This document shows positions 1 to 64,000 of a stretch of DNA of 64,000 nt, piece after piece; position 1 is the stretch's first letter; each line of letters starts with the position of its first letter. Location of the stretch: NCBI GenBank assembly GCA_958296055.1, contig CATQHS010000001.1:225917-289916 (forward strand), in the 5' to 3' direction. The notes under the pieces were generated by a model. That model ran no database searches. It saw only the letters and a program-made list of their open reading frames with translations, and was not told where the DNA came from. Origin of the DNA: an uncultured Acidimicrobiales bacterium (GTDB lineage Bacteria; Actinomycetota; Acidimicrobiia; Acidimicrobiales; Aldehydirespiratoraceae). The position numbers were made by a program, and so were the translations under genes.

Positions 1-359
1 ACCCGTTGCGACAGCAGCTTGTCGCAGATCTGCGTGAGCTCGTCGGATGAGTCGCGGGTCTCCGTCATGATCGGCAGCACCCCCCTCGCCCCGAGGGCGT
101 TGGCGATGCCCCGGAGCACGGGCCCGATGAAGGGGTTGCTGAGGTCGGCCACGATCACGCCGACGACCCCGGTTCGGCCCCGCCGCAGGGCGGACGCCTG
201 AAGGTTCGCCCGGTATCCGAGCCTCTCCGCGGCCTCAAGAACCCGTATTCGGGTCGCAGTGCTCACCAGTGAACTCTTATCGGCGCTGAGCGCCCGAGAG
301 GCAGTCGACACGTCCACGCCAGCGGCGTCGGCCACTTCTCTCAACGTCACGCTTCCCAT
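1..359 (-). CDS. LacI-family transcriptional regulator, N-terminal part (the rest lies outside the window)
   Basis: Not in ORF track because it runs off the edge. Reverse translation from ATG at 359 gives MGSVTLREVADAAGVDVSTASRALS... (LacI/PurR HTH), then GVIVADLSNPF, the start of the sugar-binding fold. Confidence 0.85.
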   Translation of the reverse strand, partial: MGSVTLREVADAAGVDVSTASRALSADKSSLVSTATRIRVLEAAERLGYRANLQASALRRGRTGVVGVIVADLSNPFIGPVLRGIANALGARGVLPIMTETRDSSDELTQICDKLLSQR

Positions 360-494
360 GCCGACACCCTATATGAGACGACATCCACGGCTGAAGTTGG
401 AGCCTCCATAGCGGCGGCGGCTGGGCTCGGGCGGATCATACTCCGCCCGAGCCCAGCCCACGTCTCCTAAGACGCGATCACCGCAGAGGAATGA

Positions 495-1586
495 CTACCA
501 CTCGGGGGCCACGGACGAGTCATCGGCGTTGTCCGCCGTGACTTTGACTGACGGCATGAACTCAACGATCCGCGCGGCGGGGTCGTTGGTCAACACCTGG
601 TGAGCGACGGTGACAGCGTGTTCGCCATCCCACGATGAGGACTGGAAGACCGTTCCGTCCAGCTCTCCCGACACCACCAGCGGGTTGCCGAGGAAGGTGT
701 TGCCGATGGAAGTGATGATCATGTCGGCCGGATCGATACCGCGGGCCTTCAGCGCGTCTATCACTCCGGCGACCATCGTGTCATCGGCGGCATAGGCGCC
801 TTGGATGTTCTCCGCGCCGACCGCGGAGATCATCTCCGAGGCTGCGAGCTGAGAATCGTCCTTGTTCCAGTTGCCCGGCTGCCGGGCCAGGATGGTGACA
901 TTGGCACACTGCTCATTGATCGTGTCCTCGAAGCCGTTCTCACGGTCGATGGCCGTGGAGTTGCCGGTCAGGCCGTTGACCATAATGATGCCGATGTCCT
1001 GTCCATCGGCAAACTCGCACATCAGTTCGCCGGAGGCCGCCCCTTGCCCGTAGGTATCGGGCCCGGAGTAAGCCTCAGTGAGATCCTTGTCCTCGGGGTT
1101 CACATCTGAGTTAGTCACCGTGACGGGAATGCCCGCATCCTTAGCCGCCTCAAGGCACGGACGCACAGTGTCGCCCACGGCTGGCCAGAGAATGATCAGA
1201 TCGGGGTTGGCCGCAACGGCCACCTCGCACTCGCTAGCCTGCTTATCGGCATCGTACTGAGAGTTGGTGATGTTCAGATTGATTCCCAACTCGTCGGCCT
1301 TGGCCATCATCGGAGGCAGATAGGTGGTGCCGTACGGCTGGTCGTTCCCCTGAGGCAACAGCGCGAACACCTCGTATTGTGCCGCCGCTTCAGTCGTTGC
1401 CGCCGCCTCAGTCGTCGTCGCCGTTGACGCGGCCGAGCCGGAACTCGAATCGTCCGAATCGTCGCCGCCGCACGCCGCGAACAGCAACGACGCGGCGACG
1501 ACTAAGCCGAGGCTCAGCACTCTGAAGGGCGTGATTTTCGATTCTTTCCTGTGGTTATCCATTATTTGTTGCCTCCTTAGGGTCAA
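495..1586 (-). CDS. Sugar-type ABC transporter substrate-binding lipoprotein (PBP1/RbsB-like)
   Basis: 363 aa ORF. It has a signal peptide with lipobox LLFAAC-GG and a Thr/Ala/Ser linker, and periplasmic binding protein type 1 similarity throughout. An alternative start at Met9 (1562) is possible. Confidence 0.85.
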   Translation of the reverse strand: MTLRRQQIMDNHRKESKITPFRVLSLGLVVAASLLFAACGGDDSDDSSSGSAASTATTTEAAATTEAAAQYEVFALLPQGNDQPYGTTYLPPMMAKADELGINLNITNSQYDADKQASECEVAVAANPDLIILWPAVGDTVRPCLEAAKDAGIPVTVTNSDVNPEDKDLTEAYSGPDTYGQGAASGELMCEFADGQDIGIIMVNGLTGNSTAIDRENGFEDTINEQCANVTILARQPGNWNKDDSQLAASEMISAVGAENIQGAYAADDTMVAGVIDALKARGIDPADMIITSIGNTFLGNPLVVSGELDGTVFQSSSWDGEHAVTVAHQVLTNDPAARIVEFMPSVKVTADNADDSSVAPEW

Positions 1587-2616
1587 CGCTTGGTTTTGAA
1601 AGGACCGAACCGCCCCGAAGGAAGGAGCGAACGCTCCCCGATACGGCGCGGATGCTGTTGGGGTCAGAGATCACTGCTATGAACAGGACTGACCCGATGA
1701 TGATGTTTTGCACATCGACTTGAACGACCGAGAGGGTGAGGGCAACCTGCAAGATGCCGAGCGACGTCGCTCCGAGCAGGGTTCCGAACACGGAACCGCG
1801 CCCGCCGTTCAGCAGGATGCCACCGACGATTGCCGCCGCGAAGCTCGACAGCAGCACGGTTGAACCTGCGGTCGGGTCGGCGGCCGTGCGCTCGAGGGCG
1901 TTGATCACCCCGGACCCCGCGGCCACTAGCCCCGAGATCATGAACCCGGTGAAGATGCGGCGCCGAACCGGTATGCCGGCGTCGCGGGCGGCCTGACGAT
2001 TGCCTCCGACTGCATAGAACTCTCGGCCCACCCGAACTCGCGTCAAGAACAAGTGCATGACTATGAAGGTGAAAATGAATAGGAGTATTCGGGGAGTGAA
2101 CTCGCCGATCAACGGCTTGCCGAACGAAATGCCTGCATCAATGTTCGACAGTCGGACGGGTTCTTCGTCGGAGATGACGAAGGCCAATCCTCGCAGCAAG
2201 AACAACATGCCCAAGGTGGCTATGAACGAGTTTATCCCTACTACGACGACGAGAAAGGCGTTGGCAGCACCGATCAGAAGACCAACCACTAGTGCGGCGA
2301 TAATACCGAGAGCGAGATTGTCAATGCTGGCCATGACTACGCCAGCTACAGCCAGCGTGCTGGCCACGCTCAGGTCCAACTCACCCATCAATATGACCGC
2401 GGTCAGCCCGAGCGCTACCAGTCCAACCAAGGCAATCCGGCCGAGTGTTACCTGATAAGAGGTAAAGGCCACCGGTTGGGTGATCCATGTGCCGGTAGCC
2501 ACCACGACCAACAAGGCCAAAGCACGCCCTTCGGTCCGACGGGCCAAAATGGTTCGAACCTTGCTGGCAAAGCCGCGGCGCTCTTGTCGGAGAACTAACC
2601 CTTGGGGTCGGGTCAC
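1555..2616 (-). CDS. ABC transporter permease (RbsC/branched sugar permease family)
   Basis: 353 aa multi-pass hydrophobic protein with permease-family similarity. It overlaps neighbouring cistrons in an operon arrangement. Confidence 0.85.
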   Translation of the reverse strand: MTRPQGLVLRQERRGFASKVRTILARRTEGRALALLVVVATGTWITQPVAFTSYQVTLGRIALVGLVALGLTAVILMGELDLSVASTLAVAGVVMASIDNLALGIIAALVVGLLIGAANAFLVVVVGINSFIATLGMLFLLRGLAFVISDEEPVRLSNIDAGISFGKPLIGEFTPRILLFIFTFIVMHLFLTRVRVGREFYAVGGNRQAARDAGIPVRRRIFTGFMISGLVAAGSGVINALERTAADPTAGSTVLLSSFAAAIVGGILLNGGRGSVFGTLLGATSLGILQVALTLSVVQVDVQNIIIGSVLFIAVISDPNSIRAVSGSVRSFLRGGSVLSKPSVDPKEATNNG

Positions 2617-3662
2617 TTTCCCGCCGCCCTTCTAGCTAGGGCATCCACCGACACCGCGGCGGCTATCAGCGCTCCGATCGCCATCTGCTGATAGCCGAAT
2701 CCCAGACCAGATAGCACCATTATGTTTGTGAGAACGCTCACAAACACTACGCCAAGCAGAGTTCTTAGCACACTTCCCTTGCCGCCAAAGACGCTGGTAC
2801 CGCCGACGATGATGGCGGCCAGTGCCTCAAAATCGAACCCGCTCGACATCGCTGACACTGCCGTGTTTGAGAAAGCGGCTAGGACGAACCCGCCAATAGT
2901 AGAACCTAGGGCTGAGATCAAGAAGGCACCGACGACGACTAAAGCGGTGTTGACCCCTGCTAGTCGAGTGGCGTTTCGGTTGGAGCCGTACGACTTGAGC
3001 AGGAATCCAAAAGTTGTTCGATTGAGCAAAAAGTGTAGCCCTATGGCAATTACAACGAGCACAATCATCGACAGCGGGAACGGCCCTATCTCTGTTGTCC
3101 CGAAAGATCTAATGGGTCCGTCACTTGGCCCGAAATATATGCTTCCCCCGCTGGCCCATCGCAAGAGACCTAAGCCTATGAAAGTCGTCGACAAGGTTAC
3201 GATAACGGCGTTGGCTTTGAACACGCCTACGGCAACTCCGTTGACAATGCCGTAGGCAAGAGCAATCAACAGGGCCAACCCTATGGCCATAGGAATATTA
3301 GAGTTATTGCTAACTCCAATGAGGACAACAGCCGCAGTGGCCACTTGCGCCACCACTGAAAGATCGAGATAGTTGGCGCTGATGACCACGAAGGTCATGC
3401 CCACCGCGACGATTCCGATCGGCGCGGCACGGTGGAAGACGTCGGTGATGTTCTCGAGCGAGGCAAAGCCGTCTATGAACAGGGCGGCGATCAGAACCAG
3501 AGCGGCTGTGAAGAAGAATATACCGCGGTTGGCCATCTGTTCGAGGACATGAAGCTTGCGCCGTTTGATGTCCGGGTCGGCCCCGCCGCGGTCGCCGAGA
3601 TCCGCCGTTCGGGCCGCCGCCTCGGAAGTTGTCGTCGCCTCGCCCGAGGCCTCGCTGGTCAT
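2613..3662 (-). CDS. ABC transporter permease (second RbsC-like subunit)
   Basis: 349 aa hydrophobic protein with 4-nt start/stop overlaps on both sides. Confidence 0.85.
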   Translation of the reverse strand: MTSEASGEATTTSEAAARTADLGDRGGADPDIKRRKLHVLEQMANRGIFFFTAALVLIAALFIDGFASLENITDVFHRAAPIGIVAVGMTFVVISANYLDLSVVAQVATAAVVLIGVSNNSNIPMAIGLALLIALAYGIVNGVAVGVFKANAVIVTLSTTFIGLGLLRWASGGSIYFGPSDGPIRSFGTTEIGPFPLSMIVLVVIAIGLHFLLNRTTFGFLLKSYGSNRNATRLAGVNTALVVVGAFLISALGSTIGGFVLAAFSNTAVSAMSSGFDFEALAAIIVGGTSVFGGKGSVLRTLLGVVFVSVLTNIMVLSGLGFGYQQMAIGALIAAAVSVDALARRAAGK

Positions 3663-5215
3663 GCGGCCACGGTCGCCTCGCCCGACGCCAGCGACATCAC
3701 CAGCTTCTCGTCGGCCTCCTCCGCCGTCAGCGTGCCCACGATTCGCCCGTCCCTAAGGATGTGGATGACATCGGACAGCTCGAGGAGCTCGGGCAGGTCC
3801 GAGCTCACCATCAGCACCGCGGCCCCGCCGTCGGCGAGATCTTTGACCAAGCGGTGTATCTCGACCTTGGCCCCCACGTCCACGCCCCGGGTCGGCTCGT
3901 CGAGGACGACGACGTCGGGCCGTCGGCCCAGCCACTTGGCCAGCACCACCTTCTGCTGGTTCCCGCCGCTGAAGTCGCCGACCTCCCGCCGGATCTCCGG
4001 CGGCCTCAGCCCCACAGTCCGGGCCAGGCCCAAGGCGAAGTCCGCGATCTTGCGGAACAGCAGAACGCCGCTGCGCGACAGCCGGCCGCGGTTCGGGAGC
4101 GCGACGTTCTCCGCCACCGTCATGGTCAGGGCCAAACCGTCGGTGCGGCGCTCCTCGGGGACGTAGGCCAGGCCGCCCGCCACCGCGGCCCGGATGCCGG
4201 CGACGCGCCGGGTCCGCCCGCCGGCTGCGACGGTCACCTCGCCGGCGGACCTGAGGTCGGCCCCGATGATCGCCCTCACCAGCTCTGTGCGACCCGCCCC
4301 CACCAGTCCCCCCAGCCCGACGATCTCGCCCGCCCGAACTTCGAGATCGACGCCGTCGACCCCCGGCGCTCTGATCCCTCGGGCCTGCAGCACGACTGCG
4401 CCGGGCTCGGCCGGCACCCGATGGGTCTGGAGGTCGAGCGCGAGTTGGCGGCCGACCATCTGGTCGACGAGATCCTGCGGCCTGGTGTCTGAGATGGCGG
4501 CGGTGTCGACATGCCTTCCGTCCCGCAGGACGGTCACCCGGTCGCAGATGCGGAAGATCTCGGGGATCCGGTGGGAGATGTAGATGATGGCCAGGCCCCG
4601 CCGCGACAGCCGCTGCAGCATGTCGAGCAGGTAGTCGGTCTCGGTCGGCGTCAGCGTCGCCGTCGGCTCGTCGAGGATCAGCACGCGCGGCTTGCGGGCC
4701 ACCGCTCTGGCGATCTCGACGAACTGGCGCAGCGCCACCGACAGCCTCCCGATGGGCTCGTCGAGGTCGACCGACACCCCGATCTCGTCGAGCGCCTCGG
4801 CGGCGATCCGCTTCAGCTCCCCGGTCTTGATGAGCCCCGCCCGGGTCGGCGTGGAGCCGAGAAGGATGTTCTCGGCCACGGTCATCTCCTCCACCAGGCT
4901 GAGCTCCTGGTGCACGAGCGCGATGCCGGCTTCGAGCGCGGCCCGGGTGTCGCCAGCCTTGAGCTCTTCGCCGTCGACGACCACGGCCCCGCGGTCGGGC
5001 GAGAGGATGCCGGCCAGAACGCGCATCAACGTGGACTTGCCCGCGCCGTTCTCCCCTACCAGGCCGTGGATCTCCCCGGGCGGCACGGCCATGCTGACCG
5101 AGTCGACGGCCACCGCCCCGCCGAAGCGCTTGACGATGCCCCGCGCCTCGATGATGGCGTCGCCGGTTCGGGAGGGGTCTTCGGGCAGAGCGTCGCTCTC
5201 GTCCACGACATCCAT
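3659..5215 (-). CDS. Sugar ABC transporter ATP-binding protein (duplicated ATPase, RbsA-like)
   Basis: 518 aa with Walker A GENGAGKST, signature LSGGNQQKV / LSVALRQ and Walker B ILDEPT in two tandem ABC domains. Confidence 0.9.
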   Translation of the reverse strand: MDVVDESDALPEDPSRTGDAIIEARGIVKRFGGAVAVDSVSMAVPPGEIHGLVGENGAGKSTLMRVLAGILSPDRGAVVVDGEELKAGDTRAALEAGIALVHQELSLVEEMTVAENILLGSTPTRAGLIKTGELKRIAAEALDEIGVSVDLDEPIGRLSVALRQFVEIARAVARKPRVLILDEPTATLTPTETDYLLDMLQRLSRRGLAIIYISHRIPEIFRICDRVTVLRDGRHVDTAAISDTRPQDLVDQMVGRQLALDLQTHRVPAEPGAVVLQARGIRAPGVDGVDLEVRAGEIVGLGGLVGAGRTELVRAIIGADLRSAGEVTVAAGGRTRRVAGIRAAVAGGLAYVPEERRTDGLALTMTVAENVALPNRGRLSRSGVLLFRKIADFALGLARTVGLRPPEIRREVGDFSGGNQQKVVLAKWLGRRPDVVVLDEPTRGVDVGAKVEIHRLVKDLADGGAAVLMVSSDLPELLELSDVIHILRDGRIVGTLTAEEADEKLVMSLASGEATVAA

Positions 5216-5280
5216 GGCGTCGCTGGTCCCTCCCTTCCGCGAGCCGGCGTCCTCGCCTGCCGATGCAACCTAGCCATTCT

Positions 5281-5294
5281 TGCAAACGATTGCA
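5281..5294. promoter_or_regulatory. LacI-type operator candidate 1 (TGCAAACGATTGCA)
   Basis: Matches the LacI/PurR-family operator pattern TGNAANCGNTTNCA. It lies in the divergent intergenic region between the ABC operon and the M24 gene, and is part of a perfect 16-bp inverted repeat with 5355-5370. Confidence 0.6.
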
Positions 5295-5357
5295 ACCACT
5301 AAGGCCGAAACGGCTCGGAAAGCGGGCAAATAAGCCGAAAACTAGGCCCTTATAGGT

Positions 5358-5371
5358 TGCAATCGTTTGCG
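5358..5371. promoter_or_regulatory. LacI-type operator candidate 2 (TGCAATCGTTTGCG)
   Basis: Second copy in inverted orientation. GGTTGCAATCGTTTGC at 5355-5370 is the exact reverse complement of GCAAACGATTGCAACC at 5282-5297. Confidence 0.6.
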
Positions 5372-5420
5372 GCTCGCCTAGTATGCCTCGAACCGAACCT
5401 CCGAGAGGAGATCACTGACC

Positions 5421-6671
5421 ATGGCCGAGTTCGCGATTGCGGTGACACCTTCGCCGGGCGGCATGGCCGTCGACTTCGAGCAGCGGGTCGACTTCTCCCG
5501 CCTCCGGGACTACCGGCTCTCCCGGGTCCGGAGCGCGCTTGACGCATCGCCGGCCGGTTCTCTCCTGTGCTTCGACACCAACAACATCCGCTACACGACC
5601 AGCACCCAGATCGGGGAGTGGGCCCGCGACAAGATGACGCGGTACTCCCTGCTCGTCCGAGGCGGCGACCCCATGGTCTGGGACTTCGGCTCCGCCGCCG
5701 CCCACCACCGGGTCTTCGCCCCCTGGCTGAAGCCGGAGAACTGCCGGGCGGGGCTCAACGGCCTGCGGGGGGCCATCCCCCCCGACAACGGGCTCTTCGT
5801 GCGGACGGCCAAAGAGATAGCGGGCATCCTGCGCGAGGCCAGCGCGGCCGACATGCCCCTCGCACTCGACATCGCGGAGCCCCCGATGCTGTTCGCCCTC
5901 CAAGAGGAGGGCATAGACGTGATCGACGGCCAGCAGATCATGCTCGACGCCCGGGAGATCAAGTCCCCCGACGAGATCATGCTGCTGACCACGGCCGCGG
6001 CCATGGTGGACGGCGCCTACCAGATGATCGCCGAGGTCCTCAAGCCCGGCATCCGCGAGAACCAGGTGGTGGCGCTGGTCAACCAGAAGCTGTACGAGCT
6101 CGGCTCGGACGACGTGGAGGCGGTCAACGCCGTCTCGGGCGAGCGTTGCAGCCCCCATCCGCACAATTTCTCAGACCGCATCCTCCGGCCCGGAGACCAG
6201 GCCTTCTTCGACATCATCCAGTCGTTCAACGGCTACCGGACCTGCTACTACCGCACGCTGAACGTCGGACGGGCCACCTCAAGCCAGCACGACGCCTACG
6301 CCAAAGCCAGGGAGTGGATCGACGCGGCGATCGCCATGATCAGGCCGGGGGTGAGCACCAAAGACGTGGCCGAGGGCTTCCCGAGATGCGACGAGTTCGG
6401 GTTCGCCGACGAGTTCGAGGCGTTCGGCCTCCAATTCGGCCACGGGCTCGGGCTCGGGCTCCACGAGCGGCCGATCATCAGCCGCGTCAACTCGCTGGCC
6501 CATCCGATGGAGATCAAAGAGGGCATGGTCTTTGCCCTCGAGACCTATTGCCCGGCGTCCGACGGCGTGTCTGCGGCCAGAATCGAAGAGGAAGTGGTGG
6601 TCACCGCGGGCGGCTGCGACGTGATCACCCTGTTCCCCGCCGAAGAACTGTTCGTCGCCAACCGGTACTGA
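5421..6671 (+). CDS. M24-family metallopeptidase/hydrolase (creatinase / Xaa-Pro dipeptidase fold)
   Basis: 416 aa. It has a creatinase-like N-domain and a pita-bread C-domain with metal-ligand context (FFDIIQSFNGY, HGLGLGLHE, ALETY). The substrate cannot be assigned. Confidence 0.75.
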   Translation: MAEFAIAVTPSPGGMAVDFEQRVDFSRLRDYRLSRVRSALDASPAGSLLCFDTNNIRYTTSTQIGEWARDKMTRYSLLVRGGDPMVWDFGSAAAHHRVFAPWLKPENCRAGLNGLRGAIPPDNGLFVRTAKEIAGILREASAADMPLALDIAEPPMLFALQEEGIDVIDGQQIMLDAREIKSPDEIMLLTTAAAMVDGAYQMIAEVLKPGIRENQVVALVNQKLYELGSDDVEAVNAVSGERCSPHPHNFSDRILRPGDQAFFDIIQSFNGYRTCYYRTLNVGRATSSQHDAYAKAREWIDAAIAMIRPGVSTKDVAEGFPRCDEFGFADEFEAFGLQFGHGLGLGLHERPIISRVNSLAHPMEIKEGMVFALETYCPASDGVSAARIEEEVVVTAGGCDVITLFPAEELFVANRY

Positions 6672-6705
6672 GTCGAACCCGTATCGGCGAGTACCGTTCC
6701 CGCCC

Positions 6706-7770
6706 ATGACCACGATGGTCTCCCACGAGGAGTACGGCCGCCAACCGCCCGTCCGCCCGGCCCCGGTGGACCCGTCCAACGCCGAGCTGCCCATCGACCT
6801 CGACATGCGCCTGCGGCTCTACCGGCTGCAGCAGGAGATGCGGCTGTTCGAGAAGCGGGTACATGACCTGTTCCTCCGAGGCCTGGTGAAGGGAACCAGC
6901 CACCTCTCCATCGGCCAAGAGGCGGTGGCCGCCGGGTTCGGGGCGGCCATGCGGCCCGACGACTGGACCTTCGCCACCTACCGGGGCCACGCCCACACCC
7001 TGGCCCGGGGGGTGCCCATGGGGCCGGTGATGGCCGAGCTGCTGGGACGGGCCGACGGCCTGATGGCGGGCAAGGGCGGGTCGATGCACCTCACCAGCGT
7101 CGACCACGGGGTCATGGGCAGCTACGCCATTATCGGCGCCCACCTGTGCGTGGCCAACGGCGCGGCCTGGACCGCCCAATACCACGGCACCGAGCAGGTG
7201 GCGGTGGCCTTCTTCGGCGACGGCACCACCAACATCGGCGCCTTCCACGAAGCCCTCAACTTCGCCAAGGTGTGGAACCTGCCGACCGTGTTCGTCTGCG
7301 AGAACAACCTGTACATGGAGTACACCCCCATCGATCAGGTCACCGCGGTGGCCGACCCCGCCGCCGGCCGGGCCGCGGCCTATGGGCTCGACCCGATCCT
7401 CATCGACGGCAACGACGCCGACGCGGTGTACACCGCGGCCGCCGCCGCCCTCGGCCGGGCCCGCGGCGGGGAGGGCCCCTCGCTCATCGAGGCGGTGACC
7501 TACCGGCACGGCGGCCACAGCCGGGCCGACCCCGGCACGTACCGGCCCCAAGAGGAGGTCGAGGCCTGGCTCGAACGCGATCCGATCCCCATGTACCACC
7601 AGCGGCTGCTCCGCCTGGGCGTCGATGAGGGGGATCTGAGCGTCATCGTTGCCAAGGCCGCCGCCGCGGTGGACGCCGCCGCCCAACAGGCCGTCGACGG
7701 GCCGGACCCGGACCCGGCCTCGCTCCACACCGACGTGTGGGCCGACGGAGGCTCCTCATGGCGCAACTGA
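6706..7770 (+). CDS. Thiamine-diphosphate-dependent 2-oxoacid/acetoin dehydrogenase E1 alpha subunit
   Basis: 354 aa with the TPP-binding motif GDGTTNIGAFHEALNFAKVWNLPTVFVCENN and YRGH/YRHGGHS motifs typical of E1 alpha. Confidence 0.85.
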   Translation: MTTMVSHEEYGRQPPVRPAPVDPSNAELPIDLDMRLRLYRLQQEMRLFEKRVHDLFLRGLVKGTSHLSIGQEAVAAGFGAAMRPDDWTFATYRGHAHTLARGVPMGPVMAELLGRADGLMAGKGGSMHLTSVDHGVMGSYAIIGAHLCVANGAAWTAQYHGTEQVAVAFFGDGTTNIGAFHEALNFAKVWNLPTVFVCENNLYMEYTPIDQVTAVADPAAGRAAAYGLDPILIDGNDADAVYTAAAAALGRARGGEGPSLIEAVTYRHGGHSRADPGTYRPQEEVEAWLERDPIPMYHQRLLRLGVDEGDLSVIVAKAAAAVDAAAQQAVDGPDPDPASLHTDVWADGGSSWRN

Positions 7771-7837
7771 CCCGCCCCGGGACCGGCGGCGGGCCGGTCC
7801 GCTGCCGGGGCCGCCGCCGAGCGGATGGAGGCTCGTC

Positions 7838-8815
7838 ATGGCGGAGATGACCTACCGCGAGGCGGTGGCCGCGGGCATCGCCCAGGAGATGGACAACGAC
7901 CCCAGCGTCGTCTTCCTGGGCGAGGACGTGGCCGGGGCCGGGGGCGTGTTCAAGACCACCGTCGGGCTGCTGGAGCGCTTCGGGCCCGAGCGGGTCCGCG
8001 ACGCCCCCATCTCCGAGCAGGCCATCCTGGGCGCGGCCATGGGCGCGGCCATGACCGGCCTGCGGCCCATCGCCGAGATCATGTTCAGCGACTTCTTGGC
8101 CGTGTGCTGGGACATGACGGCCAACCAGATCGCCAAGGCCCGGTACATGGCCGCCGGGCAGTTGGCGCTGCCGCTGGTGATCCGCACCGCCAACGGCGGC
8201 GGGTCCCGGTTCGGGGCCCAGCACTCCCAGAGCGTCGAGAGCTGGGCCATGTCCGTGCCCGGCCTCAAGGTGGCGGCCCCCTCCACCGCGGAAGACGTGA
8301 TCGGCCTGCTGGCCGCGGCGGTGCGCGACCCCGATCCGGTCGTCTTCTTCGAGCACAAGTCCTGCTACCCCATGAAGTTCGACGTGGCCGACCGGGGCGG
8401 CGACATCGTTGACGAACTGGGCCGGGCCAAGGTGGTGCGGGCCGGCGCGGACGTGACCATCGCCGCCCTGGGCCTCATGGTCCACCGGGCCTCAGAAGCG
8501 GCCGACCGGCTAGCAGCCGAGGGCATCGACGCCGAGGTCATCGACCTCCGCTCGCTGGTACCCCTCGACACCGAGACGCTGCTGGCGTCGGTGGCCAAGA
8601 CCAGCCGGCTCTTCACCGTGGAGGAGAACCCCCGACTGTGCGGCTGGGGAGCCGAGATCACGTCGATCGCCGCCGAGGAGGCCTTCTGGGACCTCGACGG
8701 CCCCATCGTGCGCATCACCACCCCGCACGTGCCGCTCCCCGCAGCCGACTCGCTCGAAGACGCCGCCCTCCCCACCGCCGAGCGCATCGCCGAGACCGTC
8801 CGCCGGGCGCAATGA
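7838..8815 (+). CDS. 2-oxoacid/acetoin dehydrogenase E1 beta subunit
   Basis: Homology starts at MAEMTYREAVAAGIAQEM (ATG 7838). The upstream 63 codons of ORF 7649..8815 are Pro/Arg-rich and overlap E1 alpha, so I trimmed them. Confidence 0.85.
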   Translation: MAEMTYREAVAAGIAQEMDNDPSVVFLGEDVAGAGGVFKTTVGLLERFGPERVRDAPISEQAILGAAMGAAMTGLRPIAEIMFSDFLAVCWDMTANQIAKARYMAAGQLALPLVIRTANGGGSRFGAQHSQSVESWAMSVPGLKVAAPSTAEDVIGLLAAAVRDPDPVVFFEHKSCYPMKFDVADRGGDIVDELGRAKVVRAGADVTIAALGLMVHRASEAADRLAAEGIDAEVIDLRSLVPLDTETLLASVAKTSRLFTVEENPRLCGWGAEITSIAAEEAFWDLDGPIVRITTPHVPLPAADSLEDAALPTAERIAETVRRAQ

Positions 8816-8891
8816 ACCCCACGAACGGCGACCTCTCGGACTCCCCGACCGACTACCCGGCCAGCCGCCTCGCCGGCCTCCCGACCGGCCA

Positions 8892-10340
8892 ATGACCGGC
8901 CGCCTCTCAGATCTGCCGACCGACTGCTACATCGGCGGGCAGTGGCGCGGCGCGTCCGACGGGAGGCGGTTCAACGTGGAGGACCCGGCGACGGGCGAGT
9001 TGGTCGCCGCCGTGGCCAACGGCACCGTCGAGGACGGCCTGGCCGCGGTGGCCGCGGCCGACGCCGCCTCCGCGGGCTGGGCGGCCGCGTCGCCCCGACG
9101 GCGGGCCGAGGTCCTCCGGCGGGCCTTCGAGCTGATGACCGAGCGGGCCGACGAGATCGCCGAGCTGATGGTGCGAGAGAACGGCAAAGCCCTGGCCGAC
9201 GCCCGGGGCGAGGCCGCCTACGCGGCCGAGTTCTTCCGCTGGTACGCCGAGGAGGCCGTCCGGGTCCTGGGTGCCGTCGGTCCGGCCCCGGCCGGCGACA
9301 AGAAGATCCTCGTGCTGCACCAGCCGGTGGGGGTGGCGGTGCTGGTCACGCCCTGGAACTTCCCGGCGGCCATGGCCACCCGCAAGATGGGCCCGGCCCT
9401 GGCCGCGGGCTGCGCCGTGGTGTTGAAGCCCGCGTCGGACACTCCGATGACCGCCCTGCTAGTGGCCCGCATCCTCGAAGAGGCGGGAGTGCCCCCGGGG
9501 GTGGTCAACGTCGTGCCGTCGAGGCGGTCGGGGCCGGTGGTCAGCGCCATGCTGCACGATCCCAGGGTTCGCAAGCTGTCCTTCACCGGCTCAACCGAGG
9601 TGGGCCGGATGCTGCTGCACGAGGCGGCCGACAACGTGGTCAACGCCTCGATGGAACTGGGCGGCAACGCCCCGTTCGTGGTGTTCGACGACGCCGACCT
9701 CGATGCGGCCATAGACGGGGCCATGGTGGCCAAGATGCGCAACGGCGGCGAGGCCTGCACCGCGGCCAACCGCTTCTACGTGCAGCGGGGCGTGGCCGGC
9801 CAGTTCTCCGGCCGCCTGGCCGAGCGGATGGCCTCTCTGGTGGTCGGCCCCGGTCTGGGCGAGGGGGTGGAGTTGGGGGCGCTGGTCAACGCGGCCGCGG
9901 TGGACGGGGTTCACGAGCTGGTGGAGTCGGCGGTGGCCGCGGGCGCCGCGGTGCTGACCGGGGGCTCGCCGCTGGAGGGGCCGGGCCATTTCTATCCCCC
10001 GACGGTGCTCGGGTCGGTCCCGCCCGACGCCGGGATACTGCGAACGGAGATCTTCGGCCCGGTCGCGCCCATCGTCGAATTCGACGACGAGAGCGAGGCG
10101 GTGAAGCTGGCCAACGACACCGAGTTCGGCCTCATCGCCTACGTCTACACCTCCGACTTGGCCCGGGGCCTGCGGGTGTCCGAGGCGCTGGAGGCGGGCA
10201 TGGTCGGGCTGAACCGGGGCTTGGTCTCGGATCCGGCCGCGCCCTTCGGAGGCGTGAAGCAGAGCGGCATCGGCCGGGAGGGCGGGCACGACGGCTTGCT
10301 CGACTACCTGGAGAAGAAGTACGTCGCCGTCGACTGGTGA
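8892..10340 (+). CDS. gabD: NAD(P)-dependent aldehyde dehydrogenase, succinate-semialdehyde dehydrogenase-like
   Basis: 482 aa with ALDH motifs ELGGNAP, EACTAANR (catalytic Cys) and FGGVKQSGIGREGG. Overall it resembles GabD. Confidence 0.7.
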   Translation: MTGRLSDLPTDCYIGGQWRGASDGRRFNVEDPATGELVAAVANGTVEDGLAAVAAADAASAGWAAASPRRRAEVLRRAFELMTERADEIAELMVRENGKALADARGEAAYAAEFFRWYAEEAVRVLGAVGPAPAGDKKILVLHQPVGVAVLVTPWNFPAAMATRKMGPALAAGCAVVLKPASDTPMTALLVARILEEAGVPPGVVNVVPSRRSGPVVSAMLHDPRVRKLSFTGSTEVGRMLLHEAADNVVNASMELGGNAPFVVFDDADLDAAIDGAMVAKMRNGGEACTAANRFYVQRGVAGQFSGRLAERMASLVVGPGLGEGVELGALVNAAAVDGVHELVESAVAAGAAVLTGGSPLEGPGHFYPPTVLGSVPPDAGILRTEIFGPVAPIVEFDDESEAVKLANDTEFGLIAYVYTSDLARGLRVSEALEAGMVGLNRGLVSDPAAPFGGVKQSGIGREGGHDGLLDYLEKKYVAVDW

Positions 10341-10443
10341 CGGCGGTGGCCGGCAGCGGTGGGCCAACGACGGCAGGCTGGTGGCTGATGGCTGGTGGTG
10401 GCGGCGACGACGGTGAGCGGCGGTGGCCGGTGGCGGCGGGCTG

Positions 10444-11052
10444 ATGGCGGGCCGAGCGTCTAGTCGGCCGCTGAGGCTGCGTTTCGTCGCCTCGTTCGCC
10501 CGGGCGCGGGACCTGCCCGAGACCGAAGCCGAGATCGCCTTGGTGGGCCGGTCCAATGTCGGCAAGTCGTCGCTGATCAACGCGGCGGCCAACCAGCGCA
10601 ATCTGGCCCGGACCTCCAAGACGCCGGGCGCCACCCGCCTCCTCAACGCCTTCGAGCTGGGGTCGGAGGGTTCGGGGCGCTGGCTGGTGGATCTGCCCGG
10701 CTACGGCTACGCCCGGGCCTCCAAAGCCGACCAGCGGGCCGGGGCGGCCATGACCGAGGGCTACCTCGTCGACCGGGCCCCGCTGCGGGGAGTGCTGCAC
10801 CTGATCGACGGCGCCATCGGCCCCACCGCCTCAGACCTAGAGACCCGGGCCTGGCTGGCCGACATCGGACTGCCGGTGAGCTACGTGGCCACCAAGGCCG
10901 ACAAGGTGAAGCCCTCAGCGGCGGCGAGGCGCCGGGCCGAGCTGGCCGACAAGCTGGAGGCGGCCCCCGGCGACGTGTCGTGGGCCAGCGCCCGGACCGG
11001 CGCCGGAATCGCCGACCTGCGGTCTCGCATCCAAGCCTTGCTCGGGGATTGA
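10444..11052 (+). CDS. engB: Ribosome biogenesis GTP-binding protein EngB/YsxC
   Basis: G1 motif [13 protein letters not shown]3 DLPGYGY, G4 TKADK. The start is uncertain (10423 or 10444). Confidence 0.85.
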
Positions 11053-11147
11053 CCGCCGACCGTTCGGCCGTTCGGCCGCCGTTGGTCGCCGCCGCTTCGG
11101 GCGGCGCTCCCCCTGACCGTCACACCCGCTCACTACCGTGCGGGTCC

Positions 11148-12785
11148 ATGGGAGAAGGCGGGCCTGGCGAGGTGTTCACCCGGCGGTGGGTGGTGGAGCT
11201 GATACTCGACGCGGTCGGTTATCGGGCCGAGGCCGATCTCGGCGGCATGACGATCGTGGAGCCCTCGTGCGGACGCGGCGCGTTCTTGCTGCCCATCGTC
11301 GAGCGCCTGGTCCGCTCCTGCGCCCACCACGGCCGCCGCCTCGCCGACACGGGCGGCGCCATCCGGGGATTCGACCTCCTCGAGCACAACGTGGAGCACG
11401 TCCGCAAGGCGATGACAGTGAAGCTGCTCGAACTCGGCGAGTCGCTTGATGCGGCCGAGCGACTCTCGGACGGGTGGGCGACCGCCGGGGACTTCCTCCT
11501 CACCGACCACGGGCGGGGCCAGGCCGATTTCGTGGTCGGCAACCCGCCTTACATCCGCCTCGAGGACGTGCCGGCGAAGGTCAGCGCCGCGTACCGGGCC
11601 GAGTGCTTCACCATGCGGGGCCGAGCCGACGTCTTCGTGGGCTTCTTCGAGAAGGGCCTGGGGCTTCTGGCTCCCGGAGGCAGGTTGGCCTTCATCTGCG
11701 CCGACCGCTGGATGCGCAACCAGTACGGCGAGAGGCTCCGCGGCCTCGTGACCGAGGGCTATTCGGTGGACTCCGTCGTGACGATGCGCGAGGTGGACGC
11801 ATTCGAGGACGAGGTGTCCGCCTACCCCGCCATCACCGTGATGAGAAAAGGTCCGCAGGGGCCGGTCAAAGTCGTCGAAGCCGGTTCGACCTTCGACCAG
11901 TCCGCCGGCGATCAGCTCGTCGGATGGCTGGCCAGCGACGAAGGAGCCGTGCCCGCCGGAGAGTCCTTCGAGGCGGCCGAGCTCAAGGGATGGTTCGACG
12001 GCCGGGGACATTGGCCGGAGGGTCCGCCGCGCGCCTTGGAACTCCTCGCCGATCTGGAGGAGCGGTTCCGTCCCCTCGAGGACCCCCGGACCGGAACTCG
12101 GGTCGGCATCGGCGTGGCCAGCGGATGCGACGACGTGTTCGTCGTGAGGGAGGCCGCCGGCGTCGAGGAGAGCCGGCTCTTGCCGATGGTGACGGCCGCC
12201 GACATCGCCGCGGGCGAGCCGAGGTGGGGCGGCCGATACCTGGTCAACCCCTGGGACGACGGCCGGCTCGTGGATCTGGCCGACTTCCCCGGTTTGCGGG
12301 CCTACCTCGAGAGCCACGGGACTCGGGTCCGGTCCCGCCATGTGGCCCGAAGGCGGCCCGGGTCCTGGTACCGGACCATCGACCGGGTGGATCCGTCCCT
12401 GCGGTGCAGGCCCAAGCTCTTGCTGCCGGACATCAAGGCCTTCGCCCACCCGGTGCTGGAGCGAGGCGAGCTGTACCCGCATCACAACCTCTACTACGTC
12501 ACCTCCGACGCCTGGGATCTGGAAGTGCTGGGCGGGCTGCTGCTCTCCGACGCGGCCAACCTGTTCGTGGGGGCCTACTGCGTGAAGATGCGGGGCGGCA
12601 CTTATCGGTTCCAGGCCCAGTACCTGCGGAAGATCCGGGTCCCCGATCCGACCGTGCTGAGCGCCGATCAGTCGACCGCCCTCGCCGAAGCGTTCAGAGC
12701 CAGAGACCGCCGCTCGGCCACCGCCGCCGCCGCGGCCGCCTACGGCCTCGATGAATCAGACCTGTCGCCCCTGGCCGCCGCCTGA
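11148..12785 (+). CDS. N6-adenine DNA methyltransferase (gamma class, Eco57I/TaqI-like with C-terminal target-recognition domain)
   Basis: Motif I is [11 protein letters not shown] and motif IV is GNPPYIRLE. The long C-terminal domain resembles TaqI-like specificity domains. The start was trimmed to [14 protein letters not shown] (ATG 11148). I see no adjacent endonuclease. Confidence 0.8.
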
Positions 12786-12800
12786 TTTATGACTCGCTCC

Positions 12801-12914
12801 TCACTTCTTCCGCCTCTCAGAGACGGTCGTCTTTGGGTGCCGCTTGGCTGTGGATTCCTTGACGTACCGGCCAGTGATGGCCGAACGGTGGGACTTGCCA
12901 TTTGACTTACTCAC
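12801..12914 (-). CDS. Small basic hypothetical protein (37 aa), below the ORF-track size cutoff
   Basis: A GTG start lies 6 nt downstream of a perfect AAGGAGGTG Shine-Dalgarno (12921-12929). Translation is VSKSNGKSHRSAITGRYVKESTAKRHPKTTVSERRKK. It sits in a lower-GC patch right after the methyltransferase. Confidence 0.45.
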   Translation of the reverse strand: MSKSNGKSHRSAITGRYVKESTAKRHPKTTVSERRKK

Positions 12915-13010
12915 CGATTTTCACCTCCTTATCGAAATTAGGATCAAACCTGACCCTTCAGAATATACAAGAAAGTAATTACACTGGTGTGACCCTTGGT
13001 TCTACCCAAG

Positions 13011-13320
13011 CCTCCAAGACGCCGGTGTGCACTCACCTCCTTGACGTTCCGAGTTGGGACCGCGGCTCGGGACGCTGGCTGGTGGGGGACCTGCCGGCTA
13101 CGGCTACACCCGGGCCCTCCAAGGCCGACCAGCGGGCCTGAGTGGTCATGACTGAGAGCTAACTCATTGACCGTGCCCCGCTGCCGGGGGTGCTGCACCT
13201 GATCGACGGCCTCGTCGGCCTTCCGCCTCAGACCTCGACCCGGGCACGGCTGACCGACGCCAGGCTGCCGGTGGGCTACCTGGACACCGAGGCCAACAAA
13301 GGTGAAGCCCCTTCGCAGCG
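13011..13320 (+). pseudogene. engB: Degenerate duplicate of the 3' two-thirds of engB (displaced gene end)
   Basis: Collinear nucleotide similarity to 10611-10920, for example CTCCAAGACGCCGG, GCTGGCTGGTGG, GGCTACGGCTAC, GCCGACCAGCGGGCC, GTGCTGCACCTGATCGACGGC and GGTGAAGCCC, interrupted by indels and in-frame stops. Confidence 0.8.
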
Positions 13321-13615
13321 ACTAGACGATGCATCGAGCTAGCTAGCAGCAAGCTCGAGCGCGGCCCGGACGAACGTGTAGTGAATGAACGTCAGGGCCA
13401 AAACCAGGATAACGCCTTGGCCTCGTGACTTGGCGGCTTGAGCGTGTCGTACGTTCCAGTAATCGGCCACGGCGTTTTCGACGAGTTCGCGGTAGTCGGA
13501 GAGGTTGTAAGGCATCGGCTGGTCGATCTGGGCTATGACGGTGGGGCCAGGGTAAGCCCGATTGAAGGCCGGGCATGGCATTCGTTCGGTCATGGCATTC
13601 GTTGAGGAGGCGCTA

Positions 13616-14542
13616 GTGCGGGTGGGGGTCAACGCCATGCTGACCGACCGGTCGGTCGGACCGGCCGAGTTGGCGGTCGAGGCCGAGGCCCGGGGGTTCA
13701 CCGAGCTGTGGCTGCCCGAACACACTCACATCCCCGTGGGGCGCGAGACCCCTTGGCCGATGAACGAGGACGCCGAAATCCCTGAGAGATACCGGCGGAC
13801 GCTCGACCCATTCGTGGCCCTCACCGCCGCGGCAGCGGCCACATCGACCATCTCGCTCGGGACCGGGGTGTGCCTGGTGGCCCAGCACGATCCGATCATC
13901 CTGGCCAAGACCGCGGCCACCCTCGACTGTATGTCCAACGGCCGGTTCATCTTCGGCGTCGGGTTCGGCTGGAATGCCGACGAGATGCGCCACCACGGGG
14001 TGGACCCCGACCGGCGCCGGACCATCGGGCGGGAGAAGGCGCTGGCCATCCGGGAGCTGTGGACCCGGGCCGAGGCCTCCTTCCACGGTGCCTATGTCGA
14101 TTTCTCCGAGAGCTGGCAGTGGCCCAAGCCGGTCCAAGAGCCCCATCCGCCCATCTGGGTGGGCGGGGGCGCGTCGGTTCTGCGGCATGTGGTCGAGTGG
14201 GGCGACGGCTGGATGCCCATTCACGGAGTCATGCCGGTGGCCGAGCTCACCCGGAGGCTGCGGACCATGGCCGCCGAGGCCGGGCGCGACCCCAGCGGGC
14301 TCGCCGTTTACCTCGTCGGCCTGCCCCGCGATCCGACCATGGCCGAGGCGTACCTCGAAGTCGGGGTGGACGGGTTCGCTCTAGCCGTCACCGGCAATGC
14401 CGATCTCGATGCCGTCCGGCGCGACCTCGACGCCAACGCCGAGTTCCGCGACCGCTGGCTGACCCGTGAACCGACTCCGTGGATCGGCGATTCGGCCCGT
14501 GAGTCCCCGCCTCGGTCCGTGAGCAGGCGATTCATCCCGTGA
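13616..14542 (+). CDS. LLM-class (luciferase-like) F420/flavin-dependent oxidoreductase
   Basis: VRVGVNAMLT...ARGFTELWLPEHTHIP is typical of the LLM family. A GTG at 13616 is preceded by GAGGAGG (13604-13610). The ORF-track start at 13562 is probably too far upstream. Confidence 0.8.
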   Translation: MRVGVNAMLTDRSVGPAELAVEAEARGFTELWLPEHTHIPVGRETPWPMNEDAEIPERYRRTLDPFVALTAAAAATSTISLGTGVCLVAQHDPIILAKTAATLDCMSNGRFIFGVGFGWNADEMRHHGVDPDRRRTIGREKALAIRELWTRAEASFHGAYVDFSESWQWPKPVQEPHPPIWVGGGASVLRHVVEWGDGWMPIHGVMPVAELTRRLRTMAAEAGRDPSGLAVYLVGLPRDPTMAEAYLEVGVDGFALAVTGNADLDAVRRDLDANAEFRDRWLTREPTPWIGDSARESPPRSVSRRFIP

Positions 14543-15492
14543 ACCGGCGATTCGGTCGGGAGTCGACCGCCGAGGAGGTGCTCGAGGGCGTCGACCTGTC
14601 GGGGCAGGTGTTCGCGGTCACCGGCTCGTCCAGCGGGCTGGGCGAGGAGTCGGCCCGGGTGTTAGCCGCCCGCGGGGCCCGGGTGGCGATGCTGGCCCGC
14701 CACCCCGGCCGGAACGCCAAGGCCGCGGCCCGCATCCGATCCTCGGCGCCCGGCGCTGATCTCTCCACCCATGTGATCGACTTGGCCGACCTGGCCAACG
14801 TGGCCCGCTTCGCCGACGAGGCGGCCGGCCAACTCGACCGCATCGACGTCCTCATCAACAACGCTGGGGTGATGGGCTGTCCCGAAGGCCGCACCGCCGA
14901 CGGGTTCGAGACCCAGTTCGGCGTCAACCACCTCGGCCACTTCGCCCTCACCGCCCGGCTGGCCCCCCTGCTGCTCGCCGCCCCCGGTCCGCGGGTGGTG
15001 ACCTTGTCCTCGGGCGGACACCGCATCGCCGACGCCAACCTCGACGACCCCAACTTCGAGACGACCCCGTACGACCCGTGGATGGCCTACGGGCGGTCCA
15101 AGAGCGCCAACGCCCACTTCGCCGCCGAACTGGCCCGCCGGTTCGACGGCGATCTGCTGTCGTTCTCGGTCCACCCCGGCGCCATCGCCACCCGGCTCGG
15201 CCGCCACCTCACCCCCGAGCTAATCCAGGCGCTGAGGCAGCGGGCCGAGCGGAGCGGAGGCGGAGGCGGGGGCGGCCTGCGATTCAAGAGCGTCGAGGCG
15301 GGTGCGGCGACTCAGGTGTGGGCGGCCACCGCCCCCGAGGCGGACGCTCACAACGGCTGTTACCTGGCCGACTGCGGGCCCGCCGCCCCCGGCCCCGGCG
15401 AGCAGGGCTACGAGCCGTGGATCGACAACCCCGACACCGCCGGGCGGCTGTGGGAGTTGAGCGAGCGGTTGGTCGGTCTTTCGTTCGGTTAG
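14539..15492 (+). CDS. SDR-family short-chain oxidoreductase
   Basis: Cofactor motif TGSSSGLG, NNAG, and catalytic YxxxK (YGRSKSAN). There is a 4-nt overlap with the upstream gene. Confidence 0.85.
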   Translation: MNRRFGRESTAEEVLEGVDLSGQVFAVTGSSSGLGEESARVLAARGARVAMLARHPGRNAKAAARIRSSAPGADLSTHVIDLADLANVARFADEAAGQLDRIDVLINNAGVMGCPEGRTADGFETQFGVNHLGHFALTARLAPLLLAAPGPRVVTLSSGGHRIADANLDDPNFETTPYDPWMAYGRSKSANAHFAAELARRFDGDLLSFSVHPGAIATRLGRHLTPELIQALRQRAERSGGGGGGGLRFKSVEAGAATQVWAATAPEADAHNGCYLADCGPAAPGPGEQGYEPWIDNPDTAGRLWELSERLVGLSFG

Positions 15493-15505
15493 CGGGGGTT
15501 CTGTA

Positions 15506-15594
15506 TCCGGCCGGCGGGTCCTGTCACGGGCGCGCCAGCGCCGCCGTACGGCGACGCCGGACTTGCCCCCGTGCCACCCCCCGGCCTGGCGCAC
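15506..15594 (+). repeat. Palindromic ~90-bp repeat element, copy A (diverged interior)
   Basis: Shares CCGGCCGGCGGGTCCTGTCACGGG ... CCCCCGTGCCACCCCCCGGCCTGGCGCAC with the copies at 15843, 49001 and 50043. Confidence 0.75.
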
Positions 15595-15595
15595 C

Positions 15596-15812
15596 GCGCG
15601 CCGGGCCGGCTGCGCCCTAGACAACGCGGCGGCCGAGTCGTTCTTCTCGACCCCCCAACACGAACGGCTCTCACGAAGCGACTACGCCACCCGCGCCCAG
15701 GCCCGCCAAGATGTCGCCGCCTGGATCGACCAGTTGGTACAACCGCCGCCGCCGCCACTCTAGCACCGACATGCTCGCACCGATAGAGTACGAACTAGCC
15801 AACGCGGCATAA
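15596..15812 (+). mobile_element. IS3-family transposase (OrfB) C-terminal remnant, frameshifted
   Basis: Translation gives ALDNAAAESFFSTPQHERL...YATRAQARQDVAAWIDQ. After a 1-nt frame change it continues WYNRRRRHSSTDMLAPIEYELANAA*, the characteristic IS3 integrase-core C-terminus. No N-terminal or DDE part is present. Confidence 0.7.
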
Positions 15813-15842
15813 ACCAACCCTCCAAAACCAGGGGGGAAGCTC

Positions 15843-15963
15843 AGGGGGGTGGCACGGGGGTCAGCGTCGGTGCCGCTTGCGGCGACGACCGCCCCCGTGA
15901 CAGGACCCGCCGGCCGGGACAACCCGCAACCAACCAACCGCCAGGGCGACCCGCCGGCCGGGA
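15843..15963 (-). repeat. Palindromic repeat element, copy B (inverted relative to copy A, with extra GTCCCGGCCGGCGGGTC module)
   Basis: The reverse complement matches copy C nearly base for base (GGGGGGTGGCACGGGGGTCAGCGTCGGTGCCGCTTGCGGCGACGACCGCCCCCGTGACAGGACCCGCCGGCCGGGAC). Confidence 0.8.
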
Positions 15964-16009
15964 CACCGCCCAATCGGTCCGCCGGCCCAAACCTGCCGGC
16001 TGCTGTCTG

Positions 16010-17077
16010 CTACACCGCGAACTTGAACTCCAGAACGTCGCCGTCGGCTACGACGTAATCCTTGCCCTCGGAGCGGACCCGGCCCCGGTCGCGGGCTGCG
16101 GCCCAGGACCCGGCGTCCAGCAGCTCATCACAGGCGATGGCGTCGGCCCGGATGAAGCCCCGCTGGAAGTCGGAGTGGACCAGGCCCGCGCACTCCGGGG
16201 CGGTGGAGCCGGACCGGAAGGTCCAAGCCCGGCTCTCGGGCTCCCCGGTGGTCAGGAACGTCTCCAGCCCCAGCAGGCGGCGGGCGGCGGCCAAGAACCG
16301 GTCCATGGCCCCGGCCCCGAGCCCCAGGGCCTCCAGCATCTCGGCCCTGGAAACCTGGTCGAGCTGGGCCGCCTCGGCTTCGAGCTGCACGCACAGCGGG
16401 ATCACCTCGGCCCCGGTCAGGATCGACCGGACCGGGGCGGCCGTATCGTCGCCGTTCTGGCCCTCCCCCACGTTCACCACGGCCAGCACCGGCTTGGCGG
16501 TCAGCAAAAAGAACGACCGGAGCCCGGCCGTCTCGGCGTCGGTCAGCCCGGCCCGGTACAGGGGGGTGCCCTCGGCCAGCGCCGCTGCCGCCTTTTCCAG
16601 CAGCGCGGTCTGGGGCTTCAGCGAAGGGTCGCCCTTGGCCCGGCGGGTCAGCTTCTCGAGCTGCCTCTCGCTGGAGGTCAGGTCGGCCAGGGCCAGCTCG
16701 ATCTCGAGGACCTCCAGGTTCTCAAGAGGGTCAGCCGATCCGGCCACGCCGACGCCGGGGAAGGCCCGCAGCACGAAGACGATGGCGTCGACCTCTCGGA
16801 CGTGAGCTAGGAAGGCGTTGCCGAGGCCCTCACCCCGGCTAGCCCCCTCCACCAGACCCCCGATGTCGGTGAAAGAGACGGCGGCCGGAACCACCCGGCC
16901 GCTCCGGCTCATCTCGGCCAGCCGGTCAAGGCGGCGGTCGGGCACCCGGGCCACGCCCGTGTTGGGGGCGGTGGTGGCGAATGCGAAGGGCGCGGCATAC
17001 GCCCCGCCGCCAGCCAGGGCGTTGAACAGAGAGCTCTTGCCGACGTTGGGCAGGCCCACGAACCCGAAGCGTTCCAC
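16010..17077 (-). CDS. ychF: Redox-regulated ATPase YchF
   Basis: VERFGFVGLPNVGKSSLFNAL... through ...DGDVLEFKFAV. The 684-aa ORF in the track was trimmed to the GTG at 17077 because its upstream part is antisense to the PHP gene. Confidence 0.9.
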   Translation of the reverse strand: MERFGFVGLPNVGKSSLFNALAGGGAYAAPFAFATTAPNTGVARVPDRRLDRLAEMSRSGRVVPAAVSFTDIGGLVEGASRGEGLGNAFLAHVREVDAIVFVLRAFPGVGVAGSADPLENLEVLEIELALADLTSSERQLEKLTRRAKGDPSLKPQTALLEKAAAALAEGTPLYRAGLTDAETAGLRSFFLLTAKPVLAVVNVGEGQNGDDTAAPVRSILTGAEVIPLCVQLEAEAAQLDQVSRAEMLEALGLGAGAMDRFLAAARRLLGLETFLTTGEPESRAWTFRSGSTAPECAGLVHSDFQRGFIRADAIACDELLDAGSWAAARDRGRVRSEGKDYVVADGDVLEFKFAV

Positions 17078-17167
17078 GTCGACCTCCAGCGAAGGCAAGA
17101 AAATAAAGGGCAAGCAAGACAAGGGCCAGACGGGGCCGCGGCCGGAGGCGAAGAGTACTCTGGCCCT

Positions 17168-18187
17168 GTGACGGAACCGCCCGCCGATCCGATCGCCGCC
17201 TTGGGCTTGGCCGTCCACTACCTGGACCGGGAGCTGGCCCCCGGCGCCAAAGTCAAAGCCTTCCAGCGGGCCATCGAGGTGGTGGCCGACCGCCCCGAAG
17301 AGGAGATCGCCCGGCGGGCCGAGGCCGGAACCCTCACCGAACTCGACGGCATCGGCCCCAGCACGGCCCGGGTCGTCGCCGAGGCCATCGCCGGCGTCGC
17401 CGACGGCTACCTGGCCAACTTGGAGGCCCGGAGCCGGGTGCCGGTCGCCGACGGCGGGCCGGTCCTGGAGCGGCTTCGGGGCGACTGCCACTGCCACACC
17501 ACTTGGTCCGACGGCGGGGCGTCGCTGCGGGACATGGCTGCCGCGGCGGTAGCCCTGGGCCACGAGTGGCTGGCCATAACCGACCACTCGGCCCGCCTCA
17601 CCGTGGCCCACGGCCTCGACGAGCGCCGGCTCGCCCTCCAGCTCGACGAGATCGCCGAGCTGAACGAGGAGCTGGCCCCGTTCCGGATTCTGACCGGCAT
17701 GGAGGTGGACATCCTGCCCGACGGCACGCTCGACCTGGCCGACGAGATGCTGGGCCGCCTCGACGTGGTGGTGGGCTCGGTTCACTCCAAGCTCCGCATG
17801 GACTCCGGCACCATGACCCGCCGGATGGTGGCCGCCGTGGCCAGCCCCCACGTGGACATACTCGGACACTGCACCAACCGCAAAATGGCGGGCGGAGGGC
17901 GGCCCCCGTCGGCCTTCGACGCCGAGATCGTGTTCGCGGCCTGCTCCCGGTTCGACACTGCGGTGGAGATCAACTGCAGGCCCGAGCGCCAGGACCCGCC
18001 CGAGGAGTTGCTGGAGCTGGCCCTGGAATGGGGCTGCAAGGTGGCCGTCGACAGCGACGCCCACGCCACCGGTCAGCTCGAATGGCTCCCCTACGGGGCC
18101 GACAAGGCGGTGCGCTGCGGCGTACCGGTGGACGACATCGTCAACACCTGGCCCGCCGAAGACCTCCTAGCCTGGACCGCGGGTTAG
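17168..18187 (+). CDS. PHP-domain phosphoesterase with N-terminal helix-hairpin-helix region (PolX C-terminal-like)
   Basis: PHP metal motifs GDCHCHTTWSDG, ITDHS, GSVHS and DSDAH. Confidence 0.75.
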   Translation: MTEPPADPIAALGLAVHYLDRELAPGAKVKAFQRAIEVVADRPEEEIARRAEAGTLTELDGIGPSTARVVAEAIAGVADGYLANLEARSRVPVADGGPVLERLRGDCHCHTTWSDGGASLRDMAAAAVALGHEWLAITDHSARLTVAHGLDERRLALQLDEIAELNEELAPFRILTGMEVDILPDGTLDLADEMLGRLDVVVGSVHSKLRMDSGTMTRRMVAAVASPHVDILGHCTNRKMAGGGRPPSAFDAEIVFAACSRFDTAVEINCRPERQDPPEELLELALEWGCKVAVDSDAHATGQLEWLPYGADKAVRCGVPVDDIVNTWPAEDLLAWTAG

Positions 18188-18270
18188 TTGCGGCCCGCGT
18201 TGGGCTTGCGACCGTGGTTGGCCTTGGATCGACGGGCCTTGGCCCTCCTGCGCTGGGTGCGCTTGGACAT
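18184..18270 (-). CDS. 50S ribosomal protein bL37 (actinobacterial mini-protein, 28 aa)
   Basis: MSKRTQRRRAKARRSKANHGRKPNAGRN has the KANHG(K/R)(R/K)PN signature of bL37 known from mycobacterial ribosome structures. It is embedded in a longer 69-aa track ORF. Confidence 0.65.
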   Translation of the reverse strand: MSKRTQRRRAKARRSKANHGRKPNAGRN

Positions 18271-18401
18271 GCTCCCCAGGCTATCGCCGCCAGCCCCGAG
18301 CCGAGTCAGCGGGCAGCCCGATGTAGCGGGCGCACTTTGCGATCCAGCGACGTACTGCGATGTAGCGGGCACACTGCGATGCAGCGGGCACACTGAAGGG
18401 C

Positions 18402-18515
18402 ATGGGCGGCGAGGCCGTGAACCGCAAGGCAGCTAACCACGAGACCGCGAACCGGGGCATGGGCGGCGAGGCCGTGAACCGCAAGGGCGCTAACCGCGAG
18501 ACCGCGTACCGCGAG
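18402..18515 (+). repeat. 57-bp x2 tandem duplication containing the start codon of the DCC gene
   Basis: ATGGGCGGCGAGGCCGTGAACCGCAAGG... occurs at 18402 and again at 18459. At protein level this is MGGEAVNRKAANHETANRG / MGGEAVNRKGANRETAYRE. Confidence 0.9.
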
Positions 18516-18932
18516 GCCAGGCCGCTGCTGGTGTTCGACGGCGACTGCGGGTTCTGCACCCGCTCGGCCCGGTGGATCCAGCGCAAGCTGCCGGAAGAGG
18601 CCAGGGTAGAGCCCTGGCAGGCGCTCGATCTCGACGAGCTGGGCCTGACTGTCGCCGACGTCACCGGCGCGGCTTGGTGGGTCTCCCCTGACCAGCCGCA
18701 ACCGGCCCGGGGACACGAGGCCATCGGCCGGGCCCTGGTCGCGGCCGGCGGGGTCTGGGGGGTGGCGGGCAGGCTGATCGTGGGCTGGCCCGGGCGTTGG
18801 CTGGCCCGCCCGGTCTACGCGGTGATCGCCCGCAACCGGCACCGGATGCCCGGCGGCACCCCGGCCTGCCAGACCAGCGCCGAGGATTCCCCGGCCGCCG
18901 CGCCCGCCTGGCACCCCGGCCACGACAACTAA
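18402..18932 (+). CDS. DCC-family thiol-disulfide oxidoreductase (DUF393)
   Basis: The VFDGDCGFCTRSARW motif is present. The start is ambiguous (18402 or 18459) because the ATG lies in a 57-bp tandem duplication. Confidence 0.75.
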   Translation: MGGEAVNRKAANHETANRGMGGEAVNRKGANRETAYREARPLLVFDGDCGFCTRSARWIQRKLPEEARVEPWQALDLDELGLTVADVTGAAWWVSPDQPQPARGHEAIGRALVAAGGVWGVAGRLIVGWPGRWLARPVYAVIARNRHRMPGGTPACQTSAEDSPAAAPAWHPGHDN

Positions 18933-19062
18933 CGACTCCCCGACCGCCGCCGGCACACCGGCCACGACAACCGGCACCTCCCCGACCGTCACCGCCGCCG
19001 CCTGCACACCGGCCATGACAACCGGCACCTCCCCGGCCGCCGCGCCCGCCGGCACACCGGCC
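18911..19062. repeat. Intergenic tandem repeat (~42-52 bp unit, 3+ copies)
   Basis: GGCACACCGGCCACGACAACCGGCACCTCCCCGACCG... is repeated with variation between the DCC gene and the BMP lipoprotein gene. Confidence 0.8.
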
Positions 19063-19140
19063 TCAGCGGGCGGAGAGGCCGGTGCTAGCCTGGCCGATCA
19101 ACGCTGAGGGCAACCTCAGAACAACCTCCGGGAGGGAATA

Positions 19141-20295
19141 ATGCGGAGTCGCGCAATGCGGAGTCACCCGTTTAGTCGCCTGGCCGCACTGCTGGCCGTC
19201 CTGCTGCCGTTCGGCCTGATAGCTGCCGCCTGCGGAGGCGACGACGACACCGAGACCGCCACCACCACCGAGGCCCCCGCCCCCGCCGACGAACCAGCCC
19301 CGGCCACCACCGCCGATGAAGGGCCGCCGCTCACCGTTGGGCTGGTGTTCGACATCGGCGGCCGGGGCGACCAGTCGTTCAACGACTCAGCCGCGGCCGG
19401 GATCGAGCGAGCCCGGAACGAGCTCGGCATCGAGTTCACCGAAGCCTCGCCCAATCCCGACGGGTCGAACCGGGCCGAACTGCTCCAGCTCGCGGCCGAC
19501 GCCCACGACGTGGTGATCGCAGTCGGCTTCCTGTTCGAGGGCGACGCGGCCGCGGTCGGCGTCGAAAACCCCGGCACCGTATTCGGCGTGGTCGACACGG
19601 CCATGCTCGACTTCAGCAGCGACCCCCCCGCCCCCTTCGGCGACAACATCGCCGGCCTGGTGTTCGCCGAGGAGCAGGGCTCGTTCCTGGTCGGGGCGGC
19701 CGCCGCCCTCAAGAGCACCACCGGCGCCATCGGGTTCATAGGCGGCGTGGCCAACGTGGGCGGGCTCATCGAGAGGTTCCAGGCCGGCTACGAGGCCGGG
19801 GCCAAGGCGGTGAACCCCGACATCGAGGTCATCTCCGACTACATCACCGAGGCCCCCGACTTCGACGGCTTCAACGCCCCCGACCGGGCCAAGGAGATCG
19901 CCCTGGCCATGTACGAGGAGGGCGCCGACATCGTGTACCACGCCGCGGGCGGCTCCGGGGCCGGGCTGTTCCAGGCGGCCAAGGATCAGAGCGACGCCAC
20001 CGGGTCCAAGGTGTGGGCCATCGGGGTGGACTCCGACCAGTACTACACCGCCGACGCCGGGGTGCGGGACTACATCCTCACCTCAATGCTCAAGCGGGTG
20101 GACGTCTCCATCTTCGAGGTGATCAAGGCGGCCATGGACGGCACCGTCACCCCCGGGCCCACCACCTACAACCTGTCGGTGGACGGCGTCGGGTACAGCA
20201 CCTCGGGCGGGTTCATCGACGACATCACCGACCAGCTCGAGGAATACAAAGCCCAGATCACCTCGGGCGGAATCGTGGTGCCCACCGAGCCGTAG
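19141..20295 (+). CDS. BMP-family (PnrA-like) ABC transporter substrate-binding lipoprotein, probable nucleoside binding
   Basis: Lipobox LIAAAC-GG and BMP/Med family similarity (GDQSFND, IGFIGG). Confidence 0.85.
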   Translation: MRSRAMRSHPFSRLAALLAVLLPFGLIAAACGGDDDTETATTTEAPAPADEPAPATTADEGPPLTVGLVFDIGGRGDQSFNDSAAAGIERARNELGIEFTEASPNPDGSNRAELLQLAADAHDVVIAVGFLFEGDAAAVGVENPGTVFGVVDTAMLDFSSDPPAPFGDNIAGLVFAEEQGSFLVGAAAALKSTTGAIGFIGGVANVGGLIERFQAGYEAGAKAVNPDIEVISDYITEAPDFDGFNAPDRAKEIALAMYEEGADIVYHAAGGSGAGLFQAAKDQSDATGSKVWAIGVDSDQYYTADAGVRDYILTSMLKRVDVSIFEVIKAAMDGTVTPGPTTYNLSVDGVGYSTSGGFIDDITDQLEEYKAQITSGGIVVPTEP

Positions 20296-20322
20296 GCGCC
20301 GCACCGACCCCGGGGCCGGGCC

Positions 20323-21846
20323 ATGGCGCCGGCCATAGAGCTGCGGGGCATCACCAAGCGATTCCCGGGCGTCGTGGCCAACGACGGCATCGACCTCACC
20401 GTGGCCGAGGGCGAGATCCACGCCATCTGCGGCGAGAACGGGGCCGGCAAGTCGACCCTGATGAAGATCCTCTACGGGATGCAGGCCCCCGACTCCGGCA
20501 CCGTCACCATCGACGGCCGCCCGGTGGAGCTGGGCTCGCCGGCCCGGGCTATCGAGGCCGGGATCGGCATGGTCCACCAGCACTTCATGCTGGCCGACCA
20601 GCTCACCGTGCTCGAGAACGTGATCCTGGGGGCCGAGCCGATGCGCTCCTTCGGCCGGATCGACTTCGAGGCGGCCCGGTCCCATCTCAAGGAGGTGGGC
20701 CAGGCCTACGGCCTAGACGTCAACCCCGACGATCTGGTCGAGACCCTGGAGGTGGGCGAGCGCCAGCGGGTCGAGATCATCAAGGTCCTGTACCGGGGGG
20801 CGAGGATCCTCATCCTCGACGAGCCCACCGCGGTGCTGGTCCCCCAAGAGGTGGACGAACTGTTCCGCAACATGCGCGAGCTCAAGGCGGCCGGCACCAC
20901 CATCTTGTTCATCGACCACAAGCTCGACGAGGTGCTCGAGATCGCCGACGCCGTCACCGTGCTCCGCCAGGGCCGCGCCGTGGGGACGGTGAACCCCGGC
21001 GCCGTGACCGCCCACGATCTGGCCGAGATGATGATCGGCTCGGAGCTGCCCGTCCCCGACGCCGGGTCCTCCACCGTCACCGACGAGGCCGCCCTGGTGA
21101 TCGACGGCCTCACCGTGACCGACGGCGACCGGGCCGTGGTGGACAGCGTGAGCCTGCGGGTGCACAGGGGCGAGATCGTCGGGATCGCCGGGGTGGAGGG
21201 CAACGGCCAGGCCGAGCTGGTCAGCGCCGTGCTGGGCATCCTCGAGCCCGACGCCGGCGCCGTCGCCCTAATGGGACAGGACCTCACCGGCCGGCCGGTG
21301 CGCCGCCGGCGGCGGATGGGGCTGGGCTACGTGCCCCAGGACCGCCAGCGCGAGGGCCTGCTGCTGGGCGCGGCCCTGTGGGAGAACACCGCTCTGGGGC
21401 ATCAGACCAAGGCCCCCTACTCCCGGGGCCCGTGGCTGAGCCGGGCGGGGATGAAGGACCGGGCCAGCCAGGTCACATCCGGCTTCGACGTGCGCACCCC
21501 CGGCATCGACGTGGCCGCCCACGCCCTGTCCGGCGGCAACCAGCAGAAGCTGATCGTGGGCCGGGAGATGGTGGCCGGGCCGGTGGTGCTCATCGCCAAC
21601 CACCCCACCCGGGGCATCGACGTGGGCGCCCAGGCCGCGGTGTGGGACGACATCCGCGAGGCCCGGGCCCAGGGTCTGGCCACCCTGCTGGTGTCGGCCG
21701 ACTTAGACGAGCTGATCGGGCTGTCCGACGTCATCGTGGTCATGCTGCGGGGCCGCCTGGTGGCCCGCCTGGACCCGGCCGAGGTCACCCCCCGGGACCT
21801 GGGCGCCTACATGACCGGCGCGGCCTTGGAGGCCGCCGCCCCGTGA
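20323..21846 (+). CDS. ABC transporter ATP-binding protein (duplicated ATPase)
   Basis: GENGAGKSTLMK, LSGGNQQK and ILDEPT motifs in two ABC domains. Confidence 0.9.
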   Translation: MAPAIELRGITKRFPGVVANDGIDLTVAEGEIHAICGENGAGKSTLMKILYGMQAPDSGTVTIDGRPVELGSPARAIEAGIGMVHQHFMLADQLTVLENVILGAEPMRSFGRIDFEAARSHLKEVGQAYGLDVNPDDLVETLEVGERQRVEIIKVLYRGARILILDEPTAVLVPQEVDELFRNMRELKAAGTTILFIDHKLDEVLEIADAVTVLRQGRAVGTVNPGAVTAHDLAEMMIGSELPVPDAGSSTVTDEAALVIDGLTVTDGDRAVVDSVSLRVHRGEIVGIAGVEGNGQAELVSAVLGILEPDAGAVALMGQDLTGRPVRRRRRMGLGYVPQDRQREGLLLGAALWENTALGHQTKAPYSRGPWLSRAGMKDRASQVTSGFDVRTPGIDVAAHALSGGNQQKLIVGREMVAGPVVLIANHPTRGIDVGAQAAVWDDIREARAQGLATLLVSADLDELIGLSDVIVVMLRGRLVARLDPAEVTPRDLGAYMTGAALEAAAP

Positions 21847-21950
21847 CGGCCCGCCTCGTGACCGGCCCGGCCCTGACCGGCCCCGCCACCCCGTGACCAA
21901 CCCCGCCCTGACCGGCCCCGCCGCCTCGTGACCGGCCCGGCCCTGACCCC

Positions 21951-23063
21951 GTGAGCACCAGCCGCCGGGTCCTGATGGCCGGGGCCGCGCCCTTGGCCGC
22001 GCTGGCGGTGGCGGTGGTGCTGTCGTCGATCGTGCTGCTGGCATCGGGCAGCAATCCGCTGGAGGCCTACGGCGACATGATCGGCCACGCCTCCAAGCTC
22101 GAGACCCAGGTGGACATGTTGAACCGGGCCACCCCGCTGTACCTGTCGGCGGTAGCGGTGGCCATCGGCTTCCGCATGAACCTGTTCAACATCGGCGTCG
22201 AGGGCCAGTACCTGCTGGCCTTCATCGTGGCCGCCCACCTCGGGGCCCAGGTGGAGCTGCCGACCGCGCTGCACGTGGCCTTCATCATGGCCGCGGCCAT
22301 GGTCGTCGGCGGGGTCTTCTCCGGGGCGGCCGGGGTGCTGAAGGTGACCCGGGGCATCAACGAGGTGATCTCCACCATCATGTTGAACGCGGTGGCCATC
22401 TCCGGGCTGGCGGCTTGGTGGATCGTGGAGTGGCAGGCTGGCGGCGAGATATCCACCACCGGGGGCCGGGTCGGCACCGAGCCCATCGCCGACCGCGGCC
22501 TGCTGCCGGACATGAACGGCCTGGTGGAGATGTTCACCCGGGAGATCGCCCAGGGCAAGAAGCTCACCGGGATGCTGCTGGTGGCGGTGGCGGTGGGGGG
22601 GCTCTACAGCACCGCCCTCAACCGCACCGTGTTCGGCTTCGAGCTGCGGGCCAGCGGGGCCAACCCGTTCGCCGCCCACGCGGGGGGCGTGTCGCCGGGG
22701 CGGATGGTGGTGGCGGCCATGACCCTGTCGGGGATGGTGGCCGGGCTGGTGGGGATGACCGAGCTGATGAACACCGGCTTCTACCCGTCGAACCCGGTGG
22801 CCGGGCTCGGGTTCGCCGGCATCGCCGTGGCCCTGCTGGGCCGCAACCACCCGGTGGGGGTGGCGGTGGCCGCCCTGATCTTCGCCTTCCTGGACGTGTC
22901 CTCGGGGATCCTGCAGATCTCGGGGGCGGCCTCCCGGGAGATCGTGGTGATCATGCAGGGGGTGATCATCCTGACCGCGGTGATCGCCTACGAGATCGTG
23001 CGCCGCGTCCGCGAGCGCGATGAGGCGGCCGCCGCGGCCGCGGCCATGGCCGCCGGGACATGA
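21951..23063 (+). CDS. ABC transporter permease (YufP-like)
   Basis: 370 aa polytopic membrane protein in operon context. Confidence 0.85.
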   Translation: MSTSRRVLMAGAAPLAALAVAVVLSSIVLLASGSNPLEAYGDMIGHASKLETQVDMLNRATPLYLSAVAVAIGFRMNLFNIGVEGQYLLAFIVAAHLGAQVELPTALHVAFIMAAAMVVGGVFSGAAGVLKVTRGINEVISTIMLNAVAISGLAAWWIVEWQAGGEISTTGGRVGTEPIADRGLLPDMNGLVEMFTREIAQGKKLTGMLLVAVAVGGLYSTALNRTVFGFELRASGANPFAAHAGGVSPGRMVVAAMTLSGMVAGLVGMTELMNTGFYPSNPVAGLGFAGIAVALLGRNHPVGVAVAALIFAFLDVSSGILQISGAASREIVVIMQGVIILTAVIAYEIVRRVRERDEAAAAAAAMAAGT

Positions 23064-23200
23064 CCGCCGACCCAAACCCGACAGTCGCCAGCCATGACCG
23101 CCGGAACATGACCGCCGACCCAAACCCGACAGTCGCCAGAGATGGCCGCCGGAACATGACCGCCGACCCGAACCCGACAGCCGCCAGAGATAGCGGGCTG
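23059..23200. repeat. 48-bp x3 tandem repeat at the permease1/permease2 cistron junction
   Basis: CATGACCGCCGACCCAAACCCGACAGTCGCCAG..CCGCCGGAA is repeated at 23059, 23107 and 23155. Each unit re-creates the ACATGACC stop context. Confidence 0.9.
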
Positions 23201-23202
23201 AC

Positions 23203-24462
23203 ATGATGGCCGCCCTTCACCGGCTGCCGGCCTGGGGCCGGTGGATGCTCTACGCCGCCGTCGGCGTGGCCGTGCTCACCGTGGTGCAGGGCTTCGACGA
23301 CACCGAGCGGCTCACCGCGGTCACGTCGTCGCAGGCCATGCTGCGCTGGGCCGTGCCCATCATGCTGGCCGGGCTGGGGGGCCTGTTCTCGGAGCGGGCC
23401 GGGGTGGTCAACATCGGCTTGGAGGGGATGCTGATCCTGGGCACCTGGTTCGGGGCCTGGGGGGCCATCAACTACGGCGGCTGGGCGGGCCTGGTCATCG
23501 GGATGGCCGGCGGAGCCCTGGGGGGGCTGGTCCACGCCGTGGCCACCGTCTCGTTCGGGGTGGACCACATCATCTCGGGGGTGGCCATCAACGTGACCGC
23601 CCCGGGGGTGACCCGGTTTTTGTCGTCGGAGGTCTTGGTGGGCCACGAGGGCGGGTCGATCACCCAGTCGCCCCGGACCCCCGGCGTGGGCAAGTTCACC
23701 TTCCCGTTCGCGGCCGGGGGCGACCTGTTCGGCTGGAAGACCCCCGACGTGCTGGGCTGGCTGACCGGCCAGGGTTGGTTCTTCGTGTCCGACCTCACCG
23801 GGTTGGCCCGGGGGCTGGTGTCGAACCTGTCGCTGACCACTGTCATCGCCTTCGCCTTGGTGCCGGCCAGCGCCTGGCTGATCTGGCGGACCCGGTTCGG
23901 GCTGAGGGTGCGCATCTGCGGCGAGCACCCGGCCGGCGGCGAGACCCAGGGCATAAACATCTACCTGTACAAGTACCTGGCCGTGATGATCAGCGGCGGG
24001 CTGGCCGGGCTGGGCGGCGCCTTCATGGCCAGCCCCGAGCTGTCGGGCATCTACCTGGAGGGCCAGACCCAGGGCCGGGGGTTCATCGGGCTGGCCGCGC
24101 TGATATTCGGCAACTGGCGGCCGGCCGGGATCATGGCCGGGGCGCTGCTGTTCGGCTACCCGTTCGGGGTGGGCCTGCGGGACTTGGACGGCTCGGCCTC
24201 GCACTCGCTGCTGCTGGTCACCGCCCTGGCTCTGGGCGCGGTGGCCGCCCGGGCCCTGGGCCGCCGCCGCCGGGTGGACGCGGCCCTGGCCGCCGGGCTG
24301 GGGCTGGGGGCGACGGCGTGGTACCTAGCCTCCGAGACCGCGCCCGACTGGTGGATCTCCATCCTGCCCTTCGTGATCGTGCTGGTGGTGCTGGCCTTCT
24401 ACTCCCAGCGGCTGCGGATGCCCCGGGCCGACGGCCTCCCCTACCGCAAGGGCGAGACGTGA
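23203..24462 (+). CDS. ABC transporter permease (YufQ-like)
   Basis: 419 aa polytopic membrane protein in operon context. Confidence 0.85.
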   Translation: MMAALHRLPAWGRWMLYAAVGVAVLTVVQGFDDTERLTAVTSSQAMLRWAVPIMLAGLGGLFSERAGVVNIGLEGMLILGTWFGAWGAINYGGWAGLVIGMAGGALGGLVHAVATVSFGVDHIISGVAINVTAPGVTRFLSSEVLVGHEGGSITQSPRTPGVGKFTFPFAAGGDLFGWKTPDVLGWLTGQGWFFVSDLTGLARGLVSNLSLTTVIAFALVPASAWLIWRTRFGLRVRICGEHPAGGETQGINIYLYKYLAVMISGGLAGLGGAFMASPELSGIYLEGQTQGRGFIGLAALIFGNWRPAGIMAGALLFGYPFGVGLRDLDGSASHSLLLVTALALGAVAARALGRRRRVDAALAAGLGLGATAWYLASETAPDWWISILPFVIVLVVLAFYSQRLRMPRADGLPYRKGET

Positions 24463-24537
24463 CCAAGGACCTGCCCCTCGTTCTCGAAATGCTCCAAGAA
24501 CTGCAGAGCTGATCAAACCTGCTGCAGCAGCGGGCGA

Positions 24538-27500
24538 TCACGTAGCGGCGGCGGTCGGATGCTGGTTCTCGAGGCGGGTCAGGGTTTCGGACAGGCGGCG
24601 GCGGTATTCCGCCACGTTGGCCATCTTGATGTCCTCGTAGCCTCGGACCATCTCGGGCAACCCGGCCAGCTCGACGGCCGCCTCCAGGGTGTCGGGGGCG
24701 AGGACGGCCAAAGCCTGATCCAAAGCCTCGACGTACTCGGCGGGCAGGCGGCGCTCGGTGCGGCGGACCTCGCTGCGCCCGAACGGGTCCCAGCAGGTGC
24801 CCCGGAGCCGCTTGGCCCGGGCCAGCAGCCGCACCGCCGGGGCGGCCCACACCCCCACCGAGATCTTGCGGTCCATGCCCATGGCCCGCAGCACCGGCGG
24901 GTGCAGCCTCCAGGCCACCTTCCCGCCTTCGGCCACCCGGCGGGCCTCGGCCATGGCCTCGGGGTCGGTCATCAGCCGGGCCACCTCGTACTCGTCCTTG
25001 TAGGCGGTGAGCTTGTACAGGCCGGCCGCGGCCGCCGCCAGCAGCCGGGTGGAGCCAGGATCGACGGCCCGCTCGGCCGCGGCCACCCGGTCCAGCACGT
25101 CGAACCAGTCGGCGGCGACCGACCGGTCGCCCCAGCGGGCCAGCTCGCCCGCCAACAGCGACAGGCGGTCCCGCAGCTCGCCGTCGGCCCCGAGCCGGTC
25201 CAGGCGGTCGGCGAACCGCTCTACCGGGGCCGCCGCAACCTCGGACGGGCGGGCCGCGGCCCGGGCCGCGTCCACCGCGGCCTCATCGGCCACCTGGACC
25301 CGGCCCCACCTAAAAGCAGCGGTGTTGGCCTCCACCGCCACCCCGTTGAGGTCGATGGCCCGCTCGACGCAGGCCGGGTCGATGGGCAATGCCCCGGCCT
25401 GCACGGCCATGCCCACCACGAACAGGTTGGCGGTGACGGTGGAGCCGAACAGGTCGGCGGTCACCGCCTGGGCGTCGGCCCAGCAGTGGATCGGCCCGCT
25501 GGCCGACGCGATGCGCTCGGCCAGCTCCTCGGGGGTGGGCAGGGGCACGGCGGGGTCGATGATCATGGCCCCCGTCGGGGTGGGCGAGGTGGAGCCCACC
25601 ACCGCGGTGCGCTCCGACACCGTGTTCATGCCCTGGGCGCCGGCCGCGGTGAGCTGGTCGAGGGCCAGCAGCAGGTCGGCCTGGCCCTGGCCCAGCCGGT
25701 TGGTGAACGACGGATGGGCCTTCGACAGCCGGACGTCGCTCACCACCGGCCCTGCCTTCTGGGACAGGCCGATCTGGTCGAGGCCCCGGGTGTGGAAGCC
25801 GTCCAGCATGGCCGCGGTGCCGATGATCTGGCCCACGGTCACCACCCCGGTGCCGCCCACCCCGGTGATGCGCACCGCCACCTCATCGGCGGGGACCACG
25901 AGCTGCGGGTCGGGCGCCGGCGGCGGCTGGGGCGGCCCGGCGGCTGAAGTCGCCGCCCGGCGGGTCAGGCCCAGCCGCCGCAGGCGACCCGGCCCGGCCG
26001 AGCCGGATCGGTCAGCCGGGTCATCGGGCCGATCCACGGTCATGAACGACGGGCAGTCGCCCTCCAGGCAACTGAAGTCGAGGTTGCAGGTGGTCTGGTC
26101 GATGGTCGTCTTGCGCCCGAAGGGGGTCTCCGTCGGCTGGACCGACAGGCAGTTGCTGATGCGGCTGCAGTCGCCGCACCCCTCGCAGATCCGCTGGTTG
26201 ATCACCACCCGCTGCCTCGGGGTCTCCACCAGCCCCCGCTTGCGGGCCCGGCGGGACTCGGCCGCGCAGGCCTGGTCGTGGACCAGCACCGTGACCCCCG
26301 ACACCTCGGCCAGCACCCGCTGGGCCTCCATGAGCCGATCCCGGGACCACACCTCCACCCCGGCGGGCATCCGGGCCCCGGCGTAGCGAGCCGGGTCCTC
26401 GGTGGTGACCAGCACCCGCTTCACCCCCTGGGCCAGCAGGACCTCGGCCACCCGGGGGATGTCCAGGCCGCCGGTGGGGTCCTGGCCCCCGGTCATGGCC
26501 ACGGTGCCGTTGTAGAGCAGCTTGTAGGTGATGTTCACCCCGGCCGCCACCGCGGCCTGCACCGCGAGCTGCCCGGAGTGGAAGAAGGTGCCGTCGCCCA
26601 GGTTCTGGATCAGGTGCGGGTGGTCGACGAAGTCGGCCATGCCGATCCACTGGGCCCCCTCGCTGCCCATGCAGGTCAGCCCGGTGAGCTCCCCGAACCG
26701 CTCTTCGTCCATCAGCAGGGTCATGGTGTGGCAGCCGATGCCCGCGCCGACCAGGGCCCCGTCGGGGGCCTGGGTGCTGCGGTTGTGGGGGCACCCCGAG
26801 CAGAAGAACGGGGAGCGCTGCCCGGCGCCGGGGGCCCACACCGACACCGGGATGGGCCGGCGGGGCTCGGGGGCCAGCCGGTAGGACAGGTGGGACTCCA
26901 GCCGGCGGCGCAGCAGGGGGGCGATGGCGTCGGCGTCCAGCCCGCCCCAGCCGGGGACCAGCAGTTCGCCGGCCTCGTCGTGCTTGCCCACCACCGCCGG
27001 GCGGTCGGGCATCGAGTAGAGGGCGTCTTTGACCAGCGATTCGATGCTGGGCCGTTTCTCCTCGATCACGAACACCTGCTGGAGGCCCCGGGCGAACCGG
27101 CGCATGGTGTCGGGGCTGAACGGCACCGGCATGCCCATCTTCAGCAGCCGGATGCCGCCCGCGGCGATGTCGGAGTCGTCGGCCAGGCCGAGGCGGGCCA
27201 GCGCCTCTCGCACCTCCCGGTAGGTGATGCCCGAGGAGACGATGCCGATCCAGGCCCGGTCCGGGTCCACCACGGCGTAGTTCAGCCGGTTCTGCACCGC
27301 GTAGGTGCGGGCCAGCTCGTAGCGGACATCGAGGATCTCCCGCTCGACGTCGACGGTGCGGGGGGTGAGCAGCCGCCCGTCGGGGACGTGGAGGTAGGGC
27401 TCGCCGTTGAGCAGGGGGATCACCGGCTGGACCCGGTCGGGGTCGAGGTCCACGGTGGCGGTGGCGTCGGCCACGTCGGACACGATCTTCAGCGCCGACC

Positions 27501-28119
27501 ACAGCCCGGTGGTCCTTGACATGGCGATGGCGTGGCGGCCTAGGTCGAGGGCCTCGGCCGGGTCGCCGGGGTACAGCACCGGCATGTGCATGTCGGACAG
27601 GACCCCGGCTGAGGACGACGGGATGGTCGAGGACTTGGCGCTGGGGTCGTCGCCGACGACGGCCACCACCCCGCCCAGCGGCGCAGCGCCGGCGAAGACG
27701 GCGTGGCGCAGGGCGTCGGTGGCCCGGTCCACGCCGGGGGCCTTGCCGTACCAGACGCCGATCACTCCGTCGTAGCGGGCGTCGGGCCGGGTCGAGGCGA
27801 GCTGGGCGCCCATGACCGCGGTGGCGGCGTACTCCTCGTTGAGGCCGGGCTTGAAGATCAGCGGCAGGTCGGGGGCGCGGGCGGCCGCGGCCCGCACCGC
27901 CTCGCCGTACCCGCCCAGCGGCGAGCCCTGGTAGCCGGAGACGAAGGCCGCGGTCCTGTGCCCGCTGCGCCGGTCGGCTCGGAGCTGCTCGAGGGGCAGG
28001 CGGGCCAGGGCCTGCAGGCCGGTGAGGAACACCCGGCCCCCGTCGTCGGTGTACTTGCGGTCGAGGCGGTAGTCGTCGAGGAGGGGCTGGTCTAGGAGGG
28101 GCTCGTCGAGGCGGGTCAC
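24538..28119 (-). CDS. Indolepyruvate/2-oxoacid ferredoxin oxidoreductase family protein (fused alpha-beta, ~1190 aa)
   Basis: TPP domain (GDGTFFHSG), 4Fe-4S motifs (CEGCGDC, CLEGDCPSF) and a C-terminal Ior beta-like domain. The start was trimmed to the GTG at 28119, which overlaps the lgt stop (GTGA). Confidence 0.85.
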   Translation of the reverse strand: MTRLDEPLLDQPLLDDYRLDRKYTDDGGRVFLTGLQALARLPLEQLRADRRSGHRTAAFVSGYQGSPLGGYGEAVRAAAARAPDLPLIFKPGLNEEYAATAVMGAQLASTRPDARYDGVIGVWYGKAPGVDRATDALRHAVFAGAAPLGGVVAVVGDDPSAKSSTIPSSSAGVLSDMHMPVLYPGDPAEALDLGRHAIAMSRTTGLWSALKIVSDVADATATVDLDPDRVQPVIPLLNGEPYLHVPDGRLLTPRTVDVEREILDVRYELARTYAVQNRLNYAVVDPDRAWIGIVSSGITYREVREALARLGLADDSDIAAGGIRLLKMGMPVPFSPDTMRRFARGLQQVFVIEEKRPSIESLVKDALYSMPDRPAVVGKHDEAGELLVPGWGGLDADAIAPLLRRRLESHLSYRLAPEPRRPIPVSVWAPGAGQRSPFFCSGCPHNRSTQAPDGALVGAGIGCHTMTLLMDEERFGELTGLTCMGSEGAQWIGMADFVDHPHLIQNLGDGTFFHSGQLAVQAAVAAGVNITYKLLYNGTVAMTGGQDPTGGLDIPRVAEVLLAQGVKRVLVTTEDPARYAGARMPAGVEVWSRDRLMEAQRVLAEVSGVTVLVHDQACAAESRRARKRGLVETPRQRVVINQRICEGCGDCSRISNCLSVQPTETPFGRKTTIDQTTCNLDFSCLEGDCPSFMTVDRPDDPADRSGSAGPGRLRRLGLTRRAATSAAGPPQPPPAPDPQLVVPADEVAVRITGVGGTGVVTVGQIIGTAAMLDGFHTRGLDQIGLSQKAGPVVSDVRLSKAHPSFTNRLGQGQADLLLALDQLTAAGAQGMNTVSERTAVVGSTSPTPTGAMIIDPAVPLPTPEELAERIASASGPIHCWADAQAVTADLFGSTVTANLFVVGMAVQAGALPIDPACVERAIDLNGVAVEANTAAFRWGRVQVADEAAVDAARAAARPSEVAAAPVERFADRLDRLGADGELRDRLSLLAGELARWGDRSVAADWFDVLDRVAAAERAVDPGSTRLLAAAAAGLYKLTAYKDEYEVARLMTDPEAMAEARRVAEGGKVAWRLHPPVLRAMGMDRKISVGVWAAPAVRLLARAKRLRGTCWDPFGRSEVRRTERRLPAEYVEALDQALAVLAPDTLEAAVELAGLPEMVRGYEDIKMANVAEYRRRLSETLTRLENQHPTAAAT

Positions 28120-28934
28120 TGGAAGATCCCGGCTCGGGCCCGGCTCCTCAGGGCCAGGGCCAGGTACACCGCCGAGCCGGCCATGAGGGCCAGGCTCATC
28201 CAGATGTTGACCCGGATCCCGCCCAGCAGGCTGGCCGGGTCGATCCTGATGGTCTCCACCCAGAGCCGGCCCAGCCCGTACCCGCCCGCGTAGACGGCCA
28301 GCAGCGACCCCGGCGGCAGCGCCTTGCGGCGGCCCACCGCCAGCAGCGCCCCGCACAGGGCCAGGTTCCAGAGCCCCTCGTACAGGAAGGTCGGATGGAA
28401 CCCGGCCTGGTCCAGATACTCGACCGGCCGGTGGGCCGGGTCGATCTCAAGCGCCCAGGGCAGGTCGGTGGGCCGGCCGAACAGCTCCTGGTTGAACCAG
28501 TTGCCCAGCCGGCCGATGGCCTGGGCCAGGGGCAGGCCCGGCATCACCGCGTCGATCACCCGGCCGGTCGGGAGGCCGAGTCGGCGGGCCGTCCACACCC
28601 CCACCGCGATGCCGGCCGCCATCCCGCCGGGGATGCCGAGGCCGCCCTCCCAGATCTTGAGCACCTCAATCCAGCCGTCGTCCTGGAACCGCTTCCAGTC
28701 GGTGATCACGTGGTAGGCCCGGGCCCCGACCACGCCGGCCGGGACGGCCCACATCGCGATCCGGCTGATGTCCTCGGGGTCGCCGCCGTCGCGGGCCCAC
28801 CGCCCCCGGGCCAGCAACACCGCGGCCACCACCCCCAGCGCGATCATCAGGCCATACATCCGCAGGTTCAGCGGGCCGAGCTGGAAGCTGTTGAAGCCGG
28901 GGCTGGGAATCGACGCCAGCAGGGCCTCAGTCAC
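28116..28934 (-). CDS. lgt: Prolipoprotein diacylglyceryl transferase
   Basis: 272 aa. It has Lgt family similarity (YGLMIALG, GRLGNWFNQELFGRPT, HPTFLYE). Confidence 0.9.
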   Translation of the reverse strand: MTEALLASIPSPGFNSFQLGPLNLRMYGLMIALGVVAAVLLARGRWARDGGDPEDISRIAMWAVPAGVVGARAYHVITDWKRFQDDGWIEVLKIWEGGLGIPGGMAAGIAVGVWTARRLGLPTGRVIDAVMPGLPLAQAIGRLGNWFNQELFGRPTDLPWALEIDPAHRPVEYLDQAGFHPTFLYEGLWNLALCGALLAVGRRKALPPGSLLAVYAGGYGLGRLWVETIRIDPASLLGGIRVNIWMSLALMAGSAVYLALALRSRARAGIFQ

Positions 28935-28971
28935 CGGGACCCTCCGGCCAGCAACCCCTCGGTCACCGGGG

Positions 28972-30729
28972 TCATCCGGCCAGCACTCCTCGGGTGGCCG
29001 CGGCCAGGTCGGGGCCGGGCTCGGTCACCGCGGCCAGGCGGCCCGGCACCCGGGCCAGCCGGTTGGAGGCGAAAAAGCGAGCCAGCACGGCCCGGTCGGC
29101 CGCTGACCCGCGAGCCAGGGCGCCGTCGGCCAGGGCGGCCCCGGCGGTGGTGACGGCCAGCATCTCCAGGTAGGGCGCAGCCCCGGCCAGCCGAGCTTCG
29201 GGAGAGGCCCGCAACAGCCACCGGGTGGCCTGGGCGGTGGCGGTCACCGCGGCCCGGAGGTGGCGCCGCACCGGGTCCAGCCCGGCCCGGCGGTCCGCGG
29301 CGGCCAAGGCCTCGACGGTGGCGGCCGCGTCGCTCAAGAGGTCGGCCGCCGCGCCCCCGTCCCGGATGGCCAGCTTGCGGCTCACCAAGTCGATGGCCTG
29401 GATGCCGTTGGTGCCCTCGTAGATGGGGGCGATGCGGGCGTCTCGGTAGTGCTGGGCCGAGCCGGTTTCCTCCACATAGCCCATGCCGCCGTGGACTTGG
29501 AGCCCGACCCCGGCCAGCTCGCAGCCGGTGTCGGTGGCCCAGGCCTTGGTGAGCGGCGTGAGCAGCGCGGCCCGCTCATCGGCGGCCCGGCGGGCGTCGG
29601 GGTCGGGTTCGCGGCCGGCCCGGTCCAGGGCCTCGGCGTTGCGGTAGGCCAGGCCCCGCATGGCGCAGATAGTCGACCGCATGTCCAGCAGCATCCGGGC
29701 CACGTCGGGGTGCTCGATGATGGCCGCGGGTTCCCCGCCGGGGGCCCGGCCCTGGCGGCGCTGGCGGGCATAGGCCAGAGCCTGCTGGTAGGACCGCTCG
29801 GCGATGGCCACCCCCTCCAGGCCCACGCTGAGGCGGGCCAGGTTCATCATCTTGAACATGTAGCGCATGCCGTCGTTCTCGGCGCCGATCAGCCACCCGA
29901 CCGCGCCGTCGCCGTCGCCGTAGGACATGACGCAGGTGGGGCTGGCGTGGATGCCGAGCTTGTGCTCTATCGAGACGCAGCGCACGTCGTTGCGGGCCCC
30001 GGGCTCGCCGTCGGAGTCGGGCAGGTGCTTGGGCACGATGAAGCAGCTCAGCCCCTTGGTGCCGGGCGGGGCGCCGGGGGTGCGGGCCAGCACCATGTGG
30101 ACGATGTTGGGGGCCAGGTCGTGCTCGCCGTAGGTGATGAAGATCTTGGTGCCGGTCAGCCGGTAGGAGCCGTCGGGGCGGGGCACGGCCCGGGTGGTCA
30201 CCGCGCCCAGGTCGGACCCGGCCTCGGGCTCGGTGAGGTTCATGGTGCCGGTCCACTCCCCCGACACCAGCCGGGGCAGGTAGAGGGCCTTCTGCTCACC
30301 GCTGCCGAAGGCGGACAGCAGGGCGACCGCCCCCTGGGTCAGCAGCGGGCACAGCGACCAGGCCATGGAAGCAGTGGTGATCATCTCCTCGATGGCCGCC
30401 CCCACCAGGTGCGGGAAGCCGCCGCCCCCGTAGTCGGGGTCGGCGGTGACCGCCCCCCACCCGGCCTCGACGTAAGCGGCGTAGGCGGCGGCGAACCCCG
30501 GCGTGGTGACGACTTGGCCGTCGTCGCCGTGGCGGGCGCCGATGAGGTCGCCGTCGCGGTTGAGGGGGGCGATCACCTCCTCGGCGAACCGGGCCGCCTC
30601 GGCCAGCAGGTCGTCGACCAGATCGGCCTCGACGTGCTCGAAGCCGGGCAGTGCGGCCACGCCGTCCAAGTCGGCCACGCCGCGCAGGTTGAACTTGATC
30701 TCGTCGAGGTCGACCCGGAGATCGCTCAC
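28972..30729 (-). CDS. Acyl-CoA dehydrogenase (long form, ~585 aa)
   Basis: ACAD N/M/C domains (GTMNLTEPEAGSD, YGEHD, IYEGTNGIQ). The 881-aa track ORF was trimmed to the GTG at 30729, which overlaps the upstream stop. Confidence 0.85.
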   Translation of the reverse strand: MSDLRVDLDEIKFNLRGVADLDGVAALPGFEHVEADLVDDLLAEAARFAEEVIAPLNRDGDLIGARHGDDGQVVTTPGFAAAYAAYVEAGWGAVTADPDYGGGGFPHLVGAAIEEMITTASMAWSLCPLLTQGAVALLSAFGSGEQKALYLPRLVSGEWTGTMNLTEPEAGSDLGAVTTRAVPRPDGSYRLTGTKIFITYGEHDLAPNIVHMVLARTPGAPPGTKGLSCFIVPKHLPDSDGEPGARNDVRCVSIEHKLGIHASPTCVMSYGDGDGAVGWLIGAENDGMRYMFKMMNLARLSVGLEGVAIAERSYQQALAYARQRRQGRAPGGEPAAIIEHPDVARMLLDMRSTICAMRGLAYRNAEALDRAGREPDPDARRAADERAALLTPLTKAWATDTGCELAGVGLQVHGGMGYVEETGSAQHYRDARIAPIYEGTNGIQAIDLVSRKLAIRDGGAAADLLSDAAATVEALAAADRRAGLDPVRRHLRAAVTATAQATRWLLRASPEARLAGAAPYLEMLAVTTAGAALADGALARGSAADRAVLARFFASNRLARVPGRLAAVTEPGPDLAAATRGVLAG

Positions 30730-31679
30730 CCCGGTGATGGTACCGCCCCGCCTCCGTCGCCGGTTCCGGCCGCCTCGGGTTTGCCCCCGTCGCCGGGGTC
30801 GGCGCCCCGATGGCGGCCTGCGGCCAGAACCTCGTTGATCTCGGCTCCGGCCAGCAGGCCCATGGCCAGCAGGTAGAGCCACACCAGCACGCTCAGGGCC
30901 CCGCCCAGCAGCCCGAACACGGCGTTGACCCCGTCGGAGACCGCGTCCAGATAGGTCCGGAACCCCAGCGACACGGCCATCCACCAGGCGGTGGCCACCA
31001 CCGCGCCGGGGAGCTCCCGCCGCCACGGCACCCGCTGGCGGGGGGCGACGCGGTAGACGGTGGTGGCCCAGACCACCACCACCCCGAACACGACCGGCCA
31101 CCGGAGCCAGTTCCAGGCGGCGGTGAACGCCGATCCGGCCCCGAACCGGCCGGCGATCTCCTCGCCTCCTCCGAGCAGGGGCCCCACCACGATCATGGTG
31201 ACGACCAGGGCGGCCACCGCCACGGTGAAGGCGGTCAGCCCCAAGCCCACCAGCCGGCTGGACAGCCAGCCCCGGCGCTCGTCGAGGTCGAGGTTGTAGG
31301 CCACGTCGAGGGCCTTGACCACGGCCACGAAGCCCCGCGACGAGGCGTACAGCACCAGCGCGGTGCCCACGGTGAGGGCTCCGGTGTTGGACCGCTCGAA
31401 CAGGTCGGCGAGGGTGGATTGCAAGGTGTTGTCGGCGCCGAACACCCCAATCACCTGGTCTAGGAGCCAGGCCCGGGCGTCGGCGGCGGCGTCTTGGCCG
31501 ATCACCACGTCCAGCCAGCTCAGCGCGGCCGCGAAGGCGATCACCGCCGGGAACAAGCCCAGCAGGGCGAAGAACGCTATCTCCGCGGCCAGTCCCCCGA
31601 CCCGATCCCGGGACCACTCCCGGTGGAAGTCGAGGGCGATGCGGACGGCCGGGTTGGCGCGTAGTCGGGCGAAGCGCAT
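30726..31679 (-). CDS. YihY/BrkB-family membrane protein
   Basis: 317 aa polytopic protein with YihY family similarity (LAAEIAFFALLGLFP). Confidence 0.8.
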   Translation of the reverse strand: MRFARLRANPAVRIALDFHREWSRDRVGGLAAEIAFFALLGLFPAVIAFAAALSWLDVVIGQDAAADARAWLLDQVIGVFGADNTLQSTLADLFERSNTGALTVGTALVLYASSRGFVAVVKALDVAYNLDLDERRGWLSSRLVGLGLTAFTVAVAALVVTMIVVGPLLGGGEEIAGRFGAGSAFTAAWNWLRWPVVFGVVVVWATTVYRVAPRQRVPWRRELPGAVVATAWWMAVSLGFRTYLDAVSDGVNAVFGLLGGALSVLVWLYLLAMGLLAGAEINEVLAAGRHRGADPGDGGKPEAAGTGDGGGAVPSPG

Positions 31680-31723
31680 CCCCGGAGTCTGCTACCGGGC
31701 CGGGCCTGACCCCGGGCCGGGGC

Positions 31724-34696
31724 TCAACTGCAGCCGCTGGTGGAGCCGCAGTGGGCGCACACGTGGCACGGGCCGGTGCGCAGCATCGGCACCCCGCAGG
31801 TCAGGCAGAAGGGGGCGTCGGAGTGGGGCCTGAACCCGGCGGCGGCTCGGGCCGCGGCGGGGCCGGGCCGGGCCCCGGGCGGGTCGGGGGGCAGGTCGAG
31901 GCCCTGGAGGGTCTCCACCGCCTGCTCCTCCACCCCGGGCAGGGTGGGCTCGGTCCGCTCGTCGGTGGTGAGGATGCCCAGATCGGCCCGCTCGGCCGGG
32001 TCGAGGTACATCACGGCCAGCTTGCGGAACAGGTAGTCGATCAGGCTGGTGGCGATGCGCAGCTCGGCGTCGTCGGTGATGCCGGCCGGCTCGAACCGCA
32101 TCCCCACGAAGGCCTCGACGAAGGCCTGCAGCGGCACCCCGTACTGGAGCCCGTGGCTGACCGAGATGGCGAAGCCGTCCATGATCCCGGCCAGGGTCGA
32201 GCCCTGCTTGGACACCCGCACGAACACCTCGCCGGGCCGGCCGTCGTCGTACTCCCCCACGGTCACGAACCCCTTGCAGCCGGCCACCCGGAACTCGAAG
32301 GTCCGCGACCGGCGGCTGCGGGGCAGCCGCCGCCGCACCGGCCCGCTGGCAGCGGGAGCGGTACCGGCGGCGGAGGCGGCACTGGCGGCGGGAGCGGCGG
32401 TGTCGTCAGGGCCAGCGGGCCCGGCGTCAGATCCGGCCGTCAGGGGCTGGACGACTTTGCAGTTGTCGCGATACAGGGCCACCGCCTTGAGCCCGAGCCG
32501 CCAGCTCTCGATGAGCAGCTTCTCGATCTCGGCCGCGGTCACCGACTCGGGGAGGTTCACGGTCTTGGAGATGGCGCCGGACAGGAAGGGCTGCACCGCC
32601 GCCATCATCTTCACGTGGCCCAGGTAGTGGATGGAGTTGTCGCCCAGCGAGCAGGCGAACACCCCGATGTGGGCGGGGTCGAGGCCGGGCGCGCCCAGCA
32701 CGGTGTGATGCCGGTCCACGTGGTCCACGATGGCCGTGGCCTGGCCGTCGTCGTAGCCGAGCCGGCGCAGGGCCCGTGACACGGTCTGGTTGACCATGGT
32801 CATGGTGCCGCCGCCGACTAGCTGCTTGACCTTGACCAGCATCAGGTCGGGCTCGATGCCGGTGGTGTCGCAGTCCATGAGCAGGCCGATGGTGCCGGTG
32901 GGGGCCAGCACCGTGGCCTGGCTGTTGCGCACCCCGTCGGCTGCGGCCCGCCGGCAGGCCTCGTCCCAGGCCCGGCGGGCCGCGGCCAGCAGGCCGGCGG
33001 GGGCTAGGGCGGGATCGATGGCCGCGGTGGCGTCCCGGTGCTTGTCCAGCACGTCCAGCATGGGCCCGCGATTGGCGTGGAAGCCGGCGAAGGGGCTCAT
33101 CCGGGCGGCCAGGCGGGCCGAGGTGAGGTAGGCCCGGCCGGTCATCAGCGAGGTGACGGCTGCGGCCACGGCCCGGCCCTCGTCGGAGTCGTAGGCCAGG
33201 CCCAGGGCCATGAGCAGCGCCCCCAGGTTGGCGTAGCCCAGGCCGAGCTGGCGGAAGGCCCGGGTGGTGGCGGCGATGGCCGGGGTCGGGTAGTCGGCGT
33301 TGCCCACCAGGATTTCCTGGGCGGTGAACATCACCGTCACCGCGTGGGCGAAGCCGTCGGCGTCGAAGGCCCCGTCGTCGCCCAGGAAGCTCAACAGGTT
33401 GAGCGAGGCCAGGTTGCAGGCGCTGTCGTCGAGGTGGACGTACTCGCTGCACGGGTTGCTGGCGTTGATCCGGCCGGTGGCCGCGGCGGTGTTCCAGGCG
33501 TTGATGGTGGTGTCGAACTGCACGCCGGGGTCGGCGCACTCCCAGGCCGCCTCGGCTATCTGGCCCAGGATGGACCGGGCGTCGACGGCATCGACCACCG
33601 AGCCGTCGGTGCGGGCGGTCAGCTCCCATTGGGCGTCGTCGAGCACGGCCCGCATGAAGTCGTCGCTGAGCCGCACCGAGTTGTTGGCGTTCTGGTACTG
33701 GATGGAATGGGTGTCGGCCCCGTCGAGGCTCATGTCGAAGCCGGCGGCGGCCAGGGCCCGGGCCTTGCGCTCCTCGCGGGCCTTGCACCAGATGAAGTCG
33801 ACGATGTCGGGGTGGTCGGCGTCGAGGATCACCATCTTGGCCGCCCGGCGGGTCTTGCCCCCCGACTTGATGGTGCCGGCCGAGGCGTCGGCGCCCCGCA
33901 TGAAGCTCACCGGGCCCGAGGCGGTGCCCCCGCCCCGCAGGGGCTCGGCGCCGGCCCGCAAGGACGACAGGTTGACGCCGGACCCGGAGCCGCCCTTGAA
34001 GATGCGGGCCTCGGTTGAGTACCACTCCAGGATCGACTCCATGGAGTCGTCCACCGACAGGATGAAGCAGGCCGACGCCTGCTGGGGCACGCCGGCGACG
34101 CCGATGTTGAACCACACCGGCGAGTTGAAGGCGGCTCTCTGGGTGACCAGCAGGCAGGACAGCTCGTCTCGGAAGGCGTCCCGCTCGGCGCCGTCGGCGA
34201 AGTAGCCGTCCCGGTTCCCCCATTCGGTGATGGTCCCGGCGATGCGGTCCACCACTTGGCGCAGCGAACTCTCCCGCTCGGGGGTTCCGAGCCCGCCCCG
34301 GAAGTACTTCTGGGCCAGGATGTTGGTGGCGTTCTGCGACCAGGACTTCGGCACCTCCACGTCGGGTTGCTCGAAGGCGACCGACCCGTCCCGGTGGTCG
34401 GTCAGCCGGGCCAGGCGGCGCTCCCAGACGACGCCGCCAGGGCCGCCATGGCGGTTGTGGCCTGCGGTGTCGTTGTGGCCTGCGGTGCTGTAGTGACCCG
34501 CGGTGTCGTTGCGGCCTGCGGTGTCGTTGTGGCCTGCGGTGAACCGCCGGGTGATGATGGGCGCGTCGTCTGAGCGGCCTGAGGGCCCTTGACCCGGGCC
34601 CCGGTCGCCAGGCACCGGATTGTCCGGTGCCGGACGGCCGGCGACCGAGGCCAAGTCGGCCGCGTCGGAGGGTGCTGCCAGGTCAGGAGGATGCAT
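31724..34696 (-). CDS. nrdJ: Vitamin B12-dependent ribonucleotide reductase (class II)
   Basis: KSWSQNATNILAQKYFRG, SACFIL, the GGGTMTMVNQ region and a C-terminal CxxC..CxxC zinc ribbon. I chose the ATG at 34696, but the start is uncertain. Confidence 0.9.
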   Translation of the reverse strand: MHPPDLAAPSDAADLASVAGRPAPDNPVPGDRGPGQGPSGRSDDAPIITRRFTAGHNDTAGRNDTAGHYSTAGHNDTAGHNRHGGPGGVVWERRLARLTDHRDGSVAFEQPDVEVPKSWSQNATNILAQKYFRGGLGTPERESSLRQVVDRIAGTITEWGNRDGYFADGAERDAFRDELSCLLVTQRAAFNSPVWFNIGVAGVPQQASACFILSVDDSMESILEWYSTEARIFKGGSGSGVNLSSLRAGAEPLRGGGTASGPVSFMRGADASAGTIKSGGKTRRAAKMVILDADHPDIVDFIWCKAREERKARALAAAGFDMSLDGADTHSIQYQNANNSVRLSDDFMRAVLDDAQWELTARTDGSVVDAVDARSILGQIAEAAWECADPGVQFDTTINAWNTAAATGRINASNPCSEYVHLDDSACNLASLNLLSFLGDDGAFDADGFAHAVTVMFTAQEILVGNADYPTPAIAATTRAFRQLGLGYANLGALLMALGLAYDSDEGRAVAAAVTSLMTGRAYLTSARLAARMSPFAGFHANRGPMLDVLDKHRDATAAIDPALAPAGLLAAARRAWDEACRRAAADGVRNSQATVLAPTGTIGLLMDCDTTGIEPDLMLVKVKQLVGGGTMTMVNQTVSRALRRLGYDDGQATAIVDHVDRHHTVLGAPGLDPAHIGVFACSLGDNSIHYLGHVKMMAAVQPFLSGAISKTVNLPESVTAAEIEKLLIESWRLGLKAVALYRDNCKVVQPLTAGSDAGPAGPDDTAAPAASAASAAGTAPAASGPVRRRLPRSRRSRTFEFRVAGCKGFVTVGEYDDGRPGEVFVRVSKQGSTLAGIMDGFAISVSHGLQYGVPLQAFVEAFVGMRFEPAGITDDAELRIATSLIDYLFRKLAVMYLDPAERADLGILTTDERTEPTLPGVEEQAVETLQGLDLPPDPPGARPGPAAARAAAGFRPHSDAPFCLTCGVPMLRTGPCHVCAHCGSTSGCS
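34451..34540 (-). repeat. 18-bp x5 in-frame tandem repeat (TAGHND hexapeptide units) in the nrdJ N-terminal region
   Basis: GTCGTTGTGGCCTGCGGT-type units encode TAGHND TAGRND TAGHYS TAGHND TAGHNR. Confidence 0.9.
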
Positions 34697-34992
34697 GCGC
34701 GGACGCGCCTTCCCGCTCTCCCTCGCTCGGGACTCGGGACCTCCAAGGACAGCGCATTCCCACTCCATTCCCTTTCGGGTTCAAGATAAGGGACCGCCAC
34801 CACATCCGGCGGTCCTCCGACACAGCGACGGCAAGTTACGGCGGCCGCGATGTGAATGTAAAGAGAATTGCATGGGGATTTAAGGTGGATTCCGGCGGAT
34901 TCGTCCACAGATCCTCCCCCGGCCTGTGGACAGCCCGCCGGGCGGCGCAGGCAACCGCGGGCGGTGCGGGGCGGCGCCGGTAGCGTCGGGGC

Positions 34993-35850
34993 GTGCGCAA
35001 GCTGCTGCCCGGCCCGGCGGCCGAGGTAGACCTGCTCGACGTGTACCCGGCTGCGGCCCGGACCCCTCCGGCCGGGCGGCCCTGGGTGATGGTCAACATG
35101 ATCGCCTCGGCGGACGGGGCGGTGGCGGTGGGCGGGGCCAGTCGGGGGCTGGGCAGCCCCGCCGACCAGGCCGTGTTCCAAGCGGTGAGGGCCTGCGCCG
35201 ACTGGATACTGGTGGGGGCTGGCACCGTAAGGGCCGAGCGCTACCGCCTCCCCCGCCCGTCGGCGGCGGCGCTCGAAGCCCGGCGGCAGGCGGGGCGGTC
35301 TGACCGGCCCGGTCTGGCCGTGGTGAGCGCCGGCTTGGACTTCGACCCGGGCCTGCCCATGCTGGCCGACCAGCGCCCCGGCGAGGCCCGTCCGCTGATC
35401 CTCACCGGCCCCGACGCACCCCGAGACCGGGCCGAGCACCTGGCCGGGACGGCCGAAGTGGTGCGGCTGGAGCCGCCCGCCATCCCGCTGGCCGAAGCGG
35501 CCCGGATCGGGTCGCCCGCCGCCACGTTGGGCGAGTTGGGACGGATGGAGCCGCCCGCCGCCCCGCCGGCCGAAACGGCCCGGATCGGGTCGCCCGCCGC
35601 CGCGCTGGGCGAGTTGGGACGGCGGGGGGCGAAGGTTGTGCTGTCGGAGGGGGGGCCGACCCTCAACGCCTGGCTGGCCGACGCGGGAATGATCGACGAA
35701 CTGTGCCTGTCGATCGCCCCCCTGCTGGCCGGGGGGCCGAGCCCCCGCCTGATACACGGCGCCGCCCTCGCCGGGCCGCTAACCCTCGAGTTGGCCCATT
35801 TGCTCGAGGAAGACGGCATGCTGTTCGCCAGATACCTCGCGCTCCGGTAA
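34993..35850 (+). CDS. RibD C-terminal domain / dihydrofolate-reductase-like pyrimidine reductase family protein
   Basis: NMIASADGAV, ILVGAGTVRAERY, SEGGPTLNAWL and DELCLSIAP motifs. Confidence 0.75.
   Translation: MRKLLPGPAAEVDLLDVYPAAARTPPAGRPWVMVNMIASADGAVAVGGASRGLGSPADQAVFQAVRACADWILVGAGTVRAERYRLPRPSAAALEARRQAGRSDRPGLAVVSAGLDFDPGLPMLADQRPGEARPLILTGPDAPRDRAEHLAGTAEVVRLEPPAIPLAEAARIGSPAATLGELGRMEPPAAPPAETARIGSPAAALGELGRRGAKVVLSEGGPTLNAWLADAGMIDELCLSIAPLLAGGPSPRLIHGAALAGPLTLELAHLLEEDGMLFARYLALR
35470..35625 (+). repeat. 78-bp x2 in-frame tandem duplication inside the RibD-C-like gene
   Basis: EPPAIPLAEAARIGSPAATLGELGRM / EPPAAPPAETARIGSPAAALGELGRR. The nucleotide units start at 35470 and 35548. 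Confidence 0.9.
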
Positions 35851-35898
35851 AGAGGGGCGACTCGAGCCATAAGGCTCAGTGCTTTGAACCCCAAATGC

Positions 35899-35927
35899 TT
35901 GACCTCGGCATCTGGGGAACATATGTT
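35899..35927 (+). promoter_or_regulatory. Candidate lexA promoter (TTGACC-N17-TATGTT)
   Basis: -35/-10 hexamers have a 17-nt spacer, immediately upstream of and overlapping the SOS boxes. This is a motif match only. Confidence 0.45.
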
Positions 35928-35928
35928 G

Positions 35929-35944
35929 TCGAACACGAGTTCGA
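35929..35944. promoter_or_regulatory. LexA (SOS) box TCGAACACGAGTTCGA, plus adjacent imperfect box GAACATATGTTG (35917-35928)
   Basis: Perfect match to the actinobacterial consensus TCGAAC-N4-GTTCGA, about 130 nt upstream of the lexA ATG. Confidence 0.85.
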
Positions 35945-36072
35945 CCGGTCGGGTTCAGGGCCCGACCCGCCCAGACCGATCCAGGCCGATCCCCAGTCAG
36001 CCGGATCGGAGCAACCCCCTCCCGGATCACAAGCCCGATCGGAGAAGCCGATCGGGGAAGGAGAGCAGCATC

Positions 36073-36699
36073 ATGAGAGTTCTCACCAACAGACGGCGCC
36101 AGATCCTCGACTGCATCATCGAAAACCAGCGCGACCGCGGCTACCCGCCCTCCCTGCGGGAGATAGCCGCCGAAGTGGGCCTGCGGTCGCCGGCATCGGT
36201 GAAGGCCCATCTCGACATCCTCCAGAGGCACGGCTATGTGCGGGTGGACCCCACCAAGCCCAGGGCCATCGAGGTGTGCTACGACGAGAACACCGGCGCG
36301 GCCGTCCACCGCCAGCCCGTCCGCCACATCCCGTTAGTGGGCCATGTGGCCGCCGGCACCGATGTGCTGGCGGCTGAGAACGTCGAGGACCTCATCCCGG
36401 TGCCAGCCGACCTGGCCGGCCACGGCGACCTGTTCATGCTGCAGGTCCGGGGCGACTCCATGATTGAGGCCGCCATCCTCGACGGCGACCTGGTGGTGTG
36501 CCGCTCCCAGGGCACGGCCGAGAACGGCGAGATCGTGGTGGCGGGCATACCCGGGGGCGAGGCCACGGTCAAGAAGCTCCGGCGCGACAATGGCCAAGTC
36601 GTGCTGGAGCCGGCCAACAGCCAGTACGCGCCCATGGTGTTCGACAGCGCCGAGGTCTCGGTCTACGGCCGGGTCATCGCGGTGATGCGCCGGCTGTGA
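36073..36699 (+). CDS. lexA: LexA repressor
   Basis: MRVLTNRRRQILDCIIENQRDRGYPPSLREIA is the winged HTH. The cleavage and S24 peptidase region contains GDSM and the Ser/Lys dyad context. RBS GAAGGAG lies upstream of ATG 36073. Confidence 0.9.
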   Translation: MRVLTNRRRQILDCIIENQRDRGYPPSLREIAAEVGLRSPASVKAHLDILQRHGYVRVDPTKPRAIEVCYDENTGAAVHRQPVRHIPLVGHVAAGTDVLAAENVEDLIPVPADLAGHGDLFMLQVRGDSMIEAAILDGDLVVCRSQGTAENGEIVVAGIPGGEATVKKLRRDNGQVVLEPANSQYAPMVFDSAEVSVYGRVIAVMRRL

Positions 36700-36711
36700 G
36701 TCGGCAGTGAC

Positions 36712-37794
36712 TCAAGCGCCGTTGACCAGCAGGTCCCCCAGCGCGGCGTAGGTCGACTCGATCGCCTCCCGGCCGACGTGCTCGTCGCGGGTGTGGGCCA
36801 GCAGCGGGTCGCCGGGGCCGAAGTTGGAGGCCGGCACCCCCCGGGCGGCGAAGAAGGCCACATCGGTCCAGCCCAGCTTGGCCCGCACCGTCAGCCGGTT
36901 GCGCTCGGCCAGGGCGGCCAGCAGCGGGTCGTTCAGGCCGGGCCGGGCCGCCGGGGCCGCATCGAGCAGCTCGACCGTGTCGCCGGCGTCCAGGACCGGG
37001 GCCAGCACGGCCCGCACGTGGGCCTCGGCCTCGGCCGGGGTCCGGTCGGGGGCGAAGCGGTGGTTGACGGTCACCGAGGCCTCGTCGGGCACGACGTTGC
37101 CGGCCGCGCCGCCGGCCACGGCCACCGCCTGCAGCCCCTCGCGGTACTGGCAGCCGTCCACGTCGGGGCGGCGGGGCTCGTAGTCGGCCAGGGCGTCGAG
37201 CACCCCGGCCAGCCGGTGGATGGCGTTGCGGCCCATCCAGGCCCGGGCGGTGTGGGCCCTCTCCCCCGCCAGGGTGACCCGCGCCCTCAGCGTCCCCTGG
37301 CAGCCGGCCTCGACCGCGCCGCCGGTCGGCTCGGCCAGCAGGGCGACATCGGCCTCGAGCAGGTCGGGCCGGGCCTCGAACAGCTCCTTGAGCCCGCTGT
37401 GGCGGCTGTCCACCTCCTCCCGGGCGTACAGCACGTAGCTGACGTCCACGGTCGGGGCGGTCACGGTGCGGGCCAGTTCCAACAGGACGGCCACGCCGCT
37501 CTTCATGTCGGCCGCCCCCAGGCCCCACACGGTGTCGCCGTCGATGCGGGCCCGGTCGTTGCCGGCCGCCGGCACGGTGTCGGTGTGGCCGGCCAGGACG
37601 ATCCGGCGGGCGCGGCCCAGGTTCGTGCGGGCCACCAGGTTGTCGCCGACCCGGTGCGTCTCCAGGTGGGCCAAGCCCGCCAGCTCGGCTTCGAGCGCGT
37701 CGGTGATCGGGCCCTCATAAAAGCTCACCGAGCCGATGTCGATCAGGGCGGCGGTGAGGGCCGGCAGGTCGCCGGCGGGCAGGCTCTGAGTCAC
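36712..37794 (-). CDS. dapE: Succinyl-diaminopimelate desuccinylase (M20 family)
   Basis: GHTDTVP and GLGAADMKSG motifs, adjacent to dapD. Confidence 0.8.
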   Translation of the reverse strand: MTQSLPAGDLPALTAALIDIGSVSFYEGPITDALEAELAGLAHLETHRVGDNLVARTNLGRARRIVLAGHTDTVPAAGNDRARIDGDTVWGLGAADMKSGVAVLLELARTVTAPTVDVSYVLYAREEVDSRHSGLKELFEARPDLLEADVALLAEPTGGAVEAGCQGTLRARVTLAGERAHTARAWMGRNAIHRLAGVLDALADYEPRRPDVDGCQYREGLQAVAVAGGAAGNVVPDEASVTVNHRFAPDRTPAEAEAHVRAVLAPVLDAGDTVELLDAAPAARPGLNDPLLAALAERNRLTVRAKLGWTDVAFFAARGVPASNFGPGDPLLAHTRDEHVGREAIESTYAALGDLLVNGA

Positions 37795-37795
37795 G

Positions 37796-38698
37796 TCAGG
37801 CGGCTCCGCGGCGGCGGGGCCGCGAATCGGGCGGCTCCCAGCGCACGTTAAGCGGCAGCGCGGCGTGGTCGCGCAGGATCTGGCTTAGGGCCGCCTTGTC
37901 GTGGCGCTCCCCCTCGGCCAAGCGGCGGATCACCAGCACCGCGGGCAGCCCGTAGGTGCCGCCAGCGAAGGTGCGGGAGCGGGTGCCGGCCACCGCCACC
38001 GACCAGGCCGGGACCCGGCCCCGGCCCAGCTCTTCGCCGGTCTCGACGTCGATCACCGGGATCGACTCGGTGATCACGGCCCCGGCCCCCAGCACAGTGC
38101 CCCGCCCCACCCTGGCCCCCTCGGCCACGATGCAGCGGCTGCCGATCAGGCAGTCGTCCTCCACGATCACCGGCTCGGCCTGGGGCGGCTCGAGGACCCC
38201 GCCGATGCCCACCCCGCCCGCCAGGTGGACATTGGCGCCGATCTGGGCGCAGGACCCGACGGTGGCCCAGGTGTCGACCATGGAGTTGGCCCCGACGTAG
38301 GCCCCGATGTTGGTGTAGCTCGGCATCATCACCACGCCCGGCCCCTGATAGCTGCCCCAGCGGGCCGACGCCCCCGGCACCGCCCTCACCCCTCGGGCCG
38401 CGTAGCCGGTCTTGAGCGGGATCTTGTCGGCGTACTCGAAGGGGCCGAACTCGATGGTGGACATCCGGGCCGTCTTGAACAGCAACAAAATGGCCTGCTT
38501 GCACCACTGGTTGACCTGCACGGTCCCGTCGTCGAGCACCTCGGCCACCCGGACCTCGCCCGCGTCTAGGGCGTTGATGGCCTCGGTAATCGCGCCGTTG
38601 ACGGCCGGGTCTTCGGCGGCGGCTTGGTCGATCTGATCGCGCTGGGCCCAGAGGTTCTCTATGCGGGACTGGAGGCTGGAGTGAGGGTTGCTGTCCAT
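37796..38698 (-). CDS. dapD: Tetrahydrodipicolinate N-succinyltransferase
   Basis: Left-handed beta-helix hexapeptide repeats with a DapD-type N-terminal domain (RIENLWAQRD...). Confidence 0.8.
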   Translation of the reverse strand: MDSNPHSSLQSRIENLWAQRDQIDQAAAEDPAVNGAITEAINALDAGEVRVAEVLDDGTVQVNQWCKQAILLLFKTARMSTIEFGPFEYADKIPLKTGYAARGVRAVPGASARWGSYQGPGVVMMPSYTNIGAYVGANSMVDTWATVGSCAQIGANVHLAGGVGIGGVLEPPQAEPVIVEDDCLIGSRCIVAEGARVGRGTVLGAGAVITESIPVIDVETGEELGRGRVPAWSVAVAGTRSRTFAGGTYGLPAVLVIRRLAEGERHDKAALSQILRDHAALPLNVRWEPPDSRPRRRGAA

Positions 38699-38787
38699 GA
38701 CCGCAGGCTACCGAGCCGGTAGGCGAGGTTCAGGGCCGGGCGCAAGGGTCGCCGGGTTCAGGGGTTGCGGTTCAAGGCGCGTCTGGG

Positions 38788-39951
38788 TCAGGGGCTGACG
38801 GCGCTGATCCGGTCCAGGGCCAGCTCCAGTCGGTGGTCGGGCTGGACCGCGGCCAGGCGGACATGGTCGGCGGCGGCTTGGCCGTAGAACTCGCCGGGGC
38901 TGCTCACCAGGCCGGCCCGCTCGGCCAGCCGCCGGGCCAGGCCCCAGGCGTCGCCGCCGGGGGCGGGCACCCACAGGTAGAACCCCCCGGCCGGCGGCTC
39001 GGCCGGGGCCCCCGCGGCTTGGGCGATGGCGGCCAGCAGGCCCAGGCGGCGGCGGTAGGTCACCCGCTGGGCGTCGACGTGGGCTTGGTCCTCCCAGGCG
39101 GCGGCGGCCGCGGCCTGCACCGGGCCGGGGACCATCAGCCCGGCGTGCTTGCGGACCTCGCGCAGATAGCCGACCAGGTCGGCGTCGCCAGCGTAGAACC
39201 CGGCCCGGGCCCCGGCCAGGTTCGACCGCTTCGACAGCGAGTGGACGGCCAGCACTCCGGAGGCCCCGGACTCCAGGATCGTGCGGGGCGGTCCGTCCCA
39301 GGTGAACTCGGCGTAGCACTCGTCGCTGGCCGCGATCACGCCCCGGTCCCGGCCCCAGCGGGCCGCGGCGGCCAGGTCGTCGAGGCCGCCGGCCGGGTTG
39401 CCGGGGGTGTTGACCCACAGGCACAGGGCCCGGGCCGCGTCGGCCTCGTCCACCGCGGCCAGGTCGATCCGGAACCGGTCGTCCATCGGGACGGGCACGG
39501 CCCGGCACCCGGCCAGGGTTGCCCCCATGGCGTAGCTCGGGTAGGAGACGGCCGGGTGCAGCACCGTGTCCCGGTCGGGGCGGCGGAGCTGCAGGAACCG
39601 GGGCAGCGACGCCACTAGCTCCTTGGTGCCGACGCAGGCGGCCAGCTCGGCGTCGGGGTCGACGGCCACGCCGAAGCGCCGCCGGAGCCAGGCCGCCGCG
39701 GCCCGGCGGTATCCGGGTTCGCCGGCCGAGGCCGGGTAGCCCCGCTCGGACTCGGACCGGGCCAGGGCCTCCACCACCGAGGCCGGGGGCGGGTCGCAGG
39801 GTTGGCCGACCGAGCAGTCCACCGCCCCGCCGGGGGCTTGGGCGGCGATGGCCCTGATCTCACCGAGCCGGTCGTAGGGGTAGGCGGGCGGCACGAAGCC
39901 CGCCGTCGAGGTTGAGGTTGAAGTTGAGGTTGAAGTTGAGGGCGGGGTCAT
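38788..39951 (-). CDS. dapC: Succinyldiaminopimelate aminotransferase (class I PLP aminotransferase)
   Basis: 387 aa with an actinobacterial DapC-like sequence (SLSKRSNLAG carries the PLP lysine). The N-terminus carries an (ST)6 microsatellite. Confidence 0.75.
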   Translation of the reverse strand: MTPPSTSTSTSTSTSTAGFVPPAYPYDRLGEIRAIAAQAPGGAVDCSVGQPCDPPPASVVEALARSESERGYPASAGEPGYRRAAAAWLRRRFGVAVDPDAELAACVGTKELVASLPRFLQLRRPDRDTVLHPAVSYPSYAMGATLAGCRAVPVPMDDRFRIDLAAVDEADAARALCLWVNTPGNPAGGLDDLAAAARWGRDRGVIAASDECYAEFTWDGPPRTILESGASGVLAVHSLSKRSNLAGARAGFYAGDADLVGYLREVRKHAGLMVPGPVQAAAAAAWEDQAHVDAQRVTYRRRLGLLAAIAQAAGAPAEPPAGGFYLWVPAPGGDAWGLARRLAERAGLVSSPGEFYGQAAADHVRLAAVQPDHRLELALDRISAVSP

Positions 39952-41339
39952 GGCGCGACGATGTAGTCCCGGAACGAGCCGATCGAGGCCGGCTCCAAGC
40001 GGGCCCGCAGCCTCATGCCGTGCTCCTCGGCCGTCTCGGTGAGCACTTGGCCCTCGCGGTGTACCCCGGCCAGCACCCGGGCCTGCTCCCAGGGCACCAT
40101 CAGCTCGACCACGTCGGTCATGGACCTGAGCCGGTCGCCGATGAGCTGGCGCAGCTCGTCAATCCCGGCGCCGGTGAGGGCCGACACCGCCACGGTCGGC
40201 TCGGGGCGGTCGCAGCCCCAGCCGTTCTGGCCGTTCCAGCCCTGGGACTGGTCTAGGTCTGACTGGTTCAGGTCCGACTTGTTCAGGACCATGATCTCGG
40301 GCCGGTCGCCCGCGCCGATCTCGGCCAGCACCTCACGCACCGCGGCCACCGAGCCCTGTGGATCGGCGGCGGCGCCGTCCACGACGTGCAGCAGCAGGTC
40401 GGCGTCGCGCACCACATCGAGCGTGGTCTTGAACGCCTCCACCAACTGGTGGGGCAGCTTGCGCACAAACCCGACCGTGTCGCTGGCCAGCACCGTCTCG
40501 CCGCCGTCGAGCACCAGCCTGCGGGTGGTGGTGTCGAGGGTGCAGAACAGGCGGTCCTCGACCGCGGCGGCGGCCCCGGTGAGCCGGTTCAGCAGCGACG
40601 ACTTCCCGGCGTTGGTGTAGCCGACCAGAGCCACGGCCCGGCTCCGGGAACGGTGCCGGGACTTGGAGCGGGTCCGGCGGTGCTGCTCCAGAGTGCGCAG
40701 CTCGTCCTCCAACTTGTGGACGCGCCGCACCAGGCGGCGGCGGTCCGTCTCCAGACGGGTCTCGCCCGGCCCCCGGGTGCCGATACCGCCGGCCTGCTGG
40801 GACAGGCGCTGGCCCGACCCCCGCAAGCGGGGCAGCCGATAGCGGAGTTGGGCCAACTCGACCTGGGCCTTGCCCTCGGGGGTGCTGGCGTTCTGGGCGA
40901 AGATGTCCAGGATCACCGCGGTGCGGTCCAAGGCGGTACGGCCCAGCAGCTTCTCCAGGTTGAACTGCTGGGCCGGGGTGAGCTCTTCGTCGAACACCAC
41001 CGTGTCGCAGTCAACCCGCTCGGCCGCGTCCCGGATCTCCAGCGCCTTGCCGGAGCCGACGAAGGTGGCCGGGTCGGGGGCGGACCGGCGCTGGCGGATC
41101 CGCTCCACCGCGTCGGCGCCGGCCGTGTCCACCAGCAGGCTCAGCTCGTCCAGGGATGCCTCGGTGTCGGCCGAGTCGGCTCCGGCGCGGGTGACGCCCA
41201 CCAGCACGATCCGCTCCCTGAAAGCCCGGTCGATGAGGCCGGAGACGCCGCCGCCCAAGTCGCCGAACCCGCCCCGGTGGGTGACTTGGCCCGAGTCGGT
41301 GACTTGAGCCGGACGGGACGGCGGATGACGGCTGGTCAC
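39948..41339 (-). CDS. hflX: GTPase HflX
   Basis: HflX N-domain plus G-domain (GYTNAGKSSLLN, DTVGF, NKSD). Confidence 0.9.
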   Translation of the reverse strand: MTSRHPPSRPAQVTDSGQVTHRGGFGDLGGGVSGLIDRAFRERIVLVGVTRAGADSADTEASLDELSLLVDTAGADAVERIRQRRSAPDPATFVGSGKALEIRDAAERVDCDTVVFDEELTPAQQFNLEKLLGRTALDRTAVILDIFAQNASTPEGKAQVELAQLRYRLPRLRGSGQRLSQQAGGIGTRGPGETRLETDRRRLVRRVHKLEDELRTLEQHRRTRSKSRHRSRSRAVALVGYTNAGKSSLLNRLTGAAAAVEDRLFCTLDTTTRRLVLDGGETVLASDTVGFVRKLPHQLVEAFKTTLDVVRDADLLLHVVDGAAADPQGSVAAVREVLAEIGAGDRPEIMVLNKSDLNQSDLDQSQGWNGQNGWGCDRPEPTVAVSALTGAGIDELRQLIGDRLRSMTDVVELMVPWEQARVLAGVHREGQVLTETAEEHGMRLRARLEPASIGSFRDYIVAP

Positions 41340-42358
41340 GGGGCGCCCCAGCCAGGGAGGACGAGGACATCGCCGGAAAGCTCGATGTCAGCGACGTGGA
41401 CCACCGGGCCGGTGAGCGCGGCGGGCGGGCCCAGATGCACCCGGGCCTCGCCGCCGGGCATGGCCACGACGATCTCACCTGGCCCGTTTCCAGCATCGAC
41501 GCCAGCCCCGGCGGAGGCATCAGCCCCGGCACTCTCGCCGCCAACACCAGCCCCAGCGGCGGCACCAGGGTCAGCCCCAGCGGCGGAGCCAGCCCCAGCG
41601 GCAGCGTCAGCCCCGGCGGCCCAGGCGTCGAACACCGCGGCCGCCACCACCGCCCCGCTGCCGCACGACTCGGTAACCCCCGCCCCCCGCTCCCAGATCC
41701 GCATCCTCACCCGACGGGGGCCGGCCGCGGCGGCGAAGTGGACGTTGGCGCCGCCGGCGAAGCAGGCCTCCACCGCGGCCCCGGCCGACTCCAGGTCGAC
41801 CGAGCCGGGGTCGGCCACCTCGACCACCGCGTGGGGATTGCCGACCGACCCGGTCCGCCAGCGGCCGGTGAACCCCTCCACCTGAGCCAGGGCGGCGGTG
41901 AGCCGGTCGAGGTCAGGGGCCGCCGAGTCCAGGGCCACGGCCCCCATCTCCACCCGGCCCGTCGCCGACCCGGCGCCGGGCTCGATCCGGCAGCGCCGAG
42001 GCCCGGCCGGGGTGTCGATCTCGACATCGATGTCGTTTGTCCCCCGGGTCAGGGCCTGGGCCAGGCAGCGCAGCCCGTTGCCGGAGATCTCGGCCTCGGA
42101 GCCGTCGGCGTTCCACAGCCGCATCCGCACCCCTTCGGCGGACTCGACGCCCAGCACCAGCCCGTCGGCGCCGACGCCCCGGCGGCGGTGACATAGCGCC
42201 ACGGCTGACTGGCCTAGGAACCGGGCCGAGTTGACGGTGATCTCACCGTCGGCTGACGGCTCGCTCACCAGGGCGACCAGAAAATCGTTGCCGGTGCTGT
42301 GGTGCTTGGAGAGCCGCAGGGTCACCCCGCCATTGTCGCAGGTCTCCCCCGCTGTCAC
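41336..42358 (-). CDS. dapF: Diaminopimelate epimerase
   Basis: GNDFLV and SCGSGA catalytic Cys contexts. It contains a Gly/Ala-rich insertion of about 50 aa. Confidence 0.85.
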   Translation of the reverse strand: MTAGETCDNGGVTLRLSKHHSTGNDFLVALVSEPSADGEITVNSARFLGQSAVALCHRRRGVGADGLVLGVESAEGVRMRLWNADGSEAEISGNGLRCLAQALTRGTNDIDVEIDTPAGPRRCRIEPGAGSATGRVEMGAVALDSAAPDLDRLTAALAQVEGFTGRWRTGSVGNPHAVVEVADPGSVDLESAGAAVEACFAGGANVHFAAAAGPRRVRMRIWERGAGVTESCGSGAVVAAAVFDAWAAGADAAAGAGSAAGADPGAAAGAGVGGESAGADASAGAGVDAGNGPGEIVVAMPGGEARVHLGPPAALTGPVVHVADIELSGDVLVLPGWGAP

Positions 42359-43374
42359 TTCCCGCCGCCTTTCGACTCTTGGGGGTCGGGGGCGGCCGGG
42401 CGCCGGGATGGGTCGGCGATGGCGGCGTCCCAGACGGCGGTCACCTCTTCGACCGCGGCGGGGGCGTCCAGCCAGCAGATGCGGGGATCGCGCCGGAACC
42501 AGCTCTGCTGGCGGCGGGCGAAGCGGCGGGTGCGGGCCACGGCCGCCTCGACCGCCTCCTCCAGGGTCAGCTCGCCCCGCAGATGGGCCAGCAGCTCCCG
42601 GTACCCCAGGGCCTGGGCCGCAGTGCGCGACAACTCCCGGCCGGCCAGGGCTTTCACCTCGTCCAGGAATCCGGCCTGGAGCTGGCCGCGGTAACGGGCC
42701 GCGATGCGGGCGTCGAGGTCGGGGCGGGGCCGGTGCAGGCCCACCTGCACGAACGGGGTGGGCGGGTAGCGGTCCAGGCCGGGCCCGTACGACGAAAACG
42801 GCCGGCCGCCGCCCAGGGTCACCTCCAGGGCCCTCACCACCCGGCGCCGGTTGGACGGCTCCATGCGGGCCGCGGCCGCCGGGTCTAGCCCGACCAGCTT
42901 GCGGTGCAGCCCGGCGGTGTCGGGATCGGCCTCGATCTCCCGGCGCACGTCGGGCCAGCGGCCGGGCATGTCGAGGTCATCGACCACGGCCCGCACATAC
43001 AGCCCGGTGCCGCCCACCAGCACCGGGACCCCGCCCCGGCCCCGGACGGCGGCGACGGCGGCCCGGGCCTCGCGCTGGAGGTCGGCGACGCTGAACTCCT
43101 CGGTCGGCTCGACCAGGTCGATCAGGTGGTGGGGGATCTCGGCCTGCTCGGCGGGGGTGGGGGTGGCGGTGCCGATGTCCATGCCCTTGTAGACCTGCAT
43201 GGAGTCGACGGCCACGATCTCGACCGGGCCCTCCATCGACTGGCCAAGCTGCCGGGCCAGCGCCAGGGCTAGGGCCGACTTGCCCGACGCGGTGGGGCCG
43301 ACGACCGCCAGCGGCCGGTCGGCTCTTGAGTGCCGGTCCGGCCCGAACTCCGCCCGCTCGGACCCTGACAACAC
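42355..43374 (-). CDS. miaA: tRNA dimethylallyltransferase
   Basis: P-loop GPTASGKSALAL and DSMQVYKGMDIGTATP. The start is uncertain: GTG 43374 or 43419, both within a 45-bp tandem repeat. Confidence 0.85.
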   Translation of the reverse strand: MLSGSERAEFGPDRHSRADRPLAVVGPTASGKSALALALARQLGQSMEGPVEIVAVDSMQVYKGMDIGTATPTPAEQAEIPHHLIDLVEPTEEFSVADLQREARAAVAAVRGRGGVPVLVGGTGLYVRAVVDDLDMPGRWPDVRREIEADPDTAGLHRKLVGLDPAAAARMEPSNRRRVVRALEVTLGGGRPFSSYGPGLDRYPPTPFVQVGLHRPRPDLDARIAARYRGQLQAGFLDEVKALAGRELSRTAAQALGYRELLAHLRGELTLEEAVEAAVARTRRFARRQQSWFRRDPRICWLDAPAAVEEVTAVWDAAIADPSRRPAAPDPQESKGGGK

Positions 43375-43472
43375 GTCAGGGCCGGCCGTCGCCGCCGCCC
43401 GCTCAGACCCTGACAACACGTCAGGGCCAGGCGCCTCCCGCTCGGCCGGGCGGTCGGGGTGGGCTTGTCGCC

Positions 43473-44984
43473 TCAGCTTGCAGCGACGGGGATGCGGGGC
43501 CGGTGCCGAGGCGGGCGGACCACGTCGAGCATTTCGCCCCTCAGATGGTGGGCGCCCGCGTCGGTGACCCTCACGCTCACGTAACTGCCGACCCTCACCG
43601 GGCGGGTCGGGGCGAAGTGGACCAGCGTGTTGCGCCGGGTCCGGCCGGTGAGGACGCCCGGGTCCTTCTTGCTCGGCCCCTCCACGGTCGCCTCCTCTAC
43701 CGCTCCGACCCGGGCCCGGTTGGCCAGCAGGCTGGAGCGCTCGACCACCTGCCGCAGCCGCCGGTAGCGGTCGGCGGTTGCCGGTCTGGGCACGAACCGG
43801 TCGGTGAGCTCGGCCGCTCGGGTGCCGGGCCGGGGCGAGAAGATGAAGGTGAAGGCGCTGTCGTAGCGGGCTTCGGCCGTCACTTCGAGGGTCTGCTCGA
43901 AGTCGGCCTCGGTCTCGCCGGGGAACCCGACGATTATGTCGGTGGAGACGGCCAAGTCGGCCACCGCCGCCCGGGCCCGGGCCAGCCGGTCCAGGTAGCC
44001 CTGCGCGGTGTAGCCCCGGCGCATGGCGGCCAGGATCGCGTCGCTGCCCGACTGCAGGGGCAGATGCAGGTGCTCGCACACCGGGCCGACTTCGGCCATG
44101 GCCGCCATGGTGGCGGGCCGGAGGTCCTTGGGGTGGGGGCTGGTGAACCGGACCCGGTGGATGCCATCGATCTCCCCCACCGCCCGCAGCAGGTCGGCGA
44201 ACAGCGGCCGGGCCCGCCGGTCGGCGGGCCACACCGGACCGCACTGCCACTCGTCGCCGTTAGAGCCCGCGGCCCAGCCCTGACCGGTGTCGGAACTGCC
44301 GAGGCCGAAGCCGCCGTCGCCGTCAGAGCCCGCGGCCCGGCGGGCCAGGGCCAGGTCCCGACCGAAGCTGTTGACGTTCTGGCCCAGCAGGGTGACCTCG
44401 CTCACCCCCTCGGCCGCCAGCCGCCTGACCTCGGCGACGATCTCACCGAAGGGCCGGCTGATCTCGGGGCCCCGCACAGCGGGCACGATGCAGAAGGCGC
44501 AACTGTTGTCGCAGCCGATCTGGATGGTCACCCAGGCCGCGTGGTCGCAGTCGCGGCGCACCGGCAGCGCCGAGGGGAAGGCGGCCGCGTCCTCCGTCTC
44601 GGCCAGGATCTCCACCACCGGGCCGCGGTCGGCGGCCTGGCGCAGCAGGGCCGCGGCCCGGTGCACGTTGTGGGTGCCGAACACCACGTCGACGTGGCCG
44701 GCCCGGCGGCGGACGAGTTCCCCGTCCTTTTGGGCCAGGCAGCCCGCCACCGCGATCTGGACGCCGGGCCGGGCATCTTTCGTCGCCTTCAGTTGGCCGA
44801 GGGCGCCGTAGAGCTTGTTGTCGGCGTTCTCGCGTATGCAGCAGGTGTTGAGGACGATCACGTCGGCCGACTCAACCCCGTCGGCCCGCTCTAGGCCATC
44901 GGCCTCCAGCAGCCCGGCGATGCGCTCGGAGTCATGCTCGTTCATCTGGCACCCGAAGGTGCGGATGGCGTAGGACCGGCCCAT
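43473..44984 (-). CDS. miaB: tRNA-i6A37 methylthiotransferase (radical SAM)
   Basis: MGRSYAIRTFGCQMNEHDS, radical-SAM motif CDNSCAFCIVP, and a TRAM domain at the C-terminus. Confidence 0.9.
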   Translation of the reverse strand: MGRSYAIRTFGCQMNEHDSERIAGLLEADGLERADGVESADVIVLNTCCIRENADNKLYGALGQLKATKDARPGVQIAVAGCLAQKDGELVRRRAGHVDVVFGTHNVHRAAALLRQAADRGPVVEILAETEDAAAFPSALPVRRDCDHAAWVTIQIGCDNSCAFCIVPAVRGPEISRPFGEIVAEVRRLAAEGVSEVTLLGQNVNSFGRDLALARRAAGSDGDGGFGLGSSDTGQGWAAGSNGDEWQCGPVWPADRRARPLFADLLRAVGEIDGIHRVRFTSPHPKDLRPATMAAMAEVGPVCEHLHLPLQSGSDAILAAMRRGYTAQGYLDRLARARAAVADLAVSTDIIVGFPGETEADFEQTLEVTAEARYDSAFTFIFSPRPGTRAAELTDRFVPRPATADRYRRLRQVVERSSLLANRARVGAVEEATVEGPSKKDPGVLTGRTRRNTLVHFAPTRPVRVGSYVSVRVTDAGAHHLRGEMLDVVRPPRHRPRIPVAAS

Positions 44985-45130
44985 CGCCCCCAGGCTACCG
45001 CCAGCCCGGGGGCGGCCAGCCAGCCCCGGGCCGGCGGCGCCGCGGCGGCCGGGACCGGCTGACCCGCGCCGGGCCGTCAGCCGACCGGCCAGCCCCGCCG
45101 GGACCGGCCAGCCGGCGCCGGGCTGACCTG

Positions 45131-46189
<1,059 letters not shown>

Positions 46190-46295
46190 TTTTCGTCTCT
46201 CCTGAATGCTCGGAGTTGGATGGGGGAAGTTGGTTGCGAACCTACTGAGGGGGTGTGACAGCCTCCGGCACGGCAGGCCCGACCGGGACGACACC

Positions 46296-46324
46296 AATGT
46301 AGTTATGAACACCCGTTCAGTCAA
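46296..46324 (-). promoter_or_regulatory. Candidate recA promoter (TTGACT-N17-TACATT on minus strand)
   Basis: The hexamers flank and overlap the SOS box. This is a motif match only. Confidence 0.45.
46305..46320. promoter_or_regulatory. LexA (SOS) box ATGAACACCCGTTCAG upstream of recA
   Basis: GAAC-N4-GTTC core of the actinobacterial SOS box, about 120 nt upstream of the recA start, inside the candidate promoter spacer. Confidence 0.7.
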
Positions 46325-46474
46325 GCATCCCCCTGCGAACGGCCGATCTCGCCGGTCAGCCGTCGAGTGGCCAATAGGCTGGGAGGGCCGCCGGGCGGCG
46401 AGCGGCCGATCAAGGCGGGAAGCGATGCTCGGCGACTGACCGCAACCGACAGGAACCGAGCGAAGGCGGACATT

Positions 46475-46873
46475 ATGCCATCGAAAACCCCGAATGACAC
46501 CGAGCTGCGGGATCGCCTCACCCCGACCCAGTACCAGGTGACCCAGCAGGCCGGCACCGAGCGGCCCTTCACCGGCCAGTACTGGGACTGCCACGACGAC
46601 GGCGTCTACCGCTGCATCGTGTGCGACGCCGCCCTGTTCGACAGCGGCACCAAGTACGACTCCGGGACGGGCTGGCCCAGCTTCTGGGAATCGGTCGACC
46701 CGAGCCGCATCGAGATCCGCACCGACACCAGCCGCGGCATGGTTCGCGAGGAGGCGGTGTGCGCCGGGTGCGGCGCCCATCTCGGGCACCGCTTCGACGA
46801 CGGCCCGCAGCCGACCGGGCAGCGCTACTGCATGAACTCGGCGTCGCTGCGCCTCGACCCAGCCCGCCTCTGA
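46475..46873 (+). CDS. msrB: Peptide-methionine (R)-S-oxide reductase
   Basis: SelR domain with CxxC..CxxC zinc site ([16 protein letters not shown]) and GWPSF. Trimmed to ATG 46475. Confidence 0.9.
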
Positions 46874-46885
46874 CTCAGGCGCGAC

Positions 46886-47764
46886 TCAGGCGGCCCGCAG
46901 CGGGGCGGCCACCTGCTCGGCGAACCGCAGGGCGGGCTCGGCCGACTTCGGGTGGCCGAAGTCCATGACGAAATGGGTGACGCCCAGGCGGTGCAGGCCG
47001 GCCAGTTCCTCCAGCAGGGCGGCCGACTCCGAGTCGGAGGAGGGCAGGGGCCGTTCGACGGTGGCGGTGATCTCTATGGCGCCGGGGTCGCGCCCGGCGG
47101 CCTCGGCCGAGGCCCGCACGATGTCTCGCCGGGCCGCCCAGGCCTCGGGCCCGCCGTGCATCGAGCCGTTCCACATGTCGGCCCGGCGCCCGGCCAGCGG
47201 CAGCCCGTACCGCTCGCCGCTGGCCCCGATGCAGATCCGGGGCGGGGGGTCGGGCAACGGCGGGGCCGAGGCGCCGTCGATGGCGAAGTGCTCCCCGGCG
47301 AAGCTGGGGTGGTCCTCGGTCCACATGAGCCGGCAGATCTCGAGCGCCTCCTCGAGCTGGGCGAAGCGGACCGAGGGCCTAGGGAAGTCGTAGCCGTAGG
47401 CCCGGTACTCGTCGGAGCGCCACCCGGCCCCGATGCCGAGGGCGAAGCGGCCGCCCGACAGGGTCTGGAGCGTGGCCGCCATCTTGGCGGTGAGAGCGGG
47501 CGGGCGGTACCCGACGCCGAGCACGTGGTGGCACAGCATGACCCGGTCGAACTTCGCCGCCAGCCAGGTGAGGGTGGTCCACGCCTCCATGAAGGGGTCG
47601 GTGCGGGCGTCGAAGCCGTAGAAGTGATCGGCCACCCACAGCGAGTCGAAGTGGGGCAGCGCCTCGGGGAGGACGTGGCGCTCTTGGTGCACGACGATGG
47701 GCTGGTGGTCGCTCCAGCGGTTGCCGATGACCGGCGACAGCCAGCCGAACTTCACGTCGTGCAT
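46886..47764 (-). CDS. LLM-class flavin/F420-dependent oxidoreductase
   Basis: MHDVKFGW...SLWVADHF...GRFALGIGAGW is the luciferase-like pattern. Trimmed to ATG 47764. Confidence 0.8.
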   Translation of the reverse strand: MHDVKFGWLSPVIGNRWSDHQPIVVHQERHVLPEALPHFDSLWVADHFYGFDARTDPFMEAWTTLTWLAAKFDRVMLCHHVLGVGYRPPALTAKMAATLQTLSGGRFALGIGAGWRSDEYRAYGYDFPRPSVRFAQLEEALEICRLMWTEDHPSFAGEHFAIDGASAPPLPDPPPRICIGASGERYGLPLAGRRADMWNGSMHGGPEAWAARRDIVRASAEAAGRDPGAIEITATVERPLPSSDSESAALLEELAGLHRLGVTHFVMDFGHPKSAEPALRFAEQVAAPLRAA

Positions 47765-47900
47765 GATTCTCTCGGTTTCTCTTTCTCTCGGCGGGTTCTC
47801 GTTCTCTTGGCAGTTCTCGACCGCCGTGGGCTTGTAGCGTGGGGTCGGCTCTCGGGGCGCTCCGAGACCCGAGAATAGGGGCCGATCAGGAGGGAGCGGC

Positions 47901-48476
47901 ATGACCGACCTGTTGACCGAGCGGGCCGCCTTCACCCGCATGGACCGATCGACCCGGCACGACTGGGACGTCATCGGCCGCCACTTGGCGGACTACACCG
48001 CCAACACCCTGGCCGACCGGATCCTCGCCGAGCTGGCCCACATGGGCGGCGAGCACGGCGGCTTCGCCGTCGACCGCCTCACCCACAGTCTCCAGACCGC
48101 CCATTTGGCCGAGCAGGCCGGGCACGACGAGGAGTACCTGGTGTGCGCCCTGGTGCACGACATCGGCGACGGGCTGGCCCCGATGAACCACTGCGACTTG
48201 GCCGCGGCCGTGGTGAGGCCGTATGTGTCGGAGGCCAATCACTGGATGGTGCAGAACCACGGGGTGCTGCAGGGCTACTACTTCTGGCACCACATCGGCT
48301 GGGACCGCAACGCCCGGGACGCCCTCAGGGGCTGCGAGCACTACGAGTACACCGAGGAGTTCTGCGCCAAGTACGACATGTTGGCCTTCGACCCCGACGG
48401 GGTGACGCCGCCGTTGTCGCACTACGAGCCGCTGATCCGCTCGACGTTCACCTACGTCGATTACGCCGAGGGTTGA
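47901..48476 (+). CDS. HD-domain protein (PhnZ-like putative diiron oxygenase/phosphohydrolase)
   Basis: THSLQTAHLA...ALVHDIGD is the HD motif. Its 191 aa length is similar to PhnZ-type HD proteins. Confidence 0.6.
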   Translation: MTDLLTERAAFTRMDRSTRHDWDVIGRHLADYTANTLADRILAELAHMGGEHGGFAVDRLTHSLQTAHLAEQAGHDEEYLVCALVHDIGDGLAPMNHCDLAAAVVRPYVSEANHWMVQNHGVLQGYYFWHHIGWDRNARDALRGCEHYEYTEEFCAKYDMLAFDPDGVTPPLSHYEPLIRSTFTYVDYAEG

Positions 48477-48485
48477 CCCGCTCGG

Positions 48486-48968
48486 TCAGCCGAGAGCGAA
48501 GCGCTCGACGGTCTCGTAGGCGCCTGAGGGCTCGACCCTCACCAAGGCAATCTCGGAGGCAGTGAACGACGCCTCGACCGCGGGCCCGTAGCCGGGCGGG
48601 GGTCTGCGGTTGAGCCGGGCCACGGTGAGGTGGCCAACGAAGGGCCGGTCCGGCGGCGGCTGGCCCAGGTGACCGGTGGCGGCGACCGCGGCGGCGGCCA
48701 GCCCCTCGGCCCCCCGGGCCGGGATCATCAGCACTCCCCGGCCAAGCCGCTCGACAGCCGGCCCCAGCGCCACGGCCGCCGCCGGGGCCCGCAGGCCCCT
48801 CAGCGCGCCCGCTGCCGCGTCCTCGTCGGCCTCGCCCAGGAACCGCAGCGTCACGTGAAGCCGGTCCGGGGCAGTCCAGCGAACCCCCGGCACGTCCGGG
48901 CGGGGCATCCGGGCCAGCGTCTCGATCACGTCAGCGGGCGGCCAGAGGGCCACGAACAGGCGGGGCAC
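48486..48968 (-). CDS. thpR: RNA 2',3'-cyclic phosphodiesterase (2H family, ThpR/LigT)
   Basis: Two HxT motifs (HVTLRF, HLTVAR) and LFVALWPP at the N-terminus. Trimmed to GTG 48968 because the upstream part of the track ORF is repeat-element sequence. Confidence 0.8.
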   Translation of the reverse strand: MPRLFVALWPPADVIETLARMPRPDVPGVRWTAPDRLHVTLRFLGEADEDAAAGALRGLRAPAAAVALGPAVERLGRGVLMIPARGAEGLAAAAVAATGHLGQPPPDRPFVGHLTVARLNRRPPPGYGPAVEASFTASEIALVRVEPSGAYETVERFALG

Positions 48969-49000
48969 GGCTCGACGGTATTGCCCCGAGGCCTGCGGGG

Positions 49001-49152
49001 CGTCCCGGCCGGCGGGTCCTGTCACGGCTGGCGGATTGCCCCAGCGGTTGGGTTGGTTGCGGGGCGTCCCGGCCGGCGGGTCCTGTCACGGGGGCGGTCG
49101 TCGCCGCAAGCGGCGCCGACGCTGACCCCCGTGCCACCCCCCGGCCTGGCGC
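49001..49152 (+). repeat. Palindromic repeat element, copy C (with duplicated GTCCCGGCCGGCGGGTCCTGTCACGG module)
   Basis: GTCCCGGCCGGCGGGTCCTGTCACGGGGGCGGTCGTCGCCGCAAGCGGCGCCGACGCTGACCCCCGTGCCACCCCCCGGCCTGGCGC. Confidence 0.85.
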
Positions 49153-49160
49153 GCTGCTCA

Positions 49161-49340
49161 CCAGTCAAGGACATTCACCGACGAGCGGTCAGCGGGGTCC
49201 CCGCGTGCTGACCCAGTCAAGCGACTGCTTGAAGCCAAGGACATTCACCGACGAGCGCTCGACGGGGTCCTCGCGTGCTGACCCAGTCAGGCGGCTGCTT
49301 GAGGCCAGGGGCATTCACCGACGAGTGGTCGCGGGAGGGG
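49161..49340. repeat. 70-bp x2.5 tandem repeat
   Basis: AAGGACATTCACCGACGAGCGGTC.GCGGGGTCC.CGCGTGCTGACCCAGTCA.GCG.CTGCTTGA.GCC units start at 49167, 49237 and 49307. Confidence 0.9.
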
Positions 49341-49364
49341 CTCGTGCCGTCCCGGCCGGGCTGG

Positions 49365-50897
49365 TCATGATCCGGCCCGAATCTTGGCCGGTGGTCTCGG
49401 GGCCGGGACGTAGCCCTGGACGCTGGCCCGGGTTCGGCTCGCAGGATCGCTCCTGTTGGAGAGAGCTACCGTTTCGACGCGGGAGTCACAGTTGTCCCGC
49501 AGGTTTCGGCCAGCGGGGTCGCTCCGGTTGGAGGGACTGCTTGAGCCAGCCGAGTCAAGGCTGGCGGGTTTTCGGGCGGTGCGGGTGGGCCGGGGCTGGT
49601 TGGGGGTGTGGGTGGCCCATTGGCCGTTGGGTGCTCGGGTGAGGGTGAGGTTGTGTTGGTGGATGTGGTGGTGGTGTCGGTTGCAGACCAGGGCGAGGTT
49701 GTCGATGTCGGTGGGGCCTTGGGCGGGGGCGGTCCAGGGGACGATGTGGTGGGCGTGGCAGTGGCTGGGGCTGGCCGCGCACAACACGCAGCCGCGGTCT
49801 CGGGCTATGAGCGTTCGCCATTGCTGGGGGGAGACGGTTCTGGTCTTGCGGCCGTGCCACAACGGCAGGCCGTCGCGGGAGAACAGGGCCCCGAACAGGT
49901 CGGCCTCGCAGGCCAGGCGCTCTAGTTCGGAGCGGGGGATGGGGCCGGTGCCGGGGATTTCGCAGCGGGCGTCGGGGTCGGCACCGGTGATGGCGTCAGT
50001 GTGGGCGATGACGAGGATCTGATTGCGCAGACTCGGGGGCTTGTCCCGGCCGGCGGGTCCTGTCACGGGGGCGGTCGTCGCCGCAAGCGGCGCCGACGCT
50101 GACCCCCGTGCCACCCCCCGACTTGGCGCACCGGGCTCCGGCCCGGGCTCTTGCTCGCCGAGCGTGTTGGCGCCGTTGTCGGGGTCTGGGGCGGGGGTGG
50201 GGGTTATTCCCAGGGCGGCGGTTAGGGCGTCGGCGTTGCGCTGGTCCCAGGTGCGGATCTGGTCGGGTTTGGCGTCTCGGCCGCCGTCGGCTCGATAGAG
50301 GCGGTTGGCGATGTCGTCGATTACGGCCCGGGCCTGGGCACCGGTGACGGGGTCCAAGCGGGTGCGGAAGTTGACCATGCCTTCGCCGTCGCACCAGGCC
50401 CGGTGGCTGCGCATGGCCCGCTGGCGGCGGAACTTGGCCTCACGGTCTGCCGCCGTTTGGTGACGGTGAGCCCAGTCGGCGACCTCCCGGCCGGCCAGAT
50501 CGGCGGGCAGCGCCTTTGCCTTCTCCAGCAGGCCCGCGTCGGTGTCCACCGTCTCGGCCGAGGTGGTCCGGGCGGCTTGCACCAAAGCGTCGGCGTGCTC
50601 GGCGGTGATATCGCCCTCGGCCAGGGCGCCGGCCACCGCAGGCATCTGGTCCAAAACCTCGGCCCGGCGCAGCCGCCGGCGAGCCTCGCGCTGAGAACAG
50701 CCCCCGACGTCACGCAACAACTCCATGCCCGCCGCCGGGTCGAAGGTCCGATCGGCGGCCGCAGTCAACAGGCGGGCCTCCAAAGCGTCCACCGCCGCCC
50801 GCACCCGCTTCGCTCCGGCCGCCGTCTCGTGCAACTCGGCCAGGCCCATGGTCGCCACATTCAAGGCGTTCAGTTGGGTGACGATCCGGTCGAACAC
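49365..50897 (-). CDS. HNH endonuclease with N-terminal DUF222 (REP13E12-type family)
   Basis: DUF222-like N-half and an HNH C-half (CHAHHIVPW...NLALVCNRHHHHIH). It carries repeat copy D in frame. Confidence 0.85.
   Translation of the reverse strand: MFDRIVTQLNALNVATMGLAELHETAAGAKRVRAAVDALEARLLTAAADRTFDPAAGMELLRDVGGCSQREARRRLRRAEVLDQMPAVAGALAEGDITAEHADALVQAARTTSAETVDTDAGLLEKAKALPADLAGREVADWAHRHQTAADREAKFRRQRAMRSHRAWCDGEGMVNFRTRLDPVTGAQARAVIDDIANRLYRADGGRDAKPDQIRTWDQRNADALTAALGITPTPAPDPDNGANTLGEQEPGPEPGAPSRGVARGSASAPLAATTAPVTGPAGRDKPPSLRNQILVIAHTDAITGADPDARCEIPGTGPIPRSELERLACEADLFGALFSRDGLPLWHGRKTRTVSPQQWRTLIARDRGCVLCAASPSHCHAHHIVPWTAPAQGPTDIDNLALVCNRHHHHIHQHNLTLTRAPNGQWATHTPNQPRPTRTARKPASLDSAGSSSPSNRSDPAGRNLRDNCDSRVETVALSNRSDPASRTRASVQGYVPAPRPPAKIRAGS
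50043..50131 (+). repeat. Palindromic repeat element, copy D (inside the HNH/DUF222 CDS)
   Basis: Nearly identical to copy C. It is translated in frame as ...SRGVARGSASAPLAATTAPVTGPAGRDKPP... Confidence 0.85.
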
Positions 50898-51093
50898 GAC
50901 GCACTCCTATCCAGCCGATCCCCGAAGGGACCGAAGTCGAATCTGAAACTGCGGCCAGCCGAAGCCGACGAATCACCAGTCCGGGGAAGTGCCAGAACCT
51001 CCGAACGGTTAGTTCAGGAAGTTCGGTGACCGGTAACGACAATGTATCAGAGCCCTGTGACACTCCCAACACCCGTTCGAAAAAACGAAACGA

Positions 51094-51891
51094 TTACAGG
51101 GGCAGAGACCGGCCCGCCTCGCGCAGACGGCGGCGGCGGTGCTGAGCGTCGGGCATGACGGCGGCCACGATCCGCCAGAACTCGGGCGAGTGGCTCCTGA
51201 CCGCCAGATGGGCCAGCTCGTGCACCACTATGTAATCGATCAGCGCCGGCTCGAGCATCACAGCCCGCCAGTTGAATCGCAGGGTGCCGTCGGGGGCGCA
51301 ACTCCCCCACCGCTGGCGCTGGTCGCGGATCAGCACCCGGGGAATGGGGCTCCGGCCCAACCGGGGCTGCCAGCGACCGACGCAGGCCGGCAGCCGCTCG
51401 CCAGCCCGGCCCCGATACCACCCCACCACAGCTCGGCGGACCCGCTCTCGGCGCTCGTCGCCTTCGAGGAACTGAGGCACGGCGATGCGGAAGCGCCAGT
51501 GGTCGAAGCGGACCTCCGGCGAGCGGACCCCGCCAACAGAAGGCTCGACGATCAGACGGACGTTGCGGCCCAGGTAGGGCAGCGTCTCGCCGCTGACGAA
51601 CCGCCGGGGCGTCGGGGCCAGGCTCGAAACCGATCCGGCCGCTCCCACGGCCCCGCCAGCCTCAGCCAGGCGGGCCAGTATCCACGCCGCCCGTTTCGTG
51701 ACGATGGCCCGCACCTCGGCACCAGATGTTGCTGACGGCGCGGCCACCTGCACTCCCCCGCCGTCCACGGTGATCTGGACCGTCTTGTGCCGCCGCGGGC
51801 TGCGGCGGATCTCGTACTCGATGGTGGTGGCGCCGAAACGGACGGAGTCCCGCTCAGCCACCGACCCGGCCGTCACCACTCGACCGGCCAC
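51094..51891 (-). CDS. M48-like zinc metallopeptidase, DUF45/YgjP family
   Basis: HELAHL zinc motif, WGSC, and the IEYEIRRSPRRHKTVQITV N-terminal pattern. It lies directly downstream of hsdR, a common arrangement. Confidence 0.8.
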   Translation of the reverse strand: MAGRVVTAGSVAERDSVRFGATTIEYEIRRSPRRHKTVQITVDGGGVQVAAPSATSGAEVRAIVTKRAAWILARLAEAGGAVGAAGSVSSLAPTPRRFVSGETLPYLGRNVRLIVEPSVGGVRSPEVRFDHWRFRIAVPQFLEGDERRERVRRAVVGWYRGRAGERLPACVGRWQPRLGRSPIPRVLIRDQRQRWGSCAPDGTLRFNWRAVMLEPALIDYIVVHELAHLAVRSHSPEFWRIVAAVMPDAQHRRRRLREAGRSLPL

Positions 51892-51963
51892 CCAGTTGCC
51901 GCCACCCGGCCGGTCACCCGGACCGCCCGTTCGCTCACCACCCGGCCGTCACCAGCCCGCTCC

Positions 51964-54900
51964 TCACCGGCTGCTTCTCCGGCGGGCCAGCTCCACCACC
52001 CGGCCAGCCAGCTCGTCCAACTGCTCCTCGGTGTGGGCGCCCGCGGGCCTGAGCTGGCGCTTGACGTCCCGGCGCATCTGGCGCTGGACCTCCAGGTTCG
52101 ACTGCCAGTCCACGACGGCGCGATGGCGCTCCACCGCCGACTCGATCCTCAGAGCGAACCGCTTGGCCTCCTCGTCAAGACGCACCCGGCCTCCAGACCC
52201 GGCCCCAGCCTCCCCCTCCGAGAGCCCGGCCTCCCCCGCTCCGGCCGAACCGGCCGAACCGGTCGAAGAAGGCCCCGGCTCCTCCAGTCGCCTGTCGAGC
52301 AGCTCGTAGACGGCGAAGGCCAGCGGCGACAGGCCGTGCTCGGCGGCGAAGTCGTCGAGGCGCAGGATCTGCTGGGCCACCGCGGCCAGGCGGTGACAGG
52401 CCTCGGCCGAGTCGATCAGCCGGTTGCGCAGGTCCTCGATGACCCGGGCGAGCTGGTCCGAGAGCCGCTCGAAGAACGCCGGGTTCTCGCCCAAGCGCTC
52501 GTGGATCTGAGCCCGGATGGCGTGTTCCATCACCGAGGCCCTGGCCTCGTCGCCGGGCAGGCTGGCGATCTTCCGCTCGAAGTCGGCGTCGAGGATGGAT
52601 ATCGGCTTCATCATCTCCCGCACCCGGGCGCTGATGCGCTCATCGATCAGCTTCTTGACCTTCGCCCCGATCTCGGTCCAGTCGGCGGCGGCGTCCTCGC
52701 GCAGGAACTGGGCCCGGACGCAGGCCCGTATCTCGGTGAGGCGAGCCAGCCGGTCCCGGTAGTCCAAGGCCCGGGGGTCGGGCAGGAAGCGGTCCATGAG
52801 GATCGAGAACTGGCGGTAGTCGGCGTTGAACCGCTCGAAGAGATCGACCTTGAAGGCACCGTCGGTGGAGGCGTCGGGGGCGAAGACGGCCACGCACGCC
52901 CACGTGTCGCCGAAGTCGCGACCCCCGAACCAGGACTCGGCCGCGGCGGCGGCCGACTCGATGACCTCGGCCGGGTCCTCTTCCATCTCCCACATGGCCC
53001 CCTGGACATCCGACTGGTCGAAGGCGGACAGCACCTCCTCCAAGTCGCGGGAGACGCCGCAGTAGTCCACCACCAAGCCGAAGGTCTTCTCGGTGGCCAC
53101 GCCATCGAACACGTGGGAGAACCGGCGGTTCACCCGGGCGATGGCCTGGAGCAGCCCGTGCTCCCGCAACCCTCGGTCGAGGTAGAGCACCTGCTCCACC
53201 GGGGCGTCGAACCCGGTGAGCAGCATGTCCACCACCACCAGCACCTCGGGGTCGCCCTCGGGATCGACGAAGGCCTCGGTGACCAGGCTCTGGTTCAGCT
53301 CACGGGCCGTATTGAACTCGCGCCCGTCTTGGGGGGTGGTGGTGATGATCGGGAAGGCGCTCACCCCGAAGTTGATCAGGTGACCGGCGTAGCGCACCGC
53401 CGCGGCCCGGCTGGGGGCCACCACCTGGGCCTTGAACCCGTTGGGACGCACCTTGGCCTTGAAGTGCTCGGCGATGTCGAAGGCGATCATCTCAATCCGG
53501 CGCTCGGCCTCGGCCACGGTCTCCTTGTTCCCGTAGCGGCGGCGCAGCCGGGCCCGCACCTCCTCGGGCTGGTCGCTGAACAGGGCATCGAAGAGCTGGT
53601 CGAGGGTGTCGGGGCCTTCGACGGCCAGATCGGGGAGCCGGGCCTCGTAATAGATGGGCACAGTCGCCCCGTCGGCCACCGACTGGGGGATGGTGTAGGA
53701 GTCGATGAGGGGCCCGAACCGGCGCATGGTGCTGCGCCGAAACCCCTTGTCGATGGGGGTGCCGGTGAAGCCGAGCAGCGTGGCGTTGGGCAGCGCTTTG
53801 GACATGCGGGCCCCGAGCGTGCCGTACTGGGTGCGGTGGGCCTCGTCCACCATGACGATCACGTTCTCGGAGGGGTCGAGCACGTCCAGTTCCCCCTCGG
53901 GCGCGGTCAGGGCCTCCTCGAACTTCTGCACCGTCGTCATCACCGTGCGGCCCGCGCCGGTGGTGAGCAGTAGGCGCAGGTCGCCGGTGCTCGACGCCCG
54001 CTCGGGGGCGGGGAAGCCGCAGCGCTGGAAGGTGGCGGTGATCTGACGGTCGAGCTGGGTCCGGTCGGTCACCATCACGATGGTCGGGTTGTCGAGGCCG
54101 GGCTGGCGGCGCAGCTTGCCGGCCAGCCACAACATGGTCAGCGACTTGCCGGAGCCCTGGGTATGCCACACCACGCCGCCCCGCTCGGCGGGGGTGCGGC
54201 CCCTCAGGACCCGCTCCAGGGCGGCCCCGACGGCCCGATGCTGGTGGTAGCGGGGCAGCTTCTTCACCACTTTGCCCTGCTCGGGCTCGTATACGACGTG
54301 GTCGCGCATAACGTCGAGCAGAACGACCGGGTCCAGCAGCCCGACGATGAGCCGGTTCTGGCCCTCGGGCTCGACCCCAAAGCGCTGCCGCACCTCGTCC
54401 TCGGAGTAGGGCAGCACCGACTTCCACCCGACATAGGCATTCTCCGGCGCGCCGAGCCCGGCGAAGACGGCGTCGGTCCCGCAGTGGGCCACGCTCATCA
54501 GATTCCAGGCGAACAACTCGGGCGCACCCCGGCCGTGCCATTCCGGCGACGACTCCTGATAGCGCCGGAGTTGGTTCACCGCCTTGGTCTTCCACCGGTC
54601 GTGCAGCGCCAGCGACTTGGCTTCCATAACCACCAGCGGTATGCCGTTGACGAACAGCACCAAGTCGGGGATGACGGACCGCTCGTCGTCGTCGGGATCA
54701 CCGCGCCCGCTGCCGCTGAGGACCCGGAACTGGGTGGTGACCACGAAATCGTTGAGGCCGCTGTGGGGGTGGTCGAAATCGAAGAAGCGGACCGTGCGGG
54801 TCCGCCGCCCCTTGGGGGTGTCGGTGTCGAGGGGCATCCCGTAGGTGAGGTATTCGTGGACAATCTGGTTGCGGGCCATCCCGACCGCGTCGACATGCCC

Positions 54901-55116
54901 AAGGTCGAAGATCACCCGCTCGGCCTGGCTCTCAGTCATCCACTCGTTGAGCCGCAGCAGCGCCCGCGTCAGCCGACCCCGGAGCAGCACATCCCGTTCG
55001 TCCCCGCGCTCAGCCGCCAGGGCGTCCCGGTGGACATACGTCCATCCCAGCTTCTCCAGCAGCCGCCGGGCTGGTCCCTCAGCGTGGTCGAACTCGTTGA
55101 GCTTGGTGGAAGTCAT
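51964..55116 (-). CDS. hsdR: Type I restriction endonuclease subunit R
   Basis: 1050 aa with an N-terminal nuclease region (PDLVLFVNGIPLVVMEAK), SF2 helicase motifs (TQGSGKS, DEAH, TGTP) and a C-terminal domain. Confidence 0.95.
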   Translation of the reverse strand: MTSTKLNEFDHAEGPARRLLEKLGWTYVHRDALAAERGDERDVLLRGRLTRALLRLNEWMTESQAERVIFDLGHVDAVGMARNQIVHEYLTYGMPLDTDTPKGRRTRTVRFFDFDHPHSGLNDFVVTTQFRVLSGSGRGDPDDDERSVIPDLVLFVNGIPLVVMEAKSLALHDRWKTKAVNQLRRYQESSPEWHGRGAPELFAWNLMSVAHCGTDAVFAGLGAPENAYVGWKSVLPYSEDEVRQRFGVEPEGQNRLIVGLLDPVVLLDVMRDHVVYEPEQGKVVKKLPRYHQHRAVGAALERVLRGRTPAERGGVVWHTQGSGKSLTMLWLAGKLRRQPGLDNPTIVMVTDRTQLDRQITATFQRCGFPAPERASSTGDLRLLLTTGAGRTVMTTVQKFEEALTAPEGELDVLDPSENVIVMVDEAHRTQYGTLGARMSKALPNATLLGFTGTPIDKGFRRSTMRRFGPLIDSYTIPQSVADGATVPIYYEARLPDLAVEGPDTLDQLFDALFSDQPEEVRARLRRRYGNKETVAEAERRIEMIAFDIAEHFKAKVRPNGFKAQVVAPSRAAAVRYAGHLINFGVSAFPIITTTPQDGREFNTARELNQSLVTEAFVDPEGDPEVLVVVDMLLTGFDAPVEQVLYLDRGLREHGLLQAIARVNRRFSHVFDGVATEKTFGLVVDYCGVSRDLEEVLSAFDQSDVQGAMWEMEEDPAEVIESAAAAAESWFGGRDFGDTWACVAVFAPDASTDGAFKVDLFERFNADYRQFSILMDRFLPDPRALDYRDRLARLTEIRACVRAQFLREDAAADWTEIGAKVKKLIDERISARVREMMKPISILDADFERKIASLPGDEARASVMEHAIRAQIHERLGENPAFFERLSDQLARVIEDLRNRLIDSAEACHRLAAVAQQILRLDDFAAEHGLSPLAFAVYELLDRRLEEPGPSSTGSAGSAGAGEAGLSEGEAGAGSGGRVRLDEEAKRFALRIESAVERHRAVVDWQSNLEVQRQMRRDVKRQLRPAGAHTEEQLDELAGRVVELARRRSSR

Positions 55117-55530
55117 GAGGCTTGGATCAATTCCAATTCGGGTATTCCTTGGAAATCTCGGTCAGGAAGCAAAGCGGACTATTCAACAAAAGTGCCGTTA
55201 GCAGCAATCCACGCGTCCGCTTATGCGGTCTAAAGCTTTGATACCTAGCTAAAGCGTCGGAGCTATCCGACCGAGTCGATAGAATTAATTCAACCTCAAG
55301 CGATCCAGAAGAAGATGAACACTGCCGAAGCCTACTTAAAATTTGCTTCCAATTCAAAGAGTCGCCCTTTTGAAAATTATGGCAAATCAGATCATAAATC
55401 ATTAGACAAACCGCTCTCTGAATATGACCGCAAGTTGTTTGTAAATCAACTACCCTGTCCATACTAAGGTAAGGTCCCTTCAAATACTACAAGTAACTGA
55501 CTGGTCATCATGCTCCTATCGTTGAAGTAT

Positions 55531-56448
55531 TTATATTACAGGCGTTTCAAAATCTCCAACCGTGTGCCAGTCCGTACCATCCAAGTTTACTGGACAACCA
55601 GCAGCTTGAAGACGTTGTGCCAATTCCTGACGTCGTTGGGAAGTATTGTCAAGTCTTACAGTATGACGACCCGCAATATCGCTAAAAGGTCTTAGGACAC
55701 CAAGTTCTACAAGTATAGTACGATCTTCTGATTGACCCATTGCCATTCCTGCTTCAAACAATACATTAGGGCGAGCTTGACCACTTAATTCTATCTCATA
55801 TGTCAGTTCATTTTTTGATCTAAGATTTTCTCGAAGACGAGCCTCATCATCCGGTGTGAAGAGAACCAAAATGGCATGCGCTTCACTAAAGGCTGCGGTT
55901 AAAATTTCCCAAATATGGGGGCTAACTTTACCAGTCAGTTTAATAGCTTCTATCCATTCTAGCGGTTGAAGATCTATAGCCCTTAGAAAGTTGAATAGTT
56001 CATCTCTAGCTGATATATTTCTACCGTGTATTACAAATATTTTTTGAGTATTTTTGGCTGGCATAGGCAACATATTATTAGAGTCATAACGATCAATTTC
56101 ATATCCGGGTGGACCCAAAATAAAATCATCAGTAACATCTTTACCTTCCTTAGCTATAATCCAATCTATAGACGGGCCTGGCAATACATTTGACCATCTG
56201 CTTTGCTTGATATTTTCAGCCAGCCCATAGTAATTCTTAGAAGACTCTTTGGTAGTACTTATCCACATTCTTTCAATATCATCTAGCTGAATCGTCTTTC
56301 CATTAACTACTATTGATTCTCCACGACGATAAGGGGTAAGAACGCGCTCATTTAATCTGCCCTCAGTTAGATCGAGTTTAACTTCACCGTAAGATCTACT
56401 AGATTTCAAGCTTATACAAATATGATAGTACTTCACAATTATCTCCAT
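55531..56448 (-). CDS. TIR-like domain protein (PF10137 / CAP12-PycTIR type) with uncharacterised ~135-aa N-terminal domain
   Basis: The C-terminal half matches the family pattern: IFVIHGRN, HAILVLFTPDDEA, QARPNVLFEAGMAMG (candidate catalytic Glu) and LRPFSDIAGRHTV. The gene is AT-rich. Its ATG lies 2 nt after the hsdS stop. Confidence 0.75.
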   Translation of the reverse strand: MEIIVKYYHICISLKSSRSYGEVKLDLTEGRLNERVLTPYRRGESIVVNGKTIQLDDIERMWISTTKESSKNYYGLAENIKQSRWSNVLPGPSIDWIIAKEGKDVTDDFILGPPGYEIDRYDSNNMLPMPAKNTQKIFVIHGRNISARDELFNFLRAIDLQPLEWIEAIKLTGKVSPHIWEILTAAFSEAHAILVLFTPDDEARLRENLRSKNELTYEIELSGQARPNVLFEAGMAMGQSEDRTILVELGVLRPFSDIAGRHTVRLDNTSQRRQELAQRLQAAGCPVNLDGTDWHTVGDFETPVI

Positions 56449-56450
56449 AA

Positions 56451-57704
56451 TCAGCGGATAATTCCGGGAAGTAGCTGGTTAAGTAAGGAAGTTTTGAGAG
56501 AAATTATTGCGTTCTGCTCCTGTTTCATCCATACCAATGACTCTAAGATTGTACCAATTACTGACGTAATAATCTGCTGTTCCGGCAGAGTTGGGAGAGG
56601 AATTGGTAGAGTTGAATACTCCGAAGCATTAATGTTTGGTTGAGCGCCGACTCGTTTCATTGATGCAATCCAACGGCGATAATAACTCGAATGCGTGTAT
56701 AATGATACGAATTCTGGAAGTGCAATTTCAGGGTTGGGACGAAACCGAATCAGATAACCTGCATATACACAATGACCATCTTCAGATTGATAAAGGTACG
56801 TTCTCCCTACACTACCACTTCTAGCAAATAATAGATCACCCATACGCAGCTTATGCTCTGAATCATTTGATATCTTTACAGATCTAATTCCCTCAGTACG
56901 TAACCGTCCATCACCAGTTATGTCAGTGATCCGAACATATCGTGGTAAGATTGGGTCGAACGGACATGCTCGTAATCCAACACCGTATTTAGGTGGATCA
57001 CATATTTCTCCCAAGCTGACAACTTGCCAGTCCGCTGGAATAGTTCCTATACTCTGATATGTTCGCCGTTCGGTGTGCCAACCGGGGACACCACAAGTGA
57101 ATAGTGCATGTAGCATAGCATTCCGTAAATTCTTGGTGGCAATTATAACTGCTTCAGAGTGTCGAATAGCTTCGTCAATTGAATCCAATACGATTGCAAT
57201 ACTTGCTTGTTCTGAGAGTGGCGGAAGTAGTACCATACTTCTCTTCAAATGTGCGCTAGTAATAGAAGGTACAGCACTTACATTAGCTAACTGGGCTAGA
57301 TCAATAGATTCAAACCAAGCGTGAAGGAACCTTGTATCACACTTTTGGGTATCTGATACTGTAACGCCTATCATGTTATTATCGATAATAGTGGGCACCG
57401 TTAATGCTCTCTTCTTGTTGGTAGCTATAGCAGCCCCTACCTTGGGAAATACAATTGTACCAGGCGCAAAGACAGTTGCTTTGAGTTCTTCCACATCTTT
57501 CTCATCAACATAGTTGTTTGCGTATTGAATGTAAGTTTCGTTACCTTGCAGAGTCATATCAGAAACCTTGATGAATGGATACTCGCCACTACGTCGCCCC
57601 TGTCTGTTCATCGGGAATCCAGTACCATTTCGTACTTTTGCTACGTCTCCGATGCGCATAATCTGCCAACCATCGGGCACGGTTTCTATAGTTGGTCCAA
57701 CCAT
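56451..57704 (-). CDS. hsdS: Type I R-M specificity subunit (full length, two target-recognition domains)
   Basis: 417 aa with two TRDs separated by conserved helices (PPLSEQASIAIVLDSIDEAI and LPEQQIITSVIGTILESL). Very AT-rich relative to its surroundings. Confidence 0.9.
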   Translation of the reverse strand: MVGPTIETVPDGWQIMRIGDVAKVRNGTGFPMNRQGRRSGEYPFIKVSDMTLQGNETYIQYANNYVDEKDVEELKATVFAPGTIVFPKVGAAIATNKKRALTVPTIIDNNMIGVTVSDTQKCDTRFLHAWFESIDLAQLANVSAVPSITSAHLKRSMVLLPPLSEQASIAIVLDSIDEAIRHSEAVIIATKNLRNAMLHALFTCGVPGWHTERRTYQSIGTIPADWQVVSLGEICDPPKYGVGLRACPFDPILPRYVRITDITGDGRLRTEGIRSVKISNDSEHKLRMGDLLFARSGSVGRTYLYQSEDGHCVYAGYLIRFRPNPEIALPEFVSLYTHSSYYRRWIASMKRVGAQPNINASEYSTLPIPLPTLPEQQIITSVIGTILESLVWMKQEQNAIISLKTSLLNQLLPGIIR

Positions 57705-57710
57705 CTGATC

Positions 57711-59252
57711 TCACTCCTGGTCTCTGGAGAAGCCCATATTGGTCAGAAGCGCGTCCATCTTCGATACTGCTTCGTCTCGACGGTGCTCCGCCTCCCGTAA
57801 CTGGGCTAGAGCATCCTCGACGCTTAGCACCTCCACTGGTTCGGTTGTGTCAACGTAGCGGCTGATGTTCAGATTGAAACCGTTGTCGGCTATCTCCTCC
57901 AAATCAACTACATGCGCGAACCGCTCTGCCTCTTCGAAGGTCTGATACGCCTCGACGATCTTGGCGATGTGTTCGCGGTCTAGGAAGTTCTGCGCCTTGT
58001 CCTGGCGGAAGCATCCATCCTGGGCAGCGTTCACGAACAGCACCTTGCCCCGGCGGTCCGCCGGCTTGGCCCGGTTCAGCACGCAGATGGTCACCGGGAT
58101 GCTGGAACCGAAGAACAGGTTAGGGGCTAGGCCGATGATCGCCTCAAACAGATCGGCTTCCAAGATACCTTCGCGGATCTTGCCCTCGGCACCGCCGCGG
58201 AACAAGATGCCGTGGGGCATCACCACGCCCACCATGCCCTTGGAATTCGTCACCGCCAGCATGTGCATCAGGAAGGCGAGGTCGCCCTTGGTGCGGGGGG
58301 GGATGGCGCCATAGCGGTCAAAGCGGTGGTGGGGATCGTTAGGGGCGAAGTCGTGGCCCCAGTTCTTCAGGCTGAACGGCGGATTGGCGATCACCCGGTC
58401 ATAGGAGAGAAGCCGGTCCGTGGCCGGGTCCACCAGGCGCGGTTCGGCAATCACATCGCCAGCCTCCAGGCGGGCGGCCCGCAGGTCGTGCAGCAACAGA
58501 TTGAGTTTGCCCGCGGCCAGCGTACCCAGGTTGCGCTCTTGGCCGTGCAGCGCCAGGTTGCGGCGGTCGCCGCCCTGCTCGTGTACATATTGCGCGGTGT
58601 AGATGAGCATCCCGCCGGACCCGGCCGTGGGATCGCAGATCCGCATCCCCTCACGGGGCTGCAACAGTTCGACGATGAGACGAACCACCGAGCGGGGCGT
58701 GTAGAACTCCCCGCCCTTCTTGCCAGCGTCGTCGGCGAACTGGTTGATCAAGTACTCGTAGGCATCGCCCAGCACGTTGCCGGCACCGTCCCCGCCGTCG
58801 CTCAGATTGTCATCGCGCAGGTTCAGGGCGCTGAAGTGGGTGAGCAGGCTGCGGATGATGCGCTCCCGGTTGGCCGGGCTGCCCAGCTTCGACTCATCGT
58901 TCCAGTTGGTGCCCGACAGCACACCGTCGAGCCTCGGAGCGTTGGCCGTCTCCACTTCGTGGCCAGCGATGTTGAGGGCGTCGCCGGGGTTCCTCGGGGC
59001 TCCGGCCAGCACGGACCAGCGACCCGACTCGGGGACGAAAAACTCGTGCTCGTCGGGGTCCGACAACGCCACCTCGCGGGGGACGCCGGAGGCCACCGCG
59101 CTCTCCACCTCCTCGTCGAACCGGTCCGAGAGCCGCTTCAGGAAAAGGATGGAGAAGATGTAGTTCTTGTAGTCGGCCGCGTCGATCTGGCCGCGCAGGA
59201 TGTCGGCGGCTTGCCAAAGCTTCGACTGGAGCTCCTGGCTGGTGAGCGGCAC
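57711..59252 (-). CDS. hsdM: Type I R-M DNA methyltransferase subunit M
   Basis: HsdM N-terminal domain (LWQAADILRGQIDAADYKNYIFSILFLKRLSD), motif I DPTAGSGGML and motif IV NPPF. Confidence 0.95.
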   Translation of the reverse strand: MPLTSQELQSKLWQAADILRGQIDAADYKNYIFSILFLKRLSDRFDEEVESAVASGVPREVALSDPDEHEFFVPESGRWSVLAGAPRNPGDALNIAGHEVETANAPRLDGVLSGTNWNDESKLGSPANRERIIRSLLTHFSALNLRDDNLSDGGDGAGNVLGDAYEYLINQFADDAGKKGGEFYTPRSVVRLIVELLQPREGMRICDPTAGSGGMLIYTAQYVHEQGGDRRNLALHGQERNLGTLAAGKLNLLLHDLRAARLEAGDVIAEPRLVDPATDRLLSYDRVIANPPFSLKNWGHDFAPNDPHHRFDRYGAIPPRTKGDLAFLMHMLAVTNSKGMVGVVMPHGILFRGGAEGKIREGILEADLFEAIIGLAPNLFFGSSIPVTICVLNRAKPADRRGKVLFVNAAQDGCFRQDKAQNFLDREHIAKIVEAYQTFEEAERFAHVVDLEEIADNGFNLNISRYVDTTEPVEVLSVEDALAQLREAEHRRDEAVSKMDALLTNMGFSRDQE

Positions 59253-59255
59253 GTT

Positions 59256-59870
59256 TCAACCTCGGGTTTCTTGCAGGGCCTTGTAGCCGATTTCGTGGAT
59301 GAGTGAGTCGCGAAGCACCTCACGCCGGAGCTGGGCGGCCTTGACCGCAGCCCCGTACGCCGCCTCCGATGCCTCCACCAACTCCGCCGCTAGATGCAGC
59401 TCGCGGGCGGAAGGCATCGGAACCTCAACCTCTCGGAGGCTATTAGCCGATAGCGACGTGATGGTGGAACTCACCGTCAGCCGCCGGGCCAACTGGGCCC
59501 GCCCGTGGGCCGAGGAGAGGAACCACCAGAGCCAGTGCCCCAGGCCCGAGTCCGGGCGCTTCGGCCGGACCACCAGCAGCGTCACCCCAGCCACCGTCCT
59601 GGACACGCCCGGCGGCACCAGCGCAACCTTGGTTGAGTCGGCCCGGGCCGTCACCAGCACATCGTGGGGCCGGAGCAGGTGGCGCTCGGTGCGGACGTTG
59701 CGGTCGACCTCGATTTCCCGGAGGCCGTCGAGATTGAGCCAGCCGCCGCCTTCCGGCAGGTTGCTGCTCTCCACCAGTCGCAGCGCCCACTCCCCCGCCC
59801 GAGCCCCGGCCCCGCGCCCCGCCCGACCCAGCCCCTGGTAGACATCCGCCACGTCAGCCACCTGGTTCAT
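59256..59870 (-). CDS. hsdS: Half-size Type I specificity subunit (single TRD plus conserved helix)
   Basis: 204 aa and GC-rich, with HsdS-like architecture (one TRD, then PMPSARELHLAAELVEASEAAYGAAVKAAQLRREVL). It ends 3 nt before the hsdM start. Confidence 0.7.
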   Translation of the reverse strand: MNQVADVADVYQGLGRAGRGAGARAGEWALRLVESSNLPEGGGWLNLDGLREIEVDRNVRTERHLLRPHDVLVTARADSTKVALVPPGVSRTVAGVTLLVVRPKRPDSGLGHWLWWFLSSAHGRAQLARRLTVSSTITSLSANSLREVEVPMPSARELHLAAELVEASEAAYGAAVKAAQLRREVLRDSLIHEIGYKALQETRG

Positions 59871-60028
59871 TACGATGACCTTACAGTGCGATCATAAAAA
59901 AATCAACACTTAGAAGTGCTAGTTAGTGCACGGTCCACCTTCAGGTCTATCAGGCGAGGTAAGCTGTGCCGTTGGCGATCTCAACTGTGGAGATCCAAAC
60001 GAATCATCATCAAAAAGGAGCATTTTCA

Positions 60029-61009
60029 ATGGCTGACCTGATTGTCCAGTTCGCCAAGGCAAAGTCAAACGTAGAAGCGTCGGAGGAAGACAAATCCAAT
60101 GCCGCGGAAGCTCATAAGGCTGTGCGCGCCTGCCTCGAACATGAAGAAACGTTGAGATCCTACGGTATTGACACGGTACTAATTGGCAGTTACAAACGCC
60201 ATGTGGCCATCCGTCAAGTCAAAGATGTAGATGTGTTGTCCAAGCTTCCCCAGTTACCAGCCGATGTAGAGCCAAGAACGCTTTTGGACTATTTCTTAAA
60301 AGTCCTGAAGAACGCCTATGGGTCTGATCGAGTAGAGGCTCAGAGTCGTTCGGTCAAGATTGAGTTCCCTGACTTTGACCTTGCAGTGGATGTAGTACCT
60401 GCTCGTCCTTGCCAAAGTTCTAACTACATTGAGATTCCTGATCGCGTTGAAGGCTGGCAGGAGACTAACCCAGAACGGCTTACAGAGCTAACAACAGCGA
60501 TGAACAACTCTTACGACGACGAGTACGTACCATTAGTCAAGCTGATTCGTCAGACGCGTCGACACAATCTCAACAAGCGTCCAGGTGGTTTTTACTTTGA
60601 AATCCTCACGTATCATGCAGCAGCCAATGGTCTAGACCGTAGAAGCACTGGTGCGCTTTTTACTTCCGCCTTACGCGACATCGCAGAACAGCTCAGATTA
60701 GCTGCCGCGGGCCATGAAGTGCAAGATCCGACGATGCCAGGTGCTAGTATTTCAATTCGAGTCACCGATGTTCAAATGCAAACAGCCGTAACAAAGTTTA
60801 CTGACCTCGCATCCAAGGCTGAAGCGGCCCTTGAGGCTGATATTTGTCCGGCAGCAAAAGCATTTCAAAAGATCTTCGGCCGCAACGACGATAACGAATT
60901 GGTCTTTGAAATGCCAGCAGCATGCAATGAGGACGGAACCTCTAAGTCTCTGATCGCCATCTCACCTGGAGATCGCACCATCCCAGCAGGCAATCGCCGT
61001 TTCGCATGA
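60029..61009 (+). CDS. CBASS cGAS/DncV-like nucleotidyltransferase (CD-NTase, SMODS domain)
   Basis: Pol-beta NTase motifs GSYKRHVAI...VKDVDVL and the third acidic residue in FDLAVDVVPA. RBS AAAAGGAG lies upstream of ATG 60029. There is a 4-nt overlap with cap2. The C-terminus ends ...RRFA. Confidence 0.8.
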   Translation: MADLIVQFAKAKSNVEASEEDKSNAAEAHKAVRACLEHEETLRSYGIDTVLIGSYKRHVAIRQVKDVDVLSKLPQLPADVEPRTLLDYFLKVLKNAYGSDRVEAQSRSVKIEFPDFDLAVDVVPARPCQSSNYIEIPDRVEGWQETNPERLTELTTAMNNSYDDEYVPLVKLIRQTRRHNLNKRPGGFYFEILTYHAAANGLDRRSTGALFTSALRDIAEQLRLAAAGHEVQDPTMPGASISIRVTDVQMQTAVTKFTDLASKAEAALEADICPAAKAFQKIFGRNDDNELVFEMPAACNEDGTSKSLIAISPGDRTIPAGNRRFA

Positions 61010-62490
61010 TGAGTATCCTGAGCGACAGTGTAGCAGCGGAGCGTGAGGCTTTCATTGAAGGACTCTGCACTCGTGGGTTCAAATTACTTAATGACTGTCG
61101 AACTCTCCTGGGTGCTATCAACATTAACGGGCAACCCATAGAGCATGAAATCGCCCTTACCGCAGAGTTTCCCATTACAAAGCCTCGGGTATCAGTCCCA
61201 AATGGGGAGGGTAGCCTATCTTGGCACAGGGAGTCTGATGGAACTTTATGTTTATGGTCTGATGACGAGGCATCTGATCTTCCATGGAGCGACGCTGCTG
61301 CCATGATTGATCGTATCTCTCAATGGCACGCCAAGGATGCCGCAGGCTGGTCGAATGATCCTCCCGATCTCGACTTGGAAAGGTATTGGACATCCGGCTG
61401 TAATCCTATATTAGTAGTTCACCCAGATCTCGAACCTCTCACTGGCAAAAAGTGCAGAGCCAGAAAATATCTAAAGAAGTCATTCGAGGTGTGGGATGTT
61501 GGGCCAGGAAAAGTCTACAAGAACCGTAAACGTTGGGCAGGAGTATCCGTAGTCAACGCGGGAGAGTTGAAGCAGCCCGTCCGTAATTTTGATGAACTCG
61601 CGGATCGGCTCGGAGCCGAAGAGTCTGAGGAGCTAAGTGCTGCAATTGAAAACGGCGATGTCAGTGTAGTGGTGGTACGCTATCGCAGACAAGAACACGA
61701 AGCAGCCGTGAGCCTTATCGCAGAAGATCAAAATCCTAATCGCCTCACGGCTGTTAGAACTGCTCACACGGGCGAGTCAACCTTACGCCTACGAGCCGGA
61801 CTAGACGCCAACGTGCTTGCAAATAAGAGGATCGCACTAGTCGGGCTCGGGGCGGTCGGATCTCTGTTGGCAGAGATGCTCGTCCGTTCAGGTGTGGGCG
61901 CGATGACACTCATAGACGGCGATATTATTAGACCTGGTAATTGTATTAGGCATGTAGCCACTTTAAACGATGTTGGTATCAATAAAGCTGAAGTCGTCAA
62001 AGATAAGATCATAACCGCGGGACTGATTTCCAAGGAGGACGCTAATGGCAAGCTCACGGTACAGCCCCAGATGTTACAAGACGCAGTAACCACTGAAAAG
62101 ATCTTCAACGAACATGACCTTATTATTGACGCCACTGGTGACAATCCAGTAACGGCGTTGGTATGTACCGCTAGCCGGATTTTAAACAGGCCCTTGATCA
62201 CGGTCTGCTTACAACGAGGGGGAACAGTCGCACGCGTTGACCGCTTTCCGCTGCTCCACGGCGAAACCCACAAAGACGCACTACCTCCGGCTGAATCCCA
62301 TATCGAGCTTCGTGAGGGGGGGTGCGGAGACCCTATATCCCCTGCACCGCCATGGGCCTGTGCGGCTGCCGCAGCCCGAGCCGCGGGAATGGCAGCCGAT
62401 CTGCTCGTTGGACGTGATCTGTACCCTCCAACCGTCATCGACGAGTTGATCAAGTTGCCAGATAGCTTGCCAACGGCAAGCAGTCTGTGA
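61006..62490 (+). CDS. cap2: CBASS Cap2 (fused E2-like and E1/ThiF-like ubiquitin-transferase-like enzyme)
   Basis: N-terminal E2-like Cys context (HRESDGTLCLW). The ThiF Rossmann motif is LVGLGAVGSLLAEMLVRSGVGAMTLIDGD. The C-terminal Cys region is GGCGDPISP. Confidence 0.8.
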   Translation: MMSILSDSVAAEREAFIEGLCTRGFKLLNDCRTLLGAININGQPIEHEIALTAEFPITKPRVSVPNGEGSLSWHRESDGTLCLWSDDEASDLPWSDAAAMIDRISQWHAKDAAGWSNDPPDLDLERYWTSGCNPILVVHPDLEPLTGKKCRARKYLKKSFEVWDVGPGKVYKNRKRWAGVSVVNAGELKQPVRNFDELADRLGAEESEELSAAIENGDVSVVVVRYRRQEHEAAVSLIAEDQNPNRLTAVRTAHTGESTLRLRAGLDANVLANKRIALVGLGAVGSLLAEMLVRSGVGAMTLIDGDIIRPGNCIRHVATLNDVGINKAEVVKDKIITAGLISKEDANGKLTVQPQMLQDAVTTEKIFNEHDLIIDATGDNPVTALVCTASRILNRPLITVCLQRGGTVARVDRFPLLHGETHKDALPPAESHIELREGGCGDPISPAPPWACAAAAARAAGMAADLLVGRDLYPPTVIDELIKLPDSLPTASSL

Positions 62491-62978
62491 TGAAGTACCA
62501 AACCCGTCAAATCGTCGTGGAGCCCTCTAGCTGGTTGGAAGCTACAACAACAGCTTCACAAACTAAGTTAGAAATTGGTGGCATCTTGGCGGGCTGGCGT
62601 CATGACACAGGTATTTATATATCGAAATTTGTCGAAGTGCCAGACATGCGCGCGACTCGGGCCACCTACCTGCGACGACATGCATTCGCCTCTGAACGCT
62701 TAAAGAGTCTAGTCGAAACTCTGCCGGAAGGTTCACCAGTCGGTTATGTCGGTGAGTGGCACACCCATCCAGAGAATCAAGGTCCTAGCCGAACCGACCG
62801 TAACCAACTAAAGCGTATTTCAAAGAAAGTTAAAGGGGATATAGCTCTCATCGTACTCGTTTATGATCAGAATACTGGCCAATGGATGCCCGCAGGGATG
62901 TGTGCTAACTCTGGCGTAGTGCATACAGCCGTCATCAGGATCGATAACTCATTGGCAATGCAGATAAAATCAGTATAA
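62487..62978 (+). CDS. cap3: CBASS Cap3 (JAB/JAMM isopeptidase)
   Basis: JAMM motif EIGG...GEWHTHPENQGPSRTD (HxH-x7-S-xx-D), overlapping the cap2 stop. Confidence 0.8.
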   Translation: MMKYQTRQIVVEPSSWLEATTTASQTKLEIGGILAGWRHDTGIYISKFVEVPDMRATRATYLRRHAFASERLKSLVETLPEGSPVGYVGEWHTHPENQGPSRTDRNQLKRISKKVKGDIALIVLVYDQNTGQWMPAGMCANSGVVHTAVIRIDNSLAMQIKSV

Positions 62979-62992
62979 TCTATGTAATCCAT

Positions 62993-64000
62993 ATGACCGA
63001 TATCTCTAGCCATAGTCAAAGCGCTTCGCGGATTGCGGGCGACTACTATCAACACCTCATTGCCTGGAATGAAGCACTTGAAGCCCTGCGATCAGACAAC
63101 GATGTACTCGCTGTTACTGTTGAGCATCCAGATGCTGGAAACGTAGACGACATCGTTGTGCACAGGCGCACCGGTTCAACCCTCTTCATTCAAGTCAAAC
63201 ATGCAGTAGATGCCAGAACACCTGTTGGATACAAATGGTTACTCGGTTTAAGATCTTCAAACTCCAGAGCAACAAGCCTCCTGCAAAAATTCTATAGAAG
63301 TTGGATTCATCTTTCAAAATCGGACGAACGCCCCGAACTCCGGCTTATAACAGACCGAGAAATTGATCCTAATGACCCGGTTATGAGCCGAATTGATCGC
63401 ATGACAGGTTTACTAGTGCCTAATATCCGCCACGGCCGTGCGGCCGAAGGCCGAGCCCAATGGGCACAACACTTAGAAATTGACGAATGTGAACTCTTAG
63501 AATTTCTAGAGAATCTACGATTTGAGACCGGTCGACCAGTGAGAGCAGAAGAGCAACGCGCCAGGACGCTGATGTGGGCTATGGGTTTTAACAACGACCA
63601 ACGGGCTATAGACGCAGCTATCGGATTAGTGAGAGAGTGGGTTCTGCTAAGAGAGCGCCAACTCCAACCCGATATACTTCATAATTGGGCACGAAACCAC
63701 ATCGGACAGCAAACCGACCAAGGTGCAGTTGTCATCATAGATGCTATCGATTATGACCCTCACCCGGAAGACGCCGATGAACACATCTGCTTCGTTGACG
63801 ACTATCTAGGAAACGAGGCTTCCGAGAGGCGACAACTTCGCGACCCAACCCAATGGGACCGAATTGGTCAAGAGATTACACAAGCCTCAGATAGATTGCG
63901 CAATCGCGGCGTACGGCGTGTCATAGCCCGTGGAGCAATGCGCTTACCAGCCTGGTTTACTGTTGGCGCAGCTTTTCGCCATGTTCGTGGCTTTGAGATA
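62993..64000 (+). CDS. CBASS effector, Cap4-like (DUF4297 PD-(D/E)xK nuclease N-domain; probable SAVED sensor domain begins near window end); 3' end outside the window
   Basis: Absent from the ORF track because no stop occurs before the window end. The frame is open from ATG 62993 for 336 codons. The sequence MTDISSHSQSASRIAGDYYQHLIAWNEALEAL...VTVEHPDAGNVDDIVVH...LFIQVKH resembles the DUF4297 nuclease motif. Confidence 0.65.
   Translation, partial: MTDISSHSQSASRIAGDYYQHLIAWNEALEALRSDNDVLAVTVEHPDAGNVDDIVVHRRTGSTLFIQVKHAVDARTPVGYKWLLGLRSSNSRATSLLQKFYRSWIHLSKSDERPELRLITDREIDPNDPVMSRIDRMTGLLVPNIRHGRAAEGRAQWAQHLEIDECELLEFLENLRFETGRPVRAEEQRARTLMWAMGFNNDQRAIDAAIGLVREWVLLRERQLQPDILHNWARNHIGQQTDQGAVVIIDAIDYDPHPEDADEHICFVDDYLGNEASERRQLRDPTQWDRIGQEITQASDRLRNRGVRRVIARGAMRLPAWFTVGAAFRHVRGFEI

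Follow-up and report, generated by a model that had tools for sequence, protein, structure and literature searches.

The last part of the window (the whole stretch of 64,000 nucleotides that was analysed) contains four tightly coupled genes on the plus strand, at 60029-64000, which encode a CD-NTase, Cap2, Cap3 and a Cap4-type effector. The CD-NTase gene (60029-61009, 326 aa) was assigned from SMODS and PADLOC profiles and catalytic motifs; Cap2, an E2-E1 fusion (61006-62490, 494 aa, or 493 aa from the ATG at 61009), from ThiF and PADLOC profiles and an AlphaFold2 model; and Cap3, a JAMM/JAB isopeptidase (62487-62978, 163 aa from the GTG at 62487 or 162 aa from the ATG at 62490), from Prok-JAB. 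The effector gene, recognized by PADLOC profiles, starts at ATG 62993 and runs past the window end, so that its first 336 codons are covered (62993-64000). The first-pass annotation had described four co-directional genes with start/stop overlaps, and the open reading frames are indeed found at these positions, with the overlaps read directly from the sequence as ATGA (61006-61009) and GTGATG (62487-62492). The database copy of Cap2 has 493 aa and therefore starts at ATG 61009, which would make the first overlap perhaps 1 nt rather than 4. The CD-NTase start was placed at ATG 60029 in preference to GTG 59966, because a ribosome-binding site read from the sequence, AAGGAG (60015-60020, plus strand), lies 8 nt upstream and because the homologues have 326 aa.

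The operon forms a discrete 4.4-kb cassette in a chromosomal defence hotspot. As had been noted, it adjoins a type I R-M/TIR unit, consisting of HsdR (51964-55116), TIR (55531-56448), HsdS (56451-57704) and HsdM (57711-59252), each encoded on the minus strand. In the intergenic region that separates the CBASS operon from the divergent half-hsdS/hsdM operon there is a palindrome, CACTT-AG-AAGTG (59907-59918, no strand), whose core CACTT..AGTG is kept in the aligned intergenic regions of the related loci L004 and L006 and partly in that of L002; it is possibly an operator. A -10-like TANNNT element, TAAGCT (59960-59965, plus strand), precedes the CD-NTase start by about 64 nt, and a TANNNT hexamer occupies the same column in 4/4 aligned loci (TAAGCT, TAAAAT, TAAGAT and TATGAT). 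A sigma-70 consensus scan detected no promoter at 59960-59965, and this conservation is the sole basis for proposing TAAGCT as a candidate promoter element.

The first protein matches Pfam SMODS (3e-19) and the PADLOC cyclase profile PDLC00810 (4e-119). Its XGSX motif is I52-G53-S54-Y55, its catalytic residues are D66 and D68 (in D66-V-D68-V) and D121, and Lid 1 and Lid 2 are T146 and L151. G53, S54, D66, D68 and D121 are invariant in an alignment of 38 family members, which bears out the original identification of an SMODS/CD-NTase from its GS...DVDV...D residues; the R324-F325-A326 end is invariant in the same alignment. The C-terminal tail is IPAGNRRFA, ending in R324-F325-A326, and within the (I/V)PAGDxRFA tail the terminal Ala is found in 111/122 CD-NTase homologues. 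A published rule puts Gly or Ala at the end of type II cyclases (PMC10097602, PMC11153139), and the terminal Ala obeys it, in keeping with the proposal that the RRFA end fits Cap2-mediated conjugation.

The clade of the cyclase had been called unassigned, which no longer holds. A PDB profile search with the cyclase family returned BcCdnD 9sa4 (1e-36), PaCdnD (9e-25) and EcCdnD (2e-22), with CdnE (1e-8) and CdnC (1e-6) far behind, and this sequence evidence puts the cyclase with clade D. BcCdnD, the nearest cyclase with a solved structure, produces 3'3'3'-cA3 in a Cap2/Cap3/Cap4 system (PMC13424991), so that a cyclic trinucleotide such as 3'3'3'-cA3 is by analogy the best guess for the product. 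This is a weak call, because the clade C/D specificity positions are Ile52 and Leu151, which match neither the Ser/Thr plus His pair of cA3 producers nor the Asn/Gln plus Gln pair of cAAG producers (PMC13424991).

In Cap2 a linker joins an E2-like domain at the N-terminus to a ThiF/E1 adenylation domain at the C-terminus. The protein matches Pfam ThiF (1.6e-17) and, over residues 3-482, the PADLOC E1-E2 profile PDLC00844 (4e-127); Prok-E2_B on residues 36-131 is sub-threshold (0.005). The ATP loop is G280-L-G-A-V-G-S286. In an alignment of 61 sequences, with homologues of 31-75% identity, C82 and C440 are the only two invariant cysteines, and they are probably the E2 cysteine and the E1 crossover-loop cysteine respectively. 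The AlphaFold2 model has pLDDT 93 and pTM 0.86, and among PDB structures Foldseek ranks E. cloacae Cap2 7to3_A first for it, over the full length (565 aligned columns, E 1.7e-21). The assignment as an E2+E1 fusion of the Cap2 type is thus upheld by ThiF, by the end-to-end match to PDLC00844 and by the model. Cap3 matches Pfam Prok-JAB (4.4e-9), PADLOC JAB models (7e-16 at best) and, in PADLOC JAB-TIR-SAVED fusions, the JAB portion (3e-24), while the NCBIfam Cap3 model scores under its cutoff (1e-8). The JAMM motif is intact (E29 in LEIGG, H92-T-H94 and S101-R-T-D104), and the PDB JAB peptidase 9ild aligns with it across E..GG and EWHTHPE. The Prok-JAB match and the intact motif agree with the earlier reading of a JAMM isopeptidase.

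The effector fragment has a DUF4297/PD-(D/E)xK-like nuclease domain (nuclease residues D52-D53 and Q67-V-K69) and continues through a helical linker into the first part of a SAVED sensor. It matches PADLOC SAVED_PDDEXK PDLC02005 (2.8e-95, profile positions 1-336 of 483), the endonuclease effector profile PDLC00741 (8e-93) and LmuA (3.5e-12). With the 336-codon fragment, Pfam gave only sub-threshold hits (Cap4_nuclease 0.021, SAVED 0.032), and the fragment alone had no match among PDB sequences. Its orthologues are 67-79% identical and 481-484 aa long, and the full effector is present in L001, L002, L004, L006 and L008, with L090 as a sixth. The L001 orthologue (484 aa, 67% identical) aligns with the fragment without gaps and matches Pfam SAVED at 1e-28. 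A profile of the orthologues matches PDB Cap4 7yib (6e-28) in both the nuclease and SAVED parts, and D52/D53 and Q67-x-K69 correspond in the alignment to that structure's DD and QIK. A DUF4297-type nuclease continuing into SAVED, as originally suggested, is therefore supported by the PADLOC match on the fragment and by the orthologues. That the operon is complete, as further described, is inferred from relatives; the effector is seen to about 336 of about 484 residues, and the remaining ~148 residues (most of SAVED), which lie beyond the window, would have an intact 3′ end judging from the orthologues.

Three known systems are useful for comparison. The type II CBASS of Bacillus cereus, BcCdnD-Cap2-Cap3-Cap4 (Kruger et al. 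2024, PMC11153139; structures 9SA4/9SA5/9SAX, PMC13424991), has the same four components, including a Cap4 nuclease-SAVED effector, and among cyclases of solved structure its own is the nearest (phmmer 3e-21, family profile 1e-36). Both have a short Cap2; the catalytic cysteines are C91 and C403 in the B. cereus protein, while in E. cloacae they lie at about C109 and C548. Both cyclase tails end in FA: the B. cereus cyclase ends in GGFA, and A331E abolishes immunity, so that the terminal Ala is essential there (PMC11153139). The similarity is nevertheless distant (residues 7-285 aligned, E-value 3e-21). BcCdnD has Ser51 and His155 where the window cyclase has Ile52 and Leu151, and PDVDI in place of KDVDV; its host belongs to the Firmicutes, not the Acidimicrobiia, and PspA is the Bacillus conjugation target. 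The Enterobacter cloacae system, CdnD02-Cap2-Cap3-Cap4 (PDB 7TO3/7TQD, 7LJL, 7YIB; Ledvina et al., 10.1101/2022.03.31.486616; Jenson et al., PMC10097602), is likewise type II, with a clade D cyclase ending in Ala, an E2-linker-E1 Cap2 and a Cap4 nuclease-SAVED effector, and it supplies the best PDB match of the Cap2 model (7to3_A) and the two-domain match of the effector profile (7yib). It differs in that EcCap2 has 600 aa, compared to 494 aa here (17% identity), and its cyclase, of ~380 aa, produces 3'3'3'-cAAG by means of Asn/Gln specificity residues, which the window cyclase lacks. Pseudomonas aeruginosa CdnD (PDB 6P82/6P8J/6P8U), the second-closest solved cyclase (9e-25), is also clade D and produces cA3, but belongs to a type III CBASS with HORMA and TRIP13 regulation and a NucC effector; the window operon has no HORMA or TRIP13 genes, and Cap2 and Cap3 stand in their place.

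What is seen directly at this locus is its gene content and domain architecture, the catalytic and tail residues, purifying selection and conserved synteny. It is very probably a type II CBASS operon of canonical form that acts by abortive infection, with the composition CdnD-Cap2-Cap3-Cap4. The family profiles, the catalytic motifs, the RFA C-terminus and a dN/dS of about 0.1 (in comparison with three syntenic orthologues, 0.09-0.15 across the four genes and 0.10-0.12 for the CD-NTase) support a functional system at the level of sequence. On the model of the homologous systems of E. cloacae, V. cholerae and B. cereus, from which all of the biochemical steps and the identity of the product are taken, Cap2 would adenylate the C-terminal Ala326 of the cyclase, which would then pass via thioesters on two cysteines of Cap2, probably C440 in E1 and C82 in E2, and be ligated to lysines of cellular targets, priming or raising its activity. 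Cap3 would undo this conjugation and so hold the system in check. On phage infection the clade D cyclase would synthesize a cyclic oligonucleotide (a trinucleotide such as 3'3'3'-cA3 is the likeliest), which would bind the SAVED domain of the effector and switch on the N-terminal PD-(D/E)xK-like nuclease; the resulting degradation of DNA would halt phage production.

An inactive or decaying relic, with for example the effector disrupted just past the window, is improbable. The last third of the effector (3′) does lie beyond the window, and the ENA gene calls leave out cap3 in L002, L004 and L006. Against decay, cap3 is called in the independent Logan assemblies L003, L005, L007 and L091 and shares the dN/dS of about 0.1; the three complete ORFs have the full length of their homologues, the reading frame of the effector fragment stays open through its 336 codons, and the catalytic residues are intact. 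Even less credible is some other E1/E2/JAB conjugation system, either Bil/Bub-type ubiquitin-like tagging or 6A-MBL. The NCBIfam 6A-MBL cap2_3 model matches the E1 region (3e-28) and the JAB region (2e-11), PADLOC BilC matches Cap3 (2e-4), and Foldseek with the Cap2 model also returns BubCD (E ~3e-13), but these matches fall well short of the curated cutoffs (98.7 bits against 320) and are limited to the shared E1 and JAB cores. The operon has no ubiquitin-like or MBL gene, and its gene content refutes such an identity, since the CD-NTase and SAVED effector that define CBASS score 4e-119 to 3e-95.

The operon is in these respects an ordinary member of a known defence class; its one unusual trait is AT-richness at the same site in related GC-rich bacteria. 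Its GC content is 50.5%, compared to 71.0% for window positions 1-51000, and the 20-point drop is sharp and falls exactly at the operon boundaries. RecA assigns the backbone to the Acidimicrobiia. In 36 other loci of the family the operon GC is within -0.08 to +0.04 of its own flanks, making the window group an outlier. L002, L004, L006 and L090 carry this low-GC cassette too, with an unchanged location and GC mosaic, giving with the window a comparison of five genomes, four of which come from one metagenome project (ENA PANK22-1 scaffolds). These cassettes have the same gene order, the type I R-M neighbour and ~49-51% GC, and their proteins are 66-79% identical to those of the window. Their CBASS DNA has nevertheless diverged from that of the window by 23-29% (71-77% identity, compared to 84-93% among the others), more than the flanks, which are 85-90% identical to those of the window (10-14% diverged), and the hsdS-hsdR slot holds a different cargo gene from genome to genome. 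Cap2 of L002 alone falls to 73-78% identity. Between the window allele and those of the related genomes dS is 1.15-1.95 in CBASS and 0.25-0.45 in the flanks, a contrast that is partly a rate effect, since synonymous rates are constrained in genes with GC3 ~0.9.

A strongly deviant base composition, as first described, is thus clear; what does not follow is a simple recent import into this genome, because the cassette sits at the same locus in at least four related genomes and the nearest protein relatives are in high-GC Acidimicrobiia. Recent horizontal import from a mid-GC donor or mobile element, not yet ameliorated, would account for the sharp boundaries and the outlier status, and mid-GC hosts of the family exist (that of the distant member L084 has 45% GC). 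We regard it as unlikely: a single recent event cannot account for a cassette common to four relatives with such high dS between alleles, the 30 closest relatives outside the window group have amino-acid compositions of the high-GC type, and the codon-position GC (60.7/43.7/47.1) has no amelioration signature. A search around the cassette found no integrase, tRNA or flanking att-like repeat, and a search of viral contigs found the family on none. To a long-resident hypervariable cassette, comparable to the neighbouring hsdS and cargo block, we give about an even chance: a pool of diverged alleles in the Acidimicrobiia lineage would be swapped at one hotspot by recombination in the conserved flanks. 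The small sample, drawn largely from one project, and the rate effect on dS weigh against this, and an unsampled mid-GC donor pool is a possible source. In favour of long residence are the synteny and GC mosaic common to the five genomes and the incongruent divergence of CBASS and of the flanks (about 89-90% identity in every pair with the window), with Cap2 of L002 deviating alone. The cassette is also near compositional equilibrium for a regime of ~50% GC, and GC follows conservation, with GC3 falling from 0.84-0.92 in the conserved flanking genes to 0.44-0.50 in the CBASS genes and 0.27-0.34 in hsdS/TIR. Base composition is known to differ between accessory and core genomes (PMC5303225), and a resident cassette might keep its AT-richness by escaping a GC-biasing force on core genes, such as GC-biased gene conversion. 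Alternatively AT-richness may be selected, for example through Lsr2-type silencing of a toxic operon; Lsr2-like silencers in actinobacteria bind GC-drop regions (PMC7002338, 10.1101/751156).

Four co-directional open reading frames are listed on the + strand at window 60029-64000. The CD-NTase (cyclase) gene occupies 60029-61009 (+) and codes for 326 aa from the ATG at 60029. It is followed by cap2 (61006-62490, +; 494 aa) and cap3 (62487-62978, +; 163 aa), while the fourth gene, for a Cap4-type effector, begins 14 nt past cap3 in the same direction, at ATG 62993 (+), and has no stop before the window end at 64000, leaving 336 codons within the window. The start/stop overlaps reported in the first-pass annotation, ATGA at 61006-61009 and GTGATG at 62487-62492, were read from the sequence and are exact; the database copy of Cap2 (P0243) has 493 aa, which places its start at ATG 61009. 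A longer cyclase of 347 aa, starting at the upstream GTG 59966, was considered and dropped. The ATG at 60029 is favored because AAGGAG is read 8 nt ahead of it, close cyclase homologues are all 325-330 aa long and begin MA(D/E)L, and the identical database protein (P0001) has 326 aa.

The cyclase matches Pfam SMODS (3e-19, 70.2 bits against a cutoff of 26.5) and, end to end, the PADLOC cyclase profile PDLC00810 (4e-119). Residues G53-S54, D66, D68, and D121 are invariant among 38 homologues of 51-78% identity, and the GS and DVD motifs align with those of BcCdnD, the clade D cyclase of Bacillus cereus (9sa4). The gene had been read as a CD-NTase with its catalytic residues in place, and these matches bear this out. 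The clade, which had been left unassigned, is now largely resolved: with the family profile as query against all PDB chains, the top five distinct enzymes were all CdnD, namely BcCdnD (1e-36), the enzymes from P. aeruginosa (9e-25), E. cloacae (2e-22), and S. enterica (7e-21), and 9ntn, another CdnD (2e-11). Below these came CdnE (1e-8), CdnC (1e-6), and 7ljn (0.04), and DncV was absent from the matches among all PDB chains. The cyclase thus appears to be clade D-like, by this profile ranking rather than by a reference tree.

The active-site motifs of clade D are PDVDI and LDL (PMC13424991). The window cyclase has KDVDV (65-69) and AVDVV (around D121), so that the acidic residues are kept but their neighbors are unlike those motifs. 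For clades C and D two specificity positions have been proposed, the first of XGSX and the one at Lid 2; Ser/Thr and His there would yield cA3, and Asn/Gln and Gln would yield cAAG (PMC13424991). Alignment with BcCdnD puts Ile52 and Leu151 at these positions. Neither rule therefore fits, and knowledge of the product would inform efforts to predict products from sequence. Our best guess, held at about even confidence, is a cyclic trinucleotide such as cA3, because there are no guanine-bonding side chains and the receptor is of Cap4 type.

The cyclase ends in ...RRFA, within a conserved tail (I/V)PAGDxRFA whose terminal Ala is found in 111 of 122 homologues. Where an operon has full Cap2 and Cap3, the last residue of its cyclase is Gly or Ala, which becomes thioesterified and conjugated (PMC10097602). 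In B. cereus the cyclase tail reads ...KPGGFA, and immunity is lost in an A331E mutant (PMC11153139). The suggestion that the small C-terminal residue is compatible with conjugation by Cap2 agrees with the published Gly/Ala rule. Seven of the 122 homologues (P0005, P0009, P0028, P0030, P0032, P0035, and P0037) have exactly one residue (L, R, or Q) added after ...RFA. In this they resemble ubiquitin-like precursors that need trimming, here perhaps by Cap3, before Cap2 can adenylate the terminal Ala.

Cap2 matches Pfam ThiF (63.9 bits; cutoff 28.1) and, end to end over residues 3-482, the PADLOC E1-E2 profile PDLC00844 (4e-127), with a sub-threshold match to Pfam Prok-E2_B at residues 36-131 (0.005). 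The AlphaFold2 model, made from a 61-sequence alignment, has a pLDDT of 93 and a pTM of 0.86. Its best PDB match by Foldseek is E. cloacae Cap2 (EcCap2, 7to3_A) over the full length (E 1.7e-21, 565 columns), in agreement with the first reading of the gene as an E2+E1 fusion. The only cysteines invariant among 61 homologues are C82, in the E2 part, and C440, past the adenylation core and about 160 residues beyond the ATP loop, like C548 of EcCap2. A pair of this kind is what a Cap2 requires. HMMER alignments with EcCap2, from the single sequence and from the profile, cover the adenylation core only (residues ~250-385), and C109 and C548 of EcCap2 fall outside them. By conservation and position, C82 and C440 are candidates for the E2 cysteine and the E1 crossover-loop cysteine.

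Cap3 matches Pfam Prok-JAB (4e-9, 36.7 bits; cutoff 25) and has the JAMM residues E29, H92-x-H94, and S101-x-x-D104, as expected of the isopeptidase that it had been taken for. It scores 35.6 bits against the NCBIfam Cap3 equivalog, whose cutoff is 200.

The effector fragment matches PADLOC SAVED_PDDEXK PDLC02005 (3e-95, covering 1-336 of the 483 profile positions), the CBASS Endonuclease effector PDLC00741 (8e-93), and LmuA (3.5e-12). Pfam gave no family at E <= 0.01 and only sub-threshold matches at E <= 10, among them Cap4_nuclease (15.4 bits; cutoff 26.2) and SAVED at residues 245-310 (14.4 bits, E 0.032), of which the window holds the first part only. Searched alone against PDB sequences, the fragment gave no match. 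The orthologue from another Acidimicrobiia locus (L001) has 484 aa, is 67% identical to the fragment, and matches the PDB Cap4 7yib. Orthologues 67-79% identical to the fragment contain SAVED at residues 299-482 (Pfam, 1e-28). With a profile of nine orthologues, the nuclease part (residues 15-233) aligns with 7yib 11-245 at an i-E of 2.4e-6, with DD and QxK in register, and the SAVED part (residues 320-468) also matches 7yib, as well as the SAVED parts of 6vm5 and 6vm6. On these alignments gene 4 is a predicted Cap4-type effector with an N-terminal Cap4/DUF4297 endonuclease domain, D...(Q/E)xK. The description of it as a DUF4297-type nuclease stands on the PADLOC matches and the register with 7yib, with Pfam Cap4_nuclease below its cutoff. 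Its expected continuation into a SAVED sensor is seen in the orthologues, the domain itself lying mostly beyond the window end.

Judged by its gene content, the locus is a type II CBASS; the defining features that could be tested are present, save the SAVED end, which lies beyond the window, and the mapping of the Cap2 cysteines. The effector is supplied by the fourth gene, co-directional with the others and matching CBASS effector profiles. Values of dN/dS against three syntenic orthologues are 0.09-0.15 in all four genes, which are therefore kept by purifying selection. The closest characterized systems are the CdnD-Cap2-Cap3-Cap4 type II CBASS of B. cereus and E. cloacae. By homology with the canonical mechanism, Cap2 would conjugate the cyclase through Ala326 and Cap3 would undo this conjugation; infection would trigger synthesis of a cyclic oligonucleotide by the cyclase, which would switch on the SAVED-nuclease effector. 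Three related systems were rejected. Type III CBASS does not fit, since there are no HORMA or TRIP13 genes in or beside the operon and the regulators here are Cap2 and Cap3. A Bil/Bub type of ubiquitin-like conjugation lacks its Ubl substrate gene. For 6A-MBL there is no MBL gene, Cap2 and Cap3 are separate genes, and the NCBIfam 6A-MBL score is 98.7 bits against a cutoff of 320. As a CBASS operon the locus adds little, given that the architecture, regulation, and effector type are well characterized and the sequence family is already in PADLOC profiles, beyond showing that the range of clade D type II CBASS includes uncultured Acidimicrobiia. Only the persistence of AT-rich cassettes at one defense hotspot might be worth pursuing further.

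The window is core chromosome, carrying dapE, dapD, hflX, dapF, recA, and others. The nearest named RecA sequences, at 85-90% identity, are from Acidimicrobiaceae and Acidimicrobiales MAGs, so the high-GC actinobacterial backbone described earlier is correct at the level of the class Acidimicrobiia. Four metagenome scaffolds of uncultured Acidimicrobiia (L002, L004, L006, and L090) have cyclases 76-78% identical to that of the window, and share the whole arrangement: along the window the order is ygjP, hsdR, a variable cargo gene, hsdS, hsdM, a half-hsdS, and then the divergent CBASS operon. Downstream of CBASS the relatives have a gene for 286/287 aa and a GNAT-like gene, then cinA in L004 and L090, and pgsA in L090. 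The junctions were confirmed on independent Logan assemblies (L003, L005, L007, and L091). The juxtaposition of CBASS with the type I R-M unit is real and conserved in the window lineage. It is absent in L001 and in another Acidimicrobiia locus, L008, so that it is a co-location in a hotspot and not a functional fusion.

The island as a whole (window 45131-64000) is bounded by recA on one side and, in the relatives, by cinA (L004, L090) and pgsA (L090) on the other, and is therefore a chromosomal defense hotspot within a core region. Besides CBASS and the type I R-M unit with its cargo, it contains luciferase-like, HD, DUF222, and ygjP genes. Extra variable content in the relatives comprises an AAA_15 and DUF4276 pair and RelB/YafQ, and there is an ISL3 transposase in the unrelated context of L008.

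The strongly deviant base composition noted in the first-pass annotation holds, and it is unusual for the family. The operon has 50.5% GC, against 71.0% in window 1-51000, and a GC3 of 0.44-0.50, against 0.84-0.92 in hsdR, hsdM, half-hsdS, and ygjP. The same mosaic is shared by the four scaffolds, with hsdR at ~70%, cargo plus hsdS at 38-46%, hsdM at ~67%, CBASS at 49-51%, and the DNA beyond at ~70%. The four-gene operon also occurs in other Acidimicrobiia (L001 and L008/L009) and in 34 further metagenomic loci, where its GC lies between -0.08 and +0.04 of the flanks; only the window and its four syntenic relatives form a strong outlier. A scan of genome contigs found a single relative, L001. 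The metagenome scan gave 0 matches with a single-protein query and 80 loci with an alignment query, which were used only for the comparison of GC. The 30 closest relatives outside the window group have an amino-acid composition of the high-GC type.

Between the window and the four scaffolds the DNA identity of the flanking genes is 85-90%, with dS of 0.25-0.45, against 71-77% and 1.15-1.95 for the CBASS genes. When the four scaffolds are compared with one another, CBASS is 84-93% identical, except for cap2 of L002 (10978-12453 of that scaffold), which has 73-78% identity to L004, L006, and L090, while the adjoining cyclase, cap3, and cap4 have 85-90%. This drop points to probable recombination inside the operon. 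Taken together, the incongruence of flanks, CBASS, and L002 cap2 suggests allele exchange within the cassette, and not just a faster clock.

Three explanations of the AT-richness were weighed. A single recent import into the window genome does not account for it, as the cassette is shared at one site and its alleles have diverged. No relative turned up when viral contigs were scanned with the family alignment, so that a phage vector is unsupported; the window has no tRNA genes, no integrase was found, and in L002, L004, and L090 the DNA around the cassette shows no consistent flanking repeat of att-like type. The codon-position GC of the cassette is 60.7/43.7/47.1, against 69/50/76 in L001 and L008. 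Third positions lack the GC excess that amelioration toward 71% would give, and the values fit a near-complete equilibration to a regime of ~50% GC. The regression constants behind this comparison are reportedly those of Lawrence and Ochman.

Repeated replacement of the cassette from an unsampled mid-GC pool remains as one explanation. The other, toward which we lean, is long-term upkeep of AT-rich alleles at the hotspot. The cassettes would then either escape the GC-biasing force of the genome, such as biased gene conversion, or be AT-rich by selection, as for a self-toxic abortive-infection operon under Lsr2-type silencing (background on composition and silencing in PMC5303225 and PMC7002338). 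In its full form, the proposal of upkeep is that AT-richness is a maintained property of a hypervariable hotspot and not the scar of a recent transfer, with two swappable low-GC cassettes (CBASS, and hsdS with its cargo) set into the recA-cinA interval of this lineage (about 71% GC) within a conserved high-GC frame, and with alleles past synonymous saturation that stay at 40-50% GC and show no amelioration. This is put forward tentatively, as a rather doubtful proposal. The locus offers a clean natural case, in which defense cassettes lie 20-30 GC points under their genome across diverged strains at one hotspot, and could let escape from biased gene conversion, silencing-related selection, and repeated import be tested against one another as what sets the composition of accessory and defense DNA.

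Several further features of the island were seen. The cargo gene of the window (55531-56448, -) encodes a TIR protein of CAP12/Pycsar type (Pfam PF10137, 9e-25; PADLOC candidate system PDC-S35). It sits between hsdS (56451-57704, -) and hsdR, in the region 55117-57704, a slot that we take to be that of PrrC in the E. coli prr locus. The slot holds a TIR homologue of 56% amino-acid identity in L004, a TIR-domain protein in L090, a 559-aa protein without a family match in L002, and a 311-aa PDC-M14A-like protein in L006. Cargo and hsdS form a single block of 39-46% GC, and HsdS is only ~30% identical between genomes. The half HsdS (59256-59870, -; 204 aa), upstream of hsdM, is high-GC and conserved (82-84% identical in relatives). 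It is additional to the full-length low-GC hsdS, contains only one target-recognition domain, and matches the PADLOC Type I specificity subunit (5e-10). Between the TIR stop and the hsdR start is a 414-nt spacer of ~44% GC (55117-55530) with no convincing gene, the sole listed ORF being one of 118 aa from a TTG (55127-55483, -). At the left edge of the island is a DUF222 protein (49365-50897, -; 1.3e-23), conserved in L004 and L006 and presumably of the HNH-associated '13E12' repeat family common in Actinobacteria.

Rfam at the gathering threshold gave zero matches in window 50000-64000, and scans for sigma-70 and terminator consensus sequences gave counts not above shuffled controls. No regulator gene was identified for the palindrome CACTTAGAAGTG (59907-59918), which lies in the divergent intergenic region. 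Its core is kept in L004 and L006, and it may be an operator common to the R-M and CBASS promoters.
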